DNA from: Rheinheimera sp.
GTDB lineage: Bacteria; Pseudomonadota; Gammaproteobacteria; Enterobacterales; Alteromonadaceae
Direction: 5' to 3'
Assembly: GCF_037442345.1 (NCBI RefSeq)
Contig: NZ_JBBIQL010000019.1
Location: 35,724 to 99,723, forward strand
Length of the DNA: 64,000 nt
Under the pieces are notes generated by a model that saw only the letters and a program-made list of their open reading frames with translations, made no database searches and was not told the origin of the DNA. The position numbers were made by a program, and so were the translations under genes. This document shows, in pieces, positions 1 to 64,000 of this stretch (positions are counted from its first letter, which is position 1; the number at the start of each line of letters is the position of its first letter).

Positions 1-775
1 TTAATAAAGTACCGCCAATCACCACAGCGGCAATGGCGTCCAGCTCAGTGCCCACTGCCGCCAGCGCATACCCCGAATAGGTGTACAGGCTTAACAGCAA
101 ACCTGCTGTTGCCGCCAATAAACTGGACAAGGCGTAAAGCTGGATAGTGGTACGGGCCACCGGCACCCCCATTAACGCGGCCGATTGCGCATTGCCACCC
201 AGTGCATAAATGCGGCCACCAAAGCGGCTTTTATGCGCCAGCAGCGCCACCAGCAACACCAGCAGTAACGCCAGCAAGGAACTAGCCCCTAACCAGCCGC
301 CATCGGGCAGGCTCAGGCCAAATTCAGACAGCTGATCATAAAAAGGATGCTCAATCGCCACCGACTCTTCACTAAGCAAGGTCGCCACACCACGGGCCAG
401 AAACATGCCCGCCAGCGTGACAATAAAAGGCTGCAGCTGGTAATAGTGGATAAGTGCGCCCATGCCTGCACCGAACAAGGCAGCACAGGGCAAAATCAGC
501 GCAAAAGCCAGCAGCGGGTGCCAGCCAAGTGACCCTATCAGCAAAGCAGCGGCCACACCGGATAGCGCTATCACAGAGCCGACCGACAAATCGATACCAC
601 CGGATAAAATCACCAGCGTCATGCCAAGGGCTGTCACCAGTAAAAAGGCATTGTCGCTGATAAGGTTGGTCAGCACGGCCAGGCTGGCAAAGCCATCAAA
701 CTGTGCGGCTCCTACCGCAAACAACAGCAGCAACAGTACAGAGCTGACATACAAAGGCAAATAACGGGAGGTCAT
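1..775 (-). CDS. yjfF: Sugar ABC transporter permease, YjfF/AraZ-like (3' end runs off the window)
   Basis: Manual translation from the ATG at 775, which overlaps the ytfT stop (TGATG): MTSRYLPLYVSSVLLLLLFAVGAAQFDGF...GMTLVILSGGIDLSVGSV. Hydrophobic, with a BPD_transp_2-type GGIDLSVG motif. Absent from the ORF track because it is truncated. Confidence 0.85.
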   Translation of the reverse strand, partial: MTSRYLPLYVSSVLLLLLFAVGAAQFDGFASLAVLTNLISDNAFLLVTALGMTLVILSGGIDLSVGSVIALSGVAAALLIGSLGWHPLLAFALILPCAALFGAGMGALIHYYQLQPFIVTLAGMFLARGVATLLSEESVAIEHPFYDQLSEFGLSLPDGGWLGASSLLALLLVLLVALLAHKSRFGGRIYALGGNAQSAALMGVPVARTTIQLYALSSLLAATAGLLLSLYTYSGYALAAVGTELDAIAAVVIGGTLL

Positions 776-1860
776 CACAAGGCTCCTTTGGCTTTGAAGC
801 GGCCAGTCAGGGCACGGAGCTGAGCGCGGAATAAAGGCGATTGCAGCAACAGCACCACCAAAATCACCAGGGCTTTGATCAACAAGTTAAATTTGGCCGG
901 CAAGCCACTGACAATAATGGTGGTACTCAGGCATTGAATAATCACAGCGCCGAGTACCGAAAGCGGCAAACTAAAGCGGCCGCCGGTCAGCGCCGCGCCA
1001 CCGATCACGACGGCCAGAATGGCATCCAGCTCCAGCCATAAACCGGCGTTATTGGCGTCTGAGCCCTGAATATCGGCGGTGGCCACTACACCGGCCACAG
1101 CAGCGCAGGCCCCGGCCAGCAGGTAGACCATCAGTTTGATTTGCCGATCCGGCAGGCCCATATAACGGCTGGCTTTGCTGTTGCAGCCCACGGCTTCAAT
1201 AAAAAGCCCCAAGGCGGTTTTGCGGGTCAGCCCCTGCAGCACCACTAACATCAGCAACACTAACCAGACAGGCAGGGGCAGACCCAACCAGTCGCCTGTG
1301 CCCAACGCAGCAAAATCCGGGTTCTGAAAGGTGACAATCTGGCCCTGGTTCAACAGCTGCGCCACACCGCGCCCGGCCACCATCAGCAGCAAGGTAGCCA
1401 CTATCGGCTGAATGCCCAGATACGCCACCAGCACGCCATTCAGTGCACCACACAGCAGACCCGTCGCCAGCGCAGCCAGCAACACCAGCGGCAAAGACCA
1501 ACCGCTGGCCAGCAACAAGTTGGCACAGACAGCACCACAAATCGCCATCACAGCACCGACCGATAAATCAATGCCGCCTGTGGCAATCACCAGGCTCATC
1601 CCAAGCGCCAGCAGCGCCACAGGAGCGGCCCGGTTCACAATATCAATCAAAGGCCCATAGAGCCGGCCATCCTGCCACTGCAGGCTAAAAAACGCCGGGT
1701 CTATCACTAAGTTCACCAACAACAGCAAGCCCAGGGCTGCGACTGGCCACAACCACTGTTGCCAGCTTCGGGTCGAGTGGCCTTTGCTGTAACGGGCCGC
1801 TTTGGCAGCATCCAGCGGCGGCGTTTTGGTTTCATTCATGGGGCATTCTCCACTGCTCAT
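775..1860 (-). CDS. ytfT: Sugar ABC transporter permease (YtfT/AraW-like); alternative start at 1839
   Basis: GGIDLSVGAV, ELDAILAVVIGG and multiple TM helices; lies in operon order after the ATPase. Confidence 0.9.
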   Translation of the reverse strand: MSSGECPMNETKTPPLDAAKAARYSKGHSTRSWQQWLWPVAALGLLLLVNLVIDPAFFSLQWQDGRLYGPLIDIVNRAAPVALLALGMSLVIATGGIDLSVGAVMAICGAVCANLLLASGWSLPLVLLAALATGLLCGALNGVLVAYLGIQPIVATLLLMVAGRGVAQLLNQGQIVTFQNPDFAALGTGDWLGLPLPVWLVLLMLVVLQGLTRKTALGLFIEAVGCNSKASRYMGLPDRQIKLMVYLLAGACAAVAGVVATADIQGSDANNAGLWLELDAILAVVIGGAALTGGRFSLPLSVLGAVIIQCLSTTIIVSGLPAKFNLLIKALVILVVLLLQSPLFRAQLRALTGRFKAKGAL

Positions 1861-3395
1861 GCCTGCGCTCCCTGCCCAACTGGCGACGTCCGCGCCGACG
1901 GTGCTATACCGGCAATAGCCGCCATAATGGCGTCGGGCCGGATTTGCTCAGCCGTCAGCTCTGCGACTTTTTGCCGGTCACGCAGCACCACCACCTTATG
2001 GGCAAAAGCCACCAGTTCTTCCAGCTCGGACGAGGTCACCAGCAACGACATGCCTTGTTCGCACAACTCATGAATTAACTGCAGAATTTCAGCGTGGGCA
2101 CCTATATCAATGCCTCGGGTGGGTTCGTCCAATAACAACAGCTCAGGTTGCACCGCCAACCAACGCGCCAGAATGACTTTTTGCTGATTACCGCCACTCA
2201 GCTGGCCTATCGGCTTGTCGGCGTCCGGCGTGGCAATCTGCAGTTTGTCGATATACAGCTGTGCGAGCTGTTGCGCTTTGTGTTTACTGATAGGGCGCCA
2301 CCAGCCTTGTTTAGCCTGCAGCGCCAGCTGAATATTTTCCCGAATCGACAAAAGCGCAATAATACCTTCGGTTTTGCGGTCTTCCGGGCACAACGCAATG
2401 CCTGCGGCGATCGCATCGGCAGGTTGCTTCAGACTGAGAGGCTGTCCTTTCCAGCGAATTTGGCCTTGCTGCAGTGGGTCTAGCCCAAACAATAAACGGC
2501 AGACTTCGGTGCGGCCCGAGCCAAGCAGCCCCGCCAGCCCTACCGCCTGACCTTTAGGTAAATCCAGATCCAGCTGCTGTACTGAAGCGGCAGCACAGGC
2601 TTGTTGGGTTTGTAGCAACGGCATACCTAAACTGGCTTTTTCTTTGGCGGCACAAGGCTGATGCGGCACCAGCTCACGCCCCAGCATAGCGGCAATTAAG
2701 TCTGCCCGTGGCAGGTCTGCCGTCAGGAACTCCCCCACCAGCGAACCATTACGCAGTACTGTAATGCGCTCACAGAGCCGGTAGACCTGCTCAAGAAAGT
2801 GGGTAATAAACACAATAGCCACCCCCTGCTGTTTCAACTGCTCCAACAGACTGAACAGTTGCTGCACTTCACCGGCATCCAGACTGGCGGTGGGCTCATC
2901 CAGCACCAGTACCCGAGCCTTTTGCGCCACACCACGGGCTATCGCCACCAGTTGCTGCACAGCCATCGAGTAGCAGGCCAGTGGTTTCGTCACATCAATA
3001 TCAAGCGCAAAACTTTGCAGCAAATCACGCGCCTGCGCGGCCATTTGTGTGTGGTCTATCAGGCCCCAGCGTTTGGGTTCTGCCCCTAAATACAGGTTAT
3101 GGGCCACCGACAAATTCGGCAATAAATTCACTTCCTGGTACACAGTGGCGATCCCTGCCTGCTGTGCATCCAGAGGAGTGGCAAATTTGCAGCTGTGCCC
3201 CTCAAACTGCAGAGTACCGCTGTCCGGCCGATACACCCCTGTCATCACTTTTACCAGCGTGGATTTACCGGCGCCATTTTCGCCCAGCAGTGCATGGGCT
3301 TCCCCGGCAAAGAGCCGCAGGCCAGCACCCTGCAGTGCTTTGACACCGGGAAAACTTTTGCAGATAGCGGTGAGTTCCAGCAGAGGCTGACTCAT
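1857..3395 (-). CDS. ytfR: Sugar ABC transporter ATP-binding protein with two NBDs (YtfR/AraV-like)
   Basis: Walker A GENGAGKS, LSGGNQQK signature, two LDEPT Walker B motifs. Confidence 0.92.
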   Translation of the reverse strand: MSQPLLELTAICKSFPGVKALQGAGLRLFAGEAHALLGENGAGKSTLVKVMTGVYRPDSGTLQFEGHSCKFATPLDAQQAGIATVYQEVNLLPNLSVAHNLYLGAEPKRWGLIDHTQMAAQARDLLQSFALDIDVTKPLACYSMAVQQLVAIARGVAQKARVLVLDEPTASLDAGEVQQLFSLLEQLKQQGVAIVFITHFLEQVYRLCERITVLRNGSLVGEFLTADLPRADLIAAMLGRELVPHQPCAAKEKASLGMPLLQTQQACAAASVQQLDLDLPKGQAVGLAGLLGSGRTEVCRLLFGLDPLQQGQIRWKGQPLSLKQPADAIAAGIALCPEDRKTEGIIALLSIRENIQLALQAKQGWWRPISKHKAQQLAQLYIDKLQIATPDADKPIGQLSGGNQQKVILARWLAVQPELLLLDEPTRGIDIGAHAEILQLIHELCEQGMSLLVTSSELEELVAFAHKVVVLRDRQKVAELTAEQIRPDAIMAAIAGIAPSARTSPVGQGAQA

Positions 3396-3405
3396 TGCAG
3401 CCTCC

Positions 3406-4350
3406 TTAGTTTAACCGGCGTTTTTCGTATTCCGCAGCTGCAGTGTCCTGGGTAAACAGGCCACCAGTGGTGCGGATAAGCTTAGGAATGGCTTTGTCGC
3501 CGTCCAGCACTTTGCTCACCACATCAAAAGCCGGGCCGCCCAGATGCGGGTTCAGCTCGACTGTGGCATTGGCGTCGCCATCGGCCATGGCTTTAAAATA
3601 ATCCGGCACGCCGTCCACCGACACCACCCACATATCTTTGCCTGGCGCCAGGCCCGCTTCTTTAATGGCCTGAATAGCGCCGAGCGCCATTTCATCGTTA
3701 TGGGCCCACAAGGCACAAATGCCTTTGCCGCCGTTTTCCGCTTTCAGTAAGGACTCCATCACTTCTTTGCCTTTGGCACGGGTAAATTCCGCAGTCTGGC
3801 TGCGCACAATTTTTGACTGAGGGTACTGCGCCAACACTTCGTTAAAGCCTTTGGCGCGGTCAATAGCCGCCGTGGCCCCAACAGTGCCCTGCAATTCAAT
3901 GATGCTGCACTGGCCTTTGCTTTGCTGCATCAGCCAGCGCGCCGCGATGCGGCCCTCTTCGGTAAAATCGGAGGCAATACGGGTGACATACAAGGAGTCG
4001 TCGTTCAGCGCCACATTGCGGTCAAGAATAATCACCGGAATACGCGCCCGCTTGGCTTCACGCAGCACTGGCATCCAACCGGTCTCCACCACAGGAGCGA
4101 GCAAAATAGCGTCCACCCGCTGTGCGATAAAGCTTCTGACCGCTTTAATCTGGTTTTCTTGTTTTTGCTGGGCGTCGGCAAACTTCAGCTCAATGCCCCG
4201 CTTGGCGGCTTCGGCTTTGACCGATTCAGAAAACTGGGTACGCCAGCCACTTTCAGAGCCCACCTGAGCAAAACCCACAGTGGTAGCCCATGCCGTGGCG
4301 GAACAGACAGACAGCGCCAGAGCGCTCAGTACGAGTTTAAAATTCATCAC
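3406..4350 (-). CDS. ytfQ: Periplasmic sugar-binding protein, YtfQ (galactofuranose/arabinofuranose) type
   Basis: Signal peptide, then VGFAQVGSESGWR, KQENQIKAVRSFIAQ and HNDEMALGAIQAIKEAG, typical of YtfQ. Confidence 0.88.
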   Translation of the reverse strand: MMNFKLVLSALALSVCSATAWATTVGFAQVGSESGWRTQFSESVKAEAAKRGIELKFADAQQKQENQIKAVRSFIAQRVDAILLAPVVETGWMPVLREAKRARIPVIILDRNVALNDDSLYVTRIASDFTEEGRIAARWLMQQSKGQCSIIELQGTVGATAAIDRAKGFNEVLAQYPQSKIVRSQTAEFTRAKGKEVMESLLKAENGGKGICALWAHNDEMALGAIQAIKEAGLAPGKDMWVVSVDGVPDYFKAMADGDANATVELNPHLGGPAFDVVSKVLDGDKAIPKLIRTTGGLFTQDTAAAEYEKRRLN

Positions 4351-4367
4351 AGTCTCCCCTGTTAAAA

Positions 4368-4402
4368 CCGGCGCCTGTAAGTCTGATTATGGCGGCGCCG
4401 GT
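4368..4402. other. Intergenic inverted repeat between galM and ytfQ
   Basis: ACCGGCGCC ... GGCGCCGGT arms; no clear U-tract, so possibly an mRNA-stabilising hairpin. Confidence 0.4.
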
Positions 4403-4417
4403 GCGATGTTAAATTGT

Positions 4418-5461
4418 TTAGCTGTAACCCAAACGGAACCTCGTCAGATGCCGGTAGGTCTCGCCTTTGCGCAGCAGCAAAGACGGAAAGTCCGGCTGGT
4501 TCGGCGCGTCCGGGTAGCCATGAGGTTCCAGGCATAAGGCGGCGTATTGCCGGATCAGCTGGCCATTCTGGCCTGGCAACCTGCTGTCAAGAAAGTTTCC
4601 GCTGTAAAACTGAATCCCCGGCTGGTCGGTAAACAACTGCAAGGTTCGCCCCGATTGCGGGTCTCGCAAAATAGCGGCAGGTAATTCGGCACTGCGCCCT
4701 TGGTTCAGCACAAAATAATGATCGTAACCACCAGGCACTAAACCAATGTCCTGCCCTATGGTTTTGCTGATACGAAAATCCATCACGTCGCTAACGGCAC
4801 GAACCTCACCTGTCGGCAACTGGTCGCTGTCGAGCGCCAGATAATGCGAAGCCGAGAGCCAGAGTTGCTGAGTTAACACTGTACTCTGCGCTGCACCGGA
4901 CAAATTCCAGTAGGCATGATTGGTCAGGCTCAGAGGTGTGTCGGCCGAACTGACAGCGCTGAAACTCAGCTGCACTTCACTCGCCAGCACTTTGTACTGC
5001 ACCACAACATCCACAGCACCAGGATAGCCCTGGTCGCCGTCCGGGCTATGCAGGCGGTAGTCCACCAGCACCGCATCCGGAAGCTCTGTGGTCTGGCATG
5101 ACCAAAAGCGCGAGCCAAAGCCATCGGGCCCGCCATGCAATTGTTTTTCGCCTTCATTGGCCTGCAATTCGACCCAGCCTGTTTCTGCCGGATAACGCGC
5201 CTGGCGGATCCTGTTGGCGACCCGGCCAATACAGACAGCAAAAAAATACGGGTTGCGGGCAAACTCCGCCGGGTTTTGGTAGTTCTGCAGCAACTCAACT
5301 TTGCTGTTGCCATCAAATGACGGCATTTGCGCCGACCAAAAACCTGCACCGAGATTAGAGAAACCAAAACGGTAACCGGCCGGCGTGTCCACCCAAGCCA
5401 GCTCCAGTGGCTGCTTCAGCGCAGCCACCTGCAAAGTTTCAGTCTGCAGTACAAAGCTCAT
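4418..5461 (-). CDS. galM: Aldose 1-epimerase (mutarotase) of the arabinose locus
   Basis: GRVANRI, LHGG, TNHAYWNL, GYDHYF and CLEP motifs. Confidence 0.9.
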   Translation of the reverse strand: MSFVLQTETLQVAALKQPLELAWVDTPAGYRFGFSNLGAGFWSAQMPSFDGNSKVELLQNYQNPAEFARNPYFFAVCIGRVANRIRQARYPAETGWVELQANEGEKQLHGGPDGFGSRFWSCQTTELPDAVLVDYRLHSPDGDQGYPGAVDVVVQYKVLASEVQLSFSAVSSADTPLSLTNHAYWNLSGAAQSTVLTQQLWLSASHYLALDSDQLPTGEVRAVSDVMDFRISKTIGQDIGLVPGGYDHYFVLNQGRSAELPAAILRDPQSGRTLQLFTDQPGIQFYSGNFLDSRLPGQNGQLIRQYAALCLEPHGYPDAPNQPDFPSLLLRKGETYRHLTRFRLGYS

Positions 5462-5463
5462 GG

Positions 5464-7062
5464 TCAGGCCTCAACCGCCGCAGTGGTTTTGACGCCATTG
5501 ATCAAACGAGGCAACTGCCATGGGTTGCTGTTTTGCAGCTCTGCAGGCAGCAGCGCTGCCGGGTAATTCTGGAAACAGATAGGCCGGACGAAACGGGCAA
5601 TGGATGCAGTGCCTACCGAGGTAAAACGGGCGTCAGTCGCGGCCGGGAAAGGCCCACCATGCATCATGGCGTCACAGACTTCCACACCGGTCGGGTAGTT
5701 ATTGACCACTAAGCGGCCGACTTTCTGCCGCAGCAGCTGCACCAGTTCCGGGTAAGCAGCCAGCTCGCCGGGCGCTGCCTGAATAGTGCCGGTCAGTTGA
5801 CCTTTCAGGTTACTGACCACCTGCAGTAATTCCGTTTTATCCTGACAGACCACCAGCACCGATGCATGGCCAAACACTTCTTCCTGCAAATGCGGGTTGG
5901 TCAAAAAAGTTTGCGCCTGCACTTTAAACAGTTGAGCCTGCGAGCAGAAGCCCGCTTTGTCGCCCACCGCTTCACCCGACGCAAGCAGTTCAACCCCGGT
6001 TTGAGCAGCCAGATGGGCTGTACCTTTGTGATAGGCCGCCGCAATGCCTTCATTTAACATCACACCGGCCGGCACTTTGGCCAAGGCGTCGCTGGCGGCA
6101 CTGCAAAAACGATCCAGCGCAGGGCTTTGCAATGCGATCACCACCCCTGGGTTCACACAAAACTGACCTACCCCCAACGTCAGGGAACCGACAAAACCCG
6201 TGGCAATACCCTGCGCATTGGCCGCCAGCGCTTCCGGTAACAACACCACAGGATTGACGCTGCCCATTTCAGCAAATACCGGAATAGGTTCAGGCCGGCT
6301 GTTGGCTAAATGGAACAGTGCCATACCTCCGGCTTGCGAACCGGTAAACCCCACAGCTTTGACTGCAGGAGCCTGCACCAGCTCAGCCCCCACCTCACGG
6401 CCCGAGCCCATAATCAATGAAAACACGCCACCTGGTAAGCCCGCTTTTTGCACCGCGGTCGCCAGCGCCTGTGCGACCAATTCGGACGTACCAGGGTGGC
6501 TGTTATGGCCTTTGACCAGCACAGGACAGCCTGCGGCCAGTGCGGCAGCTGTGTCCCCGCCAGCCACCGAAAAGGCCAACGGAAAGTTACTGGCGCCAAA
6601 CACGACCACTGGGCCTAGTGGCTGATTGGTAAAACGGATATCCGGCCGTGGCACGGGCTGACGCTCCGGCAAGGCGGTATCGATACGGATATTCAGGTAC
6701 TCGCCTTTGACAATGGAGCTTGCGAATAAACGCAATTGATTGCAGGTGCGGGCACGTTCGCCTTCCGCCCGCGCTTTCGGATAGCCAGTTTCCAGCGACA
6801 GGCGCTCCAGCAGTTCATCGCCGAGCGCCATAATTTCATCGGCACAAAGGTGTAAAAATGCAGCCCGCTCCGAGAGCGACGTGGCGGCAAACACCGGCGC
6901 AGCAGCTTCGGCTGCCGCCACAGCTGCTGCCACCTGAGCTTTGCTGGCATAACTCATCACGGGTTCCAGCGCCTGTGCTGTGGCAGGGTTGATCGCCTGA
7001 TAACTGCCAGCGTCACCCTGTATCCACTGCCCGCTAATTAACTGTTTACCGCTGATTGCCAT
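5464..7062 (-). CDS. NADP-dependent aldehyde dehydrogenase, alpha-ketoglutaric semialdehyde dehydrogenase type
   Basis: FGASNFPLAFS, GFTGSQAGG, AEMGSVNP, GQFCVNPG, HGGPFPA; pentose-oxidation context; ATG at 7062 has an AGGGG RBS. Confidence 0.85.
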   Translation of the reverse strand: MAISGKQLISGQWIQGDAGSYQAINPATAQALEPVMSYASKAQVAAAVAAAEAAAPVFAATSLSERAAFLHLCADEIMALGDELLERLSLETGYPKARAEGERARTCNQLRLFASSIVKGEYLNIRIDTALPERQPVPRPDIRFTNQPLGPVVVFGASNFPLAFSVAGGDTAAALAAGCPVLVKGHNSHPGTSELVAQALATAVQKAGLPGGVFSLIMGSGREVGAELVQAPAVKAVGFTGSQAGGMALFHLANSRPEPIPVFAEMGSVNPVVLLPEALAANAQGIATGFVGSLTLGVGQFCVNPGVVIALQSPALDRFCSAASDALAKVPAGVMLNEGIAAAYHKGTAHLAAQTGVELLASGEAVGDKAGFCSQAQLFKVQAQTFLTNPHLQEEVFGHASVLVVCQDKTELLQVVSNLKGQLTGTIQAAPGELAAYPELVQLLRQKVGRLVVNNYPTGVEVCDAMMHGGPFPAATDARFTSVGTASIARFVRPICFQNYPAALLPAELQNSNPWQLPRLINGVKTTAAVEA

Positions 7063-7128
7063 GTTTTCCCCCTGCAACACTCGCTAAAAACAAAAAAGAT
7101 GGGGACCAGCAGGGCCCCTGAAGCCGGT

Positions 7129-7899
7129 TTAAATCCAGCCACCATCCACGATAAAATCCTGCGCCGAACACATGGCGCTGTCGTCCGACGCCAGAAACAG
7201 CGCCATAGCGGCAATATGCTCCGGCATCAGCCGCTGCTTCAGGCATTGGTTTTTCTCAATATCTTTGGCCGTTTCTTCATTCACCCAATGAGTCAGCTGG
7301 CGCTCTGTCATCACCCAGCCCGGCGTCAGCGCATTGACGCGGATATTGTCGCCACCCAAATCACGGGCCAGGCCACGGGTTAACCCAAGCACTGCGGCCT
7401 TTGAACTGGTGTAACCCGGCATACCGCCCTGACTTTCATGCCAGCTCATCGAGCCAAAATTAATCACCGAGCCGCCCCCCAACTCCAGCATGTGCGGGTA
7501 CACCGCCTGAATAGCGAAAAATTTATGGCGCAAGTTCACATTGATGCGCTGATCCCAGTACTCAGGAGTCACGTCACGAAAATCATGCCGGGTGTCGCTG
7601 GCAGCATTGTTCACCAGCACACCAACAGGCCCTAAATCGTCACGAACCCGGGTAATGACGGCTTTCAAGGCGGCAATATCCAGCAAATCACAGAGATAAA
7701 ATTTCAGCTGTGCCTGCGGGTACTGCACCAGCAGCTTTTGCACCAGTGCATCCGATTCGGCTTGAAGAATATCGACAAAAGCCACTTTGGCCTGTTGTGC
7801 GACAAAGGCTTCAACCAACGCAGCACCTATGCCAGAGCCCCCGCCGGTAATAAACACTGTTTTACCGGCCAGACTGGGGTAGTTATTGGTTAAATTCAT
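7129..7899 (-). CDS. SDR-family sugar dehydrogenase (L-arabinose/D-galactose/D-xylose 1-dehydrogenase type)
   Basis: TGGGSGIG, NNAA, YTSSK catalytic motif, PGWVMTERQ; adjacent to a sugar-acid dehydratase. Confidence 0.82.
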   Translation of the reverse strand: MNLTNNYPSLAGKTVFITGGGSGIGAALVEAFVAQQAKVAFVDILQAESDALVQKLLVQYPQAQLKFYLCDLLDIAALKAVITRVRDDLGPVGVLVNNAASDTRHDFRDVTPEYWDQRINVNLRHKFFAIQAVYPHMLELGGGSVINFGSMSWHESQGGMPGYTSSKAAVLGLTRGLARDLGGDNIRVNALTPGWVMTERQLTHWVNEETAKDIEKNQCLKQRLMPEHIAAMALFLASDDSAMCSAQDFIVDGGWI

Positions 7900-7995
7900 T
7901 GTTTTGCCTCGTACAAAATAACCGGTCAGGCTGGCACCACCCACCTGCCCGGTCTCTGAAGAGCGTTGCCTAAACCTTACAAATATTTGCCAGAC

Positions 7996-9735
7996 CTAGT
8001 GCGAGTGAGCCGGTACGGCCGCACCGCGACAGCCGACCAGGAAATCAAAATCGCAGCCCTCATCGGCTTGCAACACCCGCTCCCGGTACATTTCCAGGTA
8101 ACCGCCAGTGCGGAAAATCACCTGACTGGCTTTCAGTTTTTCCAGCCGTGCCGCCAGTTCTTCGTCCGACACTTCCAGCTGCAAAATGCCATTGTGGGCG
8201 TCCAGCTGAATCATGTCGCCGTCCTGCACCGCCGCCAGAGGACCTAACTCCATGGCTTCTGGGGTCACATGCAACACCACAGTGCCAAAGGCGGTGCCGC
8301 TCATGCGGGCGTCCGAAATACGCACCATGTCTTTGACGCCTTGTTTCAATAACTTAGGCGGTAAGCCCATATTGCCGACTTCAGCCATGCCTGGGTAGCC
8401 TTTCGGACCACAGTTTTTCAGTACCATCACACAGCTGGCATCGATATCCAGCTCCGGGTCATTCACCCGCTGTTTGTAATGGTCAAAGTTTTCAAACACC
8501 ACAGCCCGGCCACGGTGTTTCAGTAAGGCTGGAGTGGCGGCAGACGGCTTCAGCACAGCGCCGCGTGGCGCCAGATTGCCACGCAGCACACAAATACCAC
8601 CGCTGGCGACCAGCGGATTGTCGACCGGGCGAATCACATCATCGTTGTAGCAGGCCGCCTCTTTGACATTGTCCCAGATGCTGCGGCCGTTTACTGTCAG
8701 CGCATCTTTATTCAGCCAGTCGTTTTCACCCAGGCGGCGCAGCACCGCCGGTAAACCGCCTGAGTAGTAGAATTCTTCCATCAGGTACTTGCCGGATGGC
8801 TGCAGATTCACCAGAGTCGGCACCACTTTGCCGTGGTTCCAGTCGTCCAGCGACAAATCCACGCCGATACGGCCAGCAATGGCTTTGAGGTGAATCACCG
8901 CATTGGTGGAGCCGCCAATGGCTGCGTTGGTGCGAATGGCGTTAATAAAGGCGTCGCGGGTCAGTACTTTCGACAGTTTTAAGTCTTCATGCACCATATC
9001 GACAATGCGCATACCAGATAAATGCGCCAGCACATAACGGCGTGCATCCACAGCCGGAATGGCGGCATTGTGCGGCAGACTGGTGCCGAGCGATTCAGCC
9101 ATACAGGCCATAGTAGAAGCCGTACCCATGGTGTTACAGGTACCGGCCGAACGCGACATGCTGCCTTCCATCGCCATAAATTCGTCCAGCGAAATACGGC
9201 CGGCTTTGTATTCTTCATGCGCCTGCCACACCAGGGTGCCAGAACCGACGTCCTGGCCGTGGTGCTTGCCGTTCAGCATAGGGCCGCCTGTGACCACAAT
9301 GGTCGGCAGGTCGCAGCTGGCGGCCCCCATCAGCAGTGCAGGGGTGGTTTTATCACAGCCCACCAGCAACACCACCCCATCAATAGGGTTGCCACGAATG
9401 GCTTCTTCGGTATCCATAGCCGCCAGGTTACGGGTCAGCATAGCGGTCGGACGCAGATTGGACTCACCGTTGGAAAACACCGGGAATTCCACCGGGATCC
9501 CCCCGGCTTCGCGGATACCGTTTTTTACCCGCTCAGCAATCTGACGGAAATGCGCATTACAGGGCGTCAGTTCAGACCAGGTGTTGCAGATGCCAATCAC
9601 AGGTTTGCCCTGAAAGTGGTGATCCGGAATACCCTGGTTTTTCATCCAGCTGCGATACATAAAACCGTTTTTGTCGTTGGTTCCAAACCAGCTGGCAGAA
9701 CGGAGCTGCACTTTTTTCTTATCGTCATTGGCCAT
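7996..9735 (-). CDS. IlvD/Edd-family sugar-acid dehydratase (L-arabinonate dehydratase-like)
   Basis: ELTPCN, GCDKT, GTCNTMGTASTM, SDARMSGTAFG motifs; ATG at 9735. Confidence 0.88.
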   Translation of the reverse strand: MANDDKKKVQLRSASWFGTNDKNGFMYRSWMKNQGIPDHHFQGKPVIGICNTWSELTPCNAHFRQIAERVKNGIREAGGIPVEFPVFSNGESNLRPTAMLTRNLAAMDTEEAIRGNPIDGVVLLVGCDKTTPALLMGAASCDLPTIVVTGGPMLNGKHHGQDVGSGTLVWQAHEEYKAGRISLDEFMAMEGSMSRSAGTCNTMGTASTMACMAESLGTSLPHNAAIPAVDARRYVLAHLSGMRIVDMVHEDLKLSKVLTRDAFINAIRTNAAIGGSTNAVIHLKAIAGRIGVDLSLDDWNHGKVVPTLVNLQPSGKYLMEEFYYSGGLPAVLRRLGENDWLNKDALTVNGRSIWDNVKEAACYNDDVIRPVDNPLVASGGICVLRGNLAPRGAVLKPSAATPALLKHRGRAVVFENFDHYKQRVNDPELDIDASCVMVLKNCGPKGYPGMAEVGNMGLPPKLLKQGVKDMVRISDARMSGTAFGTVVLHVTPEAMELGPLAAVQDGDMIQLDAHNGILQLEVSDEELAARLEKLKASQVIFRTGGYLEMYRERVLQADEGCDFDFLVGCRGAAVPAHSH

Positions 9736-9767
9736 AGCTGAATCCACTAGCAACTAATAAAATAATA

Positions 9768-9778
9768 TTGTATTACTA
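9768..9778. promoter_or_regulatory. Putative FadR/DgoR-type operator upstream of the catabolic operon
   Basis: TTGTATTACTA, a near match to the TTGTA-N-TACAA palindrome at 10996. Confidence 0.55.
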
Positions 9779-9974
9779 ATACATCAAGACAGCGGAACTC
9801 AGCAAGGCCCCTGCAGAAAAATTTTCACCAAAGCAGTGCGGAAATTTAATTTAAGCACTGATTTACATGAATTTTTTCTTTGCCCTGCTGTTGTGCAACT
9901 TTTGCACAGCTGACCCGTTTTGGTTAAATTACTCATACTATAAGATAATTTATGTGAAATCTCGACAGGGGAAA

Positions 9975-10916
9975 ATGATGAAAAAACATCTCGCTATTAC
10001 GGTATTACTGCTGACCAGCACAAGCCTGCTGGCTGCCAACCCGTTGTTCCCGGAAGTGCGCACTGCCGATCCAGCCGCTTTGGTGGTCGGGGATAGGGTG
10101 TATCTGTATGCAGGCCAGGATGAAGCCAAAGACAACAAAACATTTTTTGCGATGCATCAGTGGCTGGGCTTTTCCAGCAAAGATTTAAAAAGCTGGCAAC
10201 GGCATGGCCCTTTATTGAAAGCCAAAGATTTCAGCTGGGCCAAAGGGGATGCCTGGGCGTCGCAGGTGATTGAAAAAGGCGGTAAGTTTTACTGGTACGT
10301 CACAGTGCGCCACGCCAGCATCAATGGTTTTGCGATTGGGGTCGCAGTCGGCGACTCACCGCTGGGGCCTTTTAAAGATGCACGGGGTACTGCGCTTATT
10401 ACCAATGACATGACCACAGACACGGAAATTGACTGGGATGATATAGACCCGTCGGTTTTTATTGACGATGACGGTCAGGCCTATTTGTTCTGGGGCAACA
10501 CCAAGCCGCGTTACGCCAAGCTCAAAGCCAGTATGACAGAACTGGATGGCCCCATTCAGAAACTGGATTTACCGAATTTTACCGAAGCCATCTGGGTGCA
10601 TAAAAAAGCCGACACTTACTACCTGTCCTATGCGTCCGGCTTTCCGGAGAAAATTGTCTATGCCACCAGCAAGTCGATTCATGGGCCATGGCAGTACCGT
10701 GGCATTCTGAATGAAGTGGCCGGAAATTCACCGACCAATCATCAGGCCATTATTGAATTTAAAGGCAAAGATTATTTCTTTTATCACAATGGCGCCGCAC
10801 AGCCTGATGGTGGCGAGTTTCGCCGCAGCGTGGCTGTTGAACCTTTGTATTACAACGCCGATGGCAGTATGAAACGCATTGTGATGACCAGCGAAGGGCT
10901 GGATGCCATTCCCTGA
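9975..10916 (+). CDS. Secreted GH43 glycoside hydrolase (arabinofuranosidase/xylosidase)
   Basis: Signal peptide MMKKHLAITVLLL...; ADPAALV, DIDPSVFIDDDG and FTEA (GH43 Asp/Asp/Glu positions). Confidence 0.88.
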   Translation: MMKKHLAITVLLLTSTSLLAANPLFPEVRTADPAALVVGDRVYLYAGQDEAKDNKTFFAMHQWLGFSSKDLKSWQRHGPLLKAKDFSWAKGDAWASQVIEKGGKFYWYVTVRHASINGFAIGVAVGDSPLGPFKDARGTALITNDMTTDTEIDWDDIDPSVFIDDDGQAYLFWGNTKPRYAKLKASMTELDGPIQKLDLPNFTEAIWVHKKADTYYLSYASGFPEKIVYATSKSIHGPWQYRGILNEVAGNSPTNHQAIIEFKGKDYFFYHNGAAQPDGGEFRRSVAVEPLYYNADGSMKRIVMTSEGLDAIP

Positions 10917-10930
10917 TCCAGGCCTTTGTC

Positions 10931-10974
10931 TGGTTGCACTGAGTCGGGGCTTTTGCCCCTTGACAGTGCAACCA
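10931..10974 (+). terminator. Long hairpin after the GH43 gene
   Basis: TGGTTGCACTG...GGGGC-TTTT-GCCCC...CAGTGCAACCA nested stem. Confidence 0.5.
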
Positions 10975-10995
10975 AACAGCTTCATATTAATCCTA

Positions 10996-11006
10996 TTGTA
11001 ATACAA
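10996..11006. promoter_or_regulatory. Putative FadR/DgoR-type operator upstream of araD1
   Basis: Perfect palindrome TTGTA-A-TACAA, about 20 bp upstream of the ATG. Confidence 0.65.
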
Positions 11007-11027
11007 ATATTTGATGCAAGGACAAAG

Positions 11028-12023
11028 ATGCGACTGATCCAATTTCTGACCAGCGCAGGCAGCCGGGCTGTCGCGTTAGTCAATTCCAGACAACAAGTGC
11101 AGCTGCTAAGCGGTGTCAACACTGTCTATCAGTTGGCCCAACAGGCCCTGAACACTCAAACCCCAATTCAGACCCTGGTCAGCCAGCTGCTGAGCAGTGA
11201 AACAGCGGACTATGCCGCCATTCGCAGCCAGGGCCGCTTGCTGACACCTTTTGATCATCCGGATCCGGCCCATTTGCTGGTGACAGGCACAGGGCTGACT
11301 CACCTGGGCAGTGCCGACACCCGCGCCAGCATGCACGCTCAGACCAGCGGTAAAACCCAGGCCGAGCTGACCGACACCATGAAGATGTTCAAATTGGGGG
11401 TCGAAGGCGGTAAACCGCAACCGGGCCAGCAGGGTGTGCAGCCGGAATGGTTTTATAAAGGAGATGGCAGCATAGTGGTCCCCCCCGGTGCTGCGCTGCC
11501 GTCTCCTGTTTTTGCGCTTGATGGTGGCGAAGAGCCGGAAATTGTCGGGGTTTATCTCAATGACGCCGAAGGTCAGCCCTGGCGTATTGGTTTTGCCTTG
11601 GGTAATGAGTTTTCTGACCATAAAACCGAACGGCTGAATTACCTGTACCTGGCGCATTCGAAGTTACGCCCCTGCTCTTTTGGTCCGGAATTATTAGTGG
11701 GTGAGCTGCCCGCTCATATTGAAGGCGTCTCGCGGATTTACCGCAATGGCGAGCTGTTGTGGCAAAAGGCCTTTGTCAGCGGTGAAGACAATATGTCGCA
11801 CAGTGTGGCGAATTTAGAACATCACCACTTTAAATACCCCTTGTTCTGCCGCCCGGGCGACGGCCACTTGCATTACTTCGGCACTGCCACCTTAAGTTTT
11901 GGGGATGGTATTGAGACTCTGCCTGGGGATGTATTTGAAATTGAATCAGCGGCTTTTGGCGCACCGCTGCAAAACAGTCTGGGCCTGGAACAGCGCCCCA
12001 TTCGTACCGTTAAGACGCTATAA
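11028..12023 (+). CDS. araD1: FAH-superfamily AraD1/GguC-like protein, probable 2-keto-3-deoxy-L-arabinonate dehydratase
   Basis: GTGLTHLGSA, QPEWFYKGDG, DGGEEPE, GNEFSDH and NYLYLAHSKLR motifs; ATG at 11028 follows an RBS-like AAGGA. Confidence 0.82.
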   Translation: MRLIQFLTSAGSRAVALVNSRQQVQLLSGVNTVYQLAQQALNTQTPIQTLVSQLLSSETADYAAIRSQGRLLTPFDHPDPAHLLVTGTGLTHLGSADTRASMHAQTSGKTQAELTDTMKMFKLGVEGGKPQPGQQGVQPEWFYKGDGSIVVPPGAALPSPVFALDGGEEPEIVGVYLNDAEGQPWRIGFALGNEFSDHKTERLNYLYLAHSKLRPCSFGPELLVGELPAHIEGVSRIYRNGELLWQKAFVSGEDNMSHSVANLEHHHFKYPLFCRPGDGHLHYFGTATLSFGDGIETLPGDVFEIESAAFGAPLQNSLGLEQRPIRTVKTL

Positions 12024-12037
12024 CTTCCATGGGGGCT

Positions 12038-12075
12038 GGTCTGGTATTTTGTGTTGCCATGCAAAATACCAGACC
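12038..12075. terminator. Bidirectional hairpin between the convergent araD1 and regulator genes
   Basis: 14-bp perfect arms GGTCTGGTATTTTG / CAAAATACCAGACC. Confidence 0.65.
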
Positions 12076-12085
12076 TGACTGCCTT

Positions 12086-12814
12086 CTAATCCTGACGCGC
12101 CAGGTTTTTCAGTGCGTATTCCAGGTTTTCTTTCGATTTGGCCAGTAACTGGAACATTTCCAGTTTAGCTTTGGTGGCATCTCCGGCCGCAATCGCCTGA
12201 TACACACCTTTGTGACCTGGTAATGAATCTGTGTATTCCTCGCTGATGGAGCTGCTTAAGCGGAACAAGCCCATCAGGGCTGTCTGAATGGTCATGCCCA
12301 AGGAAATCATAAACTCATTGTTGGTCGCATCCAGTACCGCCATATGAAATTCCAGGTCACTGGAAAACACCGCATCCGTGCCAAGCTCAGCCTGCTCCAT
12401 CGCTTCATAGGCTCTCGCCAGCACCAGCACCTGTTCCTCGGTGCGGTTCCGGGCGGCCAGTTCAGCGGCAGCCGGTTCAAAAATTTCGCGAATTTCAAAT
12501 AACGAGATAAAAAACTGCGGCGAAGGCTTGGATTCAAAACACCAGCTTAAAATTTCACTGTCGAACATATTCCAGTGCTTGCGTGGGCGAATGCGGGTAC
12601 CAAGTTTGGGCCTGGATTCCAATAACCCTTTGGAGGTTAGGATCTTAAACGCCTCGCGCAGCGCAGTGCGGGACACACCAAGCTCTTCACCTATGCTGGT
12701 TTCATTCGGAATGTATTCTCCGGGCGCATAAACACCGCTGACAATGCGGGTACCTAATTCTTCAGCCACCCAACCATGAATACTTTGAGGCCGGCTTTTT
12801 AACTGATTGGCCAT
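12086..12814 (-). CDS. GntR/FadR-subfamily (DgoR-like) transcriptional regulator of the arabinose locus
   Basis: wHTH GEELGVSRTALREA...GTR; FCD domain with DLEFH; ATG at 12814. Confidence 0.88.
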   Translation of the reverse strand: MANQLKSRPQSIHGWVAEELGTRIVSGVYAPGEYIPNETSIGEELGVSRTALREAFKILTSKGLLESRPKLGTRIRPRKHWNMFDSEILSWCFESKPSPQFFISLFEIREIFEPAAAELAARNRTEEQVLVLARAYEAMEQAELGTDAVFSSDLEFHMAVLDATNNEFMISLGMTIQTALMGLFRLSSSISEEYTDSLPGHKGVYQAIAAGDATKAKLEMFQLLAKSKENLEYALKNLARQD

Positions 12815-12852
12815 GGAGTTCCCCTGCGCACTTCGCTCAGCCTGAGCACAAT

Positions 12853-12863
12853 TACTACTACAA
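12853..12863. promoter_or_regulatory. Putative autoregulatory operator of the FadR-type regulator
   Basis: Reverse complement TTGTAGTAGTA, same motif family as the sites at 9768 and 10996. Confidence 0.5.
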
Positions 12864-13078
12864 TAATAGTTATAATATCTGATTTTCAATGCCAAAGTGG
12901 AATAAAGACCAGATTTCATTAGCTTTTTGTAAAAAACAGGAAAATCATAGGCATTGCACTATTAAATAGCAATACAGCCCGTTTTCTGAGGCAGAGTTCC
13001 CGGCTTTCATTTGATAAAAACTGCATTTTATTGCGGCAGAGAGTAAAATGCAGCTAAAGCGCTTTCACCACTACTGCT

Positions 13079-14341
13079 TTGGAGCTTATTGAATTGCCAG
13101 TCAAAATCAGCCCGGCCGATGTCAAAGTCGGTTATGCCATCAAATTACCAGTCGGCTGGATGAAACACCCCTTTCTGACCAATAAGCTGGTGGTGGAAAA
13201 CCAGCAGCAGGTGCGCATTATTCAGTCGTTGGATTTGGACTATGTGTATTTTTACCCTGAACGCAGCTCAGTGCCCCTGGATGCTCCAGAAGAACCATCT
13301 GACTGCCCCGCGCTGGATATGGCTGATATTCAGGCCAAAACTGAAATGCAGCATGAAAAAATGCGCCGCATCGAACAAGCCAAAGCCCAGCGCCGAGAAC
13401 TGCAGAAAACTGAAAAAGCCTTTGCCCAGTCGGTGGTGCAGGTGCGTCAGCTGATGAGCCAGATTGGCAGCCGGCCACTGAACGCCATTCAGGACGCCGA
13501 TATGCTGGTGGGCCAGTTGGCCGACACTATTTTAGGTGCTGACGCCCTGGTATTGCACCTGATCTCTCAGGCCGGTAAAGAGCAGGAAGGGCTGTATTAC
13601 CACGCCCTGAACGTTTCTATTTTGTCGATGATGCTGGCCAAACACCTGAACTTAGGAGCCGAGCAGGTCAGGCTGGTGGGTATTGGTGCTTTATTTCACG
13701 ACATTGGCAAGCTGAAAGTACCGGCTCAAATACTGCGTAAAACCACAGAGCTGACGGCTCCTGAACAAAACTTTCTGAAACTGCATGGCAAACTGGGGCT
13801 GGATTTACTGAAACTCAGTGAGCAGTTTCCTGAAGCCGCCAAAACCATAGTCGAGCAGCATCATGAATACCTGGACGGCTCCGGTTATCCGGCCGGCTTA
13901 AAAGCCGGACAAATAGACGGGCTGGCCCGGGTGGTGGCGGTCGTTAACGAATTTGACAACCTCTGCCATCCGGTAGACCCCACCAAAGCCCGCTCGCCAC
14001 ACCATGCATTGTCAGCCATGTACAAAAGCATGAAAGGCAAACTGGGTGATACCGAAATGAAGCTGCTGATTAAAATGATGGGCATCTACCCACCAGGCAC
14101 TGTGGTGCAACTCAGCGACCAGCGCATTGGCATAGTCCTGTCGGTCAACGAAGAGGCCATGCTCTATCCCAACATTCTGATTTATGACCCGGACGTGCCC
14201 CGGCTGGAAGCACCAGTGATCACGCTGGCAGCGGATGGACTGAAAATTGAAAAAGCCTTACGCGCGAAGAGCCTGCCACCAGAAGTTTACAGCTACCTGA
14301 ACCCAAGAGCCCAGGTCAGTTATTACGTTCAACAAAAATAA
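13079..14341 (+). CDS. HD-GYP c-di-GMP phosphodiesterase with DUF3391-like N-terminus
   Basis: LFHDIGK (HD) and HHEYLDGSGYPAGL (GYP loop); start codon uncertain (TTG). Confidence 0.85.
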   Translation: MELIELPVKISPADVKVGYAIKLPVGWMKHPFLTNKLVVENQQQVRIIQSLDLDYVYFYPERSSVPLDAPEEPSDCPALDMADIQAKTEMQHEKMRRIEQAKAQRRELQKTEKAFAQSVVQVRQLMSQIGSRPLNAIQDADMLVGQLADTILGADALVLHLISQAGKEQEGLYYHALNVSILSMMLAKHLNLGAEQVRLVGIGALFHDIGKLKVPAQILRKTTELTAPEQNFLKLHGKLGLDLLKLSEQFPEAAKTIVEQHHEYLDGSGYPAGLKAGQIDGLARVVAVVNEFDNLCHPVDPTKARSPHHALSAMYKSMKGKLGDTEMKLLIKMMGIYPPGTVVQLSDQRIGIVLSVNEEAMLYPNILIYDPDVPRLEAPVITLAADGLKIEKALRAKSLPPEVYSYLNPRAQVSYYVQQK

Positions 14342-14545
14342 ATTATTCAGTTTCAGCCGTTTATTAAAGAAGTCAGACCTCAGCACAAAAAACTGCTGTT
14401 TCGGTTAACACACTTTGTTATGATACGCGGCCGTTTTTTGTACACAAAACGGCCGATTGTTGCAGGTTCCAGGGATTCAGACTGCAAAATTAATCGCTTT
14501 GGTCCCTGGCAGGCCCGCAGGGGAAAAGCACACTGATGTTTTGTT

Positions 14546-15733
14546 ATGACCCCAAACCCACAAGCACAATTATTGATTTGGTTTGTCTTCCTGCTGGCTA
14601 TAGTCGCAGGAGTGGCCTGGGCTCTGATGACCAGCCCTTTGCGTGTCGCCCCCAAAGCCAGTGGCCGCTTTTTTGTGACCAATCTGCTGTTAGCCTTGGG
14701 CGTATTTCTGCTGTTGCTGGGGCAAACGCACGCTTATTGGGCTATCTGGCTGGCGTCTGATCTGTTGATCCTGGCCAGTTTTGCATTTTTGGGCTGGGGT
14801 CTTCAGCACTTATTTAAACAAGAGTCCACCACGCGGCGGGACAGTCTGTTGTTGGCCGGCTGTGCCGCCTTGATGCTGTCCATGTATTTGTCCGCCTCCA
14901 TCAACACTGAATTAGGTGTGCTGTTTTGTCTGATGGCCAGCTATTTATTGGGTCAGGCCAGCCACCATAAATTTATTGCCATCCGCCAGAATTTCAACAG
15001 CCTGGCCGCCAGCCTGATGGCGCTGCCACTGCTGCTCACCGCGCTGCTGTTTGTGGCCAGAGCCATAGCGTTAGTGGTGCTGCCCGCTGAGCACCAAGGG
15101 GTCCTCAGCCACAGTTCAGAACAAGGCCTGCCGATGCTCTGGACTTATGTGGTGCTGGTGCTGGCGGTCAATGCGACCGTCTTTGGCGGCGCATTGGCCC
15201 GGCTGGTCGCTAAAATCCGCTTAATGGCAGAGCATGATCAGTTAACAGGCCTTTACAACCGCCGGGCCGTGTTGAAAAAGCTGCATCAGTGTCACGACGA
15301 TTTGCAAAAACAACAAATTCCTTATGGCTTGATCCTGCTCGACCTGGACCACTTTAAACAAATCAACGACAGCTATGGCCACGATGCCGGTGACGCCGCG
15401 TTATTGCAGTGTGCCAGGACCTTACGTCAATCTGTGCGGCCCAACGACATTCTGAGCCGTTACGGCGGAGAAGAGTTTTTACTGGTGCTGCCGGATTGTG
15501 CAGAAGCCTATGTGGCCGCCGTGGCAGAGCGGGTCTGTCAGGCTATCGGGCAATCGCCACTGCAATGGCAGCAGCAGGAACTGCAACTCTCAGCCAGCCT
15601 TGGTCATATCTGGGCCGATCCGGATCTGACCGTCGATCAGCTGTTAACACTGGCCGACAAAGCCATGTATAAGGCCAAAGGTGCCGGCCGCAATACCAGT
15701 GTGAAAGCCGCCCAGCATCACACCGATGGCTAA
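14546..15733 (+). CDS. Membrane-bound diguanylate cyclase
   Basis: About 7 TM helices, DLDHFKQINDSYGH, RPND I-site and SRYGGEEF active site. Confidence 0.9.
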   Translation: MTPNPQAQLLIWFVFLLAIVAGVAWALMTSPLRVAPKASGRFFVTNLLLALGVFLLLLGQTHAYWAIWLASDLLILASFAFLGWGLQHLFKQESTTRRDSLLLAGCAALMLSMYLSASINTELGVLFCLMASYLLGQASHHKFIAIRQNFNSLAASLMALPLLLTALLFVARAIALVVLPAEHQGVLSHSSEQGLPMLWTYVVLVLAVNATVFGGALARLVAKIRLMAEHDQLTGLYNRRAVLKKLHQCHDDLQKQQIPYGLILLDLDHFKQINDSYGHDAGDAALLQCARTLRQSVRPNDILSRYGGEEFLLVLPDCAEAYVAAVAERVCQAIGQSPLQWQQQELQLSASLGHIWADPDLTVDQLLTLADKAMYKAKGAGRNTSVKAAQHHTDG

Positions 15734-15895
15734 GACGGGTTGCCGGTAACTCACCGACAACTCTGAGCTTGTTTCAGATCAAAGCCTGATGCATAAAATC
15801 CGGTAGTCTGTGCACACTGACTACGCACCAAAGCCAGTCGGCCCCCCGCTGATGCGGGCCTGACAGGCGAAAGCGCCGGATGCCACAGGACCTTT

Positions 15896-18397
15896 ATGCC
15901 CCTAACCCCGCCCCCGGATCTGACCCAGCTCAGCTCCAGCCAACCTTTAGCTGAACTGCTCAGCCAGCAGGCCCTGGTCTGTTGCCAGCCAGAACAGTCG
16001 GTGCAGCAAGTCGCCTGTATGATGGCCAGTCGGAATATCAGCTGCGTGCTGGTGGAGGAACAGCACAAGATTATTGGGATCTGGACTGAATCCGACAGCA
16101 AAAGACTGCTGTGCAGCGACTCCGATAACCTGGACCAGCCAATCCGTCAGGTGATGAGCCACCCGGTGATGACCATCAGCCATATGGCCAGCGCAGCCGA
16201 CGCCACAGAGCTGATGAAAGGCTCCGGGATCCGCCGTTTGCTGGTGGTGGATGAGCAGGAACAGGCCTTAGGGATCCTGACCCAGACTGACCTGATCCGA
16301 CAACAGCAGCTGGAGCATTATCTGGTACTGCGTGATATCTCCTCTTTGCTCAACGAAGCGCCTTTGGTGCTGCAAGGGCATCAGAGTTTGTCTACCGCCG
16401 CTTACGCCATGGCCGAAAGCCGCACTGACGCTGTGCTGGTGCAGCTCGAAACGGGGGAGTACGGCATAGTGACAGAACGTGATCTGGTCCGGTTAATTGC
16501 CGCCAAACGCACCCGACTGAATCTGGAGCAAGTGGCCAGCTTCCCGCTGTTGACCTTACCTGCGCATACCAGTCTGATGCAGGCGGTGCAGACACTGGAA
16601 CACAATGGCTACCGCCATCTGGGCGTTACCTCGTCGAGTGGCCAGTTATGCGGTCTGCTGTCTTACAGCCATTTGTTGCTGAATATGGAGCACCTCTATA
16701 TCCGGGAACTGCGGGCAGCACTGGAAGCGCATAATCTGGCACTGCGAAGTTCCGCCGAACACCTGAAACTGGCCTATCAGGTGATTGAAGCGTCCAAGGA
16801 CGCCATTATGATCACGGATCGTCAGGGGGTGATCCAGTCGGTCAATCCGGCCTTTTGTCAGTTGACCGGCTACAGCGTCAGTGATGCACTGGGCAAGACG
16901 CCCAGATTACTGAGCTCGGGTCTGCACAACAGCACCTTCTACCAACAGATGTGGCAGCAGTTGCAGCAACAGGGCCACTGGCAGGGTGAAATTTACAATA
17001 AACGCAAAAACGGTGAAGTGTATCCGGAGTGGCTGTCGATCAGTGCCATTCGCAGTGAAGACGGCATGGTCAGCCAATACGCCGCCATCTTCTCTGATAT
17101 GACGGAGCGGAAAAAGCGCGAAGAAAAAATCCATCAGCTGGCCTTTTTTGATGAAATGACCGGCCTGGCCAACCGACGTTTATTTCATGACAGGCTCGAA
17201 CTCAGCCTGGCCAATGCCAAACGGCACCAGCATTTATTAGCCGTGCTTTTCCTTGATCTGGATTTGTTTAAACGCATCAACGACACGCTGGGGCATCAGG
17301 CGGGCGACCAGGTGCTGATCCAGGTCGGCAAACGCCTGAGCCAGGTCGTACGAACCGGCGAATCTGTCGCCCGGCTGGGCGGTGATGAATTTACCCTGCT
17401 GATGCCTGAGTGCAGCTCAGTGCAGGATACCGAACACCTGGCCCGCCGCATTGTGCAACAATTCAGTCTGCCTTTTTTAATCGGCGACCAGGAACTGGTG
17501 CTGACCACCAGCATTGGCATTGCATTTTACCCACAAGACGCCGACAGCGCCGATGAATTGTTACGCTGCGCCGATGTCGCTATGTACCAGGCCAAATCAT
17601 CCGGCCGTAACCACTACGCTTTTTACCACCACAGCCTGGGCCAGCGTCACCGCGAAGCGCTGGAACTGGAACAGGCGCTGCGCCGCGCCATGGCAGAGCA
17701 GCGGCTGGAAGTACATTATCAGCCGAAAATCCGTCTGGCCGACGGCAGCACCGACAGTCTGGAGGCGCTGGTGCGCTGGACAGATCCACAACGCGGTGCT
17801 GTCCCGCCTGATTTATTTATTCCTGTGGCAGAAAACCTCGGCCTGATCCAACAACTGGGTGCCTATGTGCTGCAACAGGTCTGTGCTCAGCTTACACAGT
17901 GGCCAAAACACTGCCGGGTTGCGGTCAACATTTCGGCCAAAGAACTGAGCGCCAGCAGCTTTCTGCCTATGGTGCGGGAGTTACTGAACCGCTATGGCAT
18001 CAGGCCTGGCCAGCTGGAACTGGAAATCACCGAAAGCTGCCTGGTGCCCGAGCAGGCGGAACAGACCTTACGTTTGCTTGGGGCGCTGCGACAAATGGGG
18101 ATCCGCATCGCGATTGATGACTTTGGCACCGGCTATTCGTCCTTGTCTTATTTACGCCATTTGCCGATCGACAGCATCAAAATAGACCGCAGCTTTATCC
18201 GTGCTCTGCCAGAGGATCTCAATGATTGCCAGATCACCAGTGCCATACTGGCCATGGCGAAAGCTCTGGGGCTGCAGGTGGTGGCGGAAGGAATTGAAAC
18301 GCCGCAGCAACTGGAGTTTCTGCTGCAGGCCGGTTGCGATTTAGGCCAGGGTTATTTGTTTGCCCGGCCAACACCGGCCTCACAGCTGGAGCTCTGA
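15896..18397 (+). CDS. CBS-CBS-PAS-GGDEF-EAL signalling protein
   Basis: Tandem CBS pairs, PAS ([11 protein letters not shown]...[12 protein letters not shown]), [34 protein letters not shown]. Confidence 0.92.
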
Positions 18398-18400
18398 CCC

Positions 18401-18871
18401 TCAATTGCGGCCAGACACCTGAGGCTGCGCCGGGACAGGCACACCTTTACTCTGCCATTTCATGACGACAAACTTCAGCGGCACTGTGCCTGTATTGCGG
18501 ATGCCGTGAGAATCCCAGGGCGCGGCATACAACATATCACCGGCTTTGGCGGGCAGCTCTTTGTCGTGCAGAGACCAAACCCCGCTGCCTTCAATCACCA
18601 TCAGGTATTCTTCTTCGGCATGCACATGAGGCGGATGAATTTCCTGGCCAGGTTCGATCACCGCCACGCCGGTCAGGGCATCCACAGTGCCAAAGGTTTC
18701 CCCGGAAAAATAGGTGCTGAACACATAACCTTTGCCGTGCTCGGCTTTGGCCTCACTGGCTTGTTTGATCGCGGAAGGCTGCCCAATGGCCTTCGGTGTC
18801 TGAGAGGCCGCAGGTTCAGCTGCCCATGCGGTTGCGCACAGACAGGTCAGACTCAGTATCAACAGACGCAT
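18401..18871 (-). CDS. Exported cupin-domain protein
   Basis: Signal peptide MRLLILSLTCLCATAWA; cupin motifs HPPHVHAEEEY and GDMLYAAPWDSHGI. Confidence 0.8.
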   Translation of the reverse strand: MRLLILSLTCLCATAWAAEPAASQTPKAIGQPSAIKQASEAKAEHGKGYVFSTYFSGETFGTVDALTGVAVIEPGQEIHPPHVHAEEEYLMVIEGSGVWSLHDKELPAKAGDMLYAAPWDSHGIRNTGTVPLKFVVMKWQSKGVPVPAQPQVSGRN

Positions 18872-19055
18872 AATTTGCTCCCGGTTTGAAAACACTGACG
18901 TCACTTTGCCAGCAACAGGGTCCGGATAACAGCTCAAACAGGCTCAATACCAATTTTCGTAACCTGATTAACAGCTCAACCAGCCAACAGCCGAGGCTCG
19001 CGCTAAACGGCCGGGCCTGATAGGCTGGTGTTTTTCCTGACCCCGGCCGCTGACG

Positions 19056-19757
19056 ATGCAGACTGACCATCAAGATAAAATCACCCATAAAAACTGGCTG
19101 AATGCGCAGGAAAAAGCGCAGCTGATTGCGTTGATCGCAGCCTGCTTTAAAGGCGTTGACAGTGTGGCGTATTTTCAGCGTTATTTTGCCAATCCGGCGC
19201 ACCAGCGCTGTGCGCTGCGGCTGTTTTATCAGGACGGACAACTGACCGGCTATTGCCTGCTGACCTTTACACAGAGCGGCAAAGCCACAGTGATGGGCGC
19301 GTCCGCCGCCTTTTTACCTGGCTTTCGTGGCCAGAACAGCACCTTTGCGTTTTCGTTGCGCTGGGCACTGCGCACCTGGCTGCGCCAGCCACTGCGGCCT
19401 TTGTATTACCTGGATACAATGCTGAGCCCGGCCATGTACCGCGCCATTGGCAAAAAAGTGGCACTGATTTACCCGAACCCGGCCATGAATGCAGCGGAAA
19501 CAGCGCGCTATCGGGCCCTGGTTGGCAATGCAGAACCCAGTCCCTGGCGTGGCCTTGGCTGTTTAAAAACCGTTGGCCGCTCCAGCAATTACAGCGCTGC
19601 GGATCTGCAGCAACTGAAACAAAGCCAGAAAGCGGAAATTGCCTTTTATTGCCAGCTTAACCCCCATTTTGAGCAGGGCATTGCCCTGCTGGTGTTAATA
19701 CCGGTCAGTTTTAAACAACTGATATGCACTTTGTGGAAGGGGCTGCGCCAATCCTGA
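19056..19757 (+). CDS. Hypothetical protein, possible GNAT-like acyltransferase fold
   Basis: 233-aa ORF filling the intergenic space; AAFLPGFRGQN resembles a GNAT motif A. Confidence 0.6.
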   Translation: MQTDHQDKITHKNWLNAQEKAQLIALIAACFKGVDSVAYFQRYFANPAHQRCALRLFYQDGQLTGYCLLTFTQSGKATVMGASAAFLPGFRGQNSTFAFSLRWALRTWLRQPLRPLYYLDTMLSPAMYRAIGKKVALIYPNPAMNAAETARYRALVGNAEPSPWRGLGCLKTVGRSSNYSAADLQQLKQSQKAEIAFYCQLNPHFEQGIALLVLIPVSFKQLICTLWKGLRQS

Positions 19758-19763
19758 GCCGGC

Positions 19764-20429
19764 TTAACACCAAAACGCCGTGAGGGTAAAACGGCCTGTC
19801 CTGGGGTTGTCATCGTACCGGTAATCAGCGCTGATATCCCCTGAATGCAAAGAGGAGCAGCGGTACAGCAGCAGGCGGTTTTTACGGGCCGGTATTTGCA
19901 GTACCCGCTCAAATAACAGGGTATCGCCACAAATATAGCCCTCAGGCTCACCAACCCTTTGCACGTCAGCGCCCAACTGCTGCTGATAGGCCCCAAGCCG
20001 CTGCTGGTCCACATATTCAAAGCCTGAGCTTCGGTGCCGGTAGAAACTGGTACCACCATGTTCGGCGCCACATAAATACAATACAGCCGCCAGCTCCTGC
20101 TGCACAGGCCGGTCAAAGTGTGGCAGCCGTTGCGGCAGGCTCAGCTGCTCAGCCGCTGTGGTAACCAGTGAATAAAAGCAGTTCAGCTGACGAAGCTGGC
20201 TGGGTTGCAGGTCAAACACCGGCTGTAGCACAGTGGCCAGTCGCTGCTGCATCCACTGGGCAAAACCAGGCGGGGCCGCTGAGCGCAAGCCTGGGTACAA
20301 GCCGGCGGCCTGCTGCACATCCTGTTGGGTCAAGGCGTAGTCAATCAGCGAGTCCGGTTCTGGCACAAAATCGTCCACCAGCAACAAAGGCTGCTGCTCC
20401 TGACCAAAACGCATGGCCTGACACTTCAC
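19764..20429 (-). CDS. DUF6445-family protein (predicted Fe(II)/2-oxoglutarate oxygenase fold)
   Basis: YPGLR, LPHFD (HxD), GGTSFYRH, SLHS (distal His), GRFT; paralog at 48840. Confidence 0.78.
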   Translation of the reverse strand: MKCQAMRFGQEQQPLLLVDDFVPEPDSLIDYALTQQDVQQAAGLYPGLRSAAPPGFAQWMQQRLATVLQPVFDLQPSQLRQLNCFYSLVTTAAEQLSLPQRLPHFDRPVQQELAAVLYLCGAEHGGTSFYRHRSSGFEYVDQQRLGAYQQQLGADVQRVGEPEGYICGDTLLFERVLQIPARKNRLLLYRCSSLHSGDISADYRYDDNPRTGRFTLTAFWC

Positions 20430-20441
20430 AGCTATCTCCTG

Positions 20442-21947
20442 TTAGTTCATCGCTGCAGCTTTGCAGTGCCGGTTAATAAAATCCTGATGCGAAGGCATAT
20501 AGTCCACCGATTTGCGGATCACGGCACGGATGCTGTCCATCCGTTTACCCAGTTCTTCATCACTGAACATGTCCGCCAGCGGGTGGTAGGAGGCCGGCGT
20601 AATGCCTTGCCCTAACATCACCTCAAACCAGCTTAAGTCGCTGAACATTTCCTGGTTAAAACGGAAGATCCGGCCCGAAGCACGAAATTGCTCAATTTTC
20701 TGGGTCAGCTCCTTTGGCACCTCCATGCCGCGGCAATATCGCCAGAAGGCGGAATCGTCCCGCTCTGTGGCATGGTAATGCAGGATCAGAAAATCGCGGA
20801 TGCGCTCGTAGTCAAAATCCATCTGACGGTTAAATTCATCAATGTCGGCCTGCTCAAAACGCCGGTCCGGAAAAAAGCTGAACAACTTGGAAATAGCGGC
20901 CTGCACCAAATGCAGACTGGTCGATTCCAGCGGTTCCATAAAACCACTGGCGAGCCCAATAGCCAGGCAGTTTTTCGACCAGAACTTTTTGCGTTTGCCT
21001 GTCGTGAAGTTCAACAAACGGGGCTCAGCCAGCGCCTCGCCATCCAGCTGCTGCATCAGTACAGAAGTGGCTTCATCCACCGACATATAGCGGCTGCTGA
21101 ACACATGGCCATTGCCGGTACGGTGCTGCAGCGGAATACGCCAGATCCAACCGGCTTTTTGTGCGCTGGCCCGGGTAAATGGCCAGGGGTCACCCGCTTT
21201 GGCACAAGGCACGGCCACGGCGCTGTCGCACGGCAACCACTGGCTCCAGTCGTCGTAACCGGCCTTGAGCGTTTTTTCAATCAGCAGGCCCTGAAAGCCG
21301 GAGCAATCAATAAAAAAGTCGGCCTCATGCACAGTGCCATCGTCCAGCTGCAAAGAGCGGATAAAACCATTGTCCCATTGTTGCACCGACTGTACCTTGC
21401 CTTCAGTGCGTTCCACGCCCCAGCCCTGTGCCAGTTCACGCAAATACAGCGCAAACAAACCAGCGTCAAAATGAAAGGCGTAGGCAATGTTGGATAACGG
21501 TGAATTGCCAGCGTCAATGGAACGCATAAAACGCCGCTCGTCACAGGCCAGAGAGGTTAAGGTGTACTGATCCAGCGGAGCCGCTTTGCCTTGCAGATGC
21601 TGACGCAGCCAATAATGGTAAAACTGGATGCCCTCCATGTTTTTACCCACTTCGCCAAAAGCGTGATAATAACTGTGGCCAGGTTTTAACCAGTCTTTAA
21701 ACTGAATACCCAGCTTAAAAGTGGCCTGGGTACGGCGCATAAACTCGTCTTCATCCAGCCCTATCAGCTGGTTATACAACATGATCTGCGGAATGGTGGC
21801 TTCGCCGACCCCGACTGTACCTATCTGCTCAGACTCAATCAGCTGAATGTGGCAAAACTGGTTTTTCAGCACCTTGCCCAGTGCAGCTGCCGTCATCCAG
21901 CCGGCTGAACCGCCGCCTAATACGATGATTTTTCTTAGTTTATTCAT
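20442..21947 (-). CDS. Tryptophan-halogenase-family flavin-dependent halogenase
   Basis: GGGSAG, GVGEATIP, ATFKLGI (catalytic Lys), GWIWRIP (WxWxIP), FMEPLES (catalytic Glu). Confidence 0.88.
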   Translation of the reverse strand: MNKLRKIIVLGGGSAGWMTAAALGKVLKNQFCHIQLIESEQIGTVGVGEATIPQIMLYNQLIGLDEDEFMRRTQATFKLGIQFKDWLKPGHSYYHAFGEVGKNMEGIQFYHYWLRQHLQGKAAPLDQYTLTSLACDERRFMRSIDAGNSPLSNIAYAFHFDAGLFALYLRELAQGWGVERTEGKVQSVQQWDNGFIRSLQLDDGTVHEADFFIDCSGFQGLLIEKTLKAGYDDWSQWLPCDSAVAVPCAKAGDPWPFTRASAQKAGWIWRIPLQHRTGNGHVFSSRYMSVDEATSVLMQQLDGEALAEPRLLNFTTGKRKKFWSKNCLAIGLASGFMEPLESTSLHLVQAAISKLFSFFPDRRFEQADIDEFNRQMDFDYERIRDFLILHYHATERDDSAFWRYCRGMEVPKELTQKIEQFRASGRIFRFNQEMFSDLSWFEVMLGQGITPASYHPLADMFSDEELGKRMDSIRAVIRKSVDYMPSHQDFINRHCKAAAMN

Positions 21948-21971
21948 CCGTTTTCTCAGCACGTCTTCAAT

Positions 21972-22007
21972 AGAAAAATGCGCTCTTGTTTTCACAAAAG
22001 CGCATTT
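21972..22007 (-). terminator. Terminator-like hairpin between TBDR1 and halogenase 1
   Basis: AAATGCGCT...AGCGCATTT stem followed on the minus strand by TTTTTCT. Confidence 0.55.
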
Positions 22008-22030
22008 GGCTTAGTGGCCACACCACGATG

Positions 22031-25000
22031 TCAGAAATTGGCCCGCATCACCAGTGCCAGGCGACGGTCTGAGACAAACCAGGAACGTCCGGCTTCCACT
22101 CCTTCGTCGTTGAGCATCATCAGGGTTTCAGACTGCGAGTTGGTCAGGTTAGTGCCCTGTAAACCCACACTGAAGTTGTCGCTGACATTGTAAAACAGCG
22201 ACGCATCCACCTGACCATGGTCGTCGTACCACAGCGGTGCCTTACTGATCACATCGCGGGTGGTCAGCAGGTACTTCGACCGCCAGTTGTAAGCGACCCT
22301 GGCACTCCAGCCGTTTTTCTCGTACATACCGACCAGGTTGAAGGTGCGGTCGGACTGACCCTGCAGTGGAATATTGTCCAGGCTGACCCGAATACCTGTG
22401 TCGGTGAAATCATCCCCAACCCAGCTTTCATCATCGGCATCGATCTGGTTATTTGGGACTCCACTGGCGTCAATGTAAGTAAAACTCGCCTGCATGCCTA
22501 AGCCATTCCAGGGCTCTGGCAACATGTCGTAAAACTGCTGATACGCAATTTCAAGACCATCCATTTTGCCGTCACCCGCATTGGTGGTGGTGGTGACCAA
22601 CGCCGTCTGGCTGACTCCGGTCACCGGGTTGGTAAAGCTTTGCGGAAAGGCCCCCTGCACAAAGTAGTTTTTCAGCTCTTTATGGAATAAAGTCGCACTC
22701 AATTGCCCCACATCGGCAAAGTACCATTCGAGCGCAAAGTCATACTGCACCGACTCCATCGGCTTCAGATAAGGGTTGCCGCCGCTGCCGGTCCAGACAG
22801 GCACATAAGCCCGTTGGATCAGGTTGTCCTGTGGCAATGGCGGATTGTCTTCGTCAATGTCCGTAATGGGCCGCACGGCCATAACAGGCTCAGTCCCCAA
22901 AGAGACTTTGTTGATCACATCGCCCATATCCGGCAAGGCCACGGCTTTGGAAGCGGCAAAACGGCCAATCAGTTCATCCGTCAATTCCACCTTAATGTTA
23001 AAGCTGGGTAACGTCATGCTGAAATCCGTTTCTGCTTCCAGCCGGCTGTCGGTGTCATTACCAAAAGCGCGGTCATGATCAGGCAGGTAATTGACTGCAT
23101 CCCCTATCCAGCGGTTTTCCGGAGCCCGCAGTGCCTCCTCTACCGTTGCGTAAGTGCCGGCAGCCACCTGCTGACCGACATAATCCAACACCAGTTGCGG
23201 GGTCAACTGACGGTTTTGCAGTTCGGCCGGCGGCAGGAAATCAGGCAGCAGATCAGGGAAATTGACATAACCATTGGCTTCACGGGTCAGTTTCACATAA
23301 CGCAAGCCCAGATTGCCGCTGTAACGTAAATCGCCCTGACCTTCGAAGTTCAGCTTCAGGTACACCGCTTTATTGGTTTCGGTGGTGTCGTTGATTTCGC
23401 CAGGCTGGAAAATGCCAAACTCACTGTCAACCCCGTCCCGCTCTGGGTAAGGGATCCAGGTGCCGCCGTCCGACTTATACACCTGCCGTGCCGGATTCGC
23501 GCCCATAATAGAGCGGACATAAGCTTCGGTCATGGCAATGGTTTTGCCTCCCTGAATATTCACAATGCCGCCATCGTGGAAATCAGACCAGTCCACCAGT
23601 TCATAGTCGCCAGCCAACTCAGACAGGGTATCCAGCCAGCCAGCCGGCGCGGCCCCAGTGTATTCAGGGGCCAGAGCCCCCCAGTTCCAGCTGGTGGCCC
23701 GCACCGTCTGCTCACGTTTGGCATAACGCACACCGGCCTGCAGGGACGTCAGTACCCCTTGCCCATCAAACTGATACGTGCCATCAAGTCGCAGTGCAAC
23801 CGAGTCGCCTTCGGAGCGCTCATAGTGGTCCATGGCACTGCGCAGGAAATAAGAGGTCGGGTCCTGGAAGTAATTGCTGTCACCGGCCGGGTCGCCGCTG
23901 AAGCCTGGGTAACCTGTGGCAAAATCATCCGGGTTGGCGTCCCGGGAGCCAAACCAGGGCTCCAGCAAGGTCATGGTCGGTGTGCTGCCAGTGACATTGT
24001 AGTCCTGACCGGCAAAAGCCCCGGTCATCACCACCACATCGTCATCCTGAGTGTTGGCTCTGACCACCTGAAGATCGCCGACCAGCTTCAACTGCTCTGT
24101 GGCTTTCCACTCCAGGTTTAACGAAAAATCTTCCACTTCGGTGTTGGTGTCTTTGACCCTGCTGTCAAACTGAGTGACGTAACCAAACTGATTACGGGCA
24201 TTGGTGCCCCAACCGCGGGCCACGCGGTCTACGTTGCCATCAGCAGCGCGCCAGCCATCCACCCCCTGCGTAATAATGCCGGACTCAAACAGGCCGTTGT
24301 CGTCAAACTCAAACTCTGTGCCTTCCAGCGGGCGGGAGCGACGACCATCGATATTGTAGTACCCCCCCTGGTATTTAATGGCCTGTTCATGCCAGGACAA
24401 ACGTGCATCGGAGCGGATGTACTGGAAGGTGCCAAGAAAGGTGTCGTCGGCGTTTTGAAACTGGAAGGCGGCCGAAGCCCCATTGCGTTCACGATCATCA
24501 AACTTCTGCAGTGCGTTGGCCGCATTGGGCATCCAGACCACCCCCTGACCGTCCTCACCGACAAAGTCTTCGGCGCCGGCCAGCGTATTGGCGTAGAACG
24601 GCACATAAGCGTCGGACTGAATACCATGCGACTCGCCATACAGCTGTGAATGCGCCAGGTTAAACAACAGGCCAAATTCCGCACCGCTGTCGAGCGTATA
24701 ACGGTCACTGAATAACCCAGAAATGGTCGGGCTGCCTTTTTCAGCGATATCCCCATAAGACCAGTCACCACTGATGGCCACCACCCGACCGGCCGAGTCA
24801 AAGGGCTTACGGGTGCGCAAACTGACAGTGCCACCAATACCGCCTTCAATCATATCGGCGGTCTGGTTTTTATAAATATCAACACCACCCATCAGTTCAG
24901 GTGACACGTCCTGAAAGGACAAGCCCCGACCTGAGTTGGCAGTAAATGAATCCCGGCCATTAAATTCACTGCGGGTCTGAGTCATCCCCCGGATAATGGC

Positions 25001-25372
25001 CCCACTGCCTTCGACGCTGAAATGGTCCGGGTCGTCCGGGCCAGCAAAACGCTCCACAGACACACCGGGCACCCGCTGAATGGCTTCCAGCACACTGCGG
25101 TCTGGCAATACCCCAATATCTTCGGCTGAAATACCGTCCACCACAGTGTCGGCCAGACGTTTGATATTCTGTGCGCTTTGCAGGTTGGCTCTGGTGCCTC
25201 TGACTTCAATAACTTCGGTTTTTTCGTCGCTCTTGTCTGCCGTGTTTTCCGCTTGCGCCTGCTCTTGCGCATAAGCACCGGCAGAGCAGCCTAACATGGC
25301 CATCAGCAGCAAAGACGGCCTGAATGCAGGTAAACGAACACTGGTACGGTTCGCAGCTCGTGCAACCATCAT
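22031..25372 (-). CDS. TonB-dependent receptor (glycan-locus type), about 1113 aa
   Basis: Signal peptide, TonB box EVIEVRG, plug motif DGISAEDIG..PD..V.EAIQRVPGV, C-terminal ...VMRANF; ATG at 25372/25369 with a GGGAG RBS. Confidence 0.93.
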   Translation of the reverse strand: MMVARAANRTSVRLPAFRPSLLLMAMLGCSAGAYAQEQAQAENTADKSDEKTEVIEVRGTRANLQSAQNIKRLADTVVDGISAEDIGVLPDRSVLEAIQRVPGVSVERFAGPDDPDHFSVEGSGAIIRGMTQTRSEFNGRDSFTANSGRGLSFQDVSPELMGGVDIYKNQTADMIEGGIGGTVSLRTRKPFDSAGRVVAISGDWSYGDIAEKGSPTISGLFSDRYTLDSGAEFGLLFNLAHSQLYGESHGIQSDAYVPFYANTLAGAEDFVGEDGQGVVWMPNAANALQKFDDRERNGASAAFQFQNADDTFLGTFQYIRSDARLSWHEQAIKYQGGYYNIDGRRSRPLEGTEFEFDDNGLFESGIITQGVDGWRAADGNVDRVARGWGTNARNQFGYVTQFDSRVKDTNTEVEDFSLNLEWKATEQLKLVGDLQVVRANTQDDDVVVMTGAFAGQDYNVTGSTPTMTLLEPWFGSRDANPDDFATGYPGFSGDPAGDSNYFQDPTSYFLRSAMDHYERSEGDSVALRLDGTYQFDGQGVLTSLQAGVRYAKREQTVRATSWNWGALAPEYTGAAPAGWLDTLSELAGDYELVDWSDFHDGGIVNIQGGKTIAMTEAYVRSIMGANPARQVYKSDGGTWIPYPERDGVDSEFGIFQPGEINDTTETNKAVYLKLNFEGQGDLRYSGNLGLRYVKLTREANGYVNFPDLLPDFLPPAELQNRQLTPQLVLDYVGQQVAAGTYATVEEALRAPENRWIGDAVNYLPDHDRAFGNDTDSRLEAETDFSMTLPSFNIKVELTDELIGRFAASKAVALPDMGDVINKVSLGTEPVMAVRPITDIDEDNPPLPQDNLIQRAYVPVWTGSGGNPYLKPMESVQYDFALEWYFADVGQLSATLFHKELKNYFVQGAFPQSFTNPVTGVSQTALVTTTTNAGDGKMDGLEIAYQQFYDMLPEPWNGLGMQASFTYIDASGVPNNQIDADDESWVGDDFTDTGIRVSLDNIPLQGQSDRTFNLVGMYEKNGWSARVAYNWRSKYLLTTRDVISKAPLWYDDHGQVDASLFYNVSDNFSVGLQGTNLTNSQSETLMMLNDEGVEAGRSWFVSDRRLALVMRANF

Positions 25373-25564
25373 AATCTCCCCGTTGTGTTGTTGAATCCCG
25401 GTCAAGTTGCGGCCTTTGGCCTGCTGTTGTTATGGCAACCGGGTCTGTTGTGATGCAGCTGGGCCTCTACAAAAGGCGCATAAACGCGAAGCGGCGAAAG
25501 CTGTCGGTATAGATACTGGAGTGAAGTATTCGTCAGGTCCAGCTCGTTGAAAAAAAACGGAATA

Positions 25565-25599
25565 GCAAAAACAGAATTCACACGAGAAAAATTCACTTG
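25565..25599. promoter_or_regulatory. Possible XylR-type tandem site upstream of TBDR1
   Basis: GCAAAAACAGAATT and GAAAAATTCACTTG starting 21 bp apart; weaker than the xylB/xylA sites. Confidence 0.3.
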
Positions 25600-25631
25600 T
25601 CCGACAAGCCCAGTATATCTTTCTGTTTTAT

Positions 25632-25667
25632 AAAGAAAAACCAGCCCCTGCCTCCAGACGCTGGTTT
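25632..25667 (-). terminator. Terminator-like hairpin after GH9
   Basis: AAACCAGC...GCTGGTTT followed by a T-rich run on the minus strand. Confidence 0.45.
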
Positions 25668-25684
25668 GAACTGAACTCAGGCCG

Positions 25685-27397
25685 TTACCTGAGTGGCTCT
25701 GCCGAAAACGCCGCCAGCAAATACACCAGTGGCGCATTCCAGTTGATGGCGATTTCATTGCTGGCATAGCTGCAATACTCATCCAGATAAGACAAAGCGG
25801 GCAGCTTACTGGGATACACACACTGGTCCTGCTGCCCCTGGTTGGGGCCGCCGGCCAACCAGCCGGGTACAGGCGCGTTGACTGCATCGGCTTCAGACGG
25901 CCTGTGGTGAATGTGCTGCGGGCTCTGGCGGCCAAAACCAGTGACAAACGAATAGCCGGTCGGGTTGCGGCCAAACAGGTAATCCAGCAGGTTCAGCGCC
26001 GCTTGCCGGTACGCCAGCTTGCCGCTTAGCAGGTAACCCTGATACAGCAGTACCGCCTTATTGGCCGCCACCGCATTGCTGCCCCAGATAAAGTCTGGCT
26101 GGGTCATTGCGACCCGATACGGCGACTGTTGCTCCTGGCGCAAAAACAATTCGGCTTCTGCCAGCAAGGCATCTTTCAATGGCTGCTTGATCCTGTCAGG
26201 CACCGCTTCGGATCGCAGCAGTTGCCAATAGGCCAGCGCCACAGGGTTGGCCCAGGACGCCACTTGCAGCGGCACTTTCAGCGCGGCAAACCACTGTAAA
26301 TAGGCGGACTCTCTGGTCAGTAAAAACAGCTGAGCCGCCGCAGTGGCAAATTCATCGTCCAGTGTGTTGTCGCCATAAGCGCCGGTAAACACATCGGCCG
26401 GTTGCTGATAGATGACCGCAGGGTTCGCCTTGGCCCATTGCCAGGCCTTGACTGCGCTGTCGGCATACTCCTTGGCCAGGCCCGGCAGTTGTGCATCAAA
26501 CTCCTGCAGTATCTGACTGGCTTTGGCCATCACAGCGGCATAATTCAGCGCGGCCGCCGTGGTTTTTTGCACCAGATACCGGGGGCTGTTGGCCTGGTCC
26601 GGCATCACAGTGCCATCAAAGTTCAGATTGGTCAGTTTGTGGTATACCCCACCGTCAGACGGGTCCTGCATGGTTCTCAGCCAGCGCAGATTCCACAACA
26701 CTTCATCCACTAAGTCTGGTAAGGCATTACCGGACTCTGGGATAGCCCAGTCACGTTGCCGGTAAAATGCCGGGAAGTCACTCCAGGCCTGCAACAGGGT
26801 TAACAAGGTCACCCCTGAATTCACCACGTATTTGTTGTAATCACCAGCGTCGTACCAGCCCAGGGCAGAGGACAGCACTGTGCCTTCAGGCCGCGCCGCA
26901 GAGGCGGCTGACTTATGGATACGCACCTGATGATCCGGATGTCCGGCCGCTCTGGCCCAAGGCCCGGCAAACGGATCAGTTAAGGCCATGGATGCGCGGT
27001 TAAAATAATAAGCCTTGGCAGCCGCATCATGGGCAGCGGCAAAAGGCGCAGGGTGGATCTGCACTGTCTGGGCGGCACAGCCTTCAAGTTCCAGGCGGTA
27101 TTCACCAGCCTGGGTCAGCGCGGACAGATCCAGCACACTGGCTTTGCGGCCAGAGGCTGGCCAGAGTTTCGGAGCGTCTGACTTACCGGACAGCAGAACA
27201 GTGCCCTCGCTGTCCAGCACCTGATAGAGCACAGACGATGAACCTTCCAGCACCAGCAGCTTGGGCTGTTCTGGCGCAAAACCCAACTGATTCAACCTCA
27301 GGGTCGGGCAGGTCGTTTTGGTTGTAGTGCAGCTGCTGAGCACCACAGCCAATAACAAAGCGGCTGCACTGCGCCCCCACCCGGTCACCAGCATCAT
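25685..27397 (-). CDS. GH9 endoglucanase with N-terminal Ig-like (CelD_N) domain, lipoprotein
   Basis: Lipobox VLSSC, LNQLGF, GWYDAGDYNKY, HHRPS, SYASNEIAINWNAPL. Confidence 0.9.
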   Translation of the reverse strand: MMLVTGWGRSAAALLLAVVLSSCTTTKTTCPTLRLNQLGFAPEQPKLLVLEGSSSVLYQVLDSEGTVLLSGKSDAPKLWPASGRKASVLDLSALTQAGEYRLELEGCAAQTVQIHPAPFAAAHDAAAKAYYFNRASMALTDPFAGPWARAAGHPDHQVRIHKSAASAARPEGTVLSSALGWYDAGDYNKYVVNSGVTLLTLLQAWSDFPAFYRQRDWAIPESGNALPDLVDEVLWNLRWLRTMQDPSDGGVYHKLTNLNFDGTVMPDQANSPRYLVQKTTAAALNYAAVMAKASQILQEFDAQLPGLAKEYADSAVKAWQWAKANPAVIYQQPADVFTGAYGDNTLDDEFATAAAQLFLLTRESAYLQWFAALKVPLQVASWANPVALAYWQLLRSEAVPDRIKQPLKDALLAEAELFLRQEQQSPYRVAMTQPDFIWGSNAVAANKAVLLYQGYLLSGKLAYRQAALNLLDYLFGRNPTGYSFVTGFGRQSPQHIHHRPSEADAVNAPVPGWLAGGPNQGQQDQCVYPSKLPALSYLDEYCSYASNEIAINWNAPLVYLLAAFSAEPLR

Positions 27398-28515
27398 GGC
27401 TTCACCTCGTCAACCAGGTTCAGCAGCGCCTTGACCACGGCTTTGGGTTGATTCTGCCGGTCAAACAGCAGCGCATAGTCGGTGCGCCCCTGCATAGGCC
27501 AGTTATTGCGCCAGCTTTGCTGATCATTCACCCCCCAAAGGGTAACCCGGCTGATGGTGTCGCTGTGACGCAAAAAAATACGGAACAGGCCAGTAAAGCG
27601 TTGCTGCTGCAGAGCCTCGATAGCCGCAGGTAAGCCCTGGCTGTAGGGGTTCAATTGCTGCTGCAGCTTCTGGTTCAGCGAAATATCTGCGCCTATGGCG
27701 TTATCGTCCACCCGCGGCAACACTGTGATATCCAGCTCTGTGATCATCACCTGAGCGCCGGTGGCCGCAAAGGCCACGATGGAGTCTTCCACCTGCTGCA
27801 GGTCGGGGTAATCCAGGCCATAATGGCCCTGCATCCCCACGCCAGTCAGTTTAACCCCGGCTTTTTGCAGCTGCTGCACTATACGCACGGCCCCCTGCCG
27901 TTTTTCCGGATTGTAAAGGTTGTAGTCGTTGTAATACAGCTCTGCCGCCGGGTCGGCCGCCTGAGCCAGCTGAAAAGCGGTCACAATATAGTCATCGCCG
28001 AGAATTTTCCGCCAGGGGCTGTCACGCAAAGAGCCATCGTCATTCAGCGCCTCGTTGACCACATCCCAGCCTTTGACTTTGCCTTTGTAGCGACCCACCA
28101 CTGTGTTGATATGGGTCGTCAGCCGCTGCAACAGCAGAGCTTTGCTGGCGGTTTTGCCGTCTGGCCCGGTAAAGACCCAGGCCGGGGTTTGTTGATGCCA
28201 CAACAAGGTATGGCCAATCAGCGTCGCCTGCTGCTGTTCAGCCAACTTCAGCAGTGCATCGGCCGGGCCAAAGTGAAAGTCGCCTTCTTTGGGTTGCAAC
28301 TCTTCCCATTTCATCACATTTTCAGCCGTCAGCGCGTTAAAGTGCTGCTGCACCACCCCCAGGGCAGCCGGATCCTTGCCTTCAATCTGCGCCATGCTCA
28401 ATGCGGTACCGACTAAAAAATGCGGTGCATAGGCCTGTTTTAAACTTATGTCACTGGCGGCCATGGCGCTCTGACTCAGCAGCACCCCAGCCAATAAGCC
28501 CATCACTGATTTCAT
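27394..28515 (-). CDS. GH10 endo-1,4-beta-xylanase
   Basis: Signal peptide, ENVMKW, GHTLLWH, WDVVNEA (acid/base), ITELDI (nucleophile). Confidence 0.93.
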   Translation of the reverse strand: MKSVMGLLAGVLLSQSAMAASDISLKQAYAPHFLVGTALSMAQIEGKDPAALGVVQQHFNALTAENVMKWEELQPKEGDFHFGPADALLKLAEQQQATLIGHTLLWHQQTPAWVFTGPDGKTASKALLLQRLTTHINTVVGRYKGKVKGWDVVNEALNDDGSLRDSPWRKILGDDYIVTAFQLAQAADPAAELYYNDYNLYNPEKRQGAVRIVQQLQKAGVKLTGVGMQGHYGLDYPDLQQVEDSIVAFAATGAQVMITELDITVLPRVDDNAIGADISLNQKLQQQLNPYSQGLPAAIEALQQQRFTGLFRIFLRHSDTISRVTLWGVNDQQSWRNNWPMQGRTDYALLFDRQNQPKAVVKALLNLVDEVKP

Positions 28516-31385
28516 GGTTCTGTCTCCCTGTTTTTCGTTTGTGGTTGAGCCGCCCGGTAGGGGCTGACCGGCGGCCCCAGATAACTGGGCTTCAGGCCAC
28601 CTGTGTTAATCAGAATACGTTCGAGCACCACACCTGGGTCGACCAGGTAAATTTTCAGTTGATGGGTGCCGGCGTTCGGTACTTTCAGTGTGCTTTTTAC
28701 CAGCCGGATGCCGTCCAGTACGCCCTGCTGCCAGGCCTGATTGCTGCGATCTGTCAGGGTATCCACAAGCACCGGCGTGTTGTTATCCAGCGCGACAGCG
28801 AGGCGCAGGGTGCTGCCGGGCACAAAATCCAGGCTGGGTGCGAGCATCAGCTGCAGTTCAAACTCACCTGAGCGCTGAAAATACAGTGGGTACTGCAGAT
28901 AAGGCGCCTGGTTCAGGCTTTGGTGCCGGTACTCCGGAGCCGTGGTTGCCACCATGGCTCCGCTGCCACGGCCATGGCCAGGCAAGGCCTGCCAAAACGC
29001 GTCCGGCTGCGGCCGCATCGCGGTGCCGCTGGTGCCATCCAGCGCTATATACCCCTCTGTATCCAGATAGCCCTCGCCAGCCGCCTGGGTTTTCACCGCC
29101 TGTACTTTAACCCTGGCCCCACCCCAGCCAATGCCTTTAATATGCACCTCGCCCTGATTCAGCCCTGCGTCTGCTTTATCCCAGTTAATCCTGACCTGAA
29201 TCACTTGCTGCTGCCTGACAGTACCCGAGCTGTGACTGAGCTCTATCCAATCCGATGACGCTTTGGCACTAAAGTCAAACGAGGTTAAACCGCGGTTAAA
29301 TACCTCAATCCGCCTGCTGATTTGGCCGTCCGGATAAAAAGGCGGCAGCGCCAATGGCTGATGGCGGTACTCACTTTCAGGCCAATAATAAGCCGCGCCT
29401 TCAGCCATCACCCCCATGTCAGCCCCCCGGGGGGGATTGCGCTGCAATAAAGCCGGTAACTGATTTTGCGGTGGGTCGTTCCAGTAGTTGTACCCCAAAT
29501 GCGGCTGCGACATCATCTGGTTCCAGCGCCCATCCCCCAGCGCATGGTAGGCCGCCGTCAGCTCTGCATCGCGGGCAAACCAGAAGTGCGCCTGCGCAGC
29601 CCAATCATTGGTGCTGGCACGGCCTTGCTGGCCATGCAGCTGGTTCATGGCCACGGCCCGGTTGATTTCAAACACCGCCTGGCTGGCTTTGAGTGGGTGC
29701 GCCACCAACTGAACATACGCATCCTGATAGGCAGCCCCCAGCTGTGACTGCACCTGATCGGCCAGCTGCACTAACGCAGCGAGCTCGCGGCTGACCCGCT
29801 CCGCTTCGTCATAATGCAGCAGGCTGTAAGTCGCTGGCTCCACCGCTTCAGGTTTGCGCCGGCCATTGTGTTTGGTGTAGCCCTGCAGCAGCTGCGCTAT
29901 GGCCTGTGCCTGGTCCGGGCCAAATTGCTGCGCCGCCCACTGCACTGTCCATTGCTGCAGCTTGTCCGCCGCAAAACGCTCGGGGTTCCAGGCCATGCGC
30001 AGGAAAAAGTCGGTTGGCAATTCCATAGGTTTTAAATCACCAACATTGACTATCCAGATGCGGTCCGCACCATAACGCCAGGCTAAATCCATCTGTTGCC
30101 AGATTTTGCTGATTGGCACCGTATTGATCCAGCGGTACGAGCGTGGCTCGCCGACGTAATCAAAATGATAATAAACCCCGGCGCCTCCTGAGCGGTTGCG
30201 CTCTGCGGCAGTAGGCAGACGGCGGATATTGCCAAAGTTGTCGTCTGCCCACAACAAAGTGACATCCTCCGGCACCCGCATCCCACGCTCGTAGAAGCCC
30301 TGCACTTCTTTGTACAGGGCCCAGACCTGAGGCACCTGCTGCAACTGTTCTGCACCAAAGGTGTCGGCCAGGATCTGGCGTTGATCCGCGACAATCTGCT
30401 CCAGCAGAGCAATGTTTTCGCCCTCTTTCATCGGCTCGTCTTCCTGGCCGCGCATACCCAGAGTAAAAATGCTTTCCAGGTTTTTATGCCGCTGTGCGCC
30501 TTGCTGCCAGAATTTATACAGCTCGTCTTTGTTGGTGGAATACTCCCAGGGCCCCTGGCCATAACGGTTCCATTCTTTGTCGGCCCGCAGCATAGGTTCA
30601 TGATGGCTGTTGCTCATCACGATGCCCATCTCGTCGGCCAGCAATGGGTTTTGCGGGTCATCGTCAGCAAAAGCATTGTTCCACATGGCCGGCCATAAGA
30701 AGTTGGCTTTGAGGCGCTGCAGCAGTTCAAACACATGCAGATAGAATTGATGGTTGTAACCACCAAATTTTTCCTGTACCCAGCCCGTTAACGCCGGCGC
30801 TTCGTCATTCAGGAAAATACCGCGGTATTTCACTTTGGGCGCGTCAAGCACACGGGTACCGGCCCGGACCCACAGCTCGTTTTTTTTCGCCACCGGCACA
30901 TCGGCCCACCAGGCCCAGGGTGACACGCCAATCTGCTCAGCCAGGTCGAACACCGCATAAATAGCGCCGCGTTTATCGTTGCCTGCCAACACCAACGCCT
31001 GCTCTACGCCCGGCAGCGGCTGTTGCACCAGCTCAATCTGGTAACCATCCCAGCGGCCACGCAACGCGCTGAAGTTCAGCTTCCCGCGTTGTTCCAGCTG
31101 ACGCAGCAGGCTGCTTTTGTCCAGACTGCCCATAATCAGCGCCAGCGGAGCCGACGGCCCGGCCCCTGGCGTCAGCTGCACACCAGTGACCTGTTGTATA
31201 TTCAACTGCAGACTTTGCACGGCCCGCAACAGGCCAGGGTGATCCTTGGGATCCACCAGGATCTGCGCCTGCTGTGCCTGGCTAACCAGCAGCATAGCCC
31301 CCGGCTCGCTCTGTTCTGTGATATAACCGGCCGCTGCCAGGCCGCCACTCAGCAGCAGGCACAGGCCAAGGAGCAGGTTTTTCAT
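28512..31385 (-). CDS. GH115 xylan alpha-(4-O-methyl)glucuronidase
   Basis: Signal peptide, YRGIFLNDE, PAMW, SHHEPMLR, WADDNFG, YYHFDYVG; ATG at 31385 overlaps the GH43 stop. Confidence 0.88.
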   Translation of the reverse strand: MKNLLLGLCLLLSGGLAAAGYITEQSEPGAMLLVSQAQQAQILVDPKDHPGLLRAVQSLQLNIQQVTGVQLTPGAGPSAPLALIMGSLDKSSLLRQLEQRGKLNFSALRGRWDGYQIELVQQPLPGVEQALVLAGNDKRGAIYAVFDLAEQIGVSPWAWWADVPVAKKNELWVRAGTRVLDAPKVKYRGIFLNDEAPALTGWVQEKFGGYNHQFYLHVFELLQRLKANFLWPAMWNNAFADDDPQNPLLADEMGIVMSNSHHEPMLRADKEWNRYGQGPWEYSTNKDELYKFWQQGAQRHKNLESIFTLGMRGQEDEPMKEGENIALLEQIVADQRQILADTFGAEQLQQVPQVWALYKEVQGFYERGMRVPEDVTLLWADDNFGNIRRLPTAAERNRSGGAGVYYHFDYVGEPRSYRWINTVPISKIWQQMDLAWRYGADRIWIVNVGDLKPMELPTDFFLRMAWNPERFAADKLQQWTVQWAAQQFGPDQAQAIAQLLQGYTKHNGRRKPEAVEPATYSLLHYDEAERVSRELAALVQLADQVQSQLGAAYQDAYVQLVAHPLKASQAVFEINRAVAMNQLHGQQGRASTNDWAAQAHFWFARDAELTAAYHALGDGRWNQMMSQPHLGYNYWNDPPQNQLPALLQRNPPRGADMGVMAEGAAYYWPESEYRHQPLALPPFYPDGQISRRIEVFNRGLTSFDFSAKASSDWIELSHSSGTVRQQQVIQVRINWDKADAGLNQGEVHIKGIGWGGARVKVQAVKTQAAGEGYLDTEGYIALDGTSGTAMRPQPDAFWQALPGHGRGSGAMVATTAPEYRHQSLNQAPYLQYPLYFQRSGEFELQLMLAPSLDFVPGSTLRLAVALDNNTPVLVDTLTDRSNQAWQQGVLDGIRLVKSTLKVPNAGTHQLKIYLVDPGVVLERILINTGGLKPSYLGPPVSPYRAAQPQTKNRETEP

Positions 31386-33052
31386 GGCGTCTGCTCCAGC
31401 CGGCTGTAAAGCCCAAGGGTGGTGCCCACAAAACCGCCAGCCACCTGAGTGCTTAACAGGGTGCCATCCTGCACCGGCCCCAGTGGCTGCCAGTCCTGGC
31501 CTGGCAGCCGGTAATAAAACCACAGCCTGGCCCCGGCTCCTGCAACTTTAAACTGCAGTCCGGTGATCTGGCCCGCCAATTCTTGCGAACTAAGCACTTT
31601 CGCTTTGGCCCCTTTGGCCTGTTCTAAAAAAAGTTCTGTCCCTGTGCCGTTCCGGCGTGCTCCCAGATAGTAGTGGTACAACTCACTTTGCAGCAGCACC
31701 AGCCCGGCCGAACGGCCTGCGCCAGGCAAACTGAACCCGGTACTGGCATTGAAATTTATGTGCTGCAGTCTGCGGCCTATAAAAGCCGGTTGCCCCTGGC
31801 CTTCCAGCCGGTCGGCCTTGGCCTGCAGGGCCAGAACCCCCTCCTTAAGCTGCAACCAGGACAGATCAAACTGGCGTAACCAATGCCAGTTCAGATCCAG
31901 ACGGGTGGCTGAAAACTCATCCCGCCACTGCAGATTGCCAGTTTGGGGCACGGCAACAGGCTGAGGTTTCAGGCTGACAGGGCCTGCCAGCTGATAGGGG
32001 ATACTCTGACCTTTGGGCAGTATCTGCGGCCAGCCATCCTGCCAGTGCACCGGCAGTAAATAGGTCTCGCGGCCCAGATTGGAAAGGCGTTGCTGATAGG
32101 TGCGGGTGGCTAAAAAGACGGCCCACCAGCTGCCATCGTCCAGCTGAATAAAATCGGCATGGCCTGCGGTGGTAATGGGGTCCGGTCTGTCCGGGGCTAA
32201 ATCACGTTGGGTTAAAATTGGGTTTTGGCTTGCAGGGACAAAAGGCTCAGACAGGCTGCGCGAGCGGAAAATGACCGCAGAATGCTGGTCGGCCGTGCCG
32301 CCTTCGGCACAGAGCAGATAGTACCAGCCATTGTGTTTATACAAATGCGGGCCTTCAATCCAAATCGGTTTCTGGCGGATATCGACACCACCATTGACCA
32401 ACAGACGTTTCGACTCTGGTTTTACCTTTTTGGCCACAGGGTCAAATTCCCACAACCAGATAGCTCTGTGCCCTTCGTACAAAGGTTCACCCGGCGGCGC
32501 GTCATTGTGACTGATGTAGACCTTGCCATCCTCGTCAAAGAATAAATCCGGGTCTATGCCGCCCACCTCCGGCAACCAGATCGGATCCGACCAGGGCCCG
32601 GCCGGATCGGTCGCTGTCAGAATAAAATTCCCCCCCTGATCCACCACAGTGGTAATGAGGTAAAAAGTGCCGTTATGGTAACGCAGGGTTGGCGCAAAAA
32701 TACCACGCGACAGCCCTGCACCGGCAAATTCAAACTGACCGGGTCTGGTCAGCGCATGGCCAATCAGTTGCCAGTTCACCAGGTCTTTACTGTGCAAAAT
32801 GGGTAAACCCGGCAAGTAGCTGAAAGACGAATTCACCAGATAAAAATCATCACCTTTGCGGGTAATGCTGGGGTCGGGGAAAAAACCGGCCAACACAGGG
32901 TTACGGTAGTGCCCCGCCTGCAAAGGTTGGGCAAACACGTCATCCTCGCCCTGGTACTGAAACCAGTCAAAACGGGCGCTGTTGGTTTCGTCAGCCCACA
33001 CGGCCTGAAAAACCGTGCAAAGCACAGCGCATAACGGCCACAGATGTCGCAT
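31382..33052 (-). CDS. Secreted GH43 beta-xylosidase/arabinofuranosidase with C-terminal beta-sandwich
   Basis: Signal peptide, NPVLAGFFPDPSI, GGIDPDLF, WIEGPHLYK, AGHAD. Confidence 0.9.
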   Translation of the reverse strand: MRHLWPLCAVLCTVFQAVWADETNSARFDWFQYQGEDDVFAQPLQAGHYRNPVLAGFFPDPSITRKGDDFYLVNSSFSYLPGLPILHSKDLVNWQLIGHALTRPGQFEFAGAGLSRGIFAPTLRYHNGTFYLITTVVDQGGNFILTATDPAGPWSDPIWLPEVGGIDPDLFFDEDGKVYISHNDAPPGEPLYEGHRAIWLWEFDPVAKKVKPESKRLLVNGGVDIRQKPIWIEGPHLYKHNGWYYLLCAEGGTADQHSAVIFRSRSLSEPFVPASQNPILTQRDLAPDRPDPITTAGHADFIQLDDGSWWAVFLATRTYQQRLSNLGRETYLLPVHWQDGWPQILPKGQSIPYQLAGPVSLKPQPVAVPQTGNLQWRDEFSATRLDLNWHWLRQFDLSWLQLKEGVLALQAKADRLEGQGQPAFIGRRLQHINFNASTGFSLPGAGRSAGLVLLQSELYHYYLGARRNGTGTELFLEQAKGAKAKVLSSQELAGQITGLQFKVAGAGARLWFYYRLPGQDWQPLGPVQDGTLLSTQVAGGFVGTTLGLYSRLEQTP

Positions 33053-33161
33053 TGGATCCCCTGTTGTCTTGTTTGCTTTTAGTGGATTAAAAAGAAAAAT
33101 CCCCAGCAAGACAATGGGTTGAGACTTATGAAAACTGGGGGACTCTGTGCGTTTTTTGGCA

Positions 33162-33259
33162 TATCCCCGTCGCCCCTGAAGCTGCAGCTTTGTTGACTGC
33201 GCCCTTTCGCCCCAGTCACACAGGTTACCTATACTCCTGCGGCCTCACTGGCTTGGGTA
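33162..33259. repeat. ERIC/IRU-like miniature repeat, shortened copy (about 98 bp)
   Basis: ...CTGAAGCTGCAGCTTTGTTGACTGCGCCCT..CCCCAGTCAC...TTGGGTA; aligns with the copy at 36222 and with the remembered ERIC consensus. Confidence 0.7.
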
Positions 33260-33317
33260 CAAAGGCCAAAAACCACCCCGCCTGGCTGGCCGGGGTGGTG
33301 TGGGGAAGGCGTCTGAC

Positions 33318-34514
33318 TTATTCGTTGACAGCCATCGCATTGACCGCAGCACCCTGACCTTCGCGGAACTCTTTGGGTGTCTGACCGAAGTGGCGTTTAA
33401 ACACGGCATACATATATTGCAGTGACGGATAACCACAGATATTGGCAATTTCAGTCGGGCTGACCTGAGTTTCCAGCAGCATTTTACAGGCCCGGGTCAG
33501 TTTTTGGTTGTGCAGCTCCGTATGAATAGAGTGGCCACGCTCGGCACGGAAACGCTGCTCCAGATTGGAGCGGGAAATACCGACATAGTCCGTCACCTGC
33601 TCCACTTTGACTCCCCGGCTGGCGTTGCGGCGAATGTAATGCATGGCCTGGATCACATAAGGATCACGCAGCGCTTTGTAGTCGGTGGACTGGCGGGACG
33701 CGACACCGACAGGGGCCACCAGGGTGCGCTTTTTGCCGACATCTATATTGTTCAGCTGGGTATGCAGCAGCTTGGCCGCCTGATAACCCATTTCAAAACA
33801 GCCCTGAGTGACTGAACTTAAACTGATGCGGCTTAAGAAACGGGCTATGTCGTCATCATCAATGCCGATAATAGACACCTGATCCGGCACAATAATGCCC
33901 AGATGCTCACAGGCCTGCAGCAAATGCCGGGCTCTGGAGTCAGTCACCGCTATAATGCCGACTGGCTTGGGCAGGCTTTGTACCCAGTCGGTCAACCTGT
34001 TCATCGCGTATTGCCAGGTTTCAGGCCGGGTGCAGTGGCCCTGATAAATCTGGCAGTCAAAACCATCCTGAGCTGTCAGTTTCCGCACGGCGTTTTCCCG
34101 CTCTCGGGCCCAGCGGTGGTTGTCGTCTACCGGCACCGAATAAAAGGCAAAGCTGTCCAGCCCCTTGCGTTTTAAATGCTCATAAGCAGCTTCGACCAGC
34201 GCAAAATTATTGGTCGCCACATAAGGCACAGCCGGGTAATCCTCCGCATTGGCATAAGAGCCGCCTACGCCGACCACAGGTTTATTCCAGAGCGCCAGCG
34301 CCTGCTGAATATTGATATCGTCAAAGTCGGCAATAATACCGTCACCGCCCCATTCGTGGATGTGTTCCAGCCGGCAGGAAAAATCTTCTTCCAGATAGAT
34401 ATCCCAGTCGACTTTGGAGGATTGCAGATAGTGGCCTATGCCTTCAATCACCTGACGGTCATAGACTTTATTGGCGTTAAACAGCAGTGTGATGCTGTGT
34501 TTGGCTTTGAACAT
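33318..34514 (-). CDS. xylR: Xylose regulator XylR (periplasmic-binding-protein-like domain plus AraC HTH)
   Basis: MFKAKHSITLLFNANKVYDRQVIEGIG N-terminus, YVATNN, C-terminal GYPSLQYMYAVFK; divergent from xylB. Confidence 0.95.
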   Translation of the reverse strand: MFKAKHSITLLFNANKVYDRQVIEGIGHYLQSSKVDWDIYLEEDFSCRLEHIHEWGGDGIIADFDDINIQQALALWNKPVVGVGGSYANAEDYPAVPYVATNNFALVEAAYEHLKRKGLDSFAFYSVPVDDNHRWARERENAVRKLTAQDGFDCQIYQGHCTRPETWQYAMNRLTDWVQSLPKPVGIIAVTDSRARHLLQACEHLGIIVPDQVSIIGIDDDDIARFLSRISLSSVTQGCFEMGYQAAKLLHTQLNNIDVGKKRTLVAPVGVASRQSTDYKALRDPYVIQAMHYIRRNASRGVKVEQVTDYVGISRSNLEQRFRAERGHSIHTELHNQKLTRACKMLLETQVSPTEIANICGYPSLQYMYAVFKRHFGQTPKEFREGQGAAVNAMAVNE

Positions 34515-34657
34515 GATTTCACCATTGTTGTTTTTTTAGTTTTGGTGTAGCGACTACCAGAAATAGCTTCGCCCCTGTCGTCCAAAGCCACCTCTCTGAT
34601 GCACCAACTTGTATCAAATCTGTTCAATCTTAGATCGGTTCCCTGCTTTTCTGAAAC

Positions 34658-34699
34658 GAAAAAACATAATTCAGCACAGAAAAGTGAATTTTCATAATT
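34658..34699 (+). promoter_or_regulatory. Putative XylR binding site upstream of xylB
   Basis: GAAAAAACATAATT at 34658 and GAATTTTCATAATT at 34686; the first 14-mer recurs exactly before xylA. Confidence 0.65.
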
Positions 34700-34763
34700 G
34701 CCGCTTCATCACTCTGTCACCAAGGATGAATCCACAATTCGGCCGCAACACAGAAGGCATCCC

Positions 34764-36221
34764 ATGAGTTATTTAGGCATAGATTTAGGCACATCCGGCA
34801 TTAAAGTGATAGTGCTCAACGAACAAGGTAAAGTCACCGACAGCGCCAGCGCTGAGTTGCAGGTCAGCCGGCCACAACCGCTCTGGTCTGAGCAAAACCC
34901 GGAACACTGGTGGCTTGCACTGCAAAAATGCCTGGACGAACTGGCAACCAAACAGTGCCTGGCCGATGTCAAAGCTATAGGTCTGGCCGGCCAGATGCAT
35001 GGCGCCACCTTGCTGGACCCTGAAGGTCAGCCGATACGCCCGGCCATTCTGTGGAACGATGGACGATCCTTCACCCAGTGCCAGCAAATGGAAAACGAAA
35101 TTTCGCAATTGCATGCACTGACCGGTAATTTAGCAATGCCGGGGTTTACCGCGCCAAAACTGCTGTGGCTGCACCAGAATGAACCAGAGCAGTTTGCCCG
35201 GGTGGCAATGGTGCTCTTGCCCAAAGACTATTTACGTTATTGCCTGTCGGGCCATTACGCGTCAGATATGTCGGACTCTGCCGGCACCTTATGGCTGGAC
35301 GTCGGCAAACGCGACTGGAGTGATGAACTGCTACAAGCCTGTGGCCTGAACCGCTCGCAGATGCCCGCTTTATTTGAAGGCAACCAGATCACCGGCCAGC
35401 TAAAGGCCGAGCTGGCCAGCCGCTGGGGTATGCCGCAGGTGCCACTGGTGGCCGGTGGAGGCGATAATGCCGCCGGTGCGGTAGGGGCGGGTTTAGTCCG
35501 GCCCGGTCAGGCCATGTTGTCACTGGGTACGTCAGGGGTGTATTTTGCCGTCTGTGACGGCTTTAAAGCCAATCCGCAGTCTGCTGTGCATGCTTTTTGC
35601 CATGCGTTGCCTGACAGCTGGCATTTAATGGCTGTTACCTTAAGTGCCGCCAGCTGCCTGCAGTGGTACGCCGAACAGATTGTAAAAACCCCGGTCGCCG
35701 ACTTGCTGCAGCAGCTGGAACAAGGGCCAGATCCAATCACGGATGCCCCCCTGTTTTTACCTTATCTGTCGGGCGAACGCACGCCACACAATAACCCCAA
35801 TGCCCAAGGGCTCTGGTTTGGCCTCACCCATAACACCGACCAACGCGCCATGACCTATGCGGTACTGGAAGGTGTCAGCTTTGCCCTGGCACAAGGGGCC
35901 GATGCGCTGCACGATTCTGGCCTGGTGCCGGACGAAATCAACCTGATTGGCGGCGGTGCCCGCAGTCCGTACTGGCGACAGTTACTGGCCGATGTGCTGA
36001 ATAAAACCCTGACCTTCCGCGAAAGTGGCGAAGTAGGCCCAGCTTTGGGCGCTGCCCGGCTGGCGCAGCTGGCGATGAACCCGGACCAGCCGTTGGCGGC
36101 TATCTGCCCACCTCCGCCAGTCGTCAGTACGCATCAGCCAGACGCACAGCGCCATGCTCTGCTTACCAGCCGCTACCAGCGTTTTATGGCGTTGTATCAC
36201 GCAGTTTCGCCGCTGTTTTAA
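34764..36221 (+). CDS. xylB: Xylulokinase
   Basis: GIDLGTSG, GQMHG, ILWNDGR, PGFTAPKL, GGGDNAAGA, PYLSGERTPH. Confidence 0.95.
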   Translation: MSYLGIDLGTSGIKVIVLNEQGKVTDSASAELQVSRPQPLWSEQNPEHWWLALQKCLDELATKQCLADVKAIGLAGQMHGATLLDPEGQPIRPAILWNDGRSFTQCQQMENEISQLHALTGNLAMPGFTAPKLLWLHQNEPEQFARVAMVLLPKDYLRYCLSGHYASDMSDSAGTLWLDVGKRDWSDELLQACGLNRSQMPALFEGNQITGQLKAELASRWGMPQVPLVAGGGDNAAGAVGAGLVRPGQAMLSLGTSGVYFAVCDGFKANPQSAVHAFCHALPDSWHLMAVTLSAASCLQWYAEQIVKTPVADLLQQLEQGPDPITDAPLFLPYLSGERTPHNNPNAQGLWFGLTHNTDQRAMTYAVLEGVSFALAQGADALHDSGLVPDEINLIGGGARSPYWRQLLADVLNKTLTFRESGEVGPALGAARLAQLAMNPDQPLAAICPPPPVVSTHQPDAQRHALLTSRYQRFMALYHAVSPLF

Positions 36222-36344
36222 TAGCCGCCAGACTTGAAGCTGCAGCTGTGTTGACTGCGCCCTCACACCCCAGTCACCTAGTGTCACTATGCTGCTGGGG
36301 TCTGACGGGCCTGTCGCCTCCCTGTCATTTCAATGACCTGGGTA
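36222..36344. repeat. ERIC/IRU-like miniature repeat (about 123 bp) between xylB and xylA
   Basis: TAGCCGCCAGACTTGAAGCTGCAGCTGTGTTGACTGCGCCCTCACACCCCAGTCAC...GCTGGGG...GTCGCCT...CTGGGTA; internal inverted repeats. Confidence 0.8.
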
Positions 36345-36395
36345 GTACCTGAGTGCAGACTTTTGCCCCCTTAAGCAAAAGCACAAACTGGCTCT

Positions 36396-36410
36396 GAAAA
36401 AACATAATTG
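36396..36410 (+). promoter_or_regulatory. Putative XylR binding site upstream of xylA
   Basis: GAAAAAACATAATTG, identical core to the site at 34658. Confidence 0.65.
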
Positions 36411-36480
36411 TCCGGAGCCGCAACCCTACCCACACTAACGCCATTGTCTTTATCACAAGCCGTAGTAACAGGAGAGCAGC

Positions 36481-37800
36481 GTGGCTCAGTATTTCGATCA
36501 ACTTCAGAAAATTGCCTTTGAAGGGGCGCAAAGCAGCAACCCTCTGGCGTTTAAACATTACAATGCCAGCGAAAAAGTGCTGGGTAAAACCATGGCTGAA
36601 CATTTACGGATGGCTGCCTGCTACTGGCATAACTTCTGCTGGAACGGCCAGGATGTGTTTGGTCAGGGCACCTTTGGCCGTCCCTGGCTGGAAGCCGGAG
36701 ACCCAATGGAAATGGCCAAATTCAAAGCCGACGTGGCCTTTGAGTTTTTCAGCAAACTGACCATTCCTTATTACTGTTTTCACGACGTGGATGTGGCACC
36801 GGAAGGCCGTACCATTCAGGAATACGTGAATAACTTCGCCGCCATGGTCGATGTCCTGGAGCAAAAACAAGCCGAAACCGGTGTGAAACTGCTGTGGGGC
36901 ACCGCCAACCTGTTCTCTAACCCGCGTTATGCCGCAGGCGGCGCCAGCAACCCGAATCCGGAAGTGTTCAGCTATGGCGCCACGCAAGTGTTTCATGCAA
37001 TGAACGCCACCAAACGTTTGGGCGGTGAGAATTATGTGCTCTGGGGTGGCCGTGAAGGTTATGAAACCCTGCTGAACACGGACCTGCGCCATGAGCGTGA
37101 GCAGTTAGGCCGCTTTATGCAAATGGTGGTAGAGCACAAACATAAAATTGGCTTTACCGGCACCTTGTTAATTGAGCCGAAGCCGCAGGAACCAACCAAA
37201 CACCAGTACGATTATGACTCGGCCACTGTGTATGGCTTTTTGAAGCAATACGGCCTGGAAAAAGAGTTTAAGGTCAATATCGAAGCCAACCACGCCACAC
37301 TGGCCGGTCATTCGTTCCACCATGAAGTAGCCACCGCCATTTCGCTGGATATTTTCGGCAGCATTGACGCCAACCGCGGTGATGCACAAAACGGCTGGGA
37401 CACCGACCAGTTTCCGAACAGTGTGGAAGAACTGAGCCTGGTGATGTACGAAATTCTCAAAGCCGGTGGTTTCAGCACGGGCGGTTTTAACTTCGACGCC
37501 AAACTGCGCCGCCAGAGCGTGGACCGTTACGATTTATTCCATGGCCATATCGGTGGTATGGATCATCTGGCGCTGGCGCTGAAAAAAGCCGCCGCCCTGG
37601 TGGAAAATGACTTTTTAGCCACTGCCAAACAGCAGCGTTACGCCGGTTGGAATGCAGATTTAGGCCAAAGCATTCTGGCTGGCAAGCAATCACTGGAAAG
37701 CCTGGCTGCGCTGACCCAACAGCAGCAACTGGATCCGAAGCCCGTCAGTGGCCGTCAGGAATTGCTGGAAAACCAGGTCAACCTGGTGCTGTTCAGCTAA
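36481..37800 (+). CDS. xylA: Xylose isomerase (class II)
   Basis: [39 protein letters not shown]. Confidence 0.97.
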
Positions 37801-37840
37801 ACCGAACCCTTGTCCTGTAATGTTCGTAGAGGTACGTATT

Positions 37841-37864
37841 GCCCGGCTTTTGCCGGGCTTTTTT
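37841..37864 (+). terminator. Rho-independent terminator after xylA
   Basis: GCCCGGC-TTTT-GCCGGGC followed by TTTTTT. Confidence 0.8.
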
Positions 37865-37887
37865 ATGGGTGGCCTTATGCAAGGCAG

Positions 37888-38100
37888 CTACTGCTGCAAG
37901 GCTTCCTGACGCAACTTTTCGTAGTCTTCGTAGCTCATGCCCTGATTTTTCATGCAGTCCTGATACTGGGCCGGAGGTGCCTTACGGCATTCCTCTTCAT
38001 GATTTCTTTGCAGATTCTCATAACCAGTTTTATTGGGGTTATACGAGCCGCAACCGGCAACCCAGCACAGAACCATGACCAGCCACATGTTCTTCATCAC
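37888..38100 (-). CDS. Small hypothetical lipoprotein
   Basis: Lipobox WVAGC after a hydrophobic leader; two further Cys (EEECRK...YQDCMK); GGAG RBS upstream. Confidence 0.65.
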   Translation of the reverse strand: MMKNMWLVMVLCWVAGCGSYNPNKTGYENLQRNHEEECRKAPPAQYQDCMKNQGMSYEDYEKLRQEALQQ

Positions 38101-38143
38101 AAAACTCCTTTTTATCGCCGAAAATCAAGGGTACAGCGGAGTA

Positions 38144-38270
38144 TATACCGAAGAAACATGAAGTTGCAGGGCGGCGACACGTCGCGGCCCCCCAGGAGCA
38201 TCGCCAGCCTGGCTGACTGGGGCAAGATGGCGAAGGCCGCAAAGCTGCAGCCTCAAGTACAATGGCTCTC
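38144..38270. repeat. ERIC/IRU-like miniature repeat, full length (127 bp), opposite orientation
   Basis: TATACC...AGTTGCAGGGCGGCG...CCCCCAGGAGC...TGACTGGGG...GCTGCAGCCTCAAGTA; reverse complement of the 36222 copy type. Confidence 0.78.
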
Positions 38271-38318
38271 TCAAGGGGCTAACAATACCAGTCTGGTTCA
38301 GACCAATTGCAGCGGCTC

Positions 38319-39260
38319 TTACCGCTCCAGCTGATAACGGATCTGGGCGCGAAAGGCTTGGTCCGGGCGGGTATAATGGAAAGGGAAACAAGGCTGATTC
38401 GGCGAATCCGGAAAAAACTGCGGCTCCAGGCAAATGCCTTGCCGGGCCTGAAAAGGCGCCGCTAAATGCTCGCCTGTATACACCTGCAAGCCAGGGTAAT
38501 CGGAGCTGACCCGCAGTTTCAGCTGGCCGTCCGGGCTGGTCAGTTCGGCTGAGGCCTGGCGTACATCACCGGCCACCACAAAGTTATGGTCCAGTACAGC
38601 CCCGGCAAGCAGACGCGGCTGTTGAAAATCAAAAGCAGTGCCCTGCACTTTGGCCAGCTCGCCGGTTGGAATGCATTCGTTATCCACCACCGCATAATGG
38701 GCGGCTTTGAGCTGCAACTGATGAGCATCAATGCCCGCCTTCGCTCTCCCCTCTGGCACAGCCGCCAGATTAAAATAGGGGTGCAAGGTCGGCCCCACCA
38801 AGGTAACCCGTTCAGTCTTGGCCTGAAAAGTCGCCGCCAGCGCCCCATCGGGCGTTAACTGATACAACAGGCTGAAATGCACAGGCCCGGGGTACCCCCC
38901 CAGGCCGTCCGGCCTGCTGCAGACCAGTTCGACTGCATCCTGGTACTGCTTTTTCAGCTGCCAGTGCTGGCAATGCAGCCCCTGGCTGCCACCGTGCAAA
39001 TGGTGCTGGCCTTCGTTGGCTTCCAGCTGATAACGCTGCTGCTCCAGCTTAAACGACGACCGACCGATACGGTTGGCATAAGGCCCGGCTACAGCCCCCA
39101 AATAACAACTGTCTTTCTGGTACTGCTCCGCATGTGGATACGACAAAATCAGCTCCCGCTGCTGGCTCCCCAACCGGGCAGACCAGTGCTGCAAGGTCGC
39201 GCCATACGACAACACCTGAAGCTGATCGCCGAGTGCATTTTTCAGCTGAAACTGCTGCAT
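38319..39260 (-). CDS. galM: Aldose 1-epimerase (mutarotase) of the xylose locus
   Basis: GPYANRI, HLHGG, TLHPYFNL, LDHNF, GICLEPQ. Confidence 0.88.
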   Translation of the reverse strand: MQQFQLKNALGDQLQVLSYGATLQHWSARLGSQQRELILSYPHAEQYQKDSCYLGAVAGPYANRIGRSSFKLEQQRYQLEANEGQHHLHGGSQGLHCQHWQLKKQYQDAVELVCSRPDGLGGYPGPVHFSLLYQLTPDGALAATFQAKTERVTLVGPTLHPYFNLAAVPEGRAKAGIDAHQLQLKAAHYAVVDNECIPTGELAKVQGTAFDFQQPRLLAGAVLDHNFVVAGDVRQASAELTSPDGQLKLRVSSDYPGLQVYTGEHLAAPFQARQGICLEPQFFPDSPNQPCFPFHYTRPDQAFRAQIRYQLER

Positions 39261-39364
39261 CTGTTTGTTCCTGAAGCTTTTTATCTGATATAGCCTAGCT
39301 GGCCACTCCTGATTGCTGTATAGCTTTTGCTGCTGTCGCCATTACGGAATTTGGCAGCGGCGAT

Positions 39365-39379
39365 GAAAAAAAATAATTG
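39365..39379 (+). promoter_or_regulatory. Putative XylR binding site in the galM/symporter divergent region
   Basis: GAAAAAAAATAATTG, one mismatch from the xylA site. Confidence 0.5.
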
Positions 39380-39461
39380 GCTCTGTACATTCCGTTAGCC
39401 CAAAACAACAAGAGACCTAGTATGGTAAGGCCATAAAAAACATAAAGATGAATCAACAGGT

Positions 39462-40997
39462 ATGACGACTCTCACCCGCAACAACAGCCTTTCTGCCAAT
39501 GGAAGCCCGGCGATGCCACAAACCAGTGCCCGACTCAGTGTGACCGAAAAAATCGGCTATAGCCTGGGCGACCTGGCGGCCAACCTGATCTTCCAGACAT
39601 TAATGACCTTTCTGGCGTTCTTTTACACCGACGTGTATCAGATCCCGCCCGATGCGGCCGCCAGCATTATTTTTGTCGGTGGCTTACTAGGCGCCTGCTT
39701 TAACCCAATAATGGGCATGATTGCCGACCGCACCCACACCCGCTTTGGTAAATTTCGCCCCTGGGTACTCTGGACCGCAGTGCCCTTTGGCGTGATTGCG
39801 CTTGCAGCCTTCAGCACGCCGGATTTTGGCCCGGATGGCAAACTGGTGTATGCCTTTGTCACTTATGTACTGCTGGTGTTGGTGTATTCGGCCAATAACC
39901 TGCCCTACTCGGCGCTGAGTGGCGTGCTGACCGGTAATATGGCCGAGCGCAACAGTTTGTCGAGTTACCGTTTTGTCGCTGTGATGGTGGCGCAGTTTAT
40001 TATTCAGGCGCTGCTACTGCCTTTAGTACTGCTGATGGGCGATGGCGACAAAGCCGTCGGCTTTGAAAAAACCATGACGCTGTTTGCCTGGGTCGGCATT
40101 GTGTTTTTCCTGATCACCTTTATCACCACCAAAGAGCGGGTGAAAAGCTGCGAAAAAGAGGGCAGCATCCGCCAGGACATTGCCGACTTATTGCATAACA
40201 AACCCTGGGCTGTGATGCTTGCCGTGACCATTCTGGTGTTTATTACGCTGGCGCTGAAAGGTGGCACCTACATTTATTATTTTGAGCATTATCTGGACCA
40301 GCAGCAGATAGCGCTGTTTTTACAGGACATTGGTTTTAACCACTTTATTGCCGGGTTAAACCAAAGCTTAAATGCACTGGGCCTGACCAATTTCAGCTGG
40401 CCGGAAGACGCGGCTACCTCAGGTTTTAGCCTGTTTAATGCCGGTGGCATTATCTGTATGATTTTCGGTATTGGCTTCTCCAAACCGCTGGCTGACCGCT
40501 TTGGCAAACGCAATGTGTTTGCTGCGGCATTGTTGGTAGCCACACTGTTTGTACTGGCGTTTTATGTCATTCCTGCGGACGCTATTGGCCTGGTGTTTTT
40601 GTCGCAAATTCTGCACGGTTTTTTCTACGGCATCACCATTCCACTGCTATGGGCCATGATTGCCGACGTGGCGGACTTTTCGGAGTGGAAAAATCACCGC
40701 CGGGCCACCGCCATTATTTTCTCAGCGATGATTTTTGGCCTGAAGCTGGGCCTGAGTATTGGTGGTGCTTTGGTTGCAGCCATTCTGGCCAGCCTGGGCT
40801 ATGACACTCACCTGCCACAGCAGACAGTCGAAACCGCCGAAGGTATTAAAACCGCCGTCAGCCTTTACGCCGCCTTGCCGTTTTTACTGGCGGTGGGGGT
40901 GATGTGTCTGTTCGAAATTAACAAACAAAAAGAGCTGCAAATTGAGCGGGAATTGCAAAGCCGCCGCATTGCAGCTGGTGTCAGCGAAGCGGAGTAG
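39462..40997 (+). CDS. GPH-family (MFS) glycoside:cation symporter, XynT-like xylo-oligosaccharide importer
   Basis: KIGYSLGD, GMIADRTHTRFGKFRPW, WAMIADVADF, about 12 TM helices; coupled to a cytoplasmic GH43. Confidence 0.88.
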   Translation: MTTLTRNNSLSANGSPAMPQTSARLSVTEKIGYSLGDLAANLIFQTLMTFLAFFYTDVYQIPPDAAASIIFVGGLLGACFNPIMGMIADRTHTRFGKFRPWVLWTAVPFGVIALAAFSTPDFGPDGKLVYAFVTYVLLVLVYSANNLPYSALSGVLTGNMAERNSLSSYRFVAVMVAQFIIQALLLPLVLLMGDGDKAVGFEKTMTLFAWVGIVFFLITFITTKERVKSCEKEGSIRQDIADLLHNKPWAVMLAVTILVFITLALKGGTYIYYFEHYLDQQQIALFLQDIGFNHFIAGLNQSLNALGLTNFSWPEDAATSGFSLFNAGGIICMIFGIGFSKPLADRFGKRNVFAAALLVATLFVLAFYVIPADAIGLVFLSQILHGFFYGITIPLLWAMIADVADFSEWKNHRRATAIIFSAMIFGLKLGLSIGGALVAAILASLGYDTHLPQQTVETAEGIKTAVSLYAALPFLLAVGVMCLFEINKQKELQIERELQSRRIAAGVSEAE

Positions 40998-42004
40998 TGA
41001 TGACTGAACCCAACTATCAAGAGTTAAAAGCCAAAGCCATTTCCCAGCCTTTGGTGGAGCATATCTACACAGCGGACCCGTCCGCCCATGTATTTGACGG
41101 CACCATTTATATTTACCCGTCACACGACATTGAGGCAGGCATCCCCTTTAATGACAATGGCGACCACTTTGGTATGGAAGACTACCATGTGTTGTCGCTG
41201 GACCGGCCTGGTGGCACCGCCACGGATCACGGTGTGGCCTTGCATGTGGCGGATGTGCCCTGGGCTGAGCGGCAAATGTGGGCGCCGGACGCGGCGAAAA
41301 AAGGCGACAGCTATTTTTTTTATTTTCCAGCCAAGGCACCGGATGGCTTGTTCCGCATTGGCGTGGCCACAGCCAACACCCCTTATGGCCCGTTCAAGCC
41401 AGAAGCGCAGGCCATTGAAGGCAGTTATTCGATAGACCCGGCAGTCTTTGCCGACGATGACGGCGCTTATTACCTGTACTTTGGGGGTATTTGGGGTGGC
41501 CAGCTGCAAAGCTACCGCCACAACAGCTACAGTGCCGCCTATCAGGAGCCTGCAGCCGGTGAACCGGCGCTGGGCCCCCGGGTCGCGCGTCTTTCCGACG
41601 ATATGCTGCAGTTTGCTGAAGCCCCCCGTGAAGTGCAAATTCTGGACACCAACGGCCAGCCACTGCTGGCCGGTGACCACGACCGGCGTTTTTTTGAAGC
41701 CAGCTGGCTGCATAAATACAACGGGACCTACTACTTTTCTTACTCCACCGGCGACACCCACTTCTTATGCTACGCCACAGGCGACAACCCGTACGGACCT
41801 TTTACCTACCAGGGCCGCATCCTGGAGCCGGTGATTGGCTGGACCACCCACCACTCCATTTGCCAGTTCGAAGGCAAGTGGTACCTGTTTTACCACGACA
41901 GCATTTTGTCGGGAGGCGTCACGCACCTGCGCTCTGTGAAAATGACCGAACTGGTGCACGAAGCCGATGGCCGCATACGCACCATCCAGCCCTATCGGGA
42001 TTAG
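40997..42004 (+). CDS. Cytoplasmic GH43 (GH43_1-like) beta-xylosidase
   Basis: No signal peptide; YTADPSAHVF, MWAPDA, SIDPAVF, FFEASW, WTTHHSI. Confidence 0.9.
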   Translation: MMTEPNYQELKAKAISQPLVEHIYTADPSAHVFDGTIYIYPSHDIEAGIPFNDNGDHFGMEDYHVLSLDRPGGTATDHGVALHVADVPWAERQMWAPDAAKKGDSYFFYFPAKAPDGLFRIGVATANTPYGPFKPEAQAIEGSYSIDPAVFADDDGAYYLYFGGIWGGQLQSYRHNSYSAAYQEPAAGEPALGPRVARLSDDMLQFAEAPREVQILDTNGQPLLAGDHDRRFFEASWLHKYNGTYYFSYSTGDTHFLCYATGDNPYGPFTYQGRILEPVIGWTTHHSICQFEGKWYLFYHDSILSGGVTHLRSVKMTELVHEADGRIRTIQPYRD

Positions 42005-42135
42005 AGGTTCGTGAAACTGTGGGATGCAATTTTGTTCATAATCCGCGCCCCAAAATGACGGCAGGGGCGTACCTTGGTGCGCCTTTTGTTTTAATCTGCA
42101 TATTGGTTTGGATAGAAGGTTAATCGACAACAGCC

Positions 42136-42308
42136 AATTCGCCGGTAAGCAAACCTCTGGCGGAATTCCAGAACAAAAACAGTGGTAGGCAACCCAGCCC
42201 CCCGGAGACTACTGCGTTCGCCCGTTCGCGCCTCCCGCGCTCACTTTTATATCGCTCACTACGCAGTCACCGGGAGCTGATTGCTGAAATTTCAGCCTAA
42301 TCACTCCC
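42136..42308. other. Multi-hairpin non-coding region upstream of the orphan ORF
   Basis: Three stems: 42136-42167; 42202-42273 (ACTGCGT/ACGCAGT closed by CCGG/CCGG); 42272-42308 (GGGAG-TGATT-GCTGAAATTTCAGC-AATCA-CTCCC). Confidence 0.5.
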
Positions 42309-42397
42309 CTTATGCCTATGTATACTCAACATCGCAAACGTCATTTGCAAAATGATGATTTATCGTAAACATCAGTTAAAAAAGGTGATTCAATTCC

Positions 42398-42961
42398 ATG
42401 AATACACAAATGAACGAATTTCATCTAAAAATTTATCTAAGTGAAATATCTTTTCAATGCCAACCAGCCCTGCAAGCGAACGATGGCGTAATGCATTTTT
42501 TGAAACAATTACCCAACGCAAACAGAGTCGATGCATCTCAATTTTTGCAAAATGAAGTTTTCAGAAACTTACATAGCTTGTTAACACATACAAGTAATGT
42601 GTCTCGCTTGTTATGGCATCCAAACAAAAAGGGGAAATCAAAAGATCGAGCTGAATACTTAAGGAGCTATCTAGGGCTCACCGAACATCATGTGGTTGCC
42701 GATCGGAGATTATGGGATCACTTAGAACACTTTGATGAGCGGCTAGACAACTGGAGAGAAGGTAGTAACGCAACTATGTTTGCTGATGCCACCATAGGAC
42801 CGCAGGGGAAGACATTTGGCGGTATTGAGGAAAAGAGCATCATGCGATTCTTCGATCCTTACTCTTTTATTTATGTTTTCAGAGGTGAACCTTTCAGCAT
42901 TAAAGAGATATCAAAGTCAGTTTGGGAACTGAATCAGCTGATTCGTTCCAAAATCCACTAG
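42398..42961 (+). CDS. AT-rich hypothetical protein, possible HEPN-like fold
   Basis: 187 aa, codon usage (TTA, AGA, ATA, CTA) unlike the flanking genes; RRLWDHLEHFDERLD segment. Confidence 0.7.
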   Translation: MNTQMNEFHLKIYLSEISFQCQPALQANDGVMHFLKQLPNANRVDASQFLQNEVFRNLHSLLTHTSNVSRLLWHPNKKGKSKDRAEYLRSYLGLTEHHVVADRRLWDHLEHFDERLDNWREGSNATMFADATIGPQGKTFGGIEEKSIMRFFDPYSFIYVFRGEPFSIKEISKSVWELNQLIRSKIH

Positions 42962-42983
42962 TCGCTGTAACTTTGAGATGCAT

Positions 42984-43292
42984 CTAATACACCAAAACCC
43001 CCAGCCCCTTATGCGCCACTAAATTCAGCAGCTTTAACGAAGCACCTTTGGGGCTTTTGCCGCCTTGCTCCCAGGCGCGCACTGTGGATGGGCTGGTATT
43101 TAAGTAGGCTGCAAATACGGCCTGACTGACGCGGGCACTTTCTCGGATGGCTTTGATGCGGGCGGCATCGAAATGCTCAACCTCTGGCAAACAGAGCGCA
43201 TCGAACTTGCGCATGGTTTGCACGTCCATCACGCCAGCCTTGTTTAACCCTTGAGCTGTTTGGTGTACTGCATCTAAGATGCTGTTACTCAT
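42984..43292 (-). CDS. XRE/Cro-type HTH antitoxin (HigA/YiaG-like)
   Basis: IKAIRESARVSQAVFAAYLNTSPSTVRAWEQGGKSPKG. Confidence 0.85.
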   Translation of the reverse strand: MSNSILDAVHQTAQGLNKAGVMDVQTMRKFDALCLPEVEHFDAARIKAIRESARVSQAVFAAYLNTSPSTVRAWEQGGKSPKGASLKLLNLVAHKGLGVLVY

Positions 43293-43659
43293 CGATTTTC
43301 ACCTCTATAAGCTCGCCAGCTTGTATGGCGCGATTTAACTCCACGGCAGTGTAAGCCAATAAATTTTTTGCCAATAACTTTAAAGCGTTCAGTTCTTTTC
43401 GGCTGATATTGTCTTGCTGGCTCTTTGCACAACCAAAGATAAAAAAGGCTTTGTCACCATGCTTAACGGCTAGCAAAGTGCGGGCCCCGCCCCTTTTACC
43501 TTGTCTTCGCAGCCCAACCCGCTTTTTTATCACATGGCCGCCGAGGTCAGCATCCATCAGTCCTGCTGTAATTTCTTGCACCGCATTGTATAGATCGCAG
43601 TCCGTCAGCCCTTCTTGCTCAGCCCATTTACTAAACCATTTTGATTTATAGGTCTGCAT
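43285..43659 (-). CDS. RelE/ParE-superfamily toxin (HigB-like gene order)
   Basis: KSKWFSKW, DADLGGHVIKKRV, GKRGGARTLL, FIFGCAKSQQDNIS; 8-bp overlap with the antitoxin. Confidence 0.82.
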   Translation of the reverse strand: MQTYKSKWFSKWAEQEGLTDCDLYNAVQEITAGLMDADLGGHVIKKRVGLRRQGKRGGARTLLAVKHGDKAFFIFGCAKSQQDNISRKELNALKLLAKNLLAYTAVELNRAIQAGELIEVKIDE

Positions 43660-43682
43660 AGCGTCCTCGCCTTTCAAAACTA

Positions 43683-43697
43683 TACCACCAAGTGATA
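43683..43697. promoter_or_regulatory. Possible antitoxin operator overlapping the -10 of the TA promoter
   Basis: Imperfect palindrome TACCAC-CAA-GTGATA next to a minus-strand TATAGT. Confidence 0.35.
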
Positions 43698-43787
43698 CAG
43701 ATTGCATCCTGCAATAAAGGTTAGAAGTATAGTTGCAGGAGAACGTGAGCTGCTGTTTCAAGTTTTTCCAGCAGCCATAGAGCTATG

Positions 43788-43809
43788 AAAAAGGCGACTT
43801 GACGTCGCC
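43788..43809 (-). terminator. Rho-independent terminator after manD
   Basis: GGCGAC/GTCGCC stem followed by TTTTT on the minus strand. Confidence 0.6.
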
Positions 43810-43834
43810 CATAAGTTTGCAGAAACGCGCAAAA

Positions 43835-45043
43835 CTACCAATTAAACAAGGTGCCATCTTCCAGCCGGTTCACCGGCAGGTAAGCGCGTTGGTAGGGGTA
43901 TTTAGCCGCCAGTTTCTCGTCAATAGTGACCCCATGGCCCGGGGTTTCACCACAGTGCAGGAAACCAGTGTCAAAGTGGTAGTCGTGTGGAAAGACTTCG
44001 TCGGTGGCTTCGGTGTGACGCATGTATTCCTGAATGCCGAAGTTCGGCACCCAGGTGTCGAAATGCAGTGCCGCGCCCATAGTGACAGGCGATAAATCGG
44101 TAGCGCCGTGAAAGCCTGTGCGTACATGGTACAACTCGGCCAAAGCAGCAATACGGCGCAAGTGGGTAATACCACCACCATGCACCAGGGTGGTGCGGAT
44201 GTAATCAATCAGCTGCTCGCTAATCAGCTGCTGGCAGTCATAAATGGACGAAAACACCTCCCCCACCGCCAATGGCGTGGTGGTGTGCCGGCGGATCAGC
44301 CGGAAGCCTTCCTGCAACTCGGCCGTCACCGCATCCTCCAGCCAGAACAGTTTAAACGGCTCCAGCTCTTTGCCCAGCCGGGCGGCCTCTATAGGTGTCA
44401 GGCGGTGGTGCACGTCGTGCAGCAGGTGAATATCATCCCCCACTGCGTCGCGCACTTTGGCAAATAACTTCGGCACATGATTCAGGTACTTGGTGGTGGA
44501 CCAGAGGTTTTCCGTCGGCAGGTCGGCATCGGCCGGCTCGTAGAAGAGTTTGTCTTTCGACACGCCGTAAGTCGAGGCCAGACCCGGCACACCAGATTGC
44601 GCGCGAATGGCCACATAGCCCTGTTCTTTGTAACGCAGCACCGCCTCGACCGTGTCGTCGATGTCCTTGCCATTGGCATGGCCATACACCATAACTCTGG
44701 AGCGGCTGCGCCCGCCCAATAACTGATAGAGCGGCATGCCGGCTGCCTTGGCCTTGATGTCCCACAACGCCATATCCACAGCAGCCAGCGCCGTCATCCC
44801 CACAGGACCGCGACGCCAGTAGGCACCGCGGTAAAAAAACTGCCAGATATCTTCAATCTGCGAGGCGTCTTTGCCAATCAGGCAAGGGATCATATGGTCA
44901 GTCAGGTAACTGGCGACAGCCAGTTCACGGCCATTGAGAGTGGCATCGCCAATACCGGTCAGTCCCTGGTCCGTCTCAATGATTAAGGTGACAAAATTGC
45001 GGCCAGGGCTACAGACAATCACGCGGGCAGAGGTAATTTTCAT
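43835..45043 (-). CDS. manD: D-mannonate dehydratase (enolase superfamily, RspA/ManD)
   Basis: [56 protein letters not shown]. Confidence 0.92.
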
Positions 45044-45233
45044 CCGGGCATACTCGTTTAAACACAATGTGTTGCAGCATACCCAAGCCAGGCAGCGCGA
45101 CAATTCTGAAAGCTGATAAGCGCATTATGCTTTGTGCTGACCACTTTATCGCCTCAACATGCCAAAGCCGAAACCACCTCACTGATTCTATCTGTATGCA
45201 TCGCTATCCCCTGCTTGTTGAAGGATAAAACGG

Positions 45234-45677
45234 TCAAAGCAGGGCTTCGGATAAAGCATCTCTTAACTTGCAAACCTGATTGTTTAAGTTTTCCAGCTCT
45301 GACGGCTCCATTCCCGAATGGACGGCCAGGGCTTTAGCCAGACAGCCCGTTTTCTCGCGGACTGCGCGCCCAGTTGCAGTGAGATCAACAAATACCTGAC
45401 GTTCATCCTGGGTACCCCGTCTTCTTAGGACCAAGCCCATGACTTCCAGCCTCTTCACCAGCGGAGTAATAGTACTGGATTCAAGAGACAGCCGGACACC
45501 TATACCACTGACAGTCAGGCCATCGTCTTCCCACAAAGCACTCATCACCAGATATTGCGGATAGGTCAGACCCAACTTATCCAGCAGAGGTTTGTAAGTG
45601 CGATTGATCGCAATAGAGAGCCCGTACACAGAAAAGCAGAGCTGACTATCCAGAGGATACAAGGCATCTGTGGTCAT
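45234..45677 (-). CDS. MarR-family regulator, OhrR-like
   Basis: LDSQLCFSVY (OhrR-type N-terminal Cys), LTYPQYLVM, LESSTITPLVKRLE, DERQV. Confidence 0.88.
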   Translation of the reverse strand: MTTDALYPLDSQLCFSVYGLSIAINRTYKPLLDKLGLTYPQYLVMSALWEDDGLTVSGIGVRLSLESSTITPLVKRLEVMGLVLRRRGTQDERQVFVDLTATGRAVREKTGCLAKALAVHSGMEPSELENLNNQVCKLRDALSEALL

Positions 45678-45713
45678 ACTTAAACACCTCAAAAATAGAT
45701 ACTACATAAAATT

Positions 45714-45789
45714 TTATCACGATAAGAAAATCCTTGACAGCAAAACCCAACAAATCACATTATGTATCGCGATACTTATTATCGAAATA
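45714..45789. promoter_or_regulatory. Divergent promoter region with TATC-NN-GATA palindromes and a sigma70 promoter
   Basis: TTATCACGATAA (45714), GTATCGCGATAC (45764), TATCGAAATA (45780); TTGACA at 45734 and CATTAT at 45758. Confidence 0.6.
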
Positions 45790-45824
45790 AATTATATTAG
45801 ACTAACTTACATTGGAGTCATCTC

Positions 45825-46607
45825 ATGAAAATTGTTCTCAACCGACTGACAGCAGCTGTGGTACTAGCGGCCACTCTAGTCACGTTCAGCTCTGCGGCTG
45901 CAACAACTGAAGCTCAGGATAAAACCACAGTCGTGATGGTACACGGGGCTTTTGCAGATGGATCGTCATGGAACAAAGTGATCCCACTTTTGCAGGAAAA
46001 AGGTTTAAATGTTGTTGCTGTGCAGAACCCGCTCACTTCTCTGGAAGATGATGTCACGGCCGCTAAACGTGCGATCGATGCGCAGACTGGGCCTGTCGTA
46101 TTGGTTGGTCACTCATGGGCAGGAACTGTTATTACCCAGGCAGGTGACAACGATAAAGTAAAAGCCCTGGTTTATGTGGCGGCTTTTGCGCCTTCTTTAG
46201 GCCAGACCTCTGTCGAAGATTTGCAGCCTTTCCCAACTCCACCTGGTGTAGCTCAGTTTATTCAAAGTCCGGATGGTTTTATTTCATTGCCTGCGCATGC
46301 TATTGCCAGTGATTTTGCCCAGGATGTCACGGCCCAAGAGGCGAACCTGATTGCGGCCACGCAGGGCCCTGTTCGTGTTGCCAACTTTGAACAAAAAGTT
46401 TCTGCAGCCGCCTGGACCACCAAACCGAGCTGGTACATTGTTGCGGACAAGGATCGGATGATCCACCCTGATGCACAGCGCGCTTTAGCCAAGAAAATTA
46501 AAGCCACTACGACAACTTTAGCTACCGGACACGTTCCAATGGCGTCAGCTCCGGCAGATGTTGCTGAAGTTATTGTAAAAGCAGCAAAAGCTATCCAGTC
46601 GCATTGA
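45825..46607 (+). CDS. Exported alpha/beta hydrolase
   Basis: Signal peptide, VHGAFADGSSW, GHSWAG nucleophile elbow, ADKD, TGHVPM. Confidence 0.88.
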   Translation: MKIVLNRLTAAVVLAATLVTFSSAAATTEAQDKTTVVMVHGAFADGSSWNKVIPLLQEKGLNVVAVQNPLTSLEDDVTAAKRAIDAQTGPVVLVGHSWAGTVITQAGDNDKVKALVYVAAFAPSLGQTSVEDLQPFPTPPGVAQFIQSPDGFISLPAHAIASDFAQDVTAQEANLIAATQGPVRVANFEQKVSAAAWTTKPSWYIVADKDRMIHPDAQRALAKKIKATTTTLATGHVPMASAPADVAEVIVKAAKAIQSH

Positions 46608-46610
46608 GGT

Positions 46611-46646
46611 AACAGGCTCGCTTTGTGCTGAAAAAGCGAGCCTGTT
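46611..46646. terminator. Hairpin after the alpha/beta hydrolase
   Basis: 14-bp perfect arms AACAGGCTCGCTTT / AAAGCGAGCCTGTT. Confidence 0.65.
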
Positions 46647-46859
46647 CTGTTTGGCATCCCAGAAAAATTGAGTTGTCACCACGGCATTGAAAAGGCCCGG
46701 CACCTATGGCATTAACCTATGACCAGCCGCCATGAAAACTACACTAAGATTGTTTTGCCTTATGTTTTTTATTATCGGCTTCACCTTTACTGGCACCCCA
46801 CTTTGCGACTGAGCAGATGCACAGTAGGCTGGGAAAAAACCATCTCAGGGCTGCTTCCA

Positions 46860-48767
46860 ATGCGTATCCTCTTGTTCGTTCTTGCTGTTGTATCAGGCCA
46901 GCTGATGGCTGAAGTGAAACTGCCTCGCCTGATCAGTGATGGCGCCGTATTGCAACGCGATAAAAGCATCCCGCTTTGGGGTTACGGCAGTGATGGCGAA
47001 GCGGTGGAGCTGTATCTGAATAACCAGCTGATTGGCAAAGCCGTGACCCGCCTTGGCCGCTGGCAAATCCAGCTGCCCGCTCAAAGCGCTGGCGGCCCGC
47101 ATCAGCTCAGAGTCAAAGGCCAGAATGAAGTGCAGGTGAACGACCTGTATTTTGGTGACGTCTGGGTGGCATCGGGCCAGTCCAATATGGAGATGCCAAT
47201 GGCGCGGCTGGCCGAGGCTTACCCGGCCGATCTGGCTGCTGCCCATTTTCCGCTGATCCGCCAGTTCAGCGTGCCGCAACACTACAACTTTAAAGCCCCC
47301 CAAACGGATCTGAGTGATGGCCGCTGGATGCAGGCTACAGCCGCCGATATTCAGCATTTTTCTGCGTTAGCCTATTACTTTGCCCGCGACCTGCAGCAAC
47401 AAATGAAGGTGCCCCTTGGTATCTTAAATAACGCGTTGGGCGGTTCGCCGGTGGAAGCCTGGCTGAGCGAAGAAGCACTACAGGCCTACCCGGAGGCACT
47501 GGCCGAAGCAAAAAAATTTAAAAACGATGGTTATATCGCCGAAGTAACCGCCGCGGATGCGGCGAAAAACCAGGCCTGGTATGGTGATTTAGCGGCCCGC
47601 GATCAAGGGCTGCAGGCCCCAACCCCCTGGTATCAGCCAGAATTGAATGACTCCGGCTGGAAAACTATTGAGCTGCCTGGCTTTTTACCCCAGGCTTTTA
47701 CCGGGGTCTGGTGGTTACGCCAGCGCATTGAATTAACCGCTGAACAGGCCAAACGGGCCACCGTATTGCGTCTTGGCAGCATAGTGGACGCCGACGAAGC
47801 CTATTTAAACGGCCAGAAAATTGCCGAAACCACTTATCAGTATCCGCCACGGCGTTACGACATTCCGGCCGGTTTACTGAAGGCTGGAACCAACCTGTTA
47901 GCGGTCCGTATTACCTCCACCCAAGGCAAAACCGGCCTGATGCCGGACAAGCCGTATTGGATAGGTACCGATCAGCAGCAACTGCCTCTTGGTAAAAGCT
48001 GGAAAATGCAGTTGGGCGCCAGCGCCTCCCCCCTGCCTGGCGATACCTTTATCCGCTGGAAACCGCTGGGGCTTTATAACGGCCTGACTGCGCCTTTAAC
48101 CTGGCTGCCGGTCAAAGGGGTGATCTGGTACCAGGGGGAGTCCAATGTGGGGGCTTGTGCTCAGTACCAACAACGTTTTGAACAGATGATTCACGTCTGG
48201 CGCCGCGCCTGGCAGCAACCGGATTTGCCGTTTTTGTATGTGCAGCTGGCCAATTTTTTAGAGAAAACCACCACACCAACAGACAGCAGTTGGGCAGGCC
48301 TGCGTGAAGCGCAGCGCCTGACACAGCGGGTACCGCACACCGCCATGGTGGTGGCGCTGGATACCGGCGAATGGAATGATATTCACCCGGTGGATAAACG
48401 TACTTTAGGGCAACGTCTGGCGCTGGCTGCCCGCGCTGTGGCTTACCAGGAGCCCTTGGGGTATCGCGGACCGGAAATTGCCTCGGTGAAAACAAAAGGT
48501 CAGCACTTGCTGCTGAGTTTTCACTTTACCGACCAAGGCCTGGTGCTGAAAGGGCCACACAGTGACCAGGCCTTTGCCATTGCCGGCAAAGACGGTCGTT
48601 ATGTCTGGGCCAGGGTGCAGCAACAAGGCGACCAGTTACTGTTGTCTTCCCCTGAAGTGTCTGAGCCAGTGTCGGTGCGCTACGGCTGGGCCGATAACCC
48701 GGATGCCGTTCTTTACAACGGCCTGGGCTTACCCGCCAGCTCCTTTGAAGCCAAAGTGGATTTGTAA
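46860..48767 (+). CDS. Sialate O-acetylesterase-family (SGNH) carbohydrate acetylesterase with internal beta-sandwich
   Basis: Signal peptide, GQSNMEM, WYQGESN, QLANF, NDIHP. Confidence 0.88.
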   Translation: MRILLFVLAVVSGQLMAEVKLPRLISDGAVLQRDKSIPLWGYGSDGEAVELYLNNQLIGKAVTRLGRWQIQLPAQSAGGPHQLRVKGQNEVQVNDLYFGDVWVASGQSNMEMPMARLAEAYPADLAAAHFPLIRQFSVPQHYNFKAPQTDLSDGRWMQATAADIQHFSALAYYFARDLQQQMKVPLGILNNALGGSPVEAWLSEEALQAYPEALAEAKKFKNDGYIAEVTAADAAKNQAWYGDLAARDQGLQAPTPWYQPELNDSGWKTIELPGFLPQAFTGVWWLRQRIELTAEQAKRATVLRLGSIVDADEAYLNGQKIAETTYQYPPRRYDIPAGLLKAGTNLLAVRITSTQGKTGLMPDKPYWIGTDQQQLPLGKSWKMQLGASASPLPGDTFIRWKPLGLYNGLTAPLTWLPVKGVIWYQGESNVGACAQYQQRFEQMIHVWRRAWQQPDLPFLYVQLANFLEKTTTPTDSSWAGLREAQRLTQRVPHTAMVVALDTGEWNDIHPVDKRTLGQRLALAARAVAYQEPLGYRGPEIASVKTKGQHLLLSFHFTDQGLVLKGPHSDQAFAIAGKDGRYVWARVQQQGDQLLLSSPEVSEPVSVRYGWADNPDAVLYNGLGLPASSFEAKVDL

Positions 48768-48782
48768 GCATTCAACTGCAAA

Positions 48783-48806
48783 AGTGGCGCAGCAAGCTAC
48801 GCCACT
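48783..48806. terminator. Hairpin between the convergent esterase and DUF6445 genes
   Basis: AGTGGCG...CGCCACT. Confidence 0.45.
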
Positions 48807-48839
48807 ACAATACACTGCTCTGTGGCCTGCGGTGCTGCT

Positions 48840-49541
48840 TTACGGCTGGCAATCAATAAAACTGCTGATGGTCAGCCGTCCCTGTCGAGGGTCGGCTGAT
48901 AAGCAGGTGTCTGGCCCTATTTGGGCGCTGTGCAGCAAGGTGCGGCGGTACACCACCAGACGGTTAAAACAGCCCTCCACTGCGCCCAGCTGGCAGAACA
49001 GTGGGGTATCGCCCTGAATATAACCCGCGTCAGTCCCAGGAATGTCTGGGCCGGAGTTTTCACTTTCCAGTGAGCGGTAATAAAGCTGGGTTCGGCTTTC
49101 ATCAATGGTCTCAAAGCCAGTTTTGCGGTGCCGGTAAAAAGCCGTGCCCCCCTGGTTGCCCTGAAACAGATAATGCACTGCCGCCAGCGCATGGGGGTCG
49201 GTGGTATCAAAATGCGGAATACGCTGCAATAACTTCAGCTGGTCTGGTGCAGTGGTCACCAGGGAATAATGACAGACTGAAAAGCTCAGTTTTTCCGATG
49301 GCAACGCGAACACCTTGCAAATTGTGCTTTGCAGGCTGTGCAAAAAACGCTGACGGTAGGCTTCTGGTGCCAGCGCCCGCACGCCAGGGTAATAAGGTGA
49401 ATTGGCCACAAAACTTTGTTTGCAGGCGTCCTGCACCCACAGGTCTGGCCGGGCAGAAAAATGATCCACCACCAGCACCGGCTGCTGCTCCTGACCCAGC
49501 GGCAGTACCTTGAGCTGCATGGACGGTGCCAGGCCTAACAT
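48840..49541 (-). CDS. DUF6445-family protein (predicted Fe(II)/2OG oxygenase fold), paralog 2
   Basis: YPGVR, IPHFD, GGTAFYRH, LLHS, GRLT; start overlaps the halogenase stop. Confidence 0.78.
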   Translation of the reverse strand: MLGLAPSMQLKVLPLGQEQQPVLVVDHFSARPDLWVQDACKQSFVANSPYYPGVRALAPEAYRQRFLHSLQSTICKVFALPSEKLSFSVCHYSLVTTAPDQLKLLQRIPHFDTTDPHALAAVHYLFQGNQGGTAFYRHRKTGFETIDESRTQLYYRSLESENSGPDIPGTDAGYIQGDTPLFCQLGAVEGCFNRLVVYRRTLLHSAQIGPDTCLSADPRQGRLTISSFIDCQP

Positions 49542-51049
49542 GCGCCGGCCATCATCTTCGACGGGCAGGCAATGCCGGATGCACAATAAGCACGGATAAA
49601 GTCCTGATGCGACGGCAAAGGTTCCACCGCCCGACGAATACTGCTGCGGATTTGCTGCAGATGCGCTTTCATCTCGGCTTCCGGCACGCTGGCCACCAGC
49701 TGATGGTAACTCTTGGGCTCCAACCGCTGACCCAACATTACATGAGTCCAGGATTCCAGCCGGAACATTTCATCACCGGTTTGAAAGGCCAAAGCACTGT
49801 CACGGAACAATTCCATACGATGCGCCAGGCTGTCAGGAATCGACATGGTACGGCAATAATTCCAGAACGCGCTGTCACTGCGTTCAGTCTGATGGTAATG
49901 CAAAATAATAAAGTCGCGGATTTTCTCCAGCTCCCGAATGGACTGCTGGTTGTATTCCCCGGCCAGAGCGTCAGTCACACCAGCAAATGGAAACAGCCGC
50001 AATAACCGAATGACACCATTCATAAAGAGGTAAATGCTGGTCGATTCCAGCGGTTCAATAAAACCACTGGACAAGCCGAGCGCCACACAGTTGCGGTGCC
50101 AGAACTTTTTACGCCGCCCGGTCTGGTAACTCAACACCCGAGGCTCCATCAAAGGGGCGGTTTCCAGATTCCCCAGCAACTGCTGGCGGGCCTGTTCATC
50201 CGACAGGTAATCAGCCGCATACACCAGTCCATTGCCCACCCGGCTTTGCAGCGGAATACGCCACTGCCAACCGGCCTGATGGGCCATGGCTCTGGTGTAA
50301 GGCGGCAGTGTTGCTGCAGACTCAGTTTGCACCACCACGGCTTTGTTGCAGGGCAACCAGTGGTCCCAGCGTTCAAAACCGGTGTTTAACGTCTGTTCAA
50401 TCAGCAGAGCACGAAAGCCGGTGCAGTCGATAAATAAATCGCCATCAATGCGCTGGCCGTCGGCCAGCACTAACGCACTGATGTCGCCATTGGGGTGCTG
50501 CTCGACCTGCTGAATTTTGCCTTCAATACGACTGGCGCCCAAGGCCTCACTGAACTGACGTAAAAAACGGGCATAACGGCCTGCGTCCAGATGATAGGCG
50601 TAGCTCAGGCCGCCCTGGCTGCTTTTGGCAAACTTATGCGCCAGCGCGGCCTGCAGCTCGTAACAATAATCCGAGAATGGCGCGTCCTCCCCCAAAGTTT
50701 TGCCATGCAGGTAATAATGCTGAAAATCAGCCAGAAAACTGCCGCGGCCTGTGGTGCCAAAGGGGTGAATATAACGGTCGCCCTGCGCTCCCCAGTGTTC
50801 AAAGGAGATGCCCAGTTTAAAGGTGGCGTCAGTCGCCCGCATAAAGTCCTGCTCGTCGATGCCCAGCAGATTATGAAACAAAGTGACAGGCGGAATGGTG
50901 GACTCGCCAACCCCCACAGTGCCTATGTCTTCCGACTCCACCAGCACCAGCTCAATCTGGCCCTGAAGGCGTTTAGACAGCGCTGCGGCCGCCACCCAGC
51001 CGGCAGTGCCACCTCCTGCAACCACCACTTTTTTTACTTTGTTTTGCAT
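49535..51049 (-). CDS. Tryptophan-halogenase-family flavin-dependent halogenase, paralog 2
   Basis: GGGTAG, GVGESTIP, ATFKLGI, GWQWRIP, FIEPLES. Confidence 0.88.
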   Translation of the reverse strand: MQNKVKKVVVAGGGTAGWVAAAALSKRLQGQIELVLVESEDIGTVGVGESTIPPVTLFHNLLGIDEQDFMRATDATFKLGISFEHWGAQGDRYIHPFGTTGRGSFLADFQHYYLHGKTLGEDAPFSDYCYELQAALAHKFAKSSQGGLSYAYHLDAGRYARFLRQFSEALGASRIEGKIQQVEQHPNGDISALVLADGQRIDGDLFIDCTGFRALLIEQTLNTGFERWDHWLPCNKAVVVQTESAATLPPYTRAMAHQAGWQWRIPLQSRVGNGLVYAADYLSDEQARQQLLGNLETAPLMEPRVLSYQTGRRKKFWHRNCVALGLSSGFIEPLESTSIYLFMNGVIRLLRLFPFAGVTDALAGEYNQQSIRELEKIRDFIILHYHQTERSDSAFWNYCRTMSIPDSLAHRMELFRDSALAFQTGDEMFRLESWTHVMLGQRLEPKSYHQLVASVPEAEMKAHLQQIRSSIRRAVEPLPSHQDFIRAYCASGIACPSKMMAGAC

Positions 51050-51076
51050 GGTGTAAATCCCTGTCAATTGATTGGC

Positions 51077-52111
51077 TTATCGGTTCAAGCGTTGCAGCAA
51101 CATAGCGCGCAACTGGCGGGCTTTTTGCTCGTCCAGCCCACCCAGCAGCCCCTGCGCAGCGTCAGGCAAATGCGCTACCGACTGCTCTGGTTCAAAAATG
51201 TAATAGTCGAGAATGGCGCGCCAGGCGCGGCGTTCATGCACGGGTTTATCTTTTAACGTCAACAAGGCGTGGTACAGCAGGTTGGAACCTGCGCCTGTGT
51301 AACGCGGTGCCTCACTCCACCAGTAATTAAGCAGCACATTAAAGGACCCCAGTGCCTCGACCTGATGCCACCACATGGCCGGTAAATACAAAGCGTCACC
51401 AGGCTCCAGCTCCACCACCTGTGCTACCGCCTGTGCTTTTGCAAAGTTGGGGAATTTCTGCAGGTCCGGATTGGCAACATCAACCAGACTAATCACCTGC
51501 CCGCCCGGTGTGGGCTCAAGCGGCCCAGGGTATAAATTGGCAATTTGCTCAGGCGGGAACAAGGTAAAACGGCGCTTGCCGGCAATAACGCACGCCAGGT
51601 TGTCGGACGAGTCATAATGACAGGCCGCCAATGAACGGTTGCCCAGCCACAAGCTGATCCGCTCTGCTTCTGTCGGATACGGCAAGGCTTGTTTTGGCCA
51701 GTCCAGCTGGTTTTGTTGCAGCAACAGCGGAAAATGACTTTGGATCAGGTTGGAGGCGATATAAAGCGATGGCGGTTGTGGTTCCTGCTGCCACTGCAAC
51801 AGTTGGTGCAGTACGTCATCCACCCTGCCAATACGGGCTTCAAAGTTTAATGCCGTGTAATCGTCATTGTAAAAGTAGCGGCCATTCAGCCCCGGCTCGC
51901 CATAATAGACCTGGGTCGTGCGGCCGTTGTAATGGGTCAGCAGGTAATCGGCCACCGAAGCTGCGCTGTGCTGGCCAGCCTGCAGCAAAGGCCAGTGGCT
52001 CAGCAGACCTTTGATCAGTACCGGGCCCTGGCCGTCCAATAAATCGACCGGCACCTGGCCGGGGTCGCATTGCACCTGCCGCACGGCAACGACCTCTGGC
52101 GACGCACTCAT
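51077..52111 (-). CDS. Cupin-like 8/JmjC-domain protein (Pass1-related)
   Basis: LWLG, ACHYD (HxD), GKRRFTLF, LEPGDALYLPAMWWHQV (distal His). Confidence 0.85.
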   Translation of the reverse strand: MSASPEVVAVRQVQCDPGQVPVDLLDGQGPVLIKGLLSHWPLLQAGQHSAASVADYLLTHYNGRTTQVYYGEPGLNGRYFYNDDYTALNFEARIGRVDDVLHQLLQWQQEPQPPSLYIASNLIQSHFPLLLQQNQLDWPKQALPYPTEAERISLWLGNRSLAACHYDSSDNLACVIAGKRRFTLFPPEQIANLYPGPLEPTPGGQVISLVDVANPDLQKFPNFAKAQAVAQVVELEPGDALYLPAMWWHQVEALGSFNVLLNYWWSEAPRYTGAGSNLLYHALLTLKDKPVHERRAWRAILDYYIFEPEQSVAHLPDAAQGLLGGLDEQKARQLRAMLLQRLNR

Positions 52112-52857
52112 CCGGCAACCCGCACTGTCTGTGGCGCTGAACTTTGCCGGTTTTTGCGTTCAATCAGCACTTGAATATTGCTCATGGAGCTGACCTGGGC
52201 AAACAGCAACGCCAGGAGACCGGTTTGGTTTAATGCGGCCAGCTCACTCCCTGTTAACTGGGCCAGCCGCTGCTGATCAATGCAGTAGTTGCCGAGCAGA
52301 CGGTATTTTTCACCATTGTCCAGACTGAACTCAATGCTGACGGGCCGCAGCAAGCCCAAAGGCTCAATAGCGGCAAAAAAATCCGGTTGCCTCTGATGCC
52401 CCAGATGCAGACGCTGCAGCAGATCAATCATATGCTCCAGATAGGCGCTGTGGCCGCCCTGAGGTAAAAACAATGGCTGGCCCTGCTCTGTACTGACTTT
52501 AGGGTGCGCGGGATCAATATGGATCACCGGTGTCGGCTGTGCATCGCCCTGCTGGCGCTGAAAACCAATCAGAAAGGGGCCTTTTTCAAGGCTGGCCGGT
52601 ACCACTCTGGCATCCCAGCCGGATGCCAGCGACTCATTCAGGTAAAGGTTTTCACCGGGCGCAAACCCCAGCAAGGCTGTGGCATAAAACACACCGTCCT
52701 GCTGGCGGAATAAAATTGGGTATTCTTTTTGCAATTGCAGAAATTCAGAAGGATAAACGGGCACTACGGCCTGGTTGTCGCCAAAAGCGGCAGAAAAACG
52801 CGGCAGAACGCGAAGATCCTGATGGTCGAGATTATTCAGTAATACATGCCTGTGCAT
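52108..52857 (-). CDS. sapC: SapC-family protein
   Basis: LLNNLDHQDLR, EFLQLQKEYPILF, LLGFAPGENL, GPFLIG; typical position after a TBDR. Confidence 0.8.
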   Translation of the reverse strand: MHRHVLLNNLDHQDLRVLPRFSAAFGDNQAVVPVYPSEFLQLQKEYPILFRQQDGVFYATALLGFAPGENLYLNESLASGWDARVVPASLEKGPFLIGFQRQQGDAQPTPVIHIDPAHPKVSTEQGQPLFLPQGGHSAYLEHMIDLLQRLHLGHQRQPDFFAAIEPLGLLRPVSIEFSLDNGEKYRLLGNYCIDQQRLAQLTGSELAALNQTGLLALLFAQVSSMSNIQVLIERKNRQSSAPQTVRVAG

Positions 52858-52879
52858 ACATTTCGTCCTGTTACTGCCA

Positions 52880-52920
52880 AAAAGGTCAAAGCGAAGCTGC
52901 GCCTGATGACGCAGCTTCGC
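52880..52920 (-). terminator. Terminator-like hairpin between TBDR2 and sapC
   Basis: 11-bp perfect arms GCGAAGCTGCG / CGCAGCTTCGC followed on the minus strand by TTTGACCTTTTT. Confidence 0.7.
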
Positions 52921-52939
52921 TCACTACAGACCGACCAGG

Positions 52940-55900
52940 TTAGAAACTATACCTCATACCAATCTGATAACGGGCATCCAGATCGGTCAGATACCACATC
53001 ATCGCTTCGTTACGGGCATGAGAGCGGCTGTCTTCGCCGGTCAGGTTCAGGCCTTCAAAAGACACCGTCAGCTTCTCATTAAAGGCGTAGCTGATGCTGG
53101 CGTCGATTTGCCAGTACGCTTCTTCAAAGCGTGGGTTGTTAGAGCCACCTTTGTTGACCTCCGCCAGGTATTTATCCCGCCAGTTCCAGGCCAGACGGGC
53201 CTGCCAGCCAGCGTTTTCATAAATACCCACCAGGTTAGCGGTGTCACTCAAGCCCACCAACGCAAACTGCGACTGGCTGGGGTCTGCGGCCACATCAAAG
53301 CCGACATCACCACGCACTATGGTGTAGTTGGCCTGCACACCAAAACCACTGTCGCCGAAGAAATGCTGCATCGCAAGCTCTGCCCCATAAATCTTCGCCG
53401 ATCTGTTGTTATCCGGTGTGCTGGTCCGGAACACCACCTCTGGGTCATCAGCATTGGCACGCAAATCAAAGCCAGCATGGTTGGCCAGGAAATCGATTTG
53501 AGCGGCACTGCCGGTAAACTGAGGGTTGCTGCCGTACTCTGCAATCATGTCCGGATGAGTGCGGTATTCGTTAAAGACCATCATGGCATAGAGGTAAGTG
53601 TCATCAACCGGGTAACCACCCGCTCGCAGGTCTTCTACCGCAGCCAAAGCGCGAGGACCGGCAGTGACATCCTGAATCCCCAATAATGGCTGGTCAACCT
53701 GACGGCTGCCGATAAAGTTAATGACGTCTTTCTGGAACAGGCCAACAGCGGCATAACTGTCGTCTTTGTAGTAATACTCCAGCGACAAGTCGTAGTTGGA
53801 CGATTCCAGTGGCAACAACCCTGGATTGGACGCATTGGCTGTCGGCTGCGCACCAAACAAGGTGGAACCACCACCGCCACCAAAGTTGGACGCCGATACC
53901 CCCAGGCTGCCTAAACCAGCGCGGGCCAGGGTTTTACTGAAGGAGAAACGGCTGATTAATTCATCCGACAGGTGCAAGGTTAAATCCAGGCTTGGCAACA
54001 GGTAATCGTACTTGTTATTGGCACTGAACGGTGCCGCCGGCACACTGCCGTCGACATAAGACACGATGTCGTTGTTGTCTTCCCACTGGAAGTAGACTCT
54101 GCTGACCAGCGAGCTGGACTCGGTTTTGGTTTCTTCATAACGTAAACCGGTCAACACATCAAAAGGCATTTTGCCAATTTCACCTTGCAGAAATACCTGG
54201 AAGTAAGCCGCTCTGGTGTCTTCCTGCACAATATTGTCAAAGGACAAACTGGTTTCTGACGCGGTCGGAATACCTGGGTACAGACCCAGCGCGGCTTCAT
54301 ACAAAGCGCGGGGGTCGGCGATAAAACCATAACCACCAGCCAAAGCGCTGTAATCGTCAAACTCACCTGGCAGATCAAATGGCTGAATTAGATCACCGAA
54401 TTCGCCTGGGTTACCGACGTTCCAGTTGCCCAGCGCTATATTGTTACCCGCCGTTTGCATAGAGCGGGATTCCATATTGCGGGCTTCAATACCAAAGTCA
54501 AAATGCCCGTCATCCAGCAGGTAACGGCCATCCAGTTTGATTTGGGTAATGTCACTGCGCTGGCTGGCATTGCGGATACGGGCAATGGATGAACCCACAT
54601 CACCGGCGTCGACCATGCCATTGGCATTGGCGCCTTTGCCTGGCACTGTGTCGTCGTACACATTGAGGTACGTGGGCAAATCGGCGCCCCAGAACCATTC
54701 ACGCGAGGTGACAATAGGCGCCCCTAAACCAACCGCCAGCTCACCCGAGTTGCGTGGGCCTGTGCCGCGGCTGAACATACTGGAATCATGCGCATCCAGC
54801 GTCAGGCTGAGATCATCATTGATGTCATAATCCAGGTTCAGACCGGCAGATTTTAAGGTGTTGGTCTGTTCGCGCCATTGCTGCTCATAACCTTCGTCCA
54901 CAGCGCCATTGTAAGTTTCCTGCACATAGACAGGGGTTTTCACAATGTTATTGTCAAACTCCACCACTTTGGTGTTGCTGCCGTTTTGCATCCAGTTGGT
55001 CACTTCACCGCGGTGTTCAGCCAGATTGTTTTCCGCAAAGGTGTAGTCTGCCGTGACGGTAAAGTTTTCTTTAGGCCGGTACTGCAAAGTCAGCTGAGCA
55101 TTGTCACGTTCACGTTCTGTGTTGGAAAAGGCGTAACGAATATCGTTGGGCCGGGCATAGAGCTGCCCCTGTGAAGGTGCGTTGATCACCTGGGTATTGA
55201 CGTTATTCCAGGTGCGGTCCAAATCGGCAATATCGTCCCAATAAGAAACCTGCCAGTCATTGACTGTGGCCCCTGTGTACCCTGAATCCCGCTGCTGATG
55301 GCTGGCAGACAGACTGACACCAAACGTATCGTCTTCGGTCACAGTACTGAAAATACCCGAGATTTCCGGCGTGACATCATCGCCGGTTCTGTTGGTGGTG
55401 TCGTGCGCAGCCTTCACACCTATGCTGGCCACATCCTGATCGCTTTCCAGCGGACGGGCCGTTTTGATATTCAGGGTTGCCCCCATACCGCCGGTGGCAA
55501 TATTGGCTTTACTGGTTTTGTATACTTCCACACCGCTGATACTTTCAGAGGCCAGGTTGGAAAAGTCAAAAGCCCGGGCACTGCCGCCACGGGTGGTGCC
55601 ATCTGCACCAGAACCCGCACCGTAGGTCGTTGCCGCCGGCATGGTGCGGCCGTTTAAGGTGACCATATTGTTGTCACCACCAAAACCACGCACTGTGACT
55701 TCAGCACCTTCACCATTGGTGCGGCTGATCGACACCCCTGTAATACGCTGCAAGGATTCAGCCAGGTTGGTGTCCGGGAATTTCCCTATGTCTTCGGCGG
55801 AAATCGCGTCCACCACCCCGATGGATTCTTTTTTAATGGCGGTAGCAGCCTGCATACTGGAGCGTATGCCTTTCACCTGGATAACTTCGACTTGCTGAGT

Positions 55901-56011
55901 GTCTGATGTGTTTGCCTGTTGTGCTATTACCGGAGTCACCACTGAACCACCGAGTAACACAGATAACGCTCTGGCTACTGCAGTTTGGGTGAACCTGCGT
56001 TGATTTGTCAT
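52940..56011 (-). CDS. TonB-dependent receptor (glycan-locus type), 1023 aa
   Basis: Signal peptide, EVIQVKG, DAISAEDIGKFPDTNLAESLQRITGVSI, C-terminal YQIGMRYSF. Confidence 0.94.
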   Translation of the reverse strand: MTNQRRFTQTAVARALSVLLGGSVVTPVIAQQANTSDTQQVEVIQVKGIRSSMQAATAIKKESIGVVDAISAEDIGKFPDTNLAESLQRITGVSISRTNGEGAEVTVRGFGGDNNMVTLNGRTMPAATTYGAGSGADGTTRGGSARAFDFSNLASESISGVEVYKTSKANIATGGMGATLNIKTARPLESDQDVASIGVKAAHDTTNRTGDDVTPEISGIFSTVTEDDTFGVSLSASHQQRDSGYTGATVNDWQVSYWDDIADLDRTWNNVNTQVINAPSQGQLYARPNDIRYAFSNTERERDNAQLTLQYRPKENFTVTADYTFAENNLAEHRGEVTNWMQNGSNTKVVEFDNNIVKTPVYVQETYNGAVDEGYEQQWREQTNTLKSAGLNLDYDINDDLSLTLDAHDSSMFSRGTGPRNSGELAVGLGAPIVTSREWFWGADLPTYLNVYDDTVPGKGANANGMVDAGDVGSSIARIRNASQRSDITQIKLDGRYLLDDGHFDFGIEARNMESRSMQTAGNNIALGNWNVGNPGEFGDLIQPFDLPGEFDDYSALAGGYGFIADPRALYEAALGLYPGIPTASETSLSFDNIVQEDTRAAYFQVFLQGEIGKMPFDVLTGLRYEETKTESSSLVSRVYFQWEDNNDIVSYVDGSVPAAPFSANNKYDYLLPSLDLTLHLSDELISRFSFSKTLARAGLGSLGVSASNFGGGGGSTLFGAQPTANASNPGLLPLESSNYDLSLEYYYKDDSYAAVGLFQKDVINFIGSRQVDQPLLGIQDVTAGPRALAAVEDLRAGGYPVDDTYLYAMMVFNEYRTHPDMIAEYGSNPQFTGSAAQIDFLANHAGFDLRANADDPEVVFRTSTPDNNRSAKIYGAELAMQHFFGDSGFGVQANYTIVRGDVGFDVAADPSQSQFALVGLSDTANLVGIYENAGWQARLAWNWRDKYLAEVNKGGSNNPRFEEAYWQIDASISYAFNEKLTVSFEGLNLTGEDSRSHARNEAMMWYLTDLDARYQIGMRYSF

Positions 56012-56122
56012 TCTCGTACCATCCCTATTGATTTGTGCTGGCTAAGTCAACCAACTACCAGGCTTGCCGGCTTGTATTTATAGCGTGCGCCGGTTTTACC
56101 TGGAGCCTGCGGCACCACCAAA

Positions 56123-56136
56123 TGTAAGCCCTTACA
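56123..56136. promoter_or_regulatory. LacI-family-type operator upstream of TBDR2
   Basis: TGTAAG-CC-CTTACA, one base from the palindrome TGTAAGCGCTTACA. Confidence 0.6.
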
Positions 56137-56225
56137 GAGGCTCAGTTCAGCAATGACCGCCATTGATTGTAGTGGCGGAAACCGCTGCAGGAAGTTGCCA
56201 AAATACGTTAGCTTTTTGCTTTTTT

Positions 56226-56239
56226 TGGTAACGCTACCA
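56226..56239. promoter_or_regulatory. Second LacI-family-type operator
   Basis: TGGTAACGCTACCA, one base from the palindrome TGGTAGCGCTACCA, with a central CG. Confidence 0.5.
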
Positions 56240-56350
56240 TGGCCTAAAGACCGTAGCGCCTGAGACAAAACGCAGATTTGCAGCGCCGGATAGCGGTATA
56301 AGCGGTGATTTTGCTACTATGAAGGCATCTGCCTCCGTGAATTTTGTGCG

Positions 56351-57178
56351 ATGAAGTACAGCTTAGTATTGATCGGTTTTCTCTGTGCGCTGCAAAGCCT
56401 GGCTTCTGCAGTGCCGGAGCGGTTGCTGACGTCCGAAAAACGGCCTTACAACTATCTGAATCATCAGTTAGTGACAGGCCTGACCATTGATTTGCTGCAT
56501 ACCATGTACCCACAACAGTTGCCGGCGGCAGTTGAACTGATGCCCTGGCCCCGCGCTTTACACACCGCCTTGCATACACCCAATGTGCTGCTGTTTACCA
56601 TGGGTAAAACGGCCCTGCGTCAGCAGCAAGGCTTTCATTTTATCGGACCGGTATCGCGCCGGGAGCACTGGCTGTACAGTGCCGAGCCTGGTTTCAAACC
56701 CTTGCTCAGCCTTGAGCATTTAAAAAGCCGCAAGTTGCTGATTGTTGGTCTGAGAGCGGGCTGGCTGAGCGAATGGCTGCAAGAACAAGGTGTGGCACTG
56801 GAAACTGTTGGTGATTATGAGCAAGGCATGCAAATGCTGGCCAGAGACCGGGCTCAGCTTTGGTTGTCGACCGAACTGGAAGAACAGGTGTTAAGGAATC
56901 ACAGCCCTGCCGGACAAAAACTCAAACCTGTGCTCAAGCTTGGCTGCTCTTACAACTACCTGGCACTGTCTCCCGGCAGCAGTCAGGCCCTGATAGAGGA
57001 TACCAGGGCTCGTTTTGCGCTGGCTATCCGCAGCCCACAACTGCAGCAACACAGGCAAAACTGGCAGCAGGAACTGGGCCTGGCATTGGGGTTATCACCC
57101 AGCGCCGGCTTTTACCTGGTCCATGAAGGCGACGCCAAATGCACTATGGATTTAGCGTCCGGTGTGCGTACTCAGTAA
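56351..57178 (+). CDS. Orphan substrate-binding periplasmic protein (family 3-like)
   Basis: Signal peptide, TSEKRPYNY, MPWPRAL, FTMGKTALR, FIGPV. Confidence 0.75.
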   Translation: MKYSLVLIGFLCALQSLASAVPERLLTSEKRPYNYLNHQLVTGLTIDLLHTMYPQQLPAAVELMPWPRALHTALHTPNVLLFTMGKTALRQQQGFHFIGPVSRREHWLYSAEPGFKPLLSLEHLKSRKLLIVGLRAGWLSEWLQEQGVALETVGDYEQGMQMLARDRAQLWLSTELEEQVLRNHSPAGQKLKPVLKLGCSYNYLALSPGSSQALIEDTRARFALAIRSPQLQQHRQNWQQELGLALGLSPSAGFYLVHEGDAKCTMDLASGVRTQ

Positions 57179-57279
57179 CGCCCATTCAGCAGCCGCCAGT
57201 CTCAACCGGCCAAAGTCAAAGCAGCCATGGAGATCCTGGCAACAGCGCTGCGTCACCTGACGACGGCTTAAAGCGCAGT

Positions 57280-58521
57280 TCAGGCTTTGCGCAGCACCAG
57301 CTGCACTGTGCTGGTGGCGCGCTCGAGAAAACCACCTTCACAATAGGCCAGGTAATAAAGCCAGAGCCGTTTAAAGCGCTCATCGTAACCAAAGGCCGGT
57401 AACTCAGACCAGTTTGCCAGAAAATTGCTGCGCCAGTCCGCCAGGGTGCGGGCGTAATCCAGGCCTATATCCTGCAGCCCCTCAATCACCATGTTGCTGT
57501 GTGCCGTGCAGGCTTTGGCCAGCTCAGTTACCGAGGGCAAAAAGCCCCCTGGAAAGATATAACGCTGAATAAAGTCGACATTGTCGCGGTAATACGCAAA
57601 CCGCTGGTCGGCAATGGTGATGGACTGGAGCAGCATTTTGCCACCGGGTTTCAGCAGGCTGTTGCATTGAGAAAAGAAGCCCGGCATAAATTCCTCTCCT
57701 ACGGCTTCAATCATCTCAATGGACACCAGCTTGTCGTACTGCCCAGTCAGATCACGGTAATCCTGTTTCAGTAGGGTAATACGATCCTGCAACCCGGCAG
57801 CTATCACTTGTTGCTGTGCGTACAGATACTGCTGCTCAGAAATGGTGGTGGTGGTGACCTTACAGCCAAAATGTTGTGCTGCAAACAGGGCCAGGCCTCC
57901 CCAGCCAGTGCCGATTTCCAGCAGATGGTCTGCCGGACTTAACTGCAATTTCTGACAAATCAGCTGCAGCTTGTGTTGCTGAGCCTGCGCCAGGCTGGCC
58001 TCTGCCGTCGGGTACACAGCCGCCGAATACATCATGCTGGGGTCAAGAAAACGACTGTACAGTTCGTTGCCTAAATCATAATGCGCCTGAATATTGGCTT
58101 TGGAACCGGTTTTGGTATTGCGGTTGGCCCGGTGAAACCAGGCGTCTTTCAGGCGGCCCCACCAGCCTTTATGCTGTTCCAGCTGATCAGTCATCTGTTG
58201 CGCTCTGGCAAACAGGCGGATCAGTGCCGTTAAGTCCGGTGAGCGCCACTTCCCCGCAATAAAAGCTTCAGCGGCGCCAATACTGCCACCGAGCACAATA
58301 TCTTTGTAAAGACTGGCATCATCCACCAGCAGTGTGGCGTGCAGCACCTCATCCGCTGGCTGCACATGGCCGCTTTGACCAAAATAAAAACTGCCCTCTG
58401 ATTCAACCAGCTGCAGGCTGCCGTCACGGATCTGTTCCAGCGCCTTGAACACCAGACTGCGGCAGCGCTTTTCAAACCAGCTCAGTGGCTGTGCTGTGGC
58501 CATATTTGTGATCTGTTCCAC
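57280..58521 (-). CDS. cfa: SAM-dependent fatty-acyl phospholipid methyltransferase (cyclopropane synthase/UfaM family)
   Basis: NIQAHYDLGN, MMYSAA, LEIGTGWGG, SIEMIEAVG, YIFPGG, YLAYCEGGF. Confidence 0.9.
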   Translation of the reverse strand: MEQITNMATAQPLSWFEKRCRSLVFKALEQIRDGSLQLVESEGSFYFGQSGHVQPADEVLHATLLVDDASLYKDIVLGGSIGAAEAFIAGKWRSPDLTALIRLFARAQQMTDQLEQHKGWWGRLKDAWFHRANRNTKTGSKANIQAHYDLGNELYSRFLDPSMMYSAAVYPTAEASLAQAQQHKLQLICQKLQLSPADHLLEIGTGWGGLALFAAQHFGCKVTTTTISEQQYLYAQQQVIAAGLQDRITLLKQDYRDLTGQYDKLVSIEMIEAVGEEFMPGFFSQCNSLLKPGGKMLLQSITIADQRFAYYRDNVDFIQRYIFPGGFLPSVTELAKACTAHSNMVIEGLQDIGLDYARTLADWRSNFLANWSELPAFGYDERFKRLWLYYLAYCEGGFLERATSTVQLVLRKA

Positions 58522-58541
58522 CCGTCACTCTCCGTTGCTAC

Positions 58542-59345
58542 TTAGCTTTGTGTTGGTTTTTGATAAGGTACAAAGGGCACCCGCTTGGCAAACAACTTCA
58601 GCGCCTGCCAGTAAATGGCGGCCACCACTTTGAGCGTCATCAGTGACATCGACAGCCGTAAGCGCCATGCGCTGGCCTGGCCTGACGGCACTTTTCGCAT
58701 CGTCAGTGTCGCGTCAAATAACTTCCCGTCACTGTGCGGCTGCGCGGCTGTCGCCCTTCTGTTTTCAATATGAATAAATAACCTGTCGCTGTCGGGCATT
58801 GGTGGTTTCAGCTGCCAGTGGTAGTTCATCAGCAAGTCCATAAAGGGCGACACATGAAAGGCTTTCACAGTCACCGCTTCCAGCTGCTGCAATGACACCA
58901 GGTAATAATGTTTTTCCAGCCAGGGAGTGTTACTGACTTCCACCAGCACCGAGTGGCAATACTCATTGCTGTCGTAACAAAAGAAAAAATTGGCCGGGCT
59001 GAAATACACACCAAAACTGCGCACCTGCACCAGCATCAATACCCTGGCAATCTCGACGTCACAGCCCAGCGCCCTGACTTTTTCTGTAATACGTTGCTTC
59101 AGTGGGGCCGGATCACCGGGCAGGTAATCTTGCTGCCGAAACCGCAGCGGTGACCACCAGGCGGTACCGAGCACGTCAGCCGGCACCCGCTGCGCAGCCA
59201 GTTCATCCGGATCCAGTGCCACCATATGCAACTGATAGGTAAACTGATGTGGTTTGGGGCTAAAGCGACGATGCCGCACCTGTCCGCTAAACACGGCACT
59301 GTGAATCACTGGGGACAGTGGAGGCTTGTCCTGAAGTTCAGCCAT
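58542..59345 (-). CDS. DUF1365-family protein (UfaO-like)
   Basis: HRRFSPKPHQFTY, FSPANFFFC, EVSNTPW, KAFHVSPFM, IYWQALKL. Confidence 0.88.
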   Translation of the reverse strand: MAELQDKPPLSPVIHSAVFSGQVRHRRFSPKPHQFTYQLHMVALDPDELAAQRVPADVLGTAWWSPLRFRQQDYLPGDPAPLKQRITEKVRALGCDVEIARVLMLVQVRSFGVYFSPANFFFCYDSNEYCHSVLVEVSNTPWLEKHYYLVSLQQLEAVTVKAFHVSPFMDLLMNYHWQLKPPMPDSDRLFIHIENRRATAAQPHSDGKLFDATLTMRKVPSGQASAWRLRLSMSLMTLKVVAAIYWQALKLFAKRVPFVPYQKPTQS

Positions 59346-60624
59346 GACCGGCAGGCCCCGCTGCAGCCAGATCACAGTCAAAACGCTGCGCCACATCCAA
59401 AGCACTGCGCACACCATCTTCATGAAAACCGTTGTACCAGTAAGCGCCGGCAAAATGGGTGTGGCGCTGGCCACAAATCTGTGCCCGCTGCTGTGCTGCG
59501 GCCAGCGACTGCACCGAGTAGACCGGGTGGTGATAGACAAAACGACGCAGAATTTTTTCGGGGGCAATCTGCTCCGTCTGGTTCAGCGTGACGCAAAAGG
59601 TGTGCTCTGACTCAATGCCTTGCAGAATATTCATATTGTAAGTGACGCAGGCTGGCCGGTCTGGGTCTGCACCCAACTGATAATTCCAGCTGGCCCAGGC
59701 TTTACGCCGTTTTGGCAATAAAGATTCGTCCGTATGCAGCACCACCTGATTGGGGCTGTACTGCAAAGCCGACAGAATGCGCTGCTCCTCAGCCGAGGCG
59801 TCGGCCAGCATGGCCAGGGCCTGATCGGAATGGCACGCCAGCACCAGTTCATCAAAGCTCTGCTCTGAACCGTCGGCAAAACAAAGACGCACTTTATCTG
59901 ACTCCCGGACAATCTGCCGGATATCGGCATTGCACTGAATGCGGTCGGCAAAAGGCTGAGTCAGAGGCCCCAGATAACTGCGCGAGCCTTGTGGGATCAC
60001 ATACCATTGTGGCCTGTCTGTGACATTCAACAGCCCATGATTATGGAAAAAGCGGATAAAAAACTGCAATGGAAACAGCTCCATCGCCGTTAACGAACTG
60101 GACCAGATGGCCGCCCCCATTGGCAATATGTAGTTTTGTGCAAAAAAACGTGAAAACCCCTGCTGCTGCAAAAAACTACCGAGTGTGGCGCTCTCTTCCA
60201 GAGACGGCCCTTGGTACAAGGCTTTGCATAAACGGTTGAATCTTAGTATTTCGCTGAGCAAGCCCCAGAACTTCGGATTCAGCCAATTGCGTTTTTGCGC
60301 AAATAAAGTCGACAGGCTATGGCCATTGTATTCCAGGCCAGTCAGGCTATTTTTCACTGAAAAGCTCATTTCTGTGGGCTGGCGACCGACGCCAAGCTCA
60401 GCCAGCAACGCCAGAAAATTCGGGTAGGTTTTGTCATTAAACACAATAAAACCTGTGTCTATGGCATAACGGCGACCAGCCAGCTCAATATCCACTGTGG
60501 CGGTATGACCGCCTATCACTGGTGCCTGTTCAAACACCTGCACCTGATGTTTCTTTGACAACAGATAAGCAGCGGTTAAGCCTGAAATTCCTGCACCTAC
60601 AATGGCAATAGTCTTCATAGTCAT
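59338..60624 (-). CDS. FAD-dependent oxidoreductase (UfaD-like desaturase)
   Basis: GAGISG, GGHTAT, DTGFIVFN, AASIWSS-like AAIWSS, WASWNY, GFHEDG. Confidence 0.88.
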   Translation of the reverse strand: MTMKTIAIVGAGISGLTAAYLLSKKHQVQVFEQAPVIGGHTATVDIELAGRRYAIDTGFIVFNDKTYPNFLALLAELGVGRQPTEMSFSVKNSLTGLEYNGHSLSTLFAQKRNWLNPKFWGLLSEILRFNRLCKALYQGPSLEESATLGSFLQQQGFSRFFAQNYILPMGAAIWSSSLTAMELFPLQFFIRFFHNHGLLNVTDRPQWYVIPQGSRSYLGPLTQPFADRIQCNADIRQIVRESDKVRLCFADGSEQSFDELVLACHSDQALAMLADASAEEQRILSALQYSPNQVVLHTDESLLPKRRKAWASWNYQLGADPDRPACVTYNMNILQGIESEHTFCVTLNQTEQIAPEKILRRFVYHHPVYSVQSLAAAQQRAQICGQRHTHFAGAYWYNGFHEDGVRSALDVAQRFDCDLAAAGPAGHG

Positions 60625-60675
60625 CCAGATTAATTAATAAATAGTGCGCCGCGCCTGCCGCTGTTTTTATCTGGC

Positions 60676-61401
60676 TCAGGCCTGATCCATACGCCCAGCC
60701 AGCCAGTACCAGACCCGATCAGGCAACAAAGCCAGAACCTTGAGCAGCAGCGTCAGGCGTTTGGGAAAATGCAGGTACATGCGGCCTTGCTGCACGCCGC
60801 GATAAATCCGCTGCGCCGCTTGCTCTGCACTTTGCAGAAAGGGCATCGCAAAATCGTTTTTATCGGTCAGCGGGGTTTTGATAAAGCCCGGGTGCACCAA
60901 AGTGACCCCAATGTCGTACTGTTGCAGGTCCAGCCGTAAACTCGCGGCCAGATAGTCCAACCCCGCCTTGGACGCCCCGTACGCCTGAGCCCTGGTAAAA
61001 GGCAACAACGTGGCGCTGGAACTGACCACAACCAGTTGCCCCCCCCGCTTCAGCTTTGGCAGCAGGTGCTGCAGCAGGTACCCGGCAGAAATCAGATTGG
61101 TCTGAATTACCGAGGCAAAAAGTTCGCCGTCAAACTGCATCACGTCATCGATATAGCGGCAATCACCGGCATTCAGGATCAGCACATCCAGCTGCGTCAC
61201 CTGAAGGGCTGCCGCCGCTATTTGAGCCGGATCTGTGATGTCAAAACGCAGTGGCTGAACTGCCGGTGAGACGGCAGACAGCTGTTGTAGCCTCGCGTCA
61301 TTGCGGCCACAGGCAACGACCTGCCAGCCCTGTTTCAGGTACTGGTGAACTAACGCTTCACCAATGCCAGAACTGGCCCCCGTAATCAGCACCTGCTTCA
61401 T
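60676..61401 (-). CDS. SDR-family oxidoreductase
   Basis: TGASSGIG, LNAG, YGASK, PGFIKTPLT. Confidence 0.9.
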   Translation of the reverse strand: MKQVLITGASSGIGEALVHQYLKQGWQVVACGRNDARLQQLSAVSPAVQPLRFDITDPAQIAAAALQVTQLDVLILNAGDCRYIDDVMQFDGELFASVIQTNLISAGYLLQHLLPKLKRGGQLVVVSSSATLLPFTRAQAYGASKAGLDYLAASLRLDLQQYDIGVTLVHPGFIKTPLTDKNDFAMPFLQSAEQAAQRIYRGVQQGRMYLHFPKRLTLLLKVLALLPDRVWYWLAGRMDQA

Positions 61402-61880
61402 TGGCTGGCCCGCCGTTTTACCCAGCGGATCAAGGCACCGACCACTGGCAGATGTTCGTACAGCATTTGCCCGGCGTCGAGGTAATCGCGGTGATACACC
61501 ACCTTGTCCTGTTCACCGCGGATCAGCGAATGCCCTTCCACCCGAATGGGTTTTCCCTGATTCAGTTGCGGGTGCGCGTAGGTCATGGTCCAGTACAGCG
61601 CTGCACTGTTACCTTGATACAACACCGATTCAATCTGGAATTTGCATTGGGTCAGTTTACTGTACAGCCCGGCAAAATAGCTCAGCAACGATTCCAGCCC
61701 CTGCACCTGGTGCAAGGGATCCTGAAACTGAACCTGTGGGTGATACAAAGTGGCCAAGGGATCCAATGGACCTACCGCCAGTGACTGATAGGTCAGGATA
61801 AAACGCTTCAGCCACAGAGGATAATCTGCAACCGAAGTGTCTGAAACCTGGTTTTTCTGAACATCTGCTGGCATGGTCAC
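61398..61880 (-). CDS. NTF2/SnoaL-like protein
   Basis: LYHPQVQFQDP, LYWTM, HRDYLD, LYEHLPVVG. Confidence 0.85.
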   Translation of the reverse strand: MTMPADVQKNQVSDTSVADYPLWLKRFILTYQSLAVGPLDPLATLYHPQVQFQDPLHQVQGLESLLSYFAGLYSKLTQCKFQIESVLYQGNSAALYWTMTYAHPQLNQGKPIRVEGHSLIRGEQDKVVYHRDYLDAGQMLYEHLPVVGALIRWVKRRASQ

Positions 61881-61914
61881 TCCATAGGCTCTTAAATTGA
61901 GATATTAACATAAC

Positions 61915-61942
61915 AATACGTCAAAATCTCAGCGCCGGATCA
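61915..61942 (-). promoter_or_regulatory. RpoE(ChrR)-dependent promoter for the lipid-modification operon
   Basis: Minus strand TGATCC-N16-CGTATT. Confidence 0.8.
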
Positions 61943-61943
61943 C

Positions 61944-62621
61944 CTAATAAATAAAATTACCTATGGGGTTGAGCAATCTGTTCATCCCCTGCGTAAAGCG
62001 CTGGGGAGCATCGGCCACGGTAAAACACAGACAACCTGCCTCGGAAACCGGCTGGTGGGTATGGCTGCCGTCCAACATCATAAAATCACCCGGACCATAA
62101 CGGCCATGAGCGTCGGTAAATTCGCCGCTGAGCAACAAAGTCAGCTCAAAGCCTTTATGGCTGTGCTCTGGCACTCCTCCACCCGGCTGGATATACAATA
62201 AACTGCTGTGTAATGATCCTTCATTCAGTGCAAAGCGGGCTCTGGATAATTTGCCGAACTGGCTGAAAGCCCCAAGTGGCAAAGATTGCAAGGCACGGGG
62301 CAAGGGGTACTGCTGACCAGCCACAGCAATAAATTTTGTCTTGCTCTGAACAACGGGCAACGGCTCATCATCCAACTGCATAGACCCCAGCATCTGTTCA
62401 AGGTCAGGGTCCAGTTGTTGCGGTTGCCAGGCAAAATCATGGTCACCGTTTTGCTCTGCGTCTAACCAGAGCGCAGACTGTTCCTGGGTCAGCTGTTCAA
62501 TACGTTCAGCGCAGCAAGGACACATTTGTGCATGCACAGCCACAGCCGCTGTCAGAGAAACGGGCAATTCCCCGGCCACAAAAGCGGCCAGCATTGTTTC
62601 TGTCGGGTGATGGTTAATCAT
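61944..62621 (-). CDS. chrR: ChrR anti-sigma factor
   Basis: HHP...H..MC..C zinc motif (HAQMCPCC) and C-terminal cupin (HSHKGFELTLLL). Confidence 0.93.
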   Translation of the reverse strand: MINHHPTETMLAAFVAGELPVSLTAAVAVHAQMCPCCAERIEQLTQEQSALWLDAEQNGDHDFAWQPQQLDPDLEQMLGSMQLDDEPLPVVQSKTKFIAVAGQQYPLPRALQSLPLGAFSQFGKLSRARFALNEGSLHSSLLYIQPGGGVPEHSHKGFELTLLLSGEFTDAHGRYGPGDFMMLDGSHTHQPVSEAGCLCFTVADAPQRFTQGMNRLLNPIGNFIY

Positions 62622-63240
62622 GGCCTTCTCCCAGTTGCTGCTTTAACTTCGCCAGTGCTAACCGCAGTCTGGACTTCACTGTGCCCAAAGGCACCCCCAG
62701 CTGTTCAGCCAGCTGCTGTTGGGTCAGTTCCATAAAATACACCCCATGCACGACCTGACGCTGATGCTCAGAGAGGCAGTCTAAACCGGCTAAAATAGCT
62801 TCCTTGGCCAGGTGATCGCCAATGGCAGGATCAGAGCTGTCTGCCTCATCCAATAAAGGCCAGAAATCGTCACTGATGCTGTCTTCCTGATTGGCTTTAA
62901 TCTTGCGGAGTAAATCGAAGGTGACATTGCGCATGACCCGGTACACCCAGACGGTTGCAGAGCCTTTTTCCGGATCAAACAAATGAGCTTTACGCCAGAT
63001 GTTGCTCATCGTTTCCTGCACCACATCATTGGCCAGATCTGAATTGATCAGTTTCGCTGCCGCCATCCGCTTAATCCTGGGCGCAAAAAAACGAAACAGT
63101 GCAGTAAACGCCTGTTTGTCCCTTTTCAGTGCAACTGCAGTAAGCAGTTGACTTAATTCCTGATTATCTGAATCTGTGCTCATAAGCCTAGATGTAATGC
63201 ATCCTGTGGCCTTTTGCAATTCTGTTGTCACCTGCAACAT
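62614..63240 (-). CDS. rpoE: ECF sigma factor of the RpoE-ChrR class
   Basis: DVVQETM..IWRKA (region 2), GTVKSRLRLAL (region 4); overlaps chrR. Confidence 0.92.
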   Translation of the reverse strand: MLQVTTELQKATGCITSRLMSTDSDNQELSQLLTAVALKRDKQAFTALFRFFAPRIKRMAAAKLINSDLANDVVQETMSNIWRKAHLFDPEKGSATVWVYRVMRNVTFDLLRKIKANQEDSISDDFWPLLDEADSSDPAIGDHLAKEAILAGLDCLSEHQRQVVHGVYFMELTQQQLAEQLGVPLGTVKSRLRLALAKLKQQLGEGHD

Positions 63241-63270
63241 ATTCAGCTCTCGGTTGAACTCCGTAATGTC

Positions 63271-63298
63271 AGTACGATACAGAATCAGACCCGGATCA
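63271..63298 (-). promoter_or_regulatory. Autoregulatory RpoE promoter upstream of rpoE-chrR
   Basis: Minus strand TGATCC-N16-CGTACT. Confidence 0.8.
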
Positions 63299-63874
63299 CT
63301 GAGCGTCTGTTTTATTCAGTAAAATCTCAGAAAGCAAAGCAACGGCTTTGGGATAACTGTCTGGCAGGTAAAACAGCACTTTATAGCTGTTGGCAATAGG
63401 GGCAAGCTCCAGCCAACGGGCCACCACCCAGCTCTCCTGCTCAAACAGCGGTGCAGAGTACAACGAGCTGAGCTGTTCATTCTGCTGCAGGCATTGCTGC
63501 AATGAAGCAGCAAACAGCTGACTCGCGGACCCCGTCAGCTCTGCCGGCCAATGCGCCACCGGACTGGCTTGCGCCCAGAGTAGCTGATCCGGATCTCTGG
63601 CGGCCTGGCTGAGCAGCACCAAGCCTTTGCACAACACGTCAATTTGCAAGAGCCCGTTCTGGCTCTGACCAAAGTTGGTGATCTGCACCCAGCTGCCAAA
63701 TTCAGACAAAGCCCCCCCGGTGCCAGTGGTCTGGATCACAAAACCATCCCCCTGACTCGCCACTTTCACCATTTTCAGGTAACGCGGCTCAAAGATATTC
63801 AGCCGGGTCATGCCACCCGGCAGCAAAAACACTGGCAGTGGAAATACTGGGATCCGCATTGTTTCTGTCAACAC
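63296..63874 (-). CDS. LON peptidase substrate-binding-domain protein (start uncertain: GTG 63874 or ATG 63859)
   Basis: PVFPLPVFLLPGG...IFEPRYLKMV, the LON N-terminal signature; AGGAG RBS near 63880. Confidence 0.82.
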   Translation of the reverse strand: MLTETMRIPVFPLPVFLLPGGMTRLNIFEPRYLKMVKVASQGDGFVIQTTGTGGALSEFGSWVQITNFGQSQNGLLQIDVLCKGLVLLSQAARDPDQLLWAQASPVAHWPAELTGSASQLFAASLQQCLQQNEQLSSLYSAPLFEQESWVVARWLELAPIANSYKVLFYLPDSYPKAVALLSEILLNKTDAQ

Positions 63875-63887
63875 TGCTCTCCTAACC

Positions 63888-64000
63888 TCAGCCGCCAGCA
63901 GTTGCCTGCGCTTTTGGCTGGCATTGCCGTAACGGGCTTTCTTTATCAAAAAACAACGTAATTTCAGCCACAGTCAGCCCAAATTTTTTCATCTTGGTGC
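63888..64000 (-). CDS. Probable 3' end of an upstream gene entering from beyond the window
   Basis: Open frame ...TKMKKFGLTVAEITLFFDKESPLRQCQPKAQATAGG* ending just before the LON RBS; no family recognised. Confidence 0.3.
   Translation of the reverse strand, partial: TKMKKFGLTVAEITLFFDKESPLRQCQPKAQATAGG

Follow-up and report, generated by a model that had tools for sequence, protein, structure and literature searches.

A bacterial gene neighbourhood in which JmjC proteins accompany halogenases was described by Iyer, Abhiman, de Souza and Aravind (NAR 2010; PMC2938197). It is conserved, occurs in alpha- and gammaproteobacteria and combines a JmjC protein with one to three Trp halogenases, a TonB receptor, SapC and, optionally, a second 2-oxoglutarate (2OG) oxygenase. 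The same paper predicted a halogenated siderophore-like compound as the product of the cassette (PMC2938197); we found no experimental paper in the literature on the function of the cassette, of SapC or of DUF6445.

Two related halogenases, Xcc4156 of Xanthomonas campestris B100 (PDB 6Y1W) and BrvH of Brevundimonas BAL3 (PDB 6FRL), are flavin-dependent ‘indole’ halogenases that have been studied as biocatalysts. According to the passages searched in the literature on these enzymes, both favour bromide over chloride, do not accept tryptophan as the free amino acid and have an open active site. In vitro, free indole and indole derivatives are brominated by BrvH and the Xcc halogenases; turnover of indole is poor (2.5 mU/mg), and a peptide substrate has been proposed. 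A TonB-receptor context is not mentioned in the searched passages of the two structure papers.

Organization of the locus

The locus considered here, module 2, lies in a 64,000-nucleotide stretch of Rheinheimera sp. DNA (the window), which also carries a paralogous set, module 1. As had been predicted, module 2 consists of five co-oriented genes, identified by Pfam and NCBIfam; the four that follow the receptor gene are intact. The features are as follows.

56190..56232, strand not given: conserved 36–43-nt element upstream of the receptor gene, containing the imperfect palindrome TGGTAGCGTTACCA, recognized by cross-locus identity
52940..56011, minus strand: TonB-dependent receptor (TBDR) of the TonB-Xanth-Caul (glycan-type) subfamily, 1023 aa; Plug and TonB_dep_Rec_b-barrel; TIGR01782
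52879..52922, minus strand: terminator-like hairpin and T-run; 15-pair stem with 9 GC pairs, then TGACCTTTTT
52108..52857, minus strand: SapC family protein, 249 aa, without signal peptide; PF07277, 1.6e-63
51077..52111, minus strand: Cupin_8/JmjC Fe(II)/2OG oxygenase, FIH/JMJD5/JMJD7-like, 344 aa; PF13621, 3e-72; JmjC_2
49535..51049, minus strand: flavin-dependent halogenase of the BrvH/Xcc4156 (non-tryptophan, ‘group C’) clade; PF04820, 2.7e-183
48840..49541, minus strand: DUF6445, classical Fe(II)/2OG oxygenase, 233 aa; PF20043, 1.7e-76
19764..25405, minus strand: module 1, comprising TBDR (22031–25405), halogenase (20442–21995) and DUF6445 (19764–20429); Pfam

The sapC and cupin genes share a 4-bp ATGA overlap, the cupin start lying over the SapC stop, as originally stated. 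The halogenase likely starts at ATG 51049 (MQNKVKK...), which leaves a gap of 27 bp to the cupin gene; the longest open reading frame begins at TTG 51067 (49535–51067), with a gap of 9 bp. For DUF6445 the frame spans 48840–49586, and the start at ATG 49541 (233 aa) fits the Pfam match; provided that this is the true start, the predicted 7-bp overlap with the halogenase gene (ATGTTAG) is also present. The notion of a tight five-gene unit is not supported: the overlaps lie within the enzyme genes, and the TBDR is set apart from these by a conserved terminator-like hairpin; the 82-bp gap between TBDR and sapC is not tight and contains both hairpin and T-run.

Judged by their N-termini, only the TBDR among the five proteins begins with a signal-peptide-like sequence. 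The FAD motif of the halogenase begins at about residue 10, and the N-termini of SapC, the cupin and DUF6445 are polar and non-hydrophobic, in agreement with the claim that the four enzyme-side proteins lack signal peptides. Knowledge of their families suggests that these would be cytoplasmic proteins with their catalytic residues kept.

Module 2 is a copy of the published cassette

All five component families of the 2010 neighbourhood are found in module 2. The cupin belongs with the JOR/JmjC proteins of the FIH/yW-hydroxylase clade (PF13621, 3e-72; FIH, JMJD5 and JMJD7 as best PDB matches), the halogenase is a Trp-halogenase homologue (PF04820) with intact Rossmann motif (GGGTAGW) and lysine (TFKLG), a TonB-class receptor lies directly upstream, and SapC comes next. 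DUF6445 probably corresponds to the second classical 2OGFeDO, of the Syn9-gp52-like family, an assignment that follows from its fold and from a match to a Synechococcus phage protein; both oxygenases bear the HxD...H signature. Module 2 is thus one copy of the TBDR-linked cassette of Iyer et al., placed in a Rheinheimera region of glycan utilization. The original prediction of an undescribed, orphan system does not survive this comparison: the neighbourhood itself is not new, having been published in 2010 (PMC2938197), and the halogenase is close to the crystallized Xcc4156 and also matches BrvH. Since the gene set has been known since 2010 and is widespread, module 2 represents a further copy of a known puzzle. 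Unlike what the 2010 prediction of a siderophore-like product would suggest, module 2 and about 30 sampled loci have a glycan-type TIGR01782 receptor and neighbours that are mostly CAZymes and sugar transporters, and they lack scaffold-forming genes.

The enzymes

The catalytic motifs claimed for the halogenase and for the JmjC protein (HYD...K...H) could all be read from the sequence. In the halogenase these are GGGTAGW, TFKLG (Lys), GWQWRIPL and EPLES (Glu). The GxGxxG and WxWxIP motifs together with the catalytic Lys and Glu are present in the module 2 enzyme and in seven of the eight paralogues of the genome; the divergent C21 copy differs only in WxWxIA and EPLEAS, and Lys and Glu are retained by all eight. 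Its matches in the PDB are 6y1w (Xcc4156, 5.8e-173), 9luq (3.9e-164) and 6frl (BrvH, 8.4e-129). Xcc4156 and BrvH are close sequence relatives with the same catalytic motifs, and the substrate-site motifs are also of group C type: the stretches STIPPV and HPFGT are similar to motifs listed for that group in PMC8269204. In vitro activity has been reported for Xcc4156 and BrvH. The Rheinheimera halogenase has a constant TonB-receptor context.

In the cupin the HYD...K...WWHQVE motifs are intact. Its sequence matches in the PDB are FIH (8e-21), JMJD5 (2e-19) and JMJD7 (3e-15), along with the TYW5-like 3al5. With FIH, JMJD5 and JMJD7, which are JmjC-only protein hydroxylases, it shares the Cupin_8/JmjC fold, the HxD...H iron triad and the 2OG-binding Lys; these are local homologies, with E values between about 1e-21 and 1e-14, and, unlike these enzymes, the cupin is encoded at a fixed position beside SapC with a 4-bp overlap.

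The proposal that DUF6445 has a second Fe/2OG-type fold proved sound. Residues H110, D112, H204 and R222 are invariant, the AF2 model has a pLDDT of 95, and every functionally annotated PDB match among those listed by Foldseek is an Fe/2OG enzyme (SnoN at 2e-4, EctD, AndA, PtlH, P3H1). The phage match, obtained with tblastn, is a Synechococcus phage 2OG dioxygenase.

SapC

The AF2 model of SapC is confident (pLDDT 89, pTM 0.84) but has no Foldseek match at E ≤ 0.001 in the PDB (best 0.15) and none in the viral BFVD. Its invariant residues include N8, N9, H12, E38, Q43, Y46, E69, N70, W81, H113, D115 and H118. The prototype of the Pfam family (PF07277) is sapC from the sapCDEF S-layer secretion operon of Campylobacter fetus. 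Like module 2 SapC, it is encoded beside an envelope-spanning transport system, there a type I secretion system rather than a TBDR, and no halogenase or oxygenase is known to be involved.

A natural Trp_halogenase–SapC fusion was found in seven distinct clusters (769–771 aa, down to 50% identity; JGI, Logan, ENA). It retains the halogenase catalytic Lys and Glu, and its gene is flanked by a TPR-sulfotransferase and a second sulfotransferase, with an Oar-like TBDR adjoining. The recurrence of this fusion ties SapC to the halogenase and lends indirect support to the earlier suggestion that SapC is an adaptor: it would be a physical partner of the halogenase, with a probable role in docking or in presenting the substrate. 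The fusion also led us to consider SapC as the missing flavin reductase, which we judge unlikely, since SapC is also found beside Cupin_8 and no halogenase (contig C5), and since the sapC of C. fetus is not accompanied by a halogenase either.

Glycan receptors and cassette variation

The module 2 TBDR scores 625.3 bits against TIGR01782 (cut-off 310) and 26 bits against a siderophore-receptor model; Plug and barrel domains, a signal peptide and a TonB box (VEVIQVKG) are all present. Module 1 lies in a xylan locus (GH43, GH115, GH10, GH9), and across the genome cassettes sit in xylan, beta-glucoside (GH3/GH1/MFS_2/LacI), chitin (GH20/LacI), maltodextrin (GH31/GH13) and GH30 loci. The commonest flanking families at 30 diverse loci (96 proteins) are mostly GH3, GH94, GH43, GH16, melibiase, SASA, sugar transporters and LacI-/LysR-type regulators; NRPS and siderophore families are absent from the top 25. 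The predicted link to glycan import is therefore borne out by both the receptor and the setting of the cassettes.

The genome has 29 TBDR genes and eight halogenase paralogues, one at a contig end where context cannot be judged. Seven halogenase/SapC/cupin clusters have a context that can be judged; six include a halogenase, and the seventh consists of Cupin_8 and SapC. Each of the seven is found immediately downstream of its own glycan-type TBDR gene, a linkage far beyond chance, and about a third of the glycan-type TBDRs carry a cassette. The order TBDR>SapC>Cupin_8>Hal>(DUF6445) recurs in most of about 160 loci, from Alteromonadales, Cellvibrionales, Steroidobacterales, Woeseiaceae, Xanthomonadales and the alphaproteobacterium Kordiimonas, and likewise in most of 80 SapC loci. 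As a substantial fraction of the glycan receptors of proteobacteria have the cassette at their side, an unexplained oxidative chemistry appears to be expressed together with the uptake of carbohydrates in numerous bacteria from the sea, fresh water, soil and plants.

Modules 1 and 2 are diverged paralogues, as had been proposed (46.7% identity for the halogenase, 41.5% for DUF6445, about 28.5% for the TBDR). The view of halogenase plus DUF6445 as an invariant core, with SapC and JmjC as add-ons, is contradicted by the Cupin_8 and SapC pair that stands alone behind the TBDR on contig C5 and by halogenases that stand alone behind at least three TBDRs (C15, C14, C8). Some DUF6445 genes are solitary or follow a TBDR without a halogenase, and among about 170 loci there is no halogenase–DUF6445 fusion. 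The original prediction is hence supported in part: intact cytoplasmic enzymes and the glycan link stand, while novelty, invariant core and tight unit do not.

Sister TBDRs without a cassette occur in the same genome (C29_27, C10_141, C10_101), and the receptors that have one show no grouping on the TBDR tree (6 changes; mean after shuffling, 6.1), so the cassette is not needed for biogenesis of this class of receptor. Cassette-bearing TBDRs show no obvious distinguishing N-terminal, C-terminal or Trp-content feature. Within the genome the TBDR and halogenase trees are congruent in part only, with too few pairs to decide on the suggested co-evolution. Co-inheritance would mimic such co-evolution.

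Expression

A hairpin of the kind seen in module 2 is present at 57 of 83 TBDR-to-cassette junctions in other genomes, as compared with 13 of 209 control junctions (median dG -23.4 versus -14.2 kcal/mol; Mann–Whitney p = 4e-27). In module 2 about 25 nt separate its T-run from the SapC ATG, which leaves no room for a separate promoter past the hairpin. This conserved, terminator-like structure suggests that the cassette is probably expressed by read-through. The TBDR gene would be closed by a leaky intrinsic terminator, and the four enzyme genes, which would be translationally coupled through their 4-bp and 7-bp overlaps, would therefore be co-induced with the receptor at a much lower level.

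Possible function of the cassette

We favour, at about even odds (roughly 0.5), the reading of module 2 as a cassette of the 2010 type, expressed by read-through, whose cytoplasmic enzymes act on a peptide or protein that is connected with the working of the TBDR. By analogy with their families, the halogenase would take FADH2 from a reductase encoded elsewhere (no flavin reductase gene lies beside any module) and, with O2 and either bromide or chloride as further substrates, halogenate an aromatic ring that is rich in electrons; hydroxylation would fall to the FIH/JMJD5-like Cupin_8 protein and to the PhyH-like DUF6445. That these enzymes work together is suggested by their overlapping start and stop codons and by the halogenase–SapC fusion. 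The target would be a peptide or protein common to many glycan TBDR systems, rather than a siderophore or sugar. The earlier guess that the substrate is a peptide or a protein is reasonable in view of the cupin’s closest solved relatives, FIH, JMJD5 and JMJD7, all of which hydroxylate proteins. The open sites of BrvH and Xcc4156, their rejection of free tryptophan and the proposal of a peptide substrate, as given in the passages cited above, may point the same way, as may the sulfotransferase and Oar-like TBDR setting of the fusion gene. A precursor peptide is not apparent at the cassette: in a search for RiPP precursors and small open reading frames, the internal gaps were too short and the only small frame nearby was not conserved as a protein; a precursor may be encoded elsewhere.

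The co-encoded receptor precursor would be the most obvious, albeit unproven, candidate target. Several observations count against the favoured reading: the sister TBDRs without a cassette, the scatter of cassette-bearing TBDRs over their tree, the partial congruence of the two trees, the lack of an obvious mark on cassette-bearing TBDRs and the DUF6445 genes that stand without a halogenase. We also know of no precedent for cytoplasmic modification of a Sec-exported outer-membrane protein. In its most specific form, which we consider improbable, the idea would have a protein both halogenated and hydroxylated, for example the receptor precursor at its sugar-stacking tryptophans before export, with SapC as the docking subunit that brings the substrate, still unfolded, to the halogenase and to the JmjC enzyme. 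If true, it would mean enzymatic protein halogenation in the service of primary nutrient uptake, and would reveal the native substrate of the BrvH/Xcc4156 clade. Four added clues help to narrow the tests: the embedding in glycan loci, an attenuating terminator that is conserved, a SapC fold without known relatives and the halogenase–SapC fusion.

Alternatively, the cassette may tailor or detoxify small molecules, halogenating and hydroxylating aromatics that enter with or are released from glycans, such as phenolic or indolic aglycones or feruloyl or coumaroyl groups, the products being detoxified, exported or used as signals. The bromination of free indole and its derivatives by BrvH and the Xcc halogenases would agree with this, as would the small-molecule enzymes among the structural neighbours of DUF6445 (SnoN, EctD, AndA, PtlH) and the xylan and esterase (CE6/SASA) surroundings of the window’s cassettes, where phenolic esters occur. 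We nevertheless consider it unlikely, because the reported indole activity is very low, the characterized cupin relatives act on proteins, loci for chitin, maltodextrin and beta-glucan, substrates that lack aromatic groups, have the same cassette types, and no role is offered for SapC or for its fusion to the halogenase.

The 2010 proposal, a halogenated, hydroxylated, amino-acid-derived siderophore-like metabolite taken up by the adjacent TonB receptor, was argued from gene neighbourhood and from a likeness that its authors saw between the receptor and siderophore receptors (PMC2938197), and related neighbourhoods elsewhere do include sulfotransferases and NRPS genes. As the main reading, we reject a siderophore or secondary-metabolite cluster on account of the glycan-type TBDR (625 versus 26 bits), the CAZyme and sugar-transporter neighbours and the lack of scaffold enzymes: no NRPS, PKS, NIS synthetase, ATP-grasp or other scaffold gene and no exporter lies near the cassette in the window, beside the eight modules of the genome or among the top flanking families of the 30 diverse loci. 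It would moreover require up to eight such metabolites in a single genome, every one of them tied to another sugar locus with regulators of the LacI, AraC or XylR type, and we give it little chance.

FIH-type enzymes are oxygen sensors in animals. The homology of the cupin to them could hint at a regulatory or sensing role, in which the enzymes would adjust uptake, or expression of the locus, to oxygen or to 2-oxoglutarate (carbon/nitrogen status) without halogenation in vivo, for example through modification of a regulator or TonB-complex protein, the halogenase acting as a plain monooxygenase. That the cassette is dispensable for related TBDRs would fit such modulation, and the low-level expression expected from read-through would suit a regulatory enzyme. 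However, the halogenation-specific Lys and Glu are kept in all eight paralogues, and one shared regulator as the target is difficult to square with the presence of many paralogous sets in a genome. We hold it to be as improbable as the siderophore.

Upstream region

No Rfam match at E ≤ 0.1 was obtained within 48500–56600. A 73-aa open reading frame upstream of the TBDR (56047–56268) is interrupted in R. marina and shows no conservation at the protein level. The 36–43-nt element in this region is 89–95% identical across many Rheinheimera loci while its flanks diverge, and it looks like an operator. The palindrome within it is the sole site of its pattern in the genome, so no regulon could be drawn.

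Composition of module 2

The window comes from a Rheinheimera species and is a region for the use of plant polysaccharides. It encodes XylR (AraC type), xylulokinase, xylose isomerase, two GH43 enzymes, GH115, GH10, GH9, a transporter of the MFS_2 family, an enolase resembling ManD and an esterase (CE6/SASA). Over SapC, identity is 99% to a Rheinheimera MAG and 82% to R. marina. All five genes named in the original prediction for module 2 were recovered with Pfam and NCBIfam profiles.

Genes of module 2 (each within window positions 48840-56011, minus strand)
TonB-dependent receptor (TBDR), TonB-Xanth-Caul subfamily: TIGR01782, 625 bits (cut-off 310)
SapC: PF07277
Cupin_8/JmjC oxygenase: PF13621
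Trp_halogenase-family flavoenzyme (Hal): PF04820
DUF6445: PF20043

The predicted gene overlaps were confirmed, namely 4 bp between SapC and the cupin and 7 bp between the halogenase and DUF6445, where stop and start share ATGTTAG; the latter places the DUF6445 start at ATG 49541, and for the halogenase ATG 51049 is the most probable start. Tight junctions do not, as had been supposed, run through the whole unit, since receptor and SapC are separated by 82 bp containing a hairpin with a 15-bp stem and a T-run, followed after ~25 nt by the SapC ATG.

To judge by their sequences, the module 2 enzymes are intact. The halogenase does carry the full set of catalytic motifs (GxGxxG, WxWxIP, a Lys within TFKLG and a Glu within EPLES), and the JmjC signature is found in the cupin as HYD...K...WWHQVE. 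In DUF6445, H110, D112, H204 and R222 are invariant; its predicted fold (pLDDT 95) is consistent with the proposed second Fe/2OG-type enzyme, all functionally annotated PDB matches listed being Fe(II)/2OG oxygenases (SnoN, EctD, AndA, PtlH and P3H1 among them), and in sequence it matches a cyanophage 2OG dioxygenase. As expected, the receptor alone has a signal peptide; together with a halogenase FAD motif that begins about ten residues from the N-terminus, this places the four enzymes in the cytoplasm.

Among crystallised enzymes, Xcc4156 (6Y1W, 5.8e-173) is closely related to the halogenase, and BrvH (6FRL, 8.4e-129) also matches it. Both enzymes brominate indole weakly, do not accept free tryptophan and have open active sites; as their native substrate the authors of the structure papers proposed a peptide. 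Of solved structures, those nearest to the cupin belong to FIH, JMJD5 and JMJD7, which hydroxylate proteins. SapC is confidently predicted (pLDDT 89, pTM 0.84) and has invariant polar residues, including the stretch H113-x-D115-x-x-H118; no resembling fold was found among solved structures and viral predicted structures.

Two minor features lie close by. A 275-aa ORF (56351-57178, plus strand), is divergent from the receptor gene and has no Pfam or NCBIfam match; both the near-identical MAG and R. marina have an ORF of similar size there (276 and 299 aa). At 42001-44000 the GC content falls to 0.46, against ~0.53-0.56 in the surroundings, and this stretch holds a 187-aa ORF (42398-42961) without a Pfam match.

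Cassettes elsewhere in the genome

The genome (4.0 Mb, 48 contigs) contains eight halogenase, three SapC, three Cupin_8 and three DUF6445 genes. Every cluster that could be judged comes directly after a TBDR gene of the same orientation, each in a different sugar locus.

Cassettes by contig (C) of the same genome
C19, module 1, 19764-25405 (-): TBDR-Hal-DUF6445; xylan locus
C19, module 2, 48840-56011 (-): TBDR-SapC-Cupin-Hal-DUF6445; beside the CE6/SASA esterase
C21: GH3 / TBDR-Hal'-SapC-Cupin-Hal-DUF6445-GH1-MFS_2-LacI; beta-glucoside locus
C5:83035-84923: LacI / TBDR-Cupin-SapC-...-GH20; chitin/GlcNAc-type locus
C15: AraC / TBDR-Hal-GH30; GH30 locus
C14: TBDR-Hal-GH31-GH13; maltodextrin locus
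C8: LacI-...-TBDR-Hal
C14, contig end: Hal; context cut by the contig end

These gene orders do not bear out the idea of a halogenase and DUF6445 core to which SapC and the JmjC protein are added, since C15, C14 and C8 have the halogenase only, and the C5 set, in which Cupin_8 precedes SapC, lacks both halogenase and DUF6445, so that the SapC and JmjC pair can accompany a receptor by itself. There appear to be two sub-modules, SapC with Cupin_8 and the halogenase with or without DUF6445, either of which may ride alone with a receptor.

The C21 locus also contains a strongly divergent halogenase, Hal' (C21:60554-62119; positions 10554-12119 of locus L006), between receptor and SapC. It scores 373 bits, against ~600 for the other paralogues, and has the motif variants WxWxIA, FKQGS and EPLEAS; a halogenase of this type occurs in two Colwellia loci (L004 and L005) as well.

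A halogenase-SapC fusion

Searching 1.84 billion representative proteins with a SapC profile gave 4592 relatives. The best 150 consist almost entirely of single-domain proteins of ~240 aa and include one of 770 aa in which a Trp_halogenase is fused to SapC. A targeted search yielded seven distinct fusion clusters (769-771 aa, identity down to 50%) from three independent sources, which marks the fusion as a real gene. It links SapC to the halogenase and implies that the two work together. The fused halogenase, which retains the Lys and the Glu, is of the Hal' type that stands immediately before SapC in C21 and in Colwellia.

On two metagenome contigs (L090:5404-14331 and L092:4138-9934) the fusion gene stands between genes for a 665-aa TPR and sulfotransferase protein and a 468-aa sulfotransferase; on L090 it also adjoins an Oar-like TBDR (CarboxypepD_reg and Plug). 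Here another kind of modification set is linked to a receptor; it again combines a receptor with cytoplasmic side-chain-modifying enzymes, here with a protein-binding TPR module.

A known neighbourhood and its possible substrate

The system had been thought undescribed. [quoted passage not shown] Module 2 belongs to this neighbourhood and adds one more clean case, present in several copies, of a cassette that is known yet still unexplained; our literature search did not find a paper testing its function. The order TBDR-SapC-Cupin_8-Hal-(DUF6445) prevails in ~160 loci of other genomes.

The 2010 authors predicted a halogenated siderophore-like compound as the product. The receptor, however, belongs to TIGR01782, and the commonest flanking families (96 proteins, 30 diverse loci) are mostly GH3, GH94, GH43, GH16, melibiase, SASA, sugar transporters and LacI- or LysR-type regulators, with no NRPS or siderophore family in the top 25; moreover, none of the modules has a flavin reductase beside it. 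The cassette is embedded in glycan loci, and this context speaks for a function linked generally to glycan TBDR systems and against a siderophore, which we consider improbable. Tailoring of some other small molecule by the cassette enzymes seems rather unlikely, and a regulatory role is equally as improbable as the siderophore. We favour as substrate a peptide or protein common to many TBDR systems, with SapC as a probable docking partner. The glycan link, the possible protein target and the partner role of SapC put forward in the original prediction would stand, while its claim of novelty does not.

In an attractive version of the protein reading, the substrate would be the receptor precursor itself. 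Cassettes accompany 7 of the 21 glycan-type TBDRs of the genome, scattered over the TBDR tree (six changes; mean after shuffling, 6.1), and close sister receptors have none. Halogenase and TBDR trees agree in part and not throughout, and neither the terminal sequences nor the Trp content of the TBDRs revealed a feature marking cassette-bearing receptors. Taken together, these observations indicate an optional accessory rather than a requirement for receptor biogenesis, and we regard the receptor as an improbable target.

Expression of the cassette

Within 130 nt after the TBDR stop, the best hairpin has a median energy of -23.4 kcal/mol at 83 distinct TBDR-to-cassette junctions, against -14.2 kcal/mol at 209 other co-directional junctions with gaps of 50-260 nt (Mann-Whitney p = 4e-27, a value that overstates independence, the loci being akin), and a strict terminator pattern occurs in 57/83 and 13/209, respectively. 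The stems are unlike between genera; what is conserved after the TBDR is a predicted attenuator-like hairpin, not its sequence. As there is no space for a promoter past the hairpin, read-through is the simplest route of expression, by which the enzymes would be co-expressed with the receptor at a lower level.

Upstream of the TBDR, at 56190-56232, a segment of 36-43 nt keeps 89-95% identity in many Rheinheimera species, with diverging flanks. This stretch includes an imperfect palindrome, TGGTAGCGTTACCA, a putative site that looks like a sugar-repressor operator and that occurs once in the whole genome.
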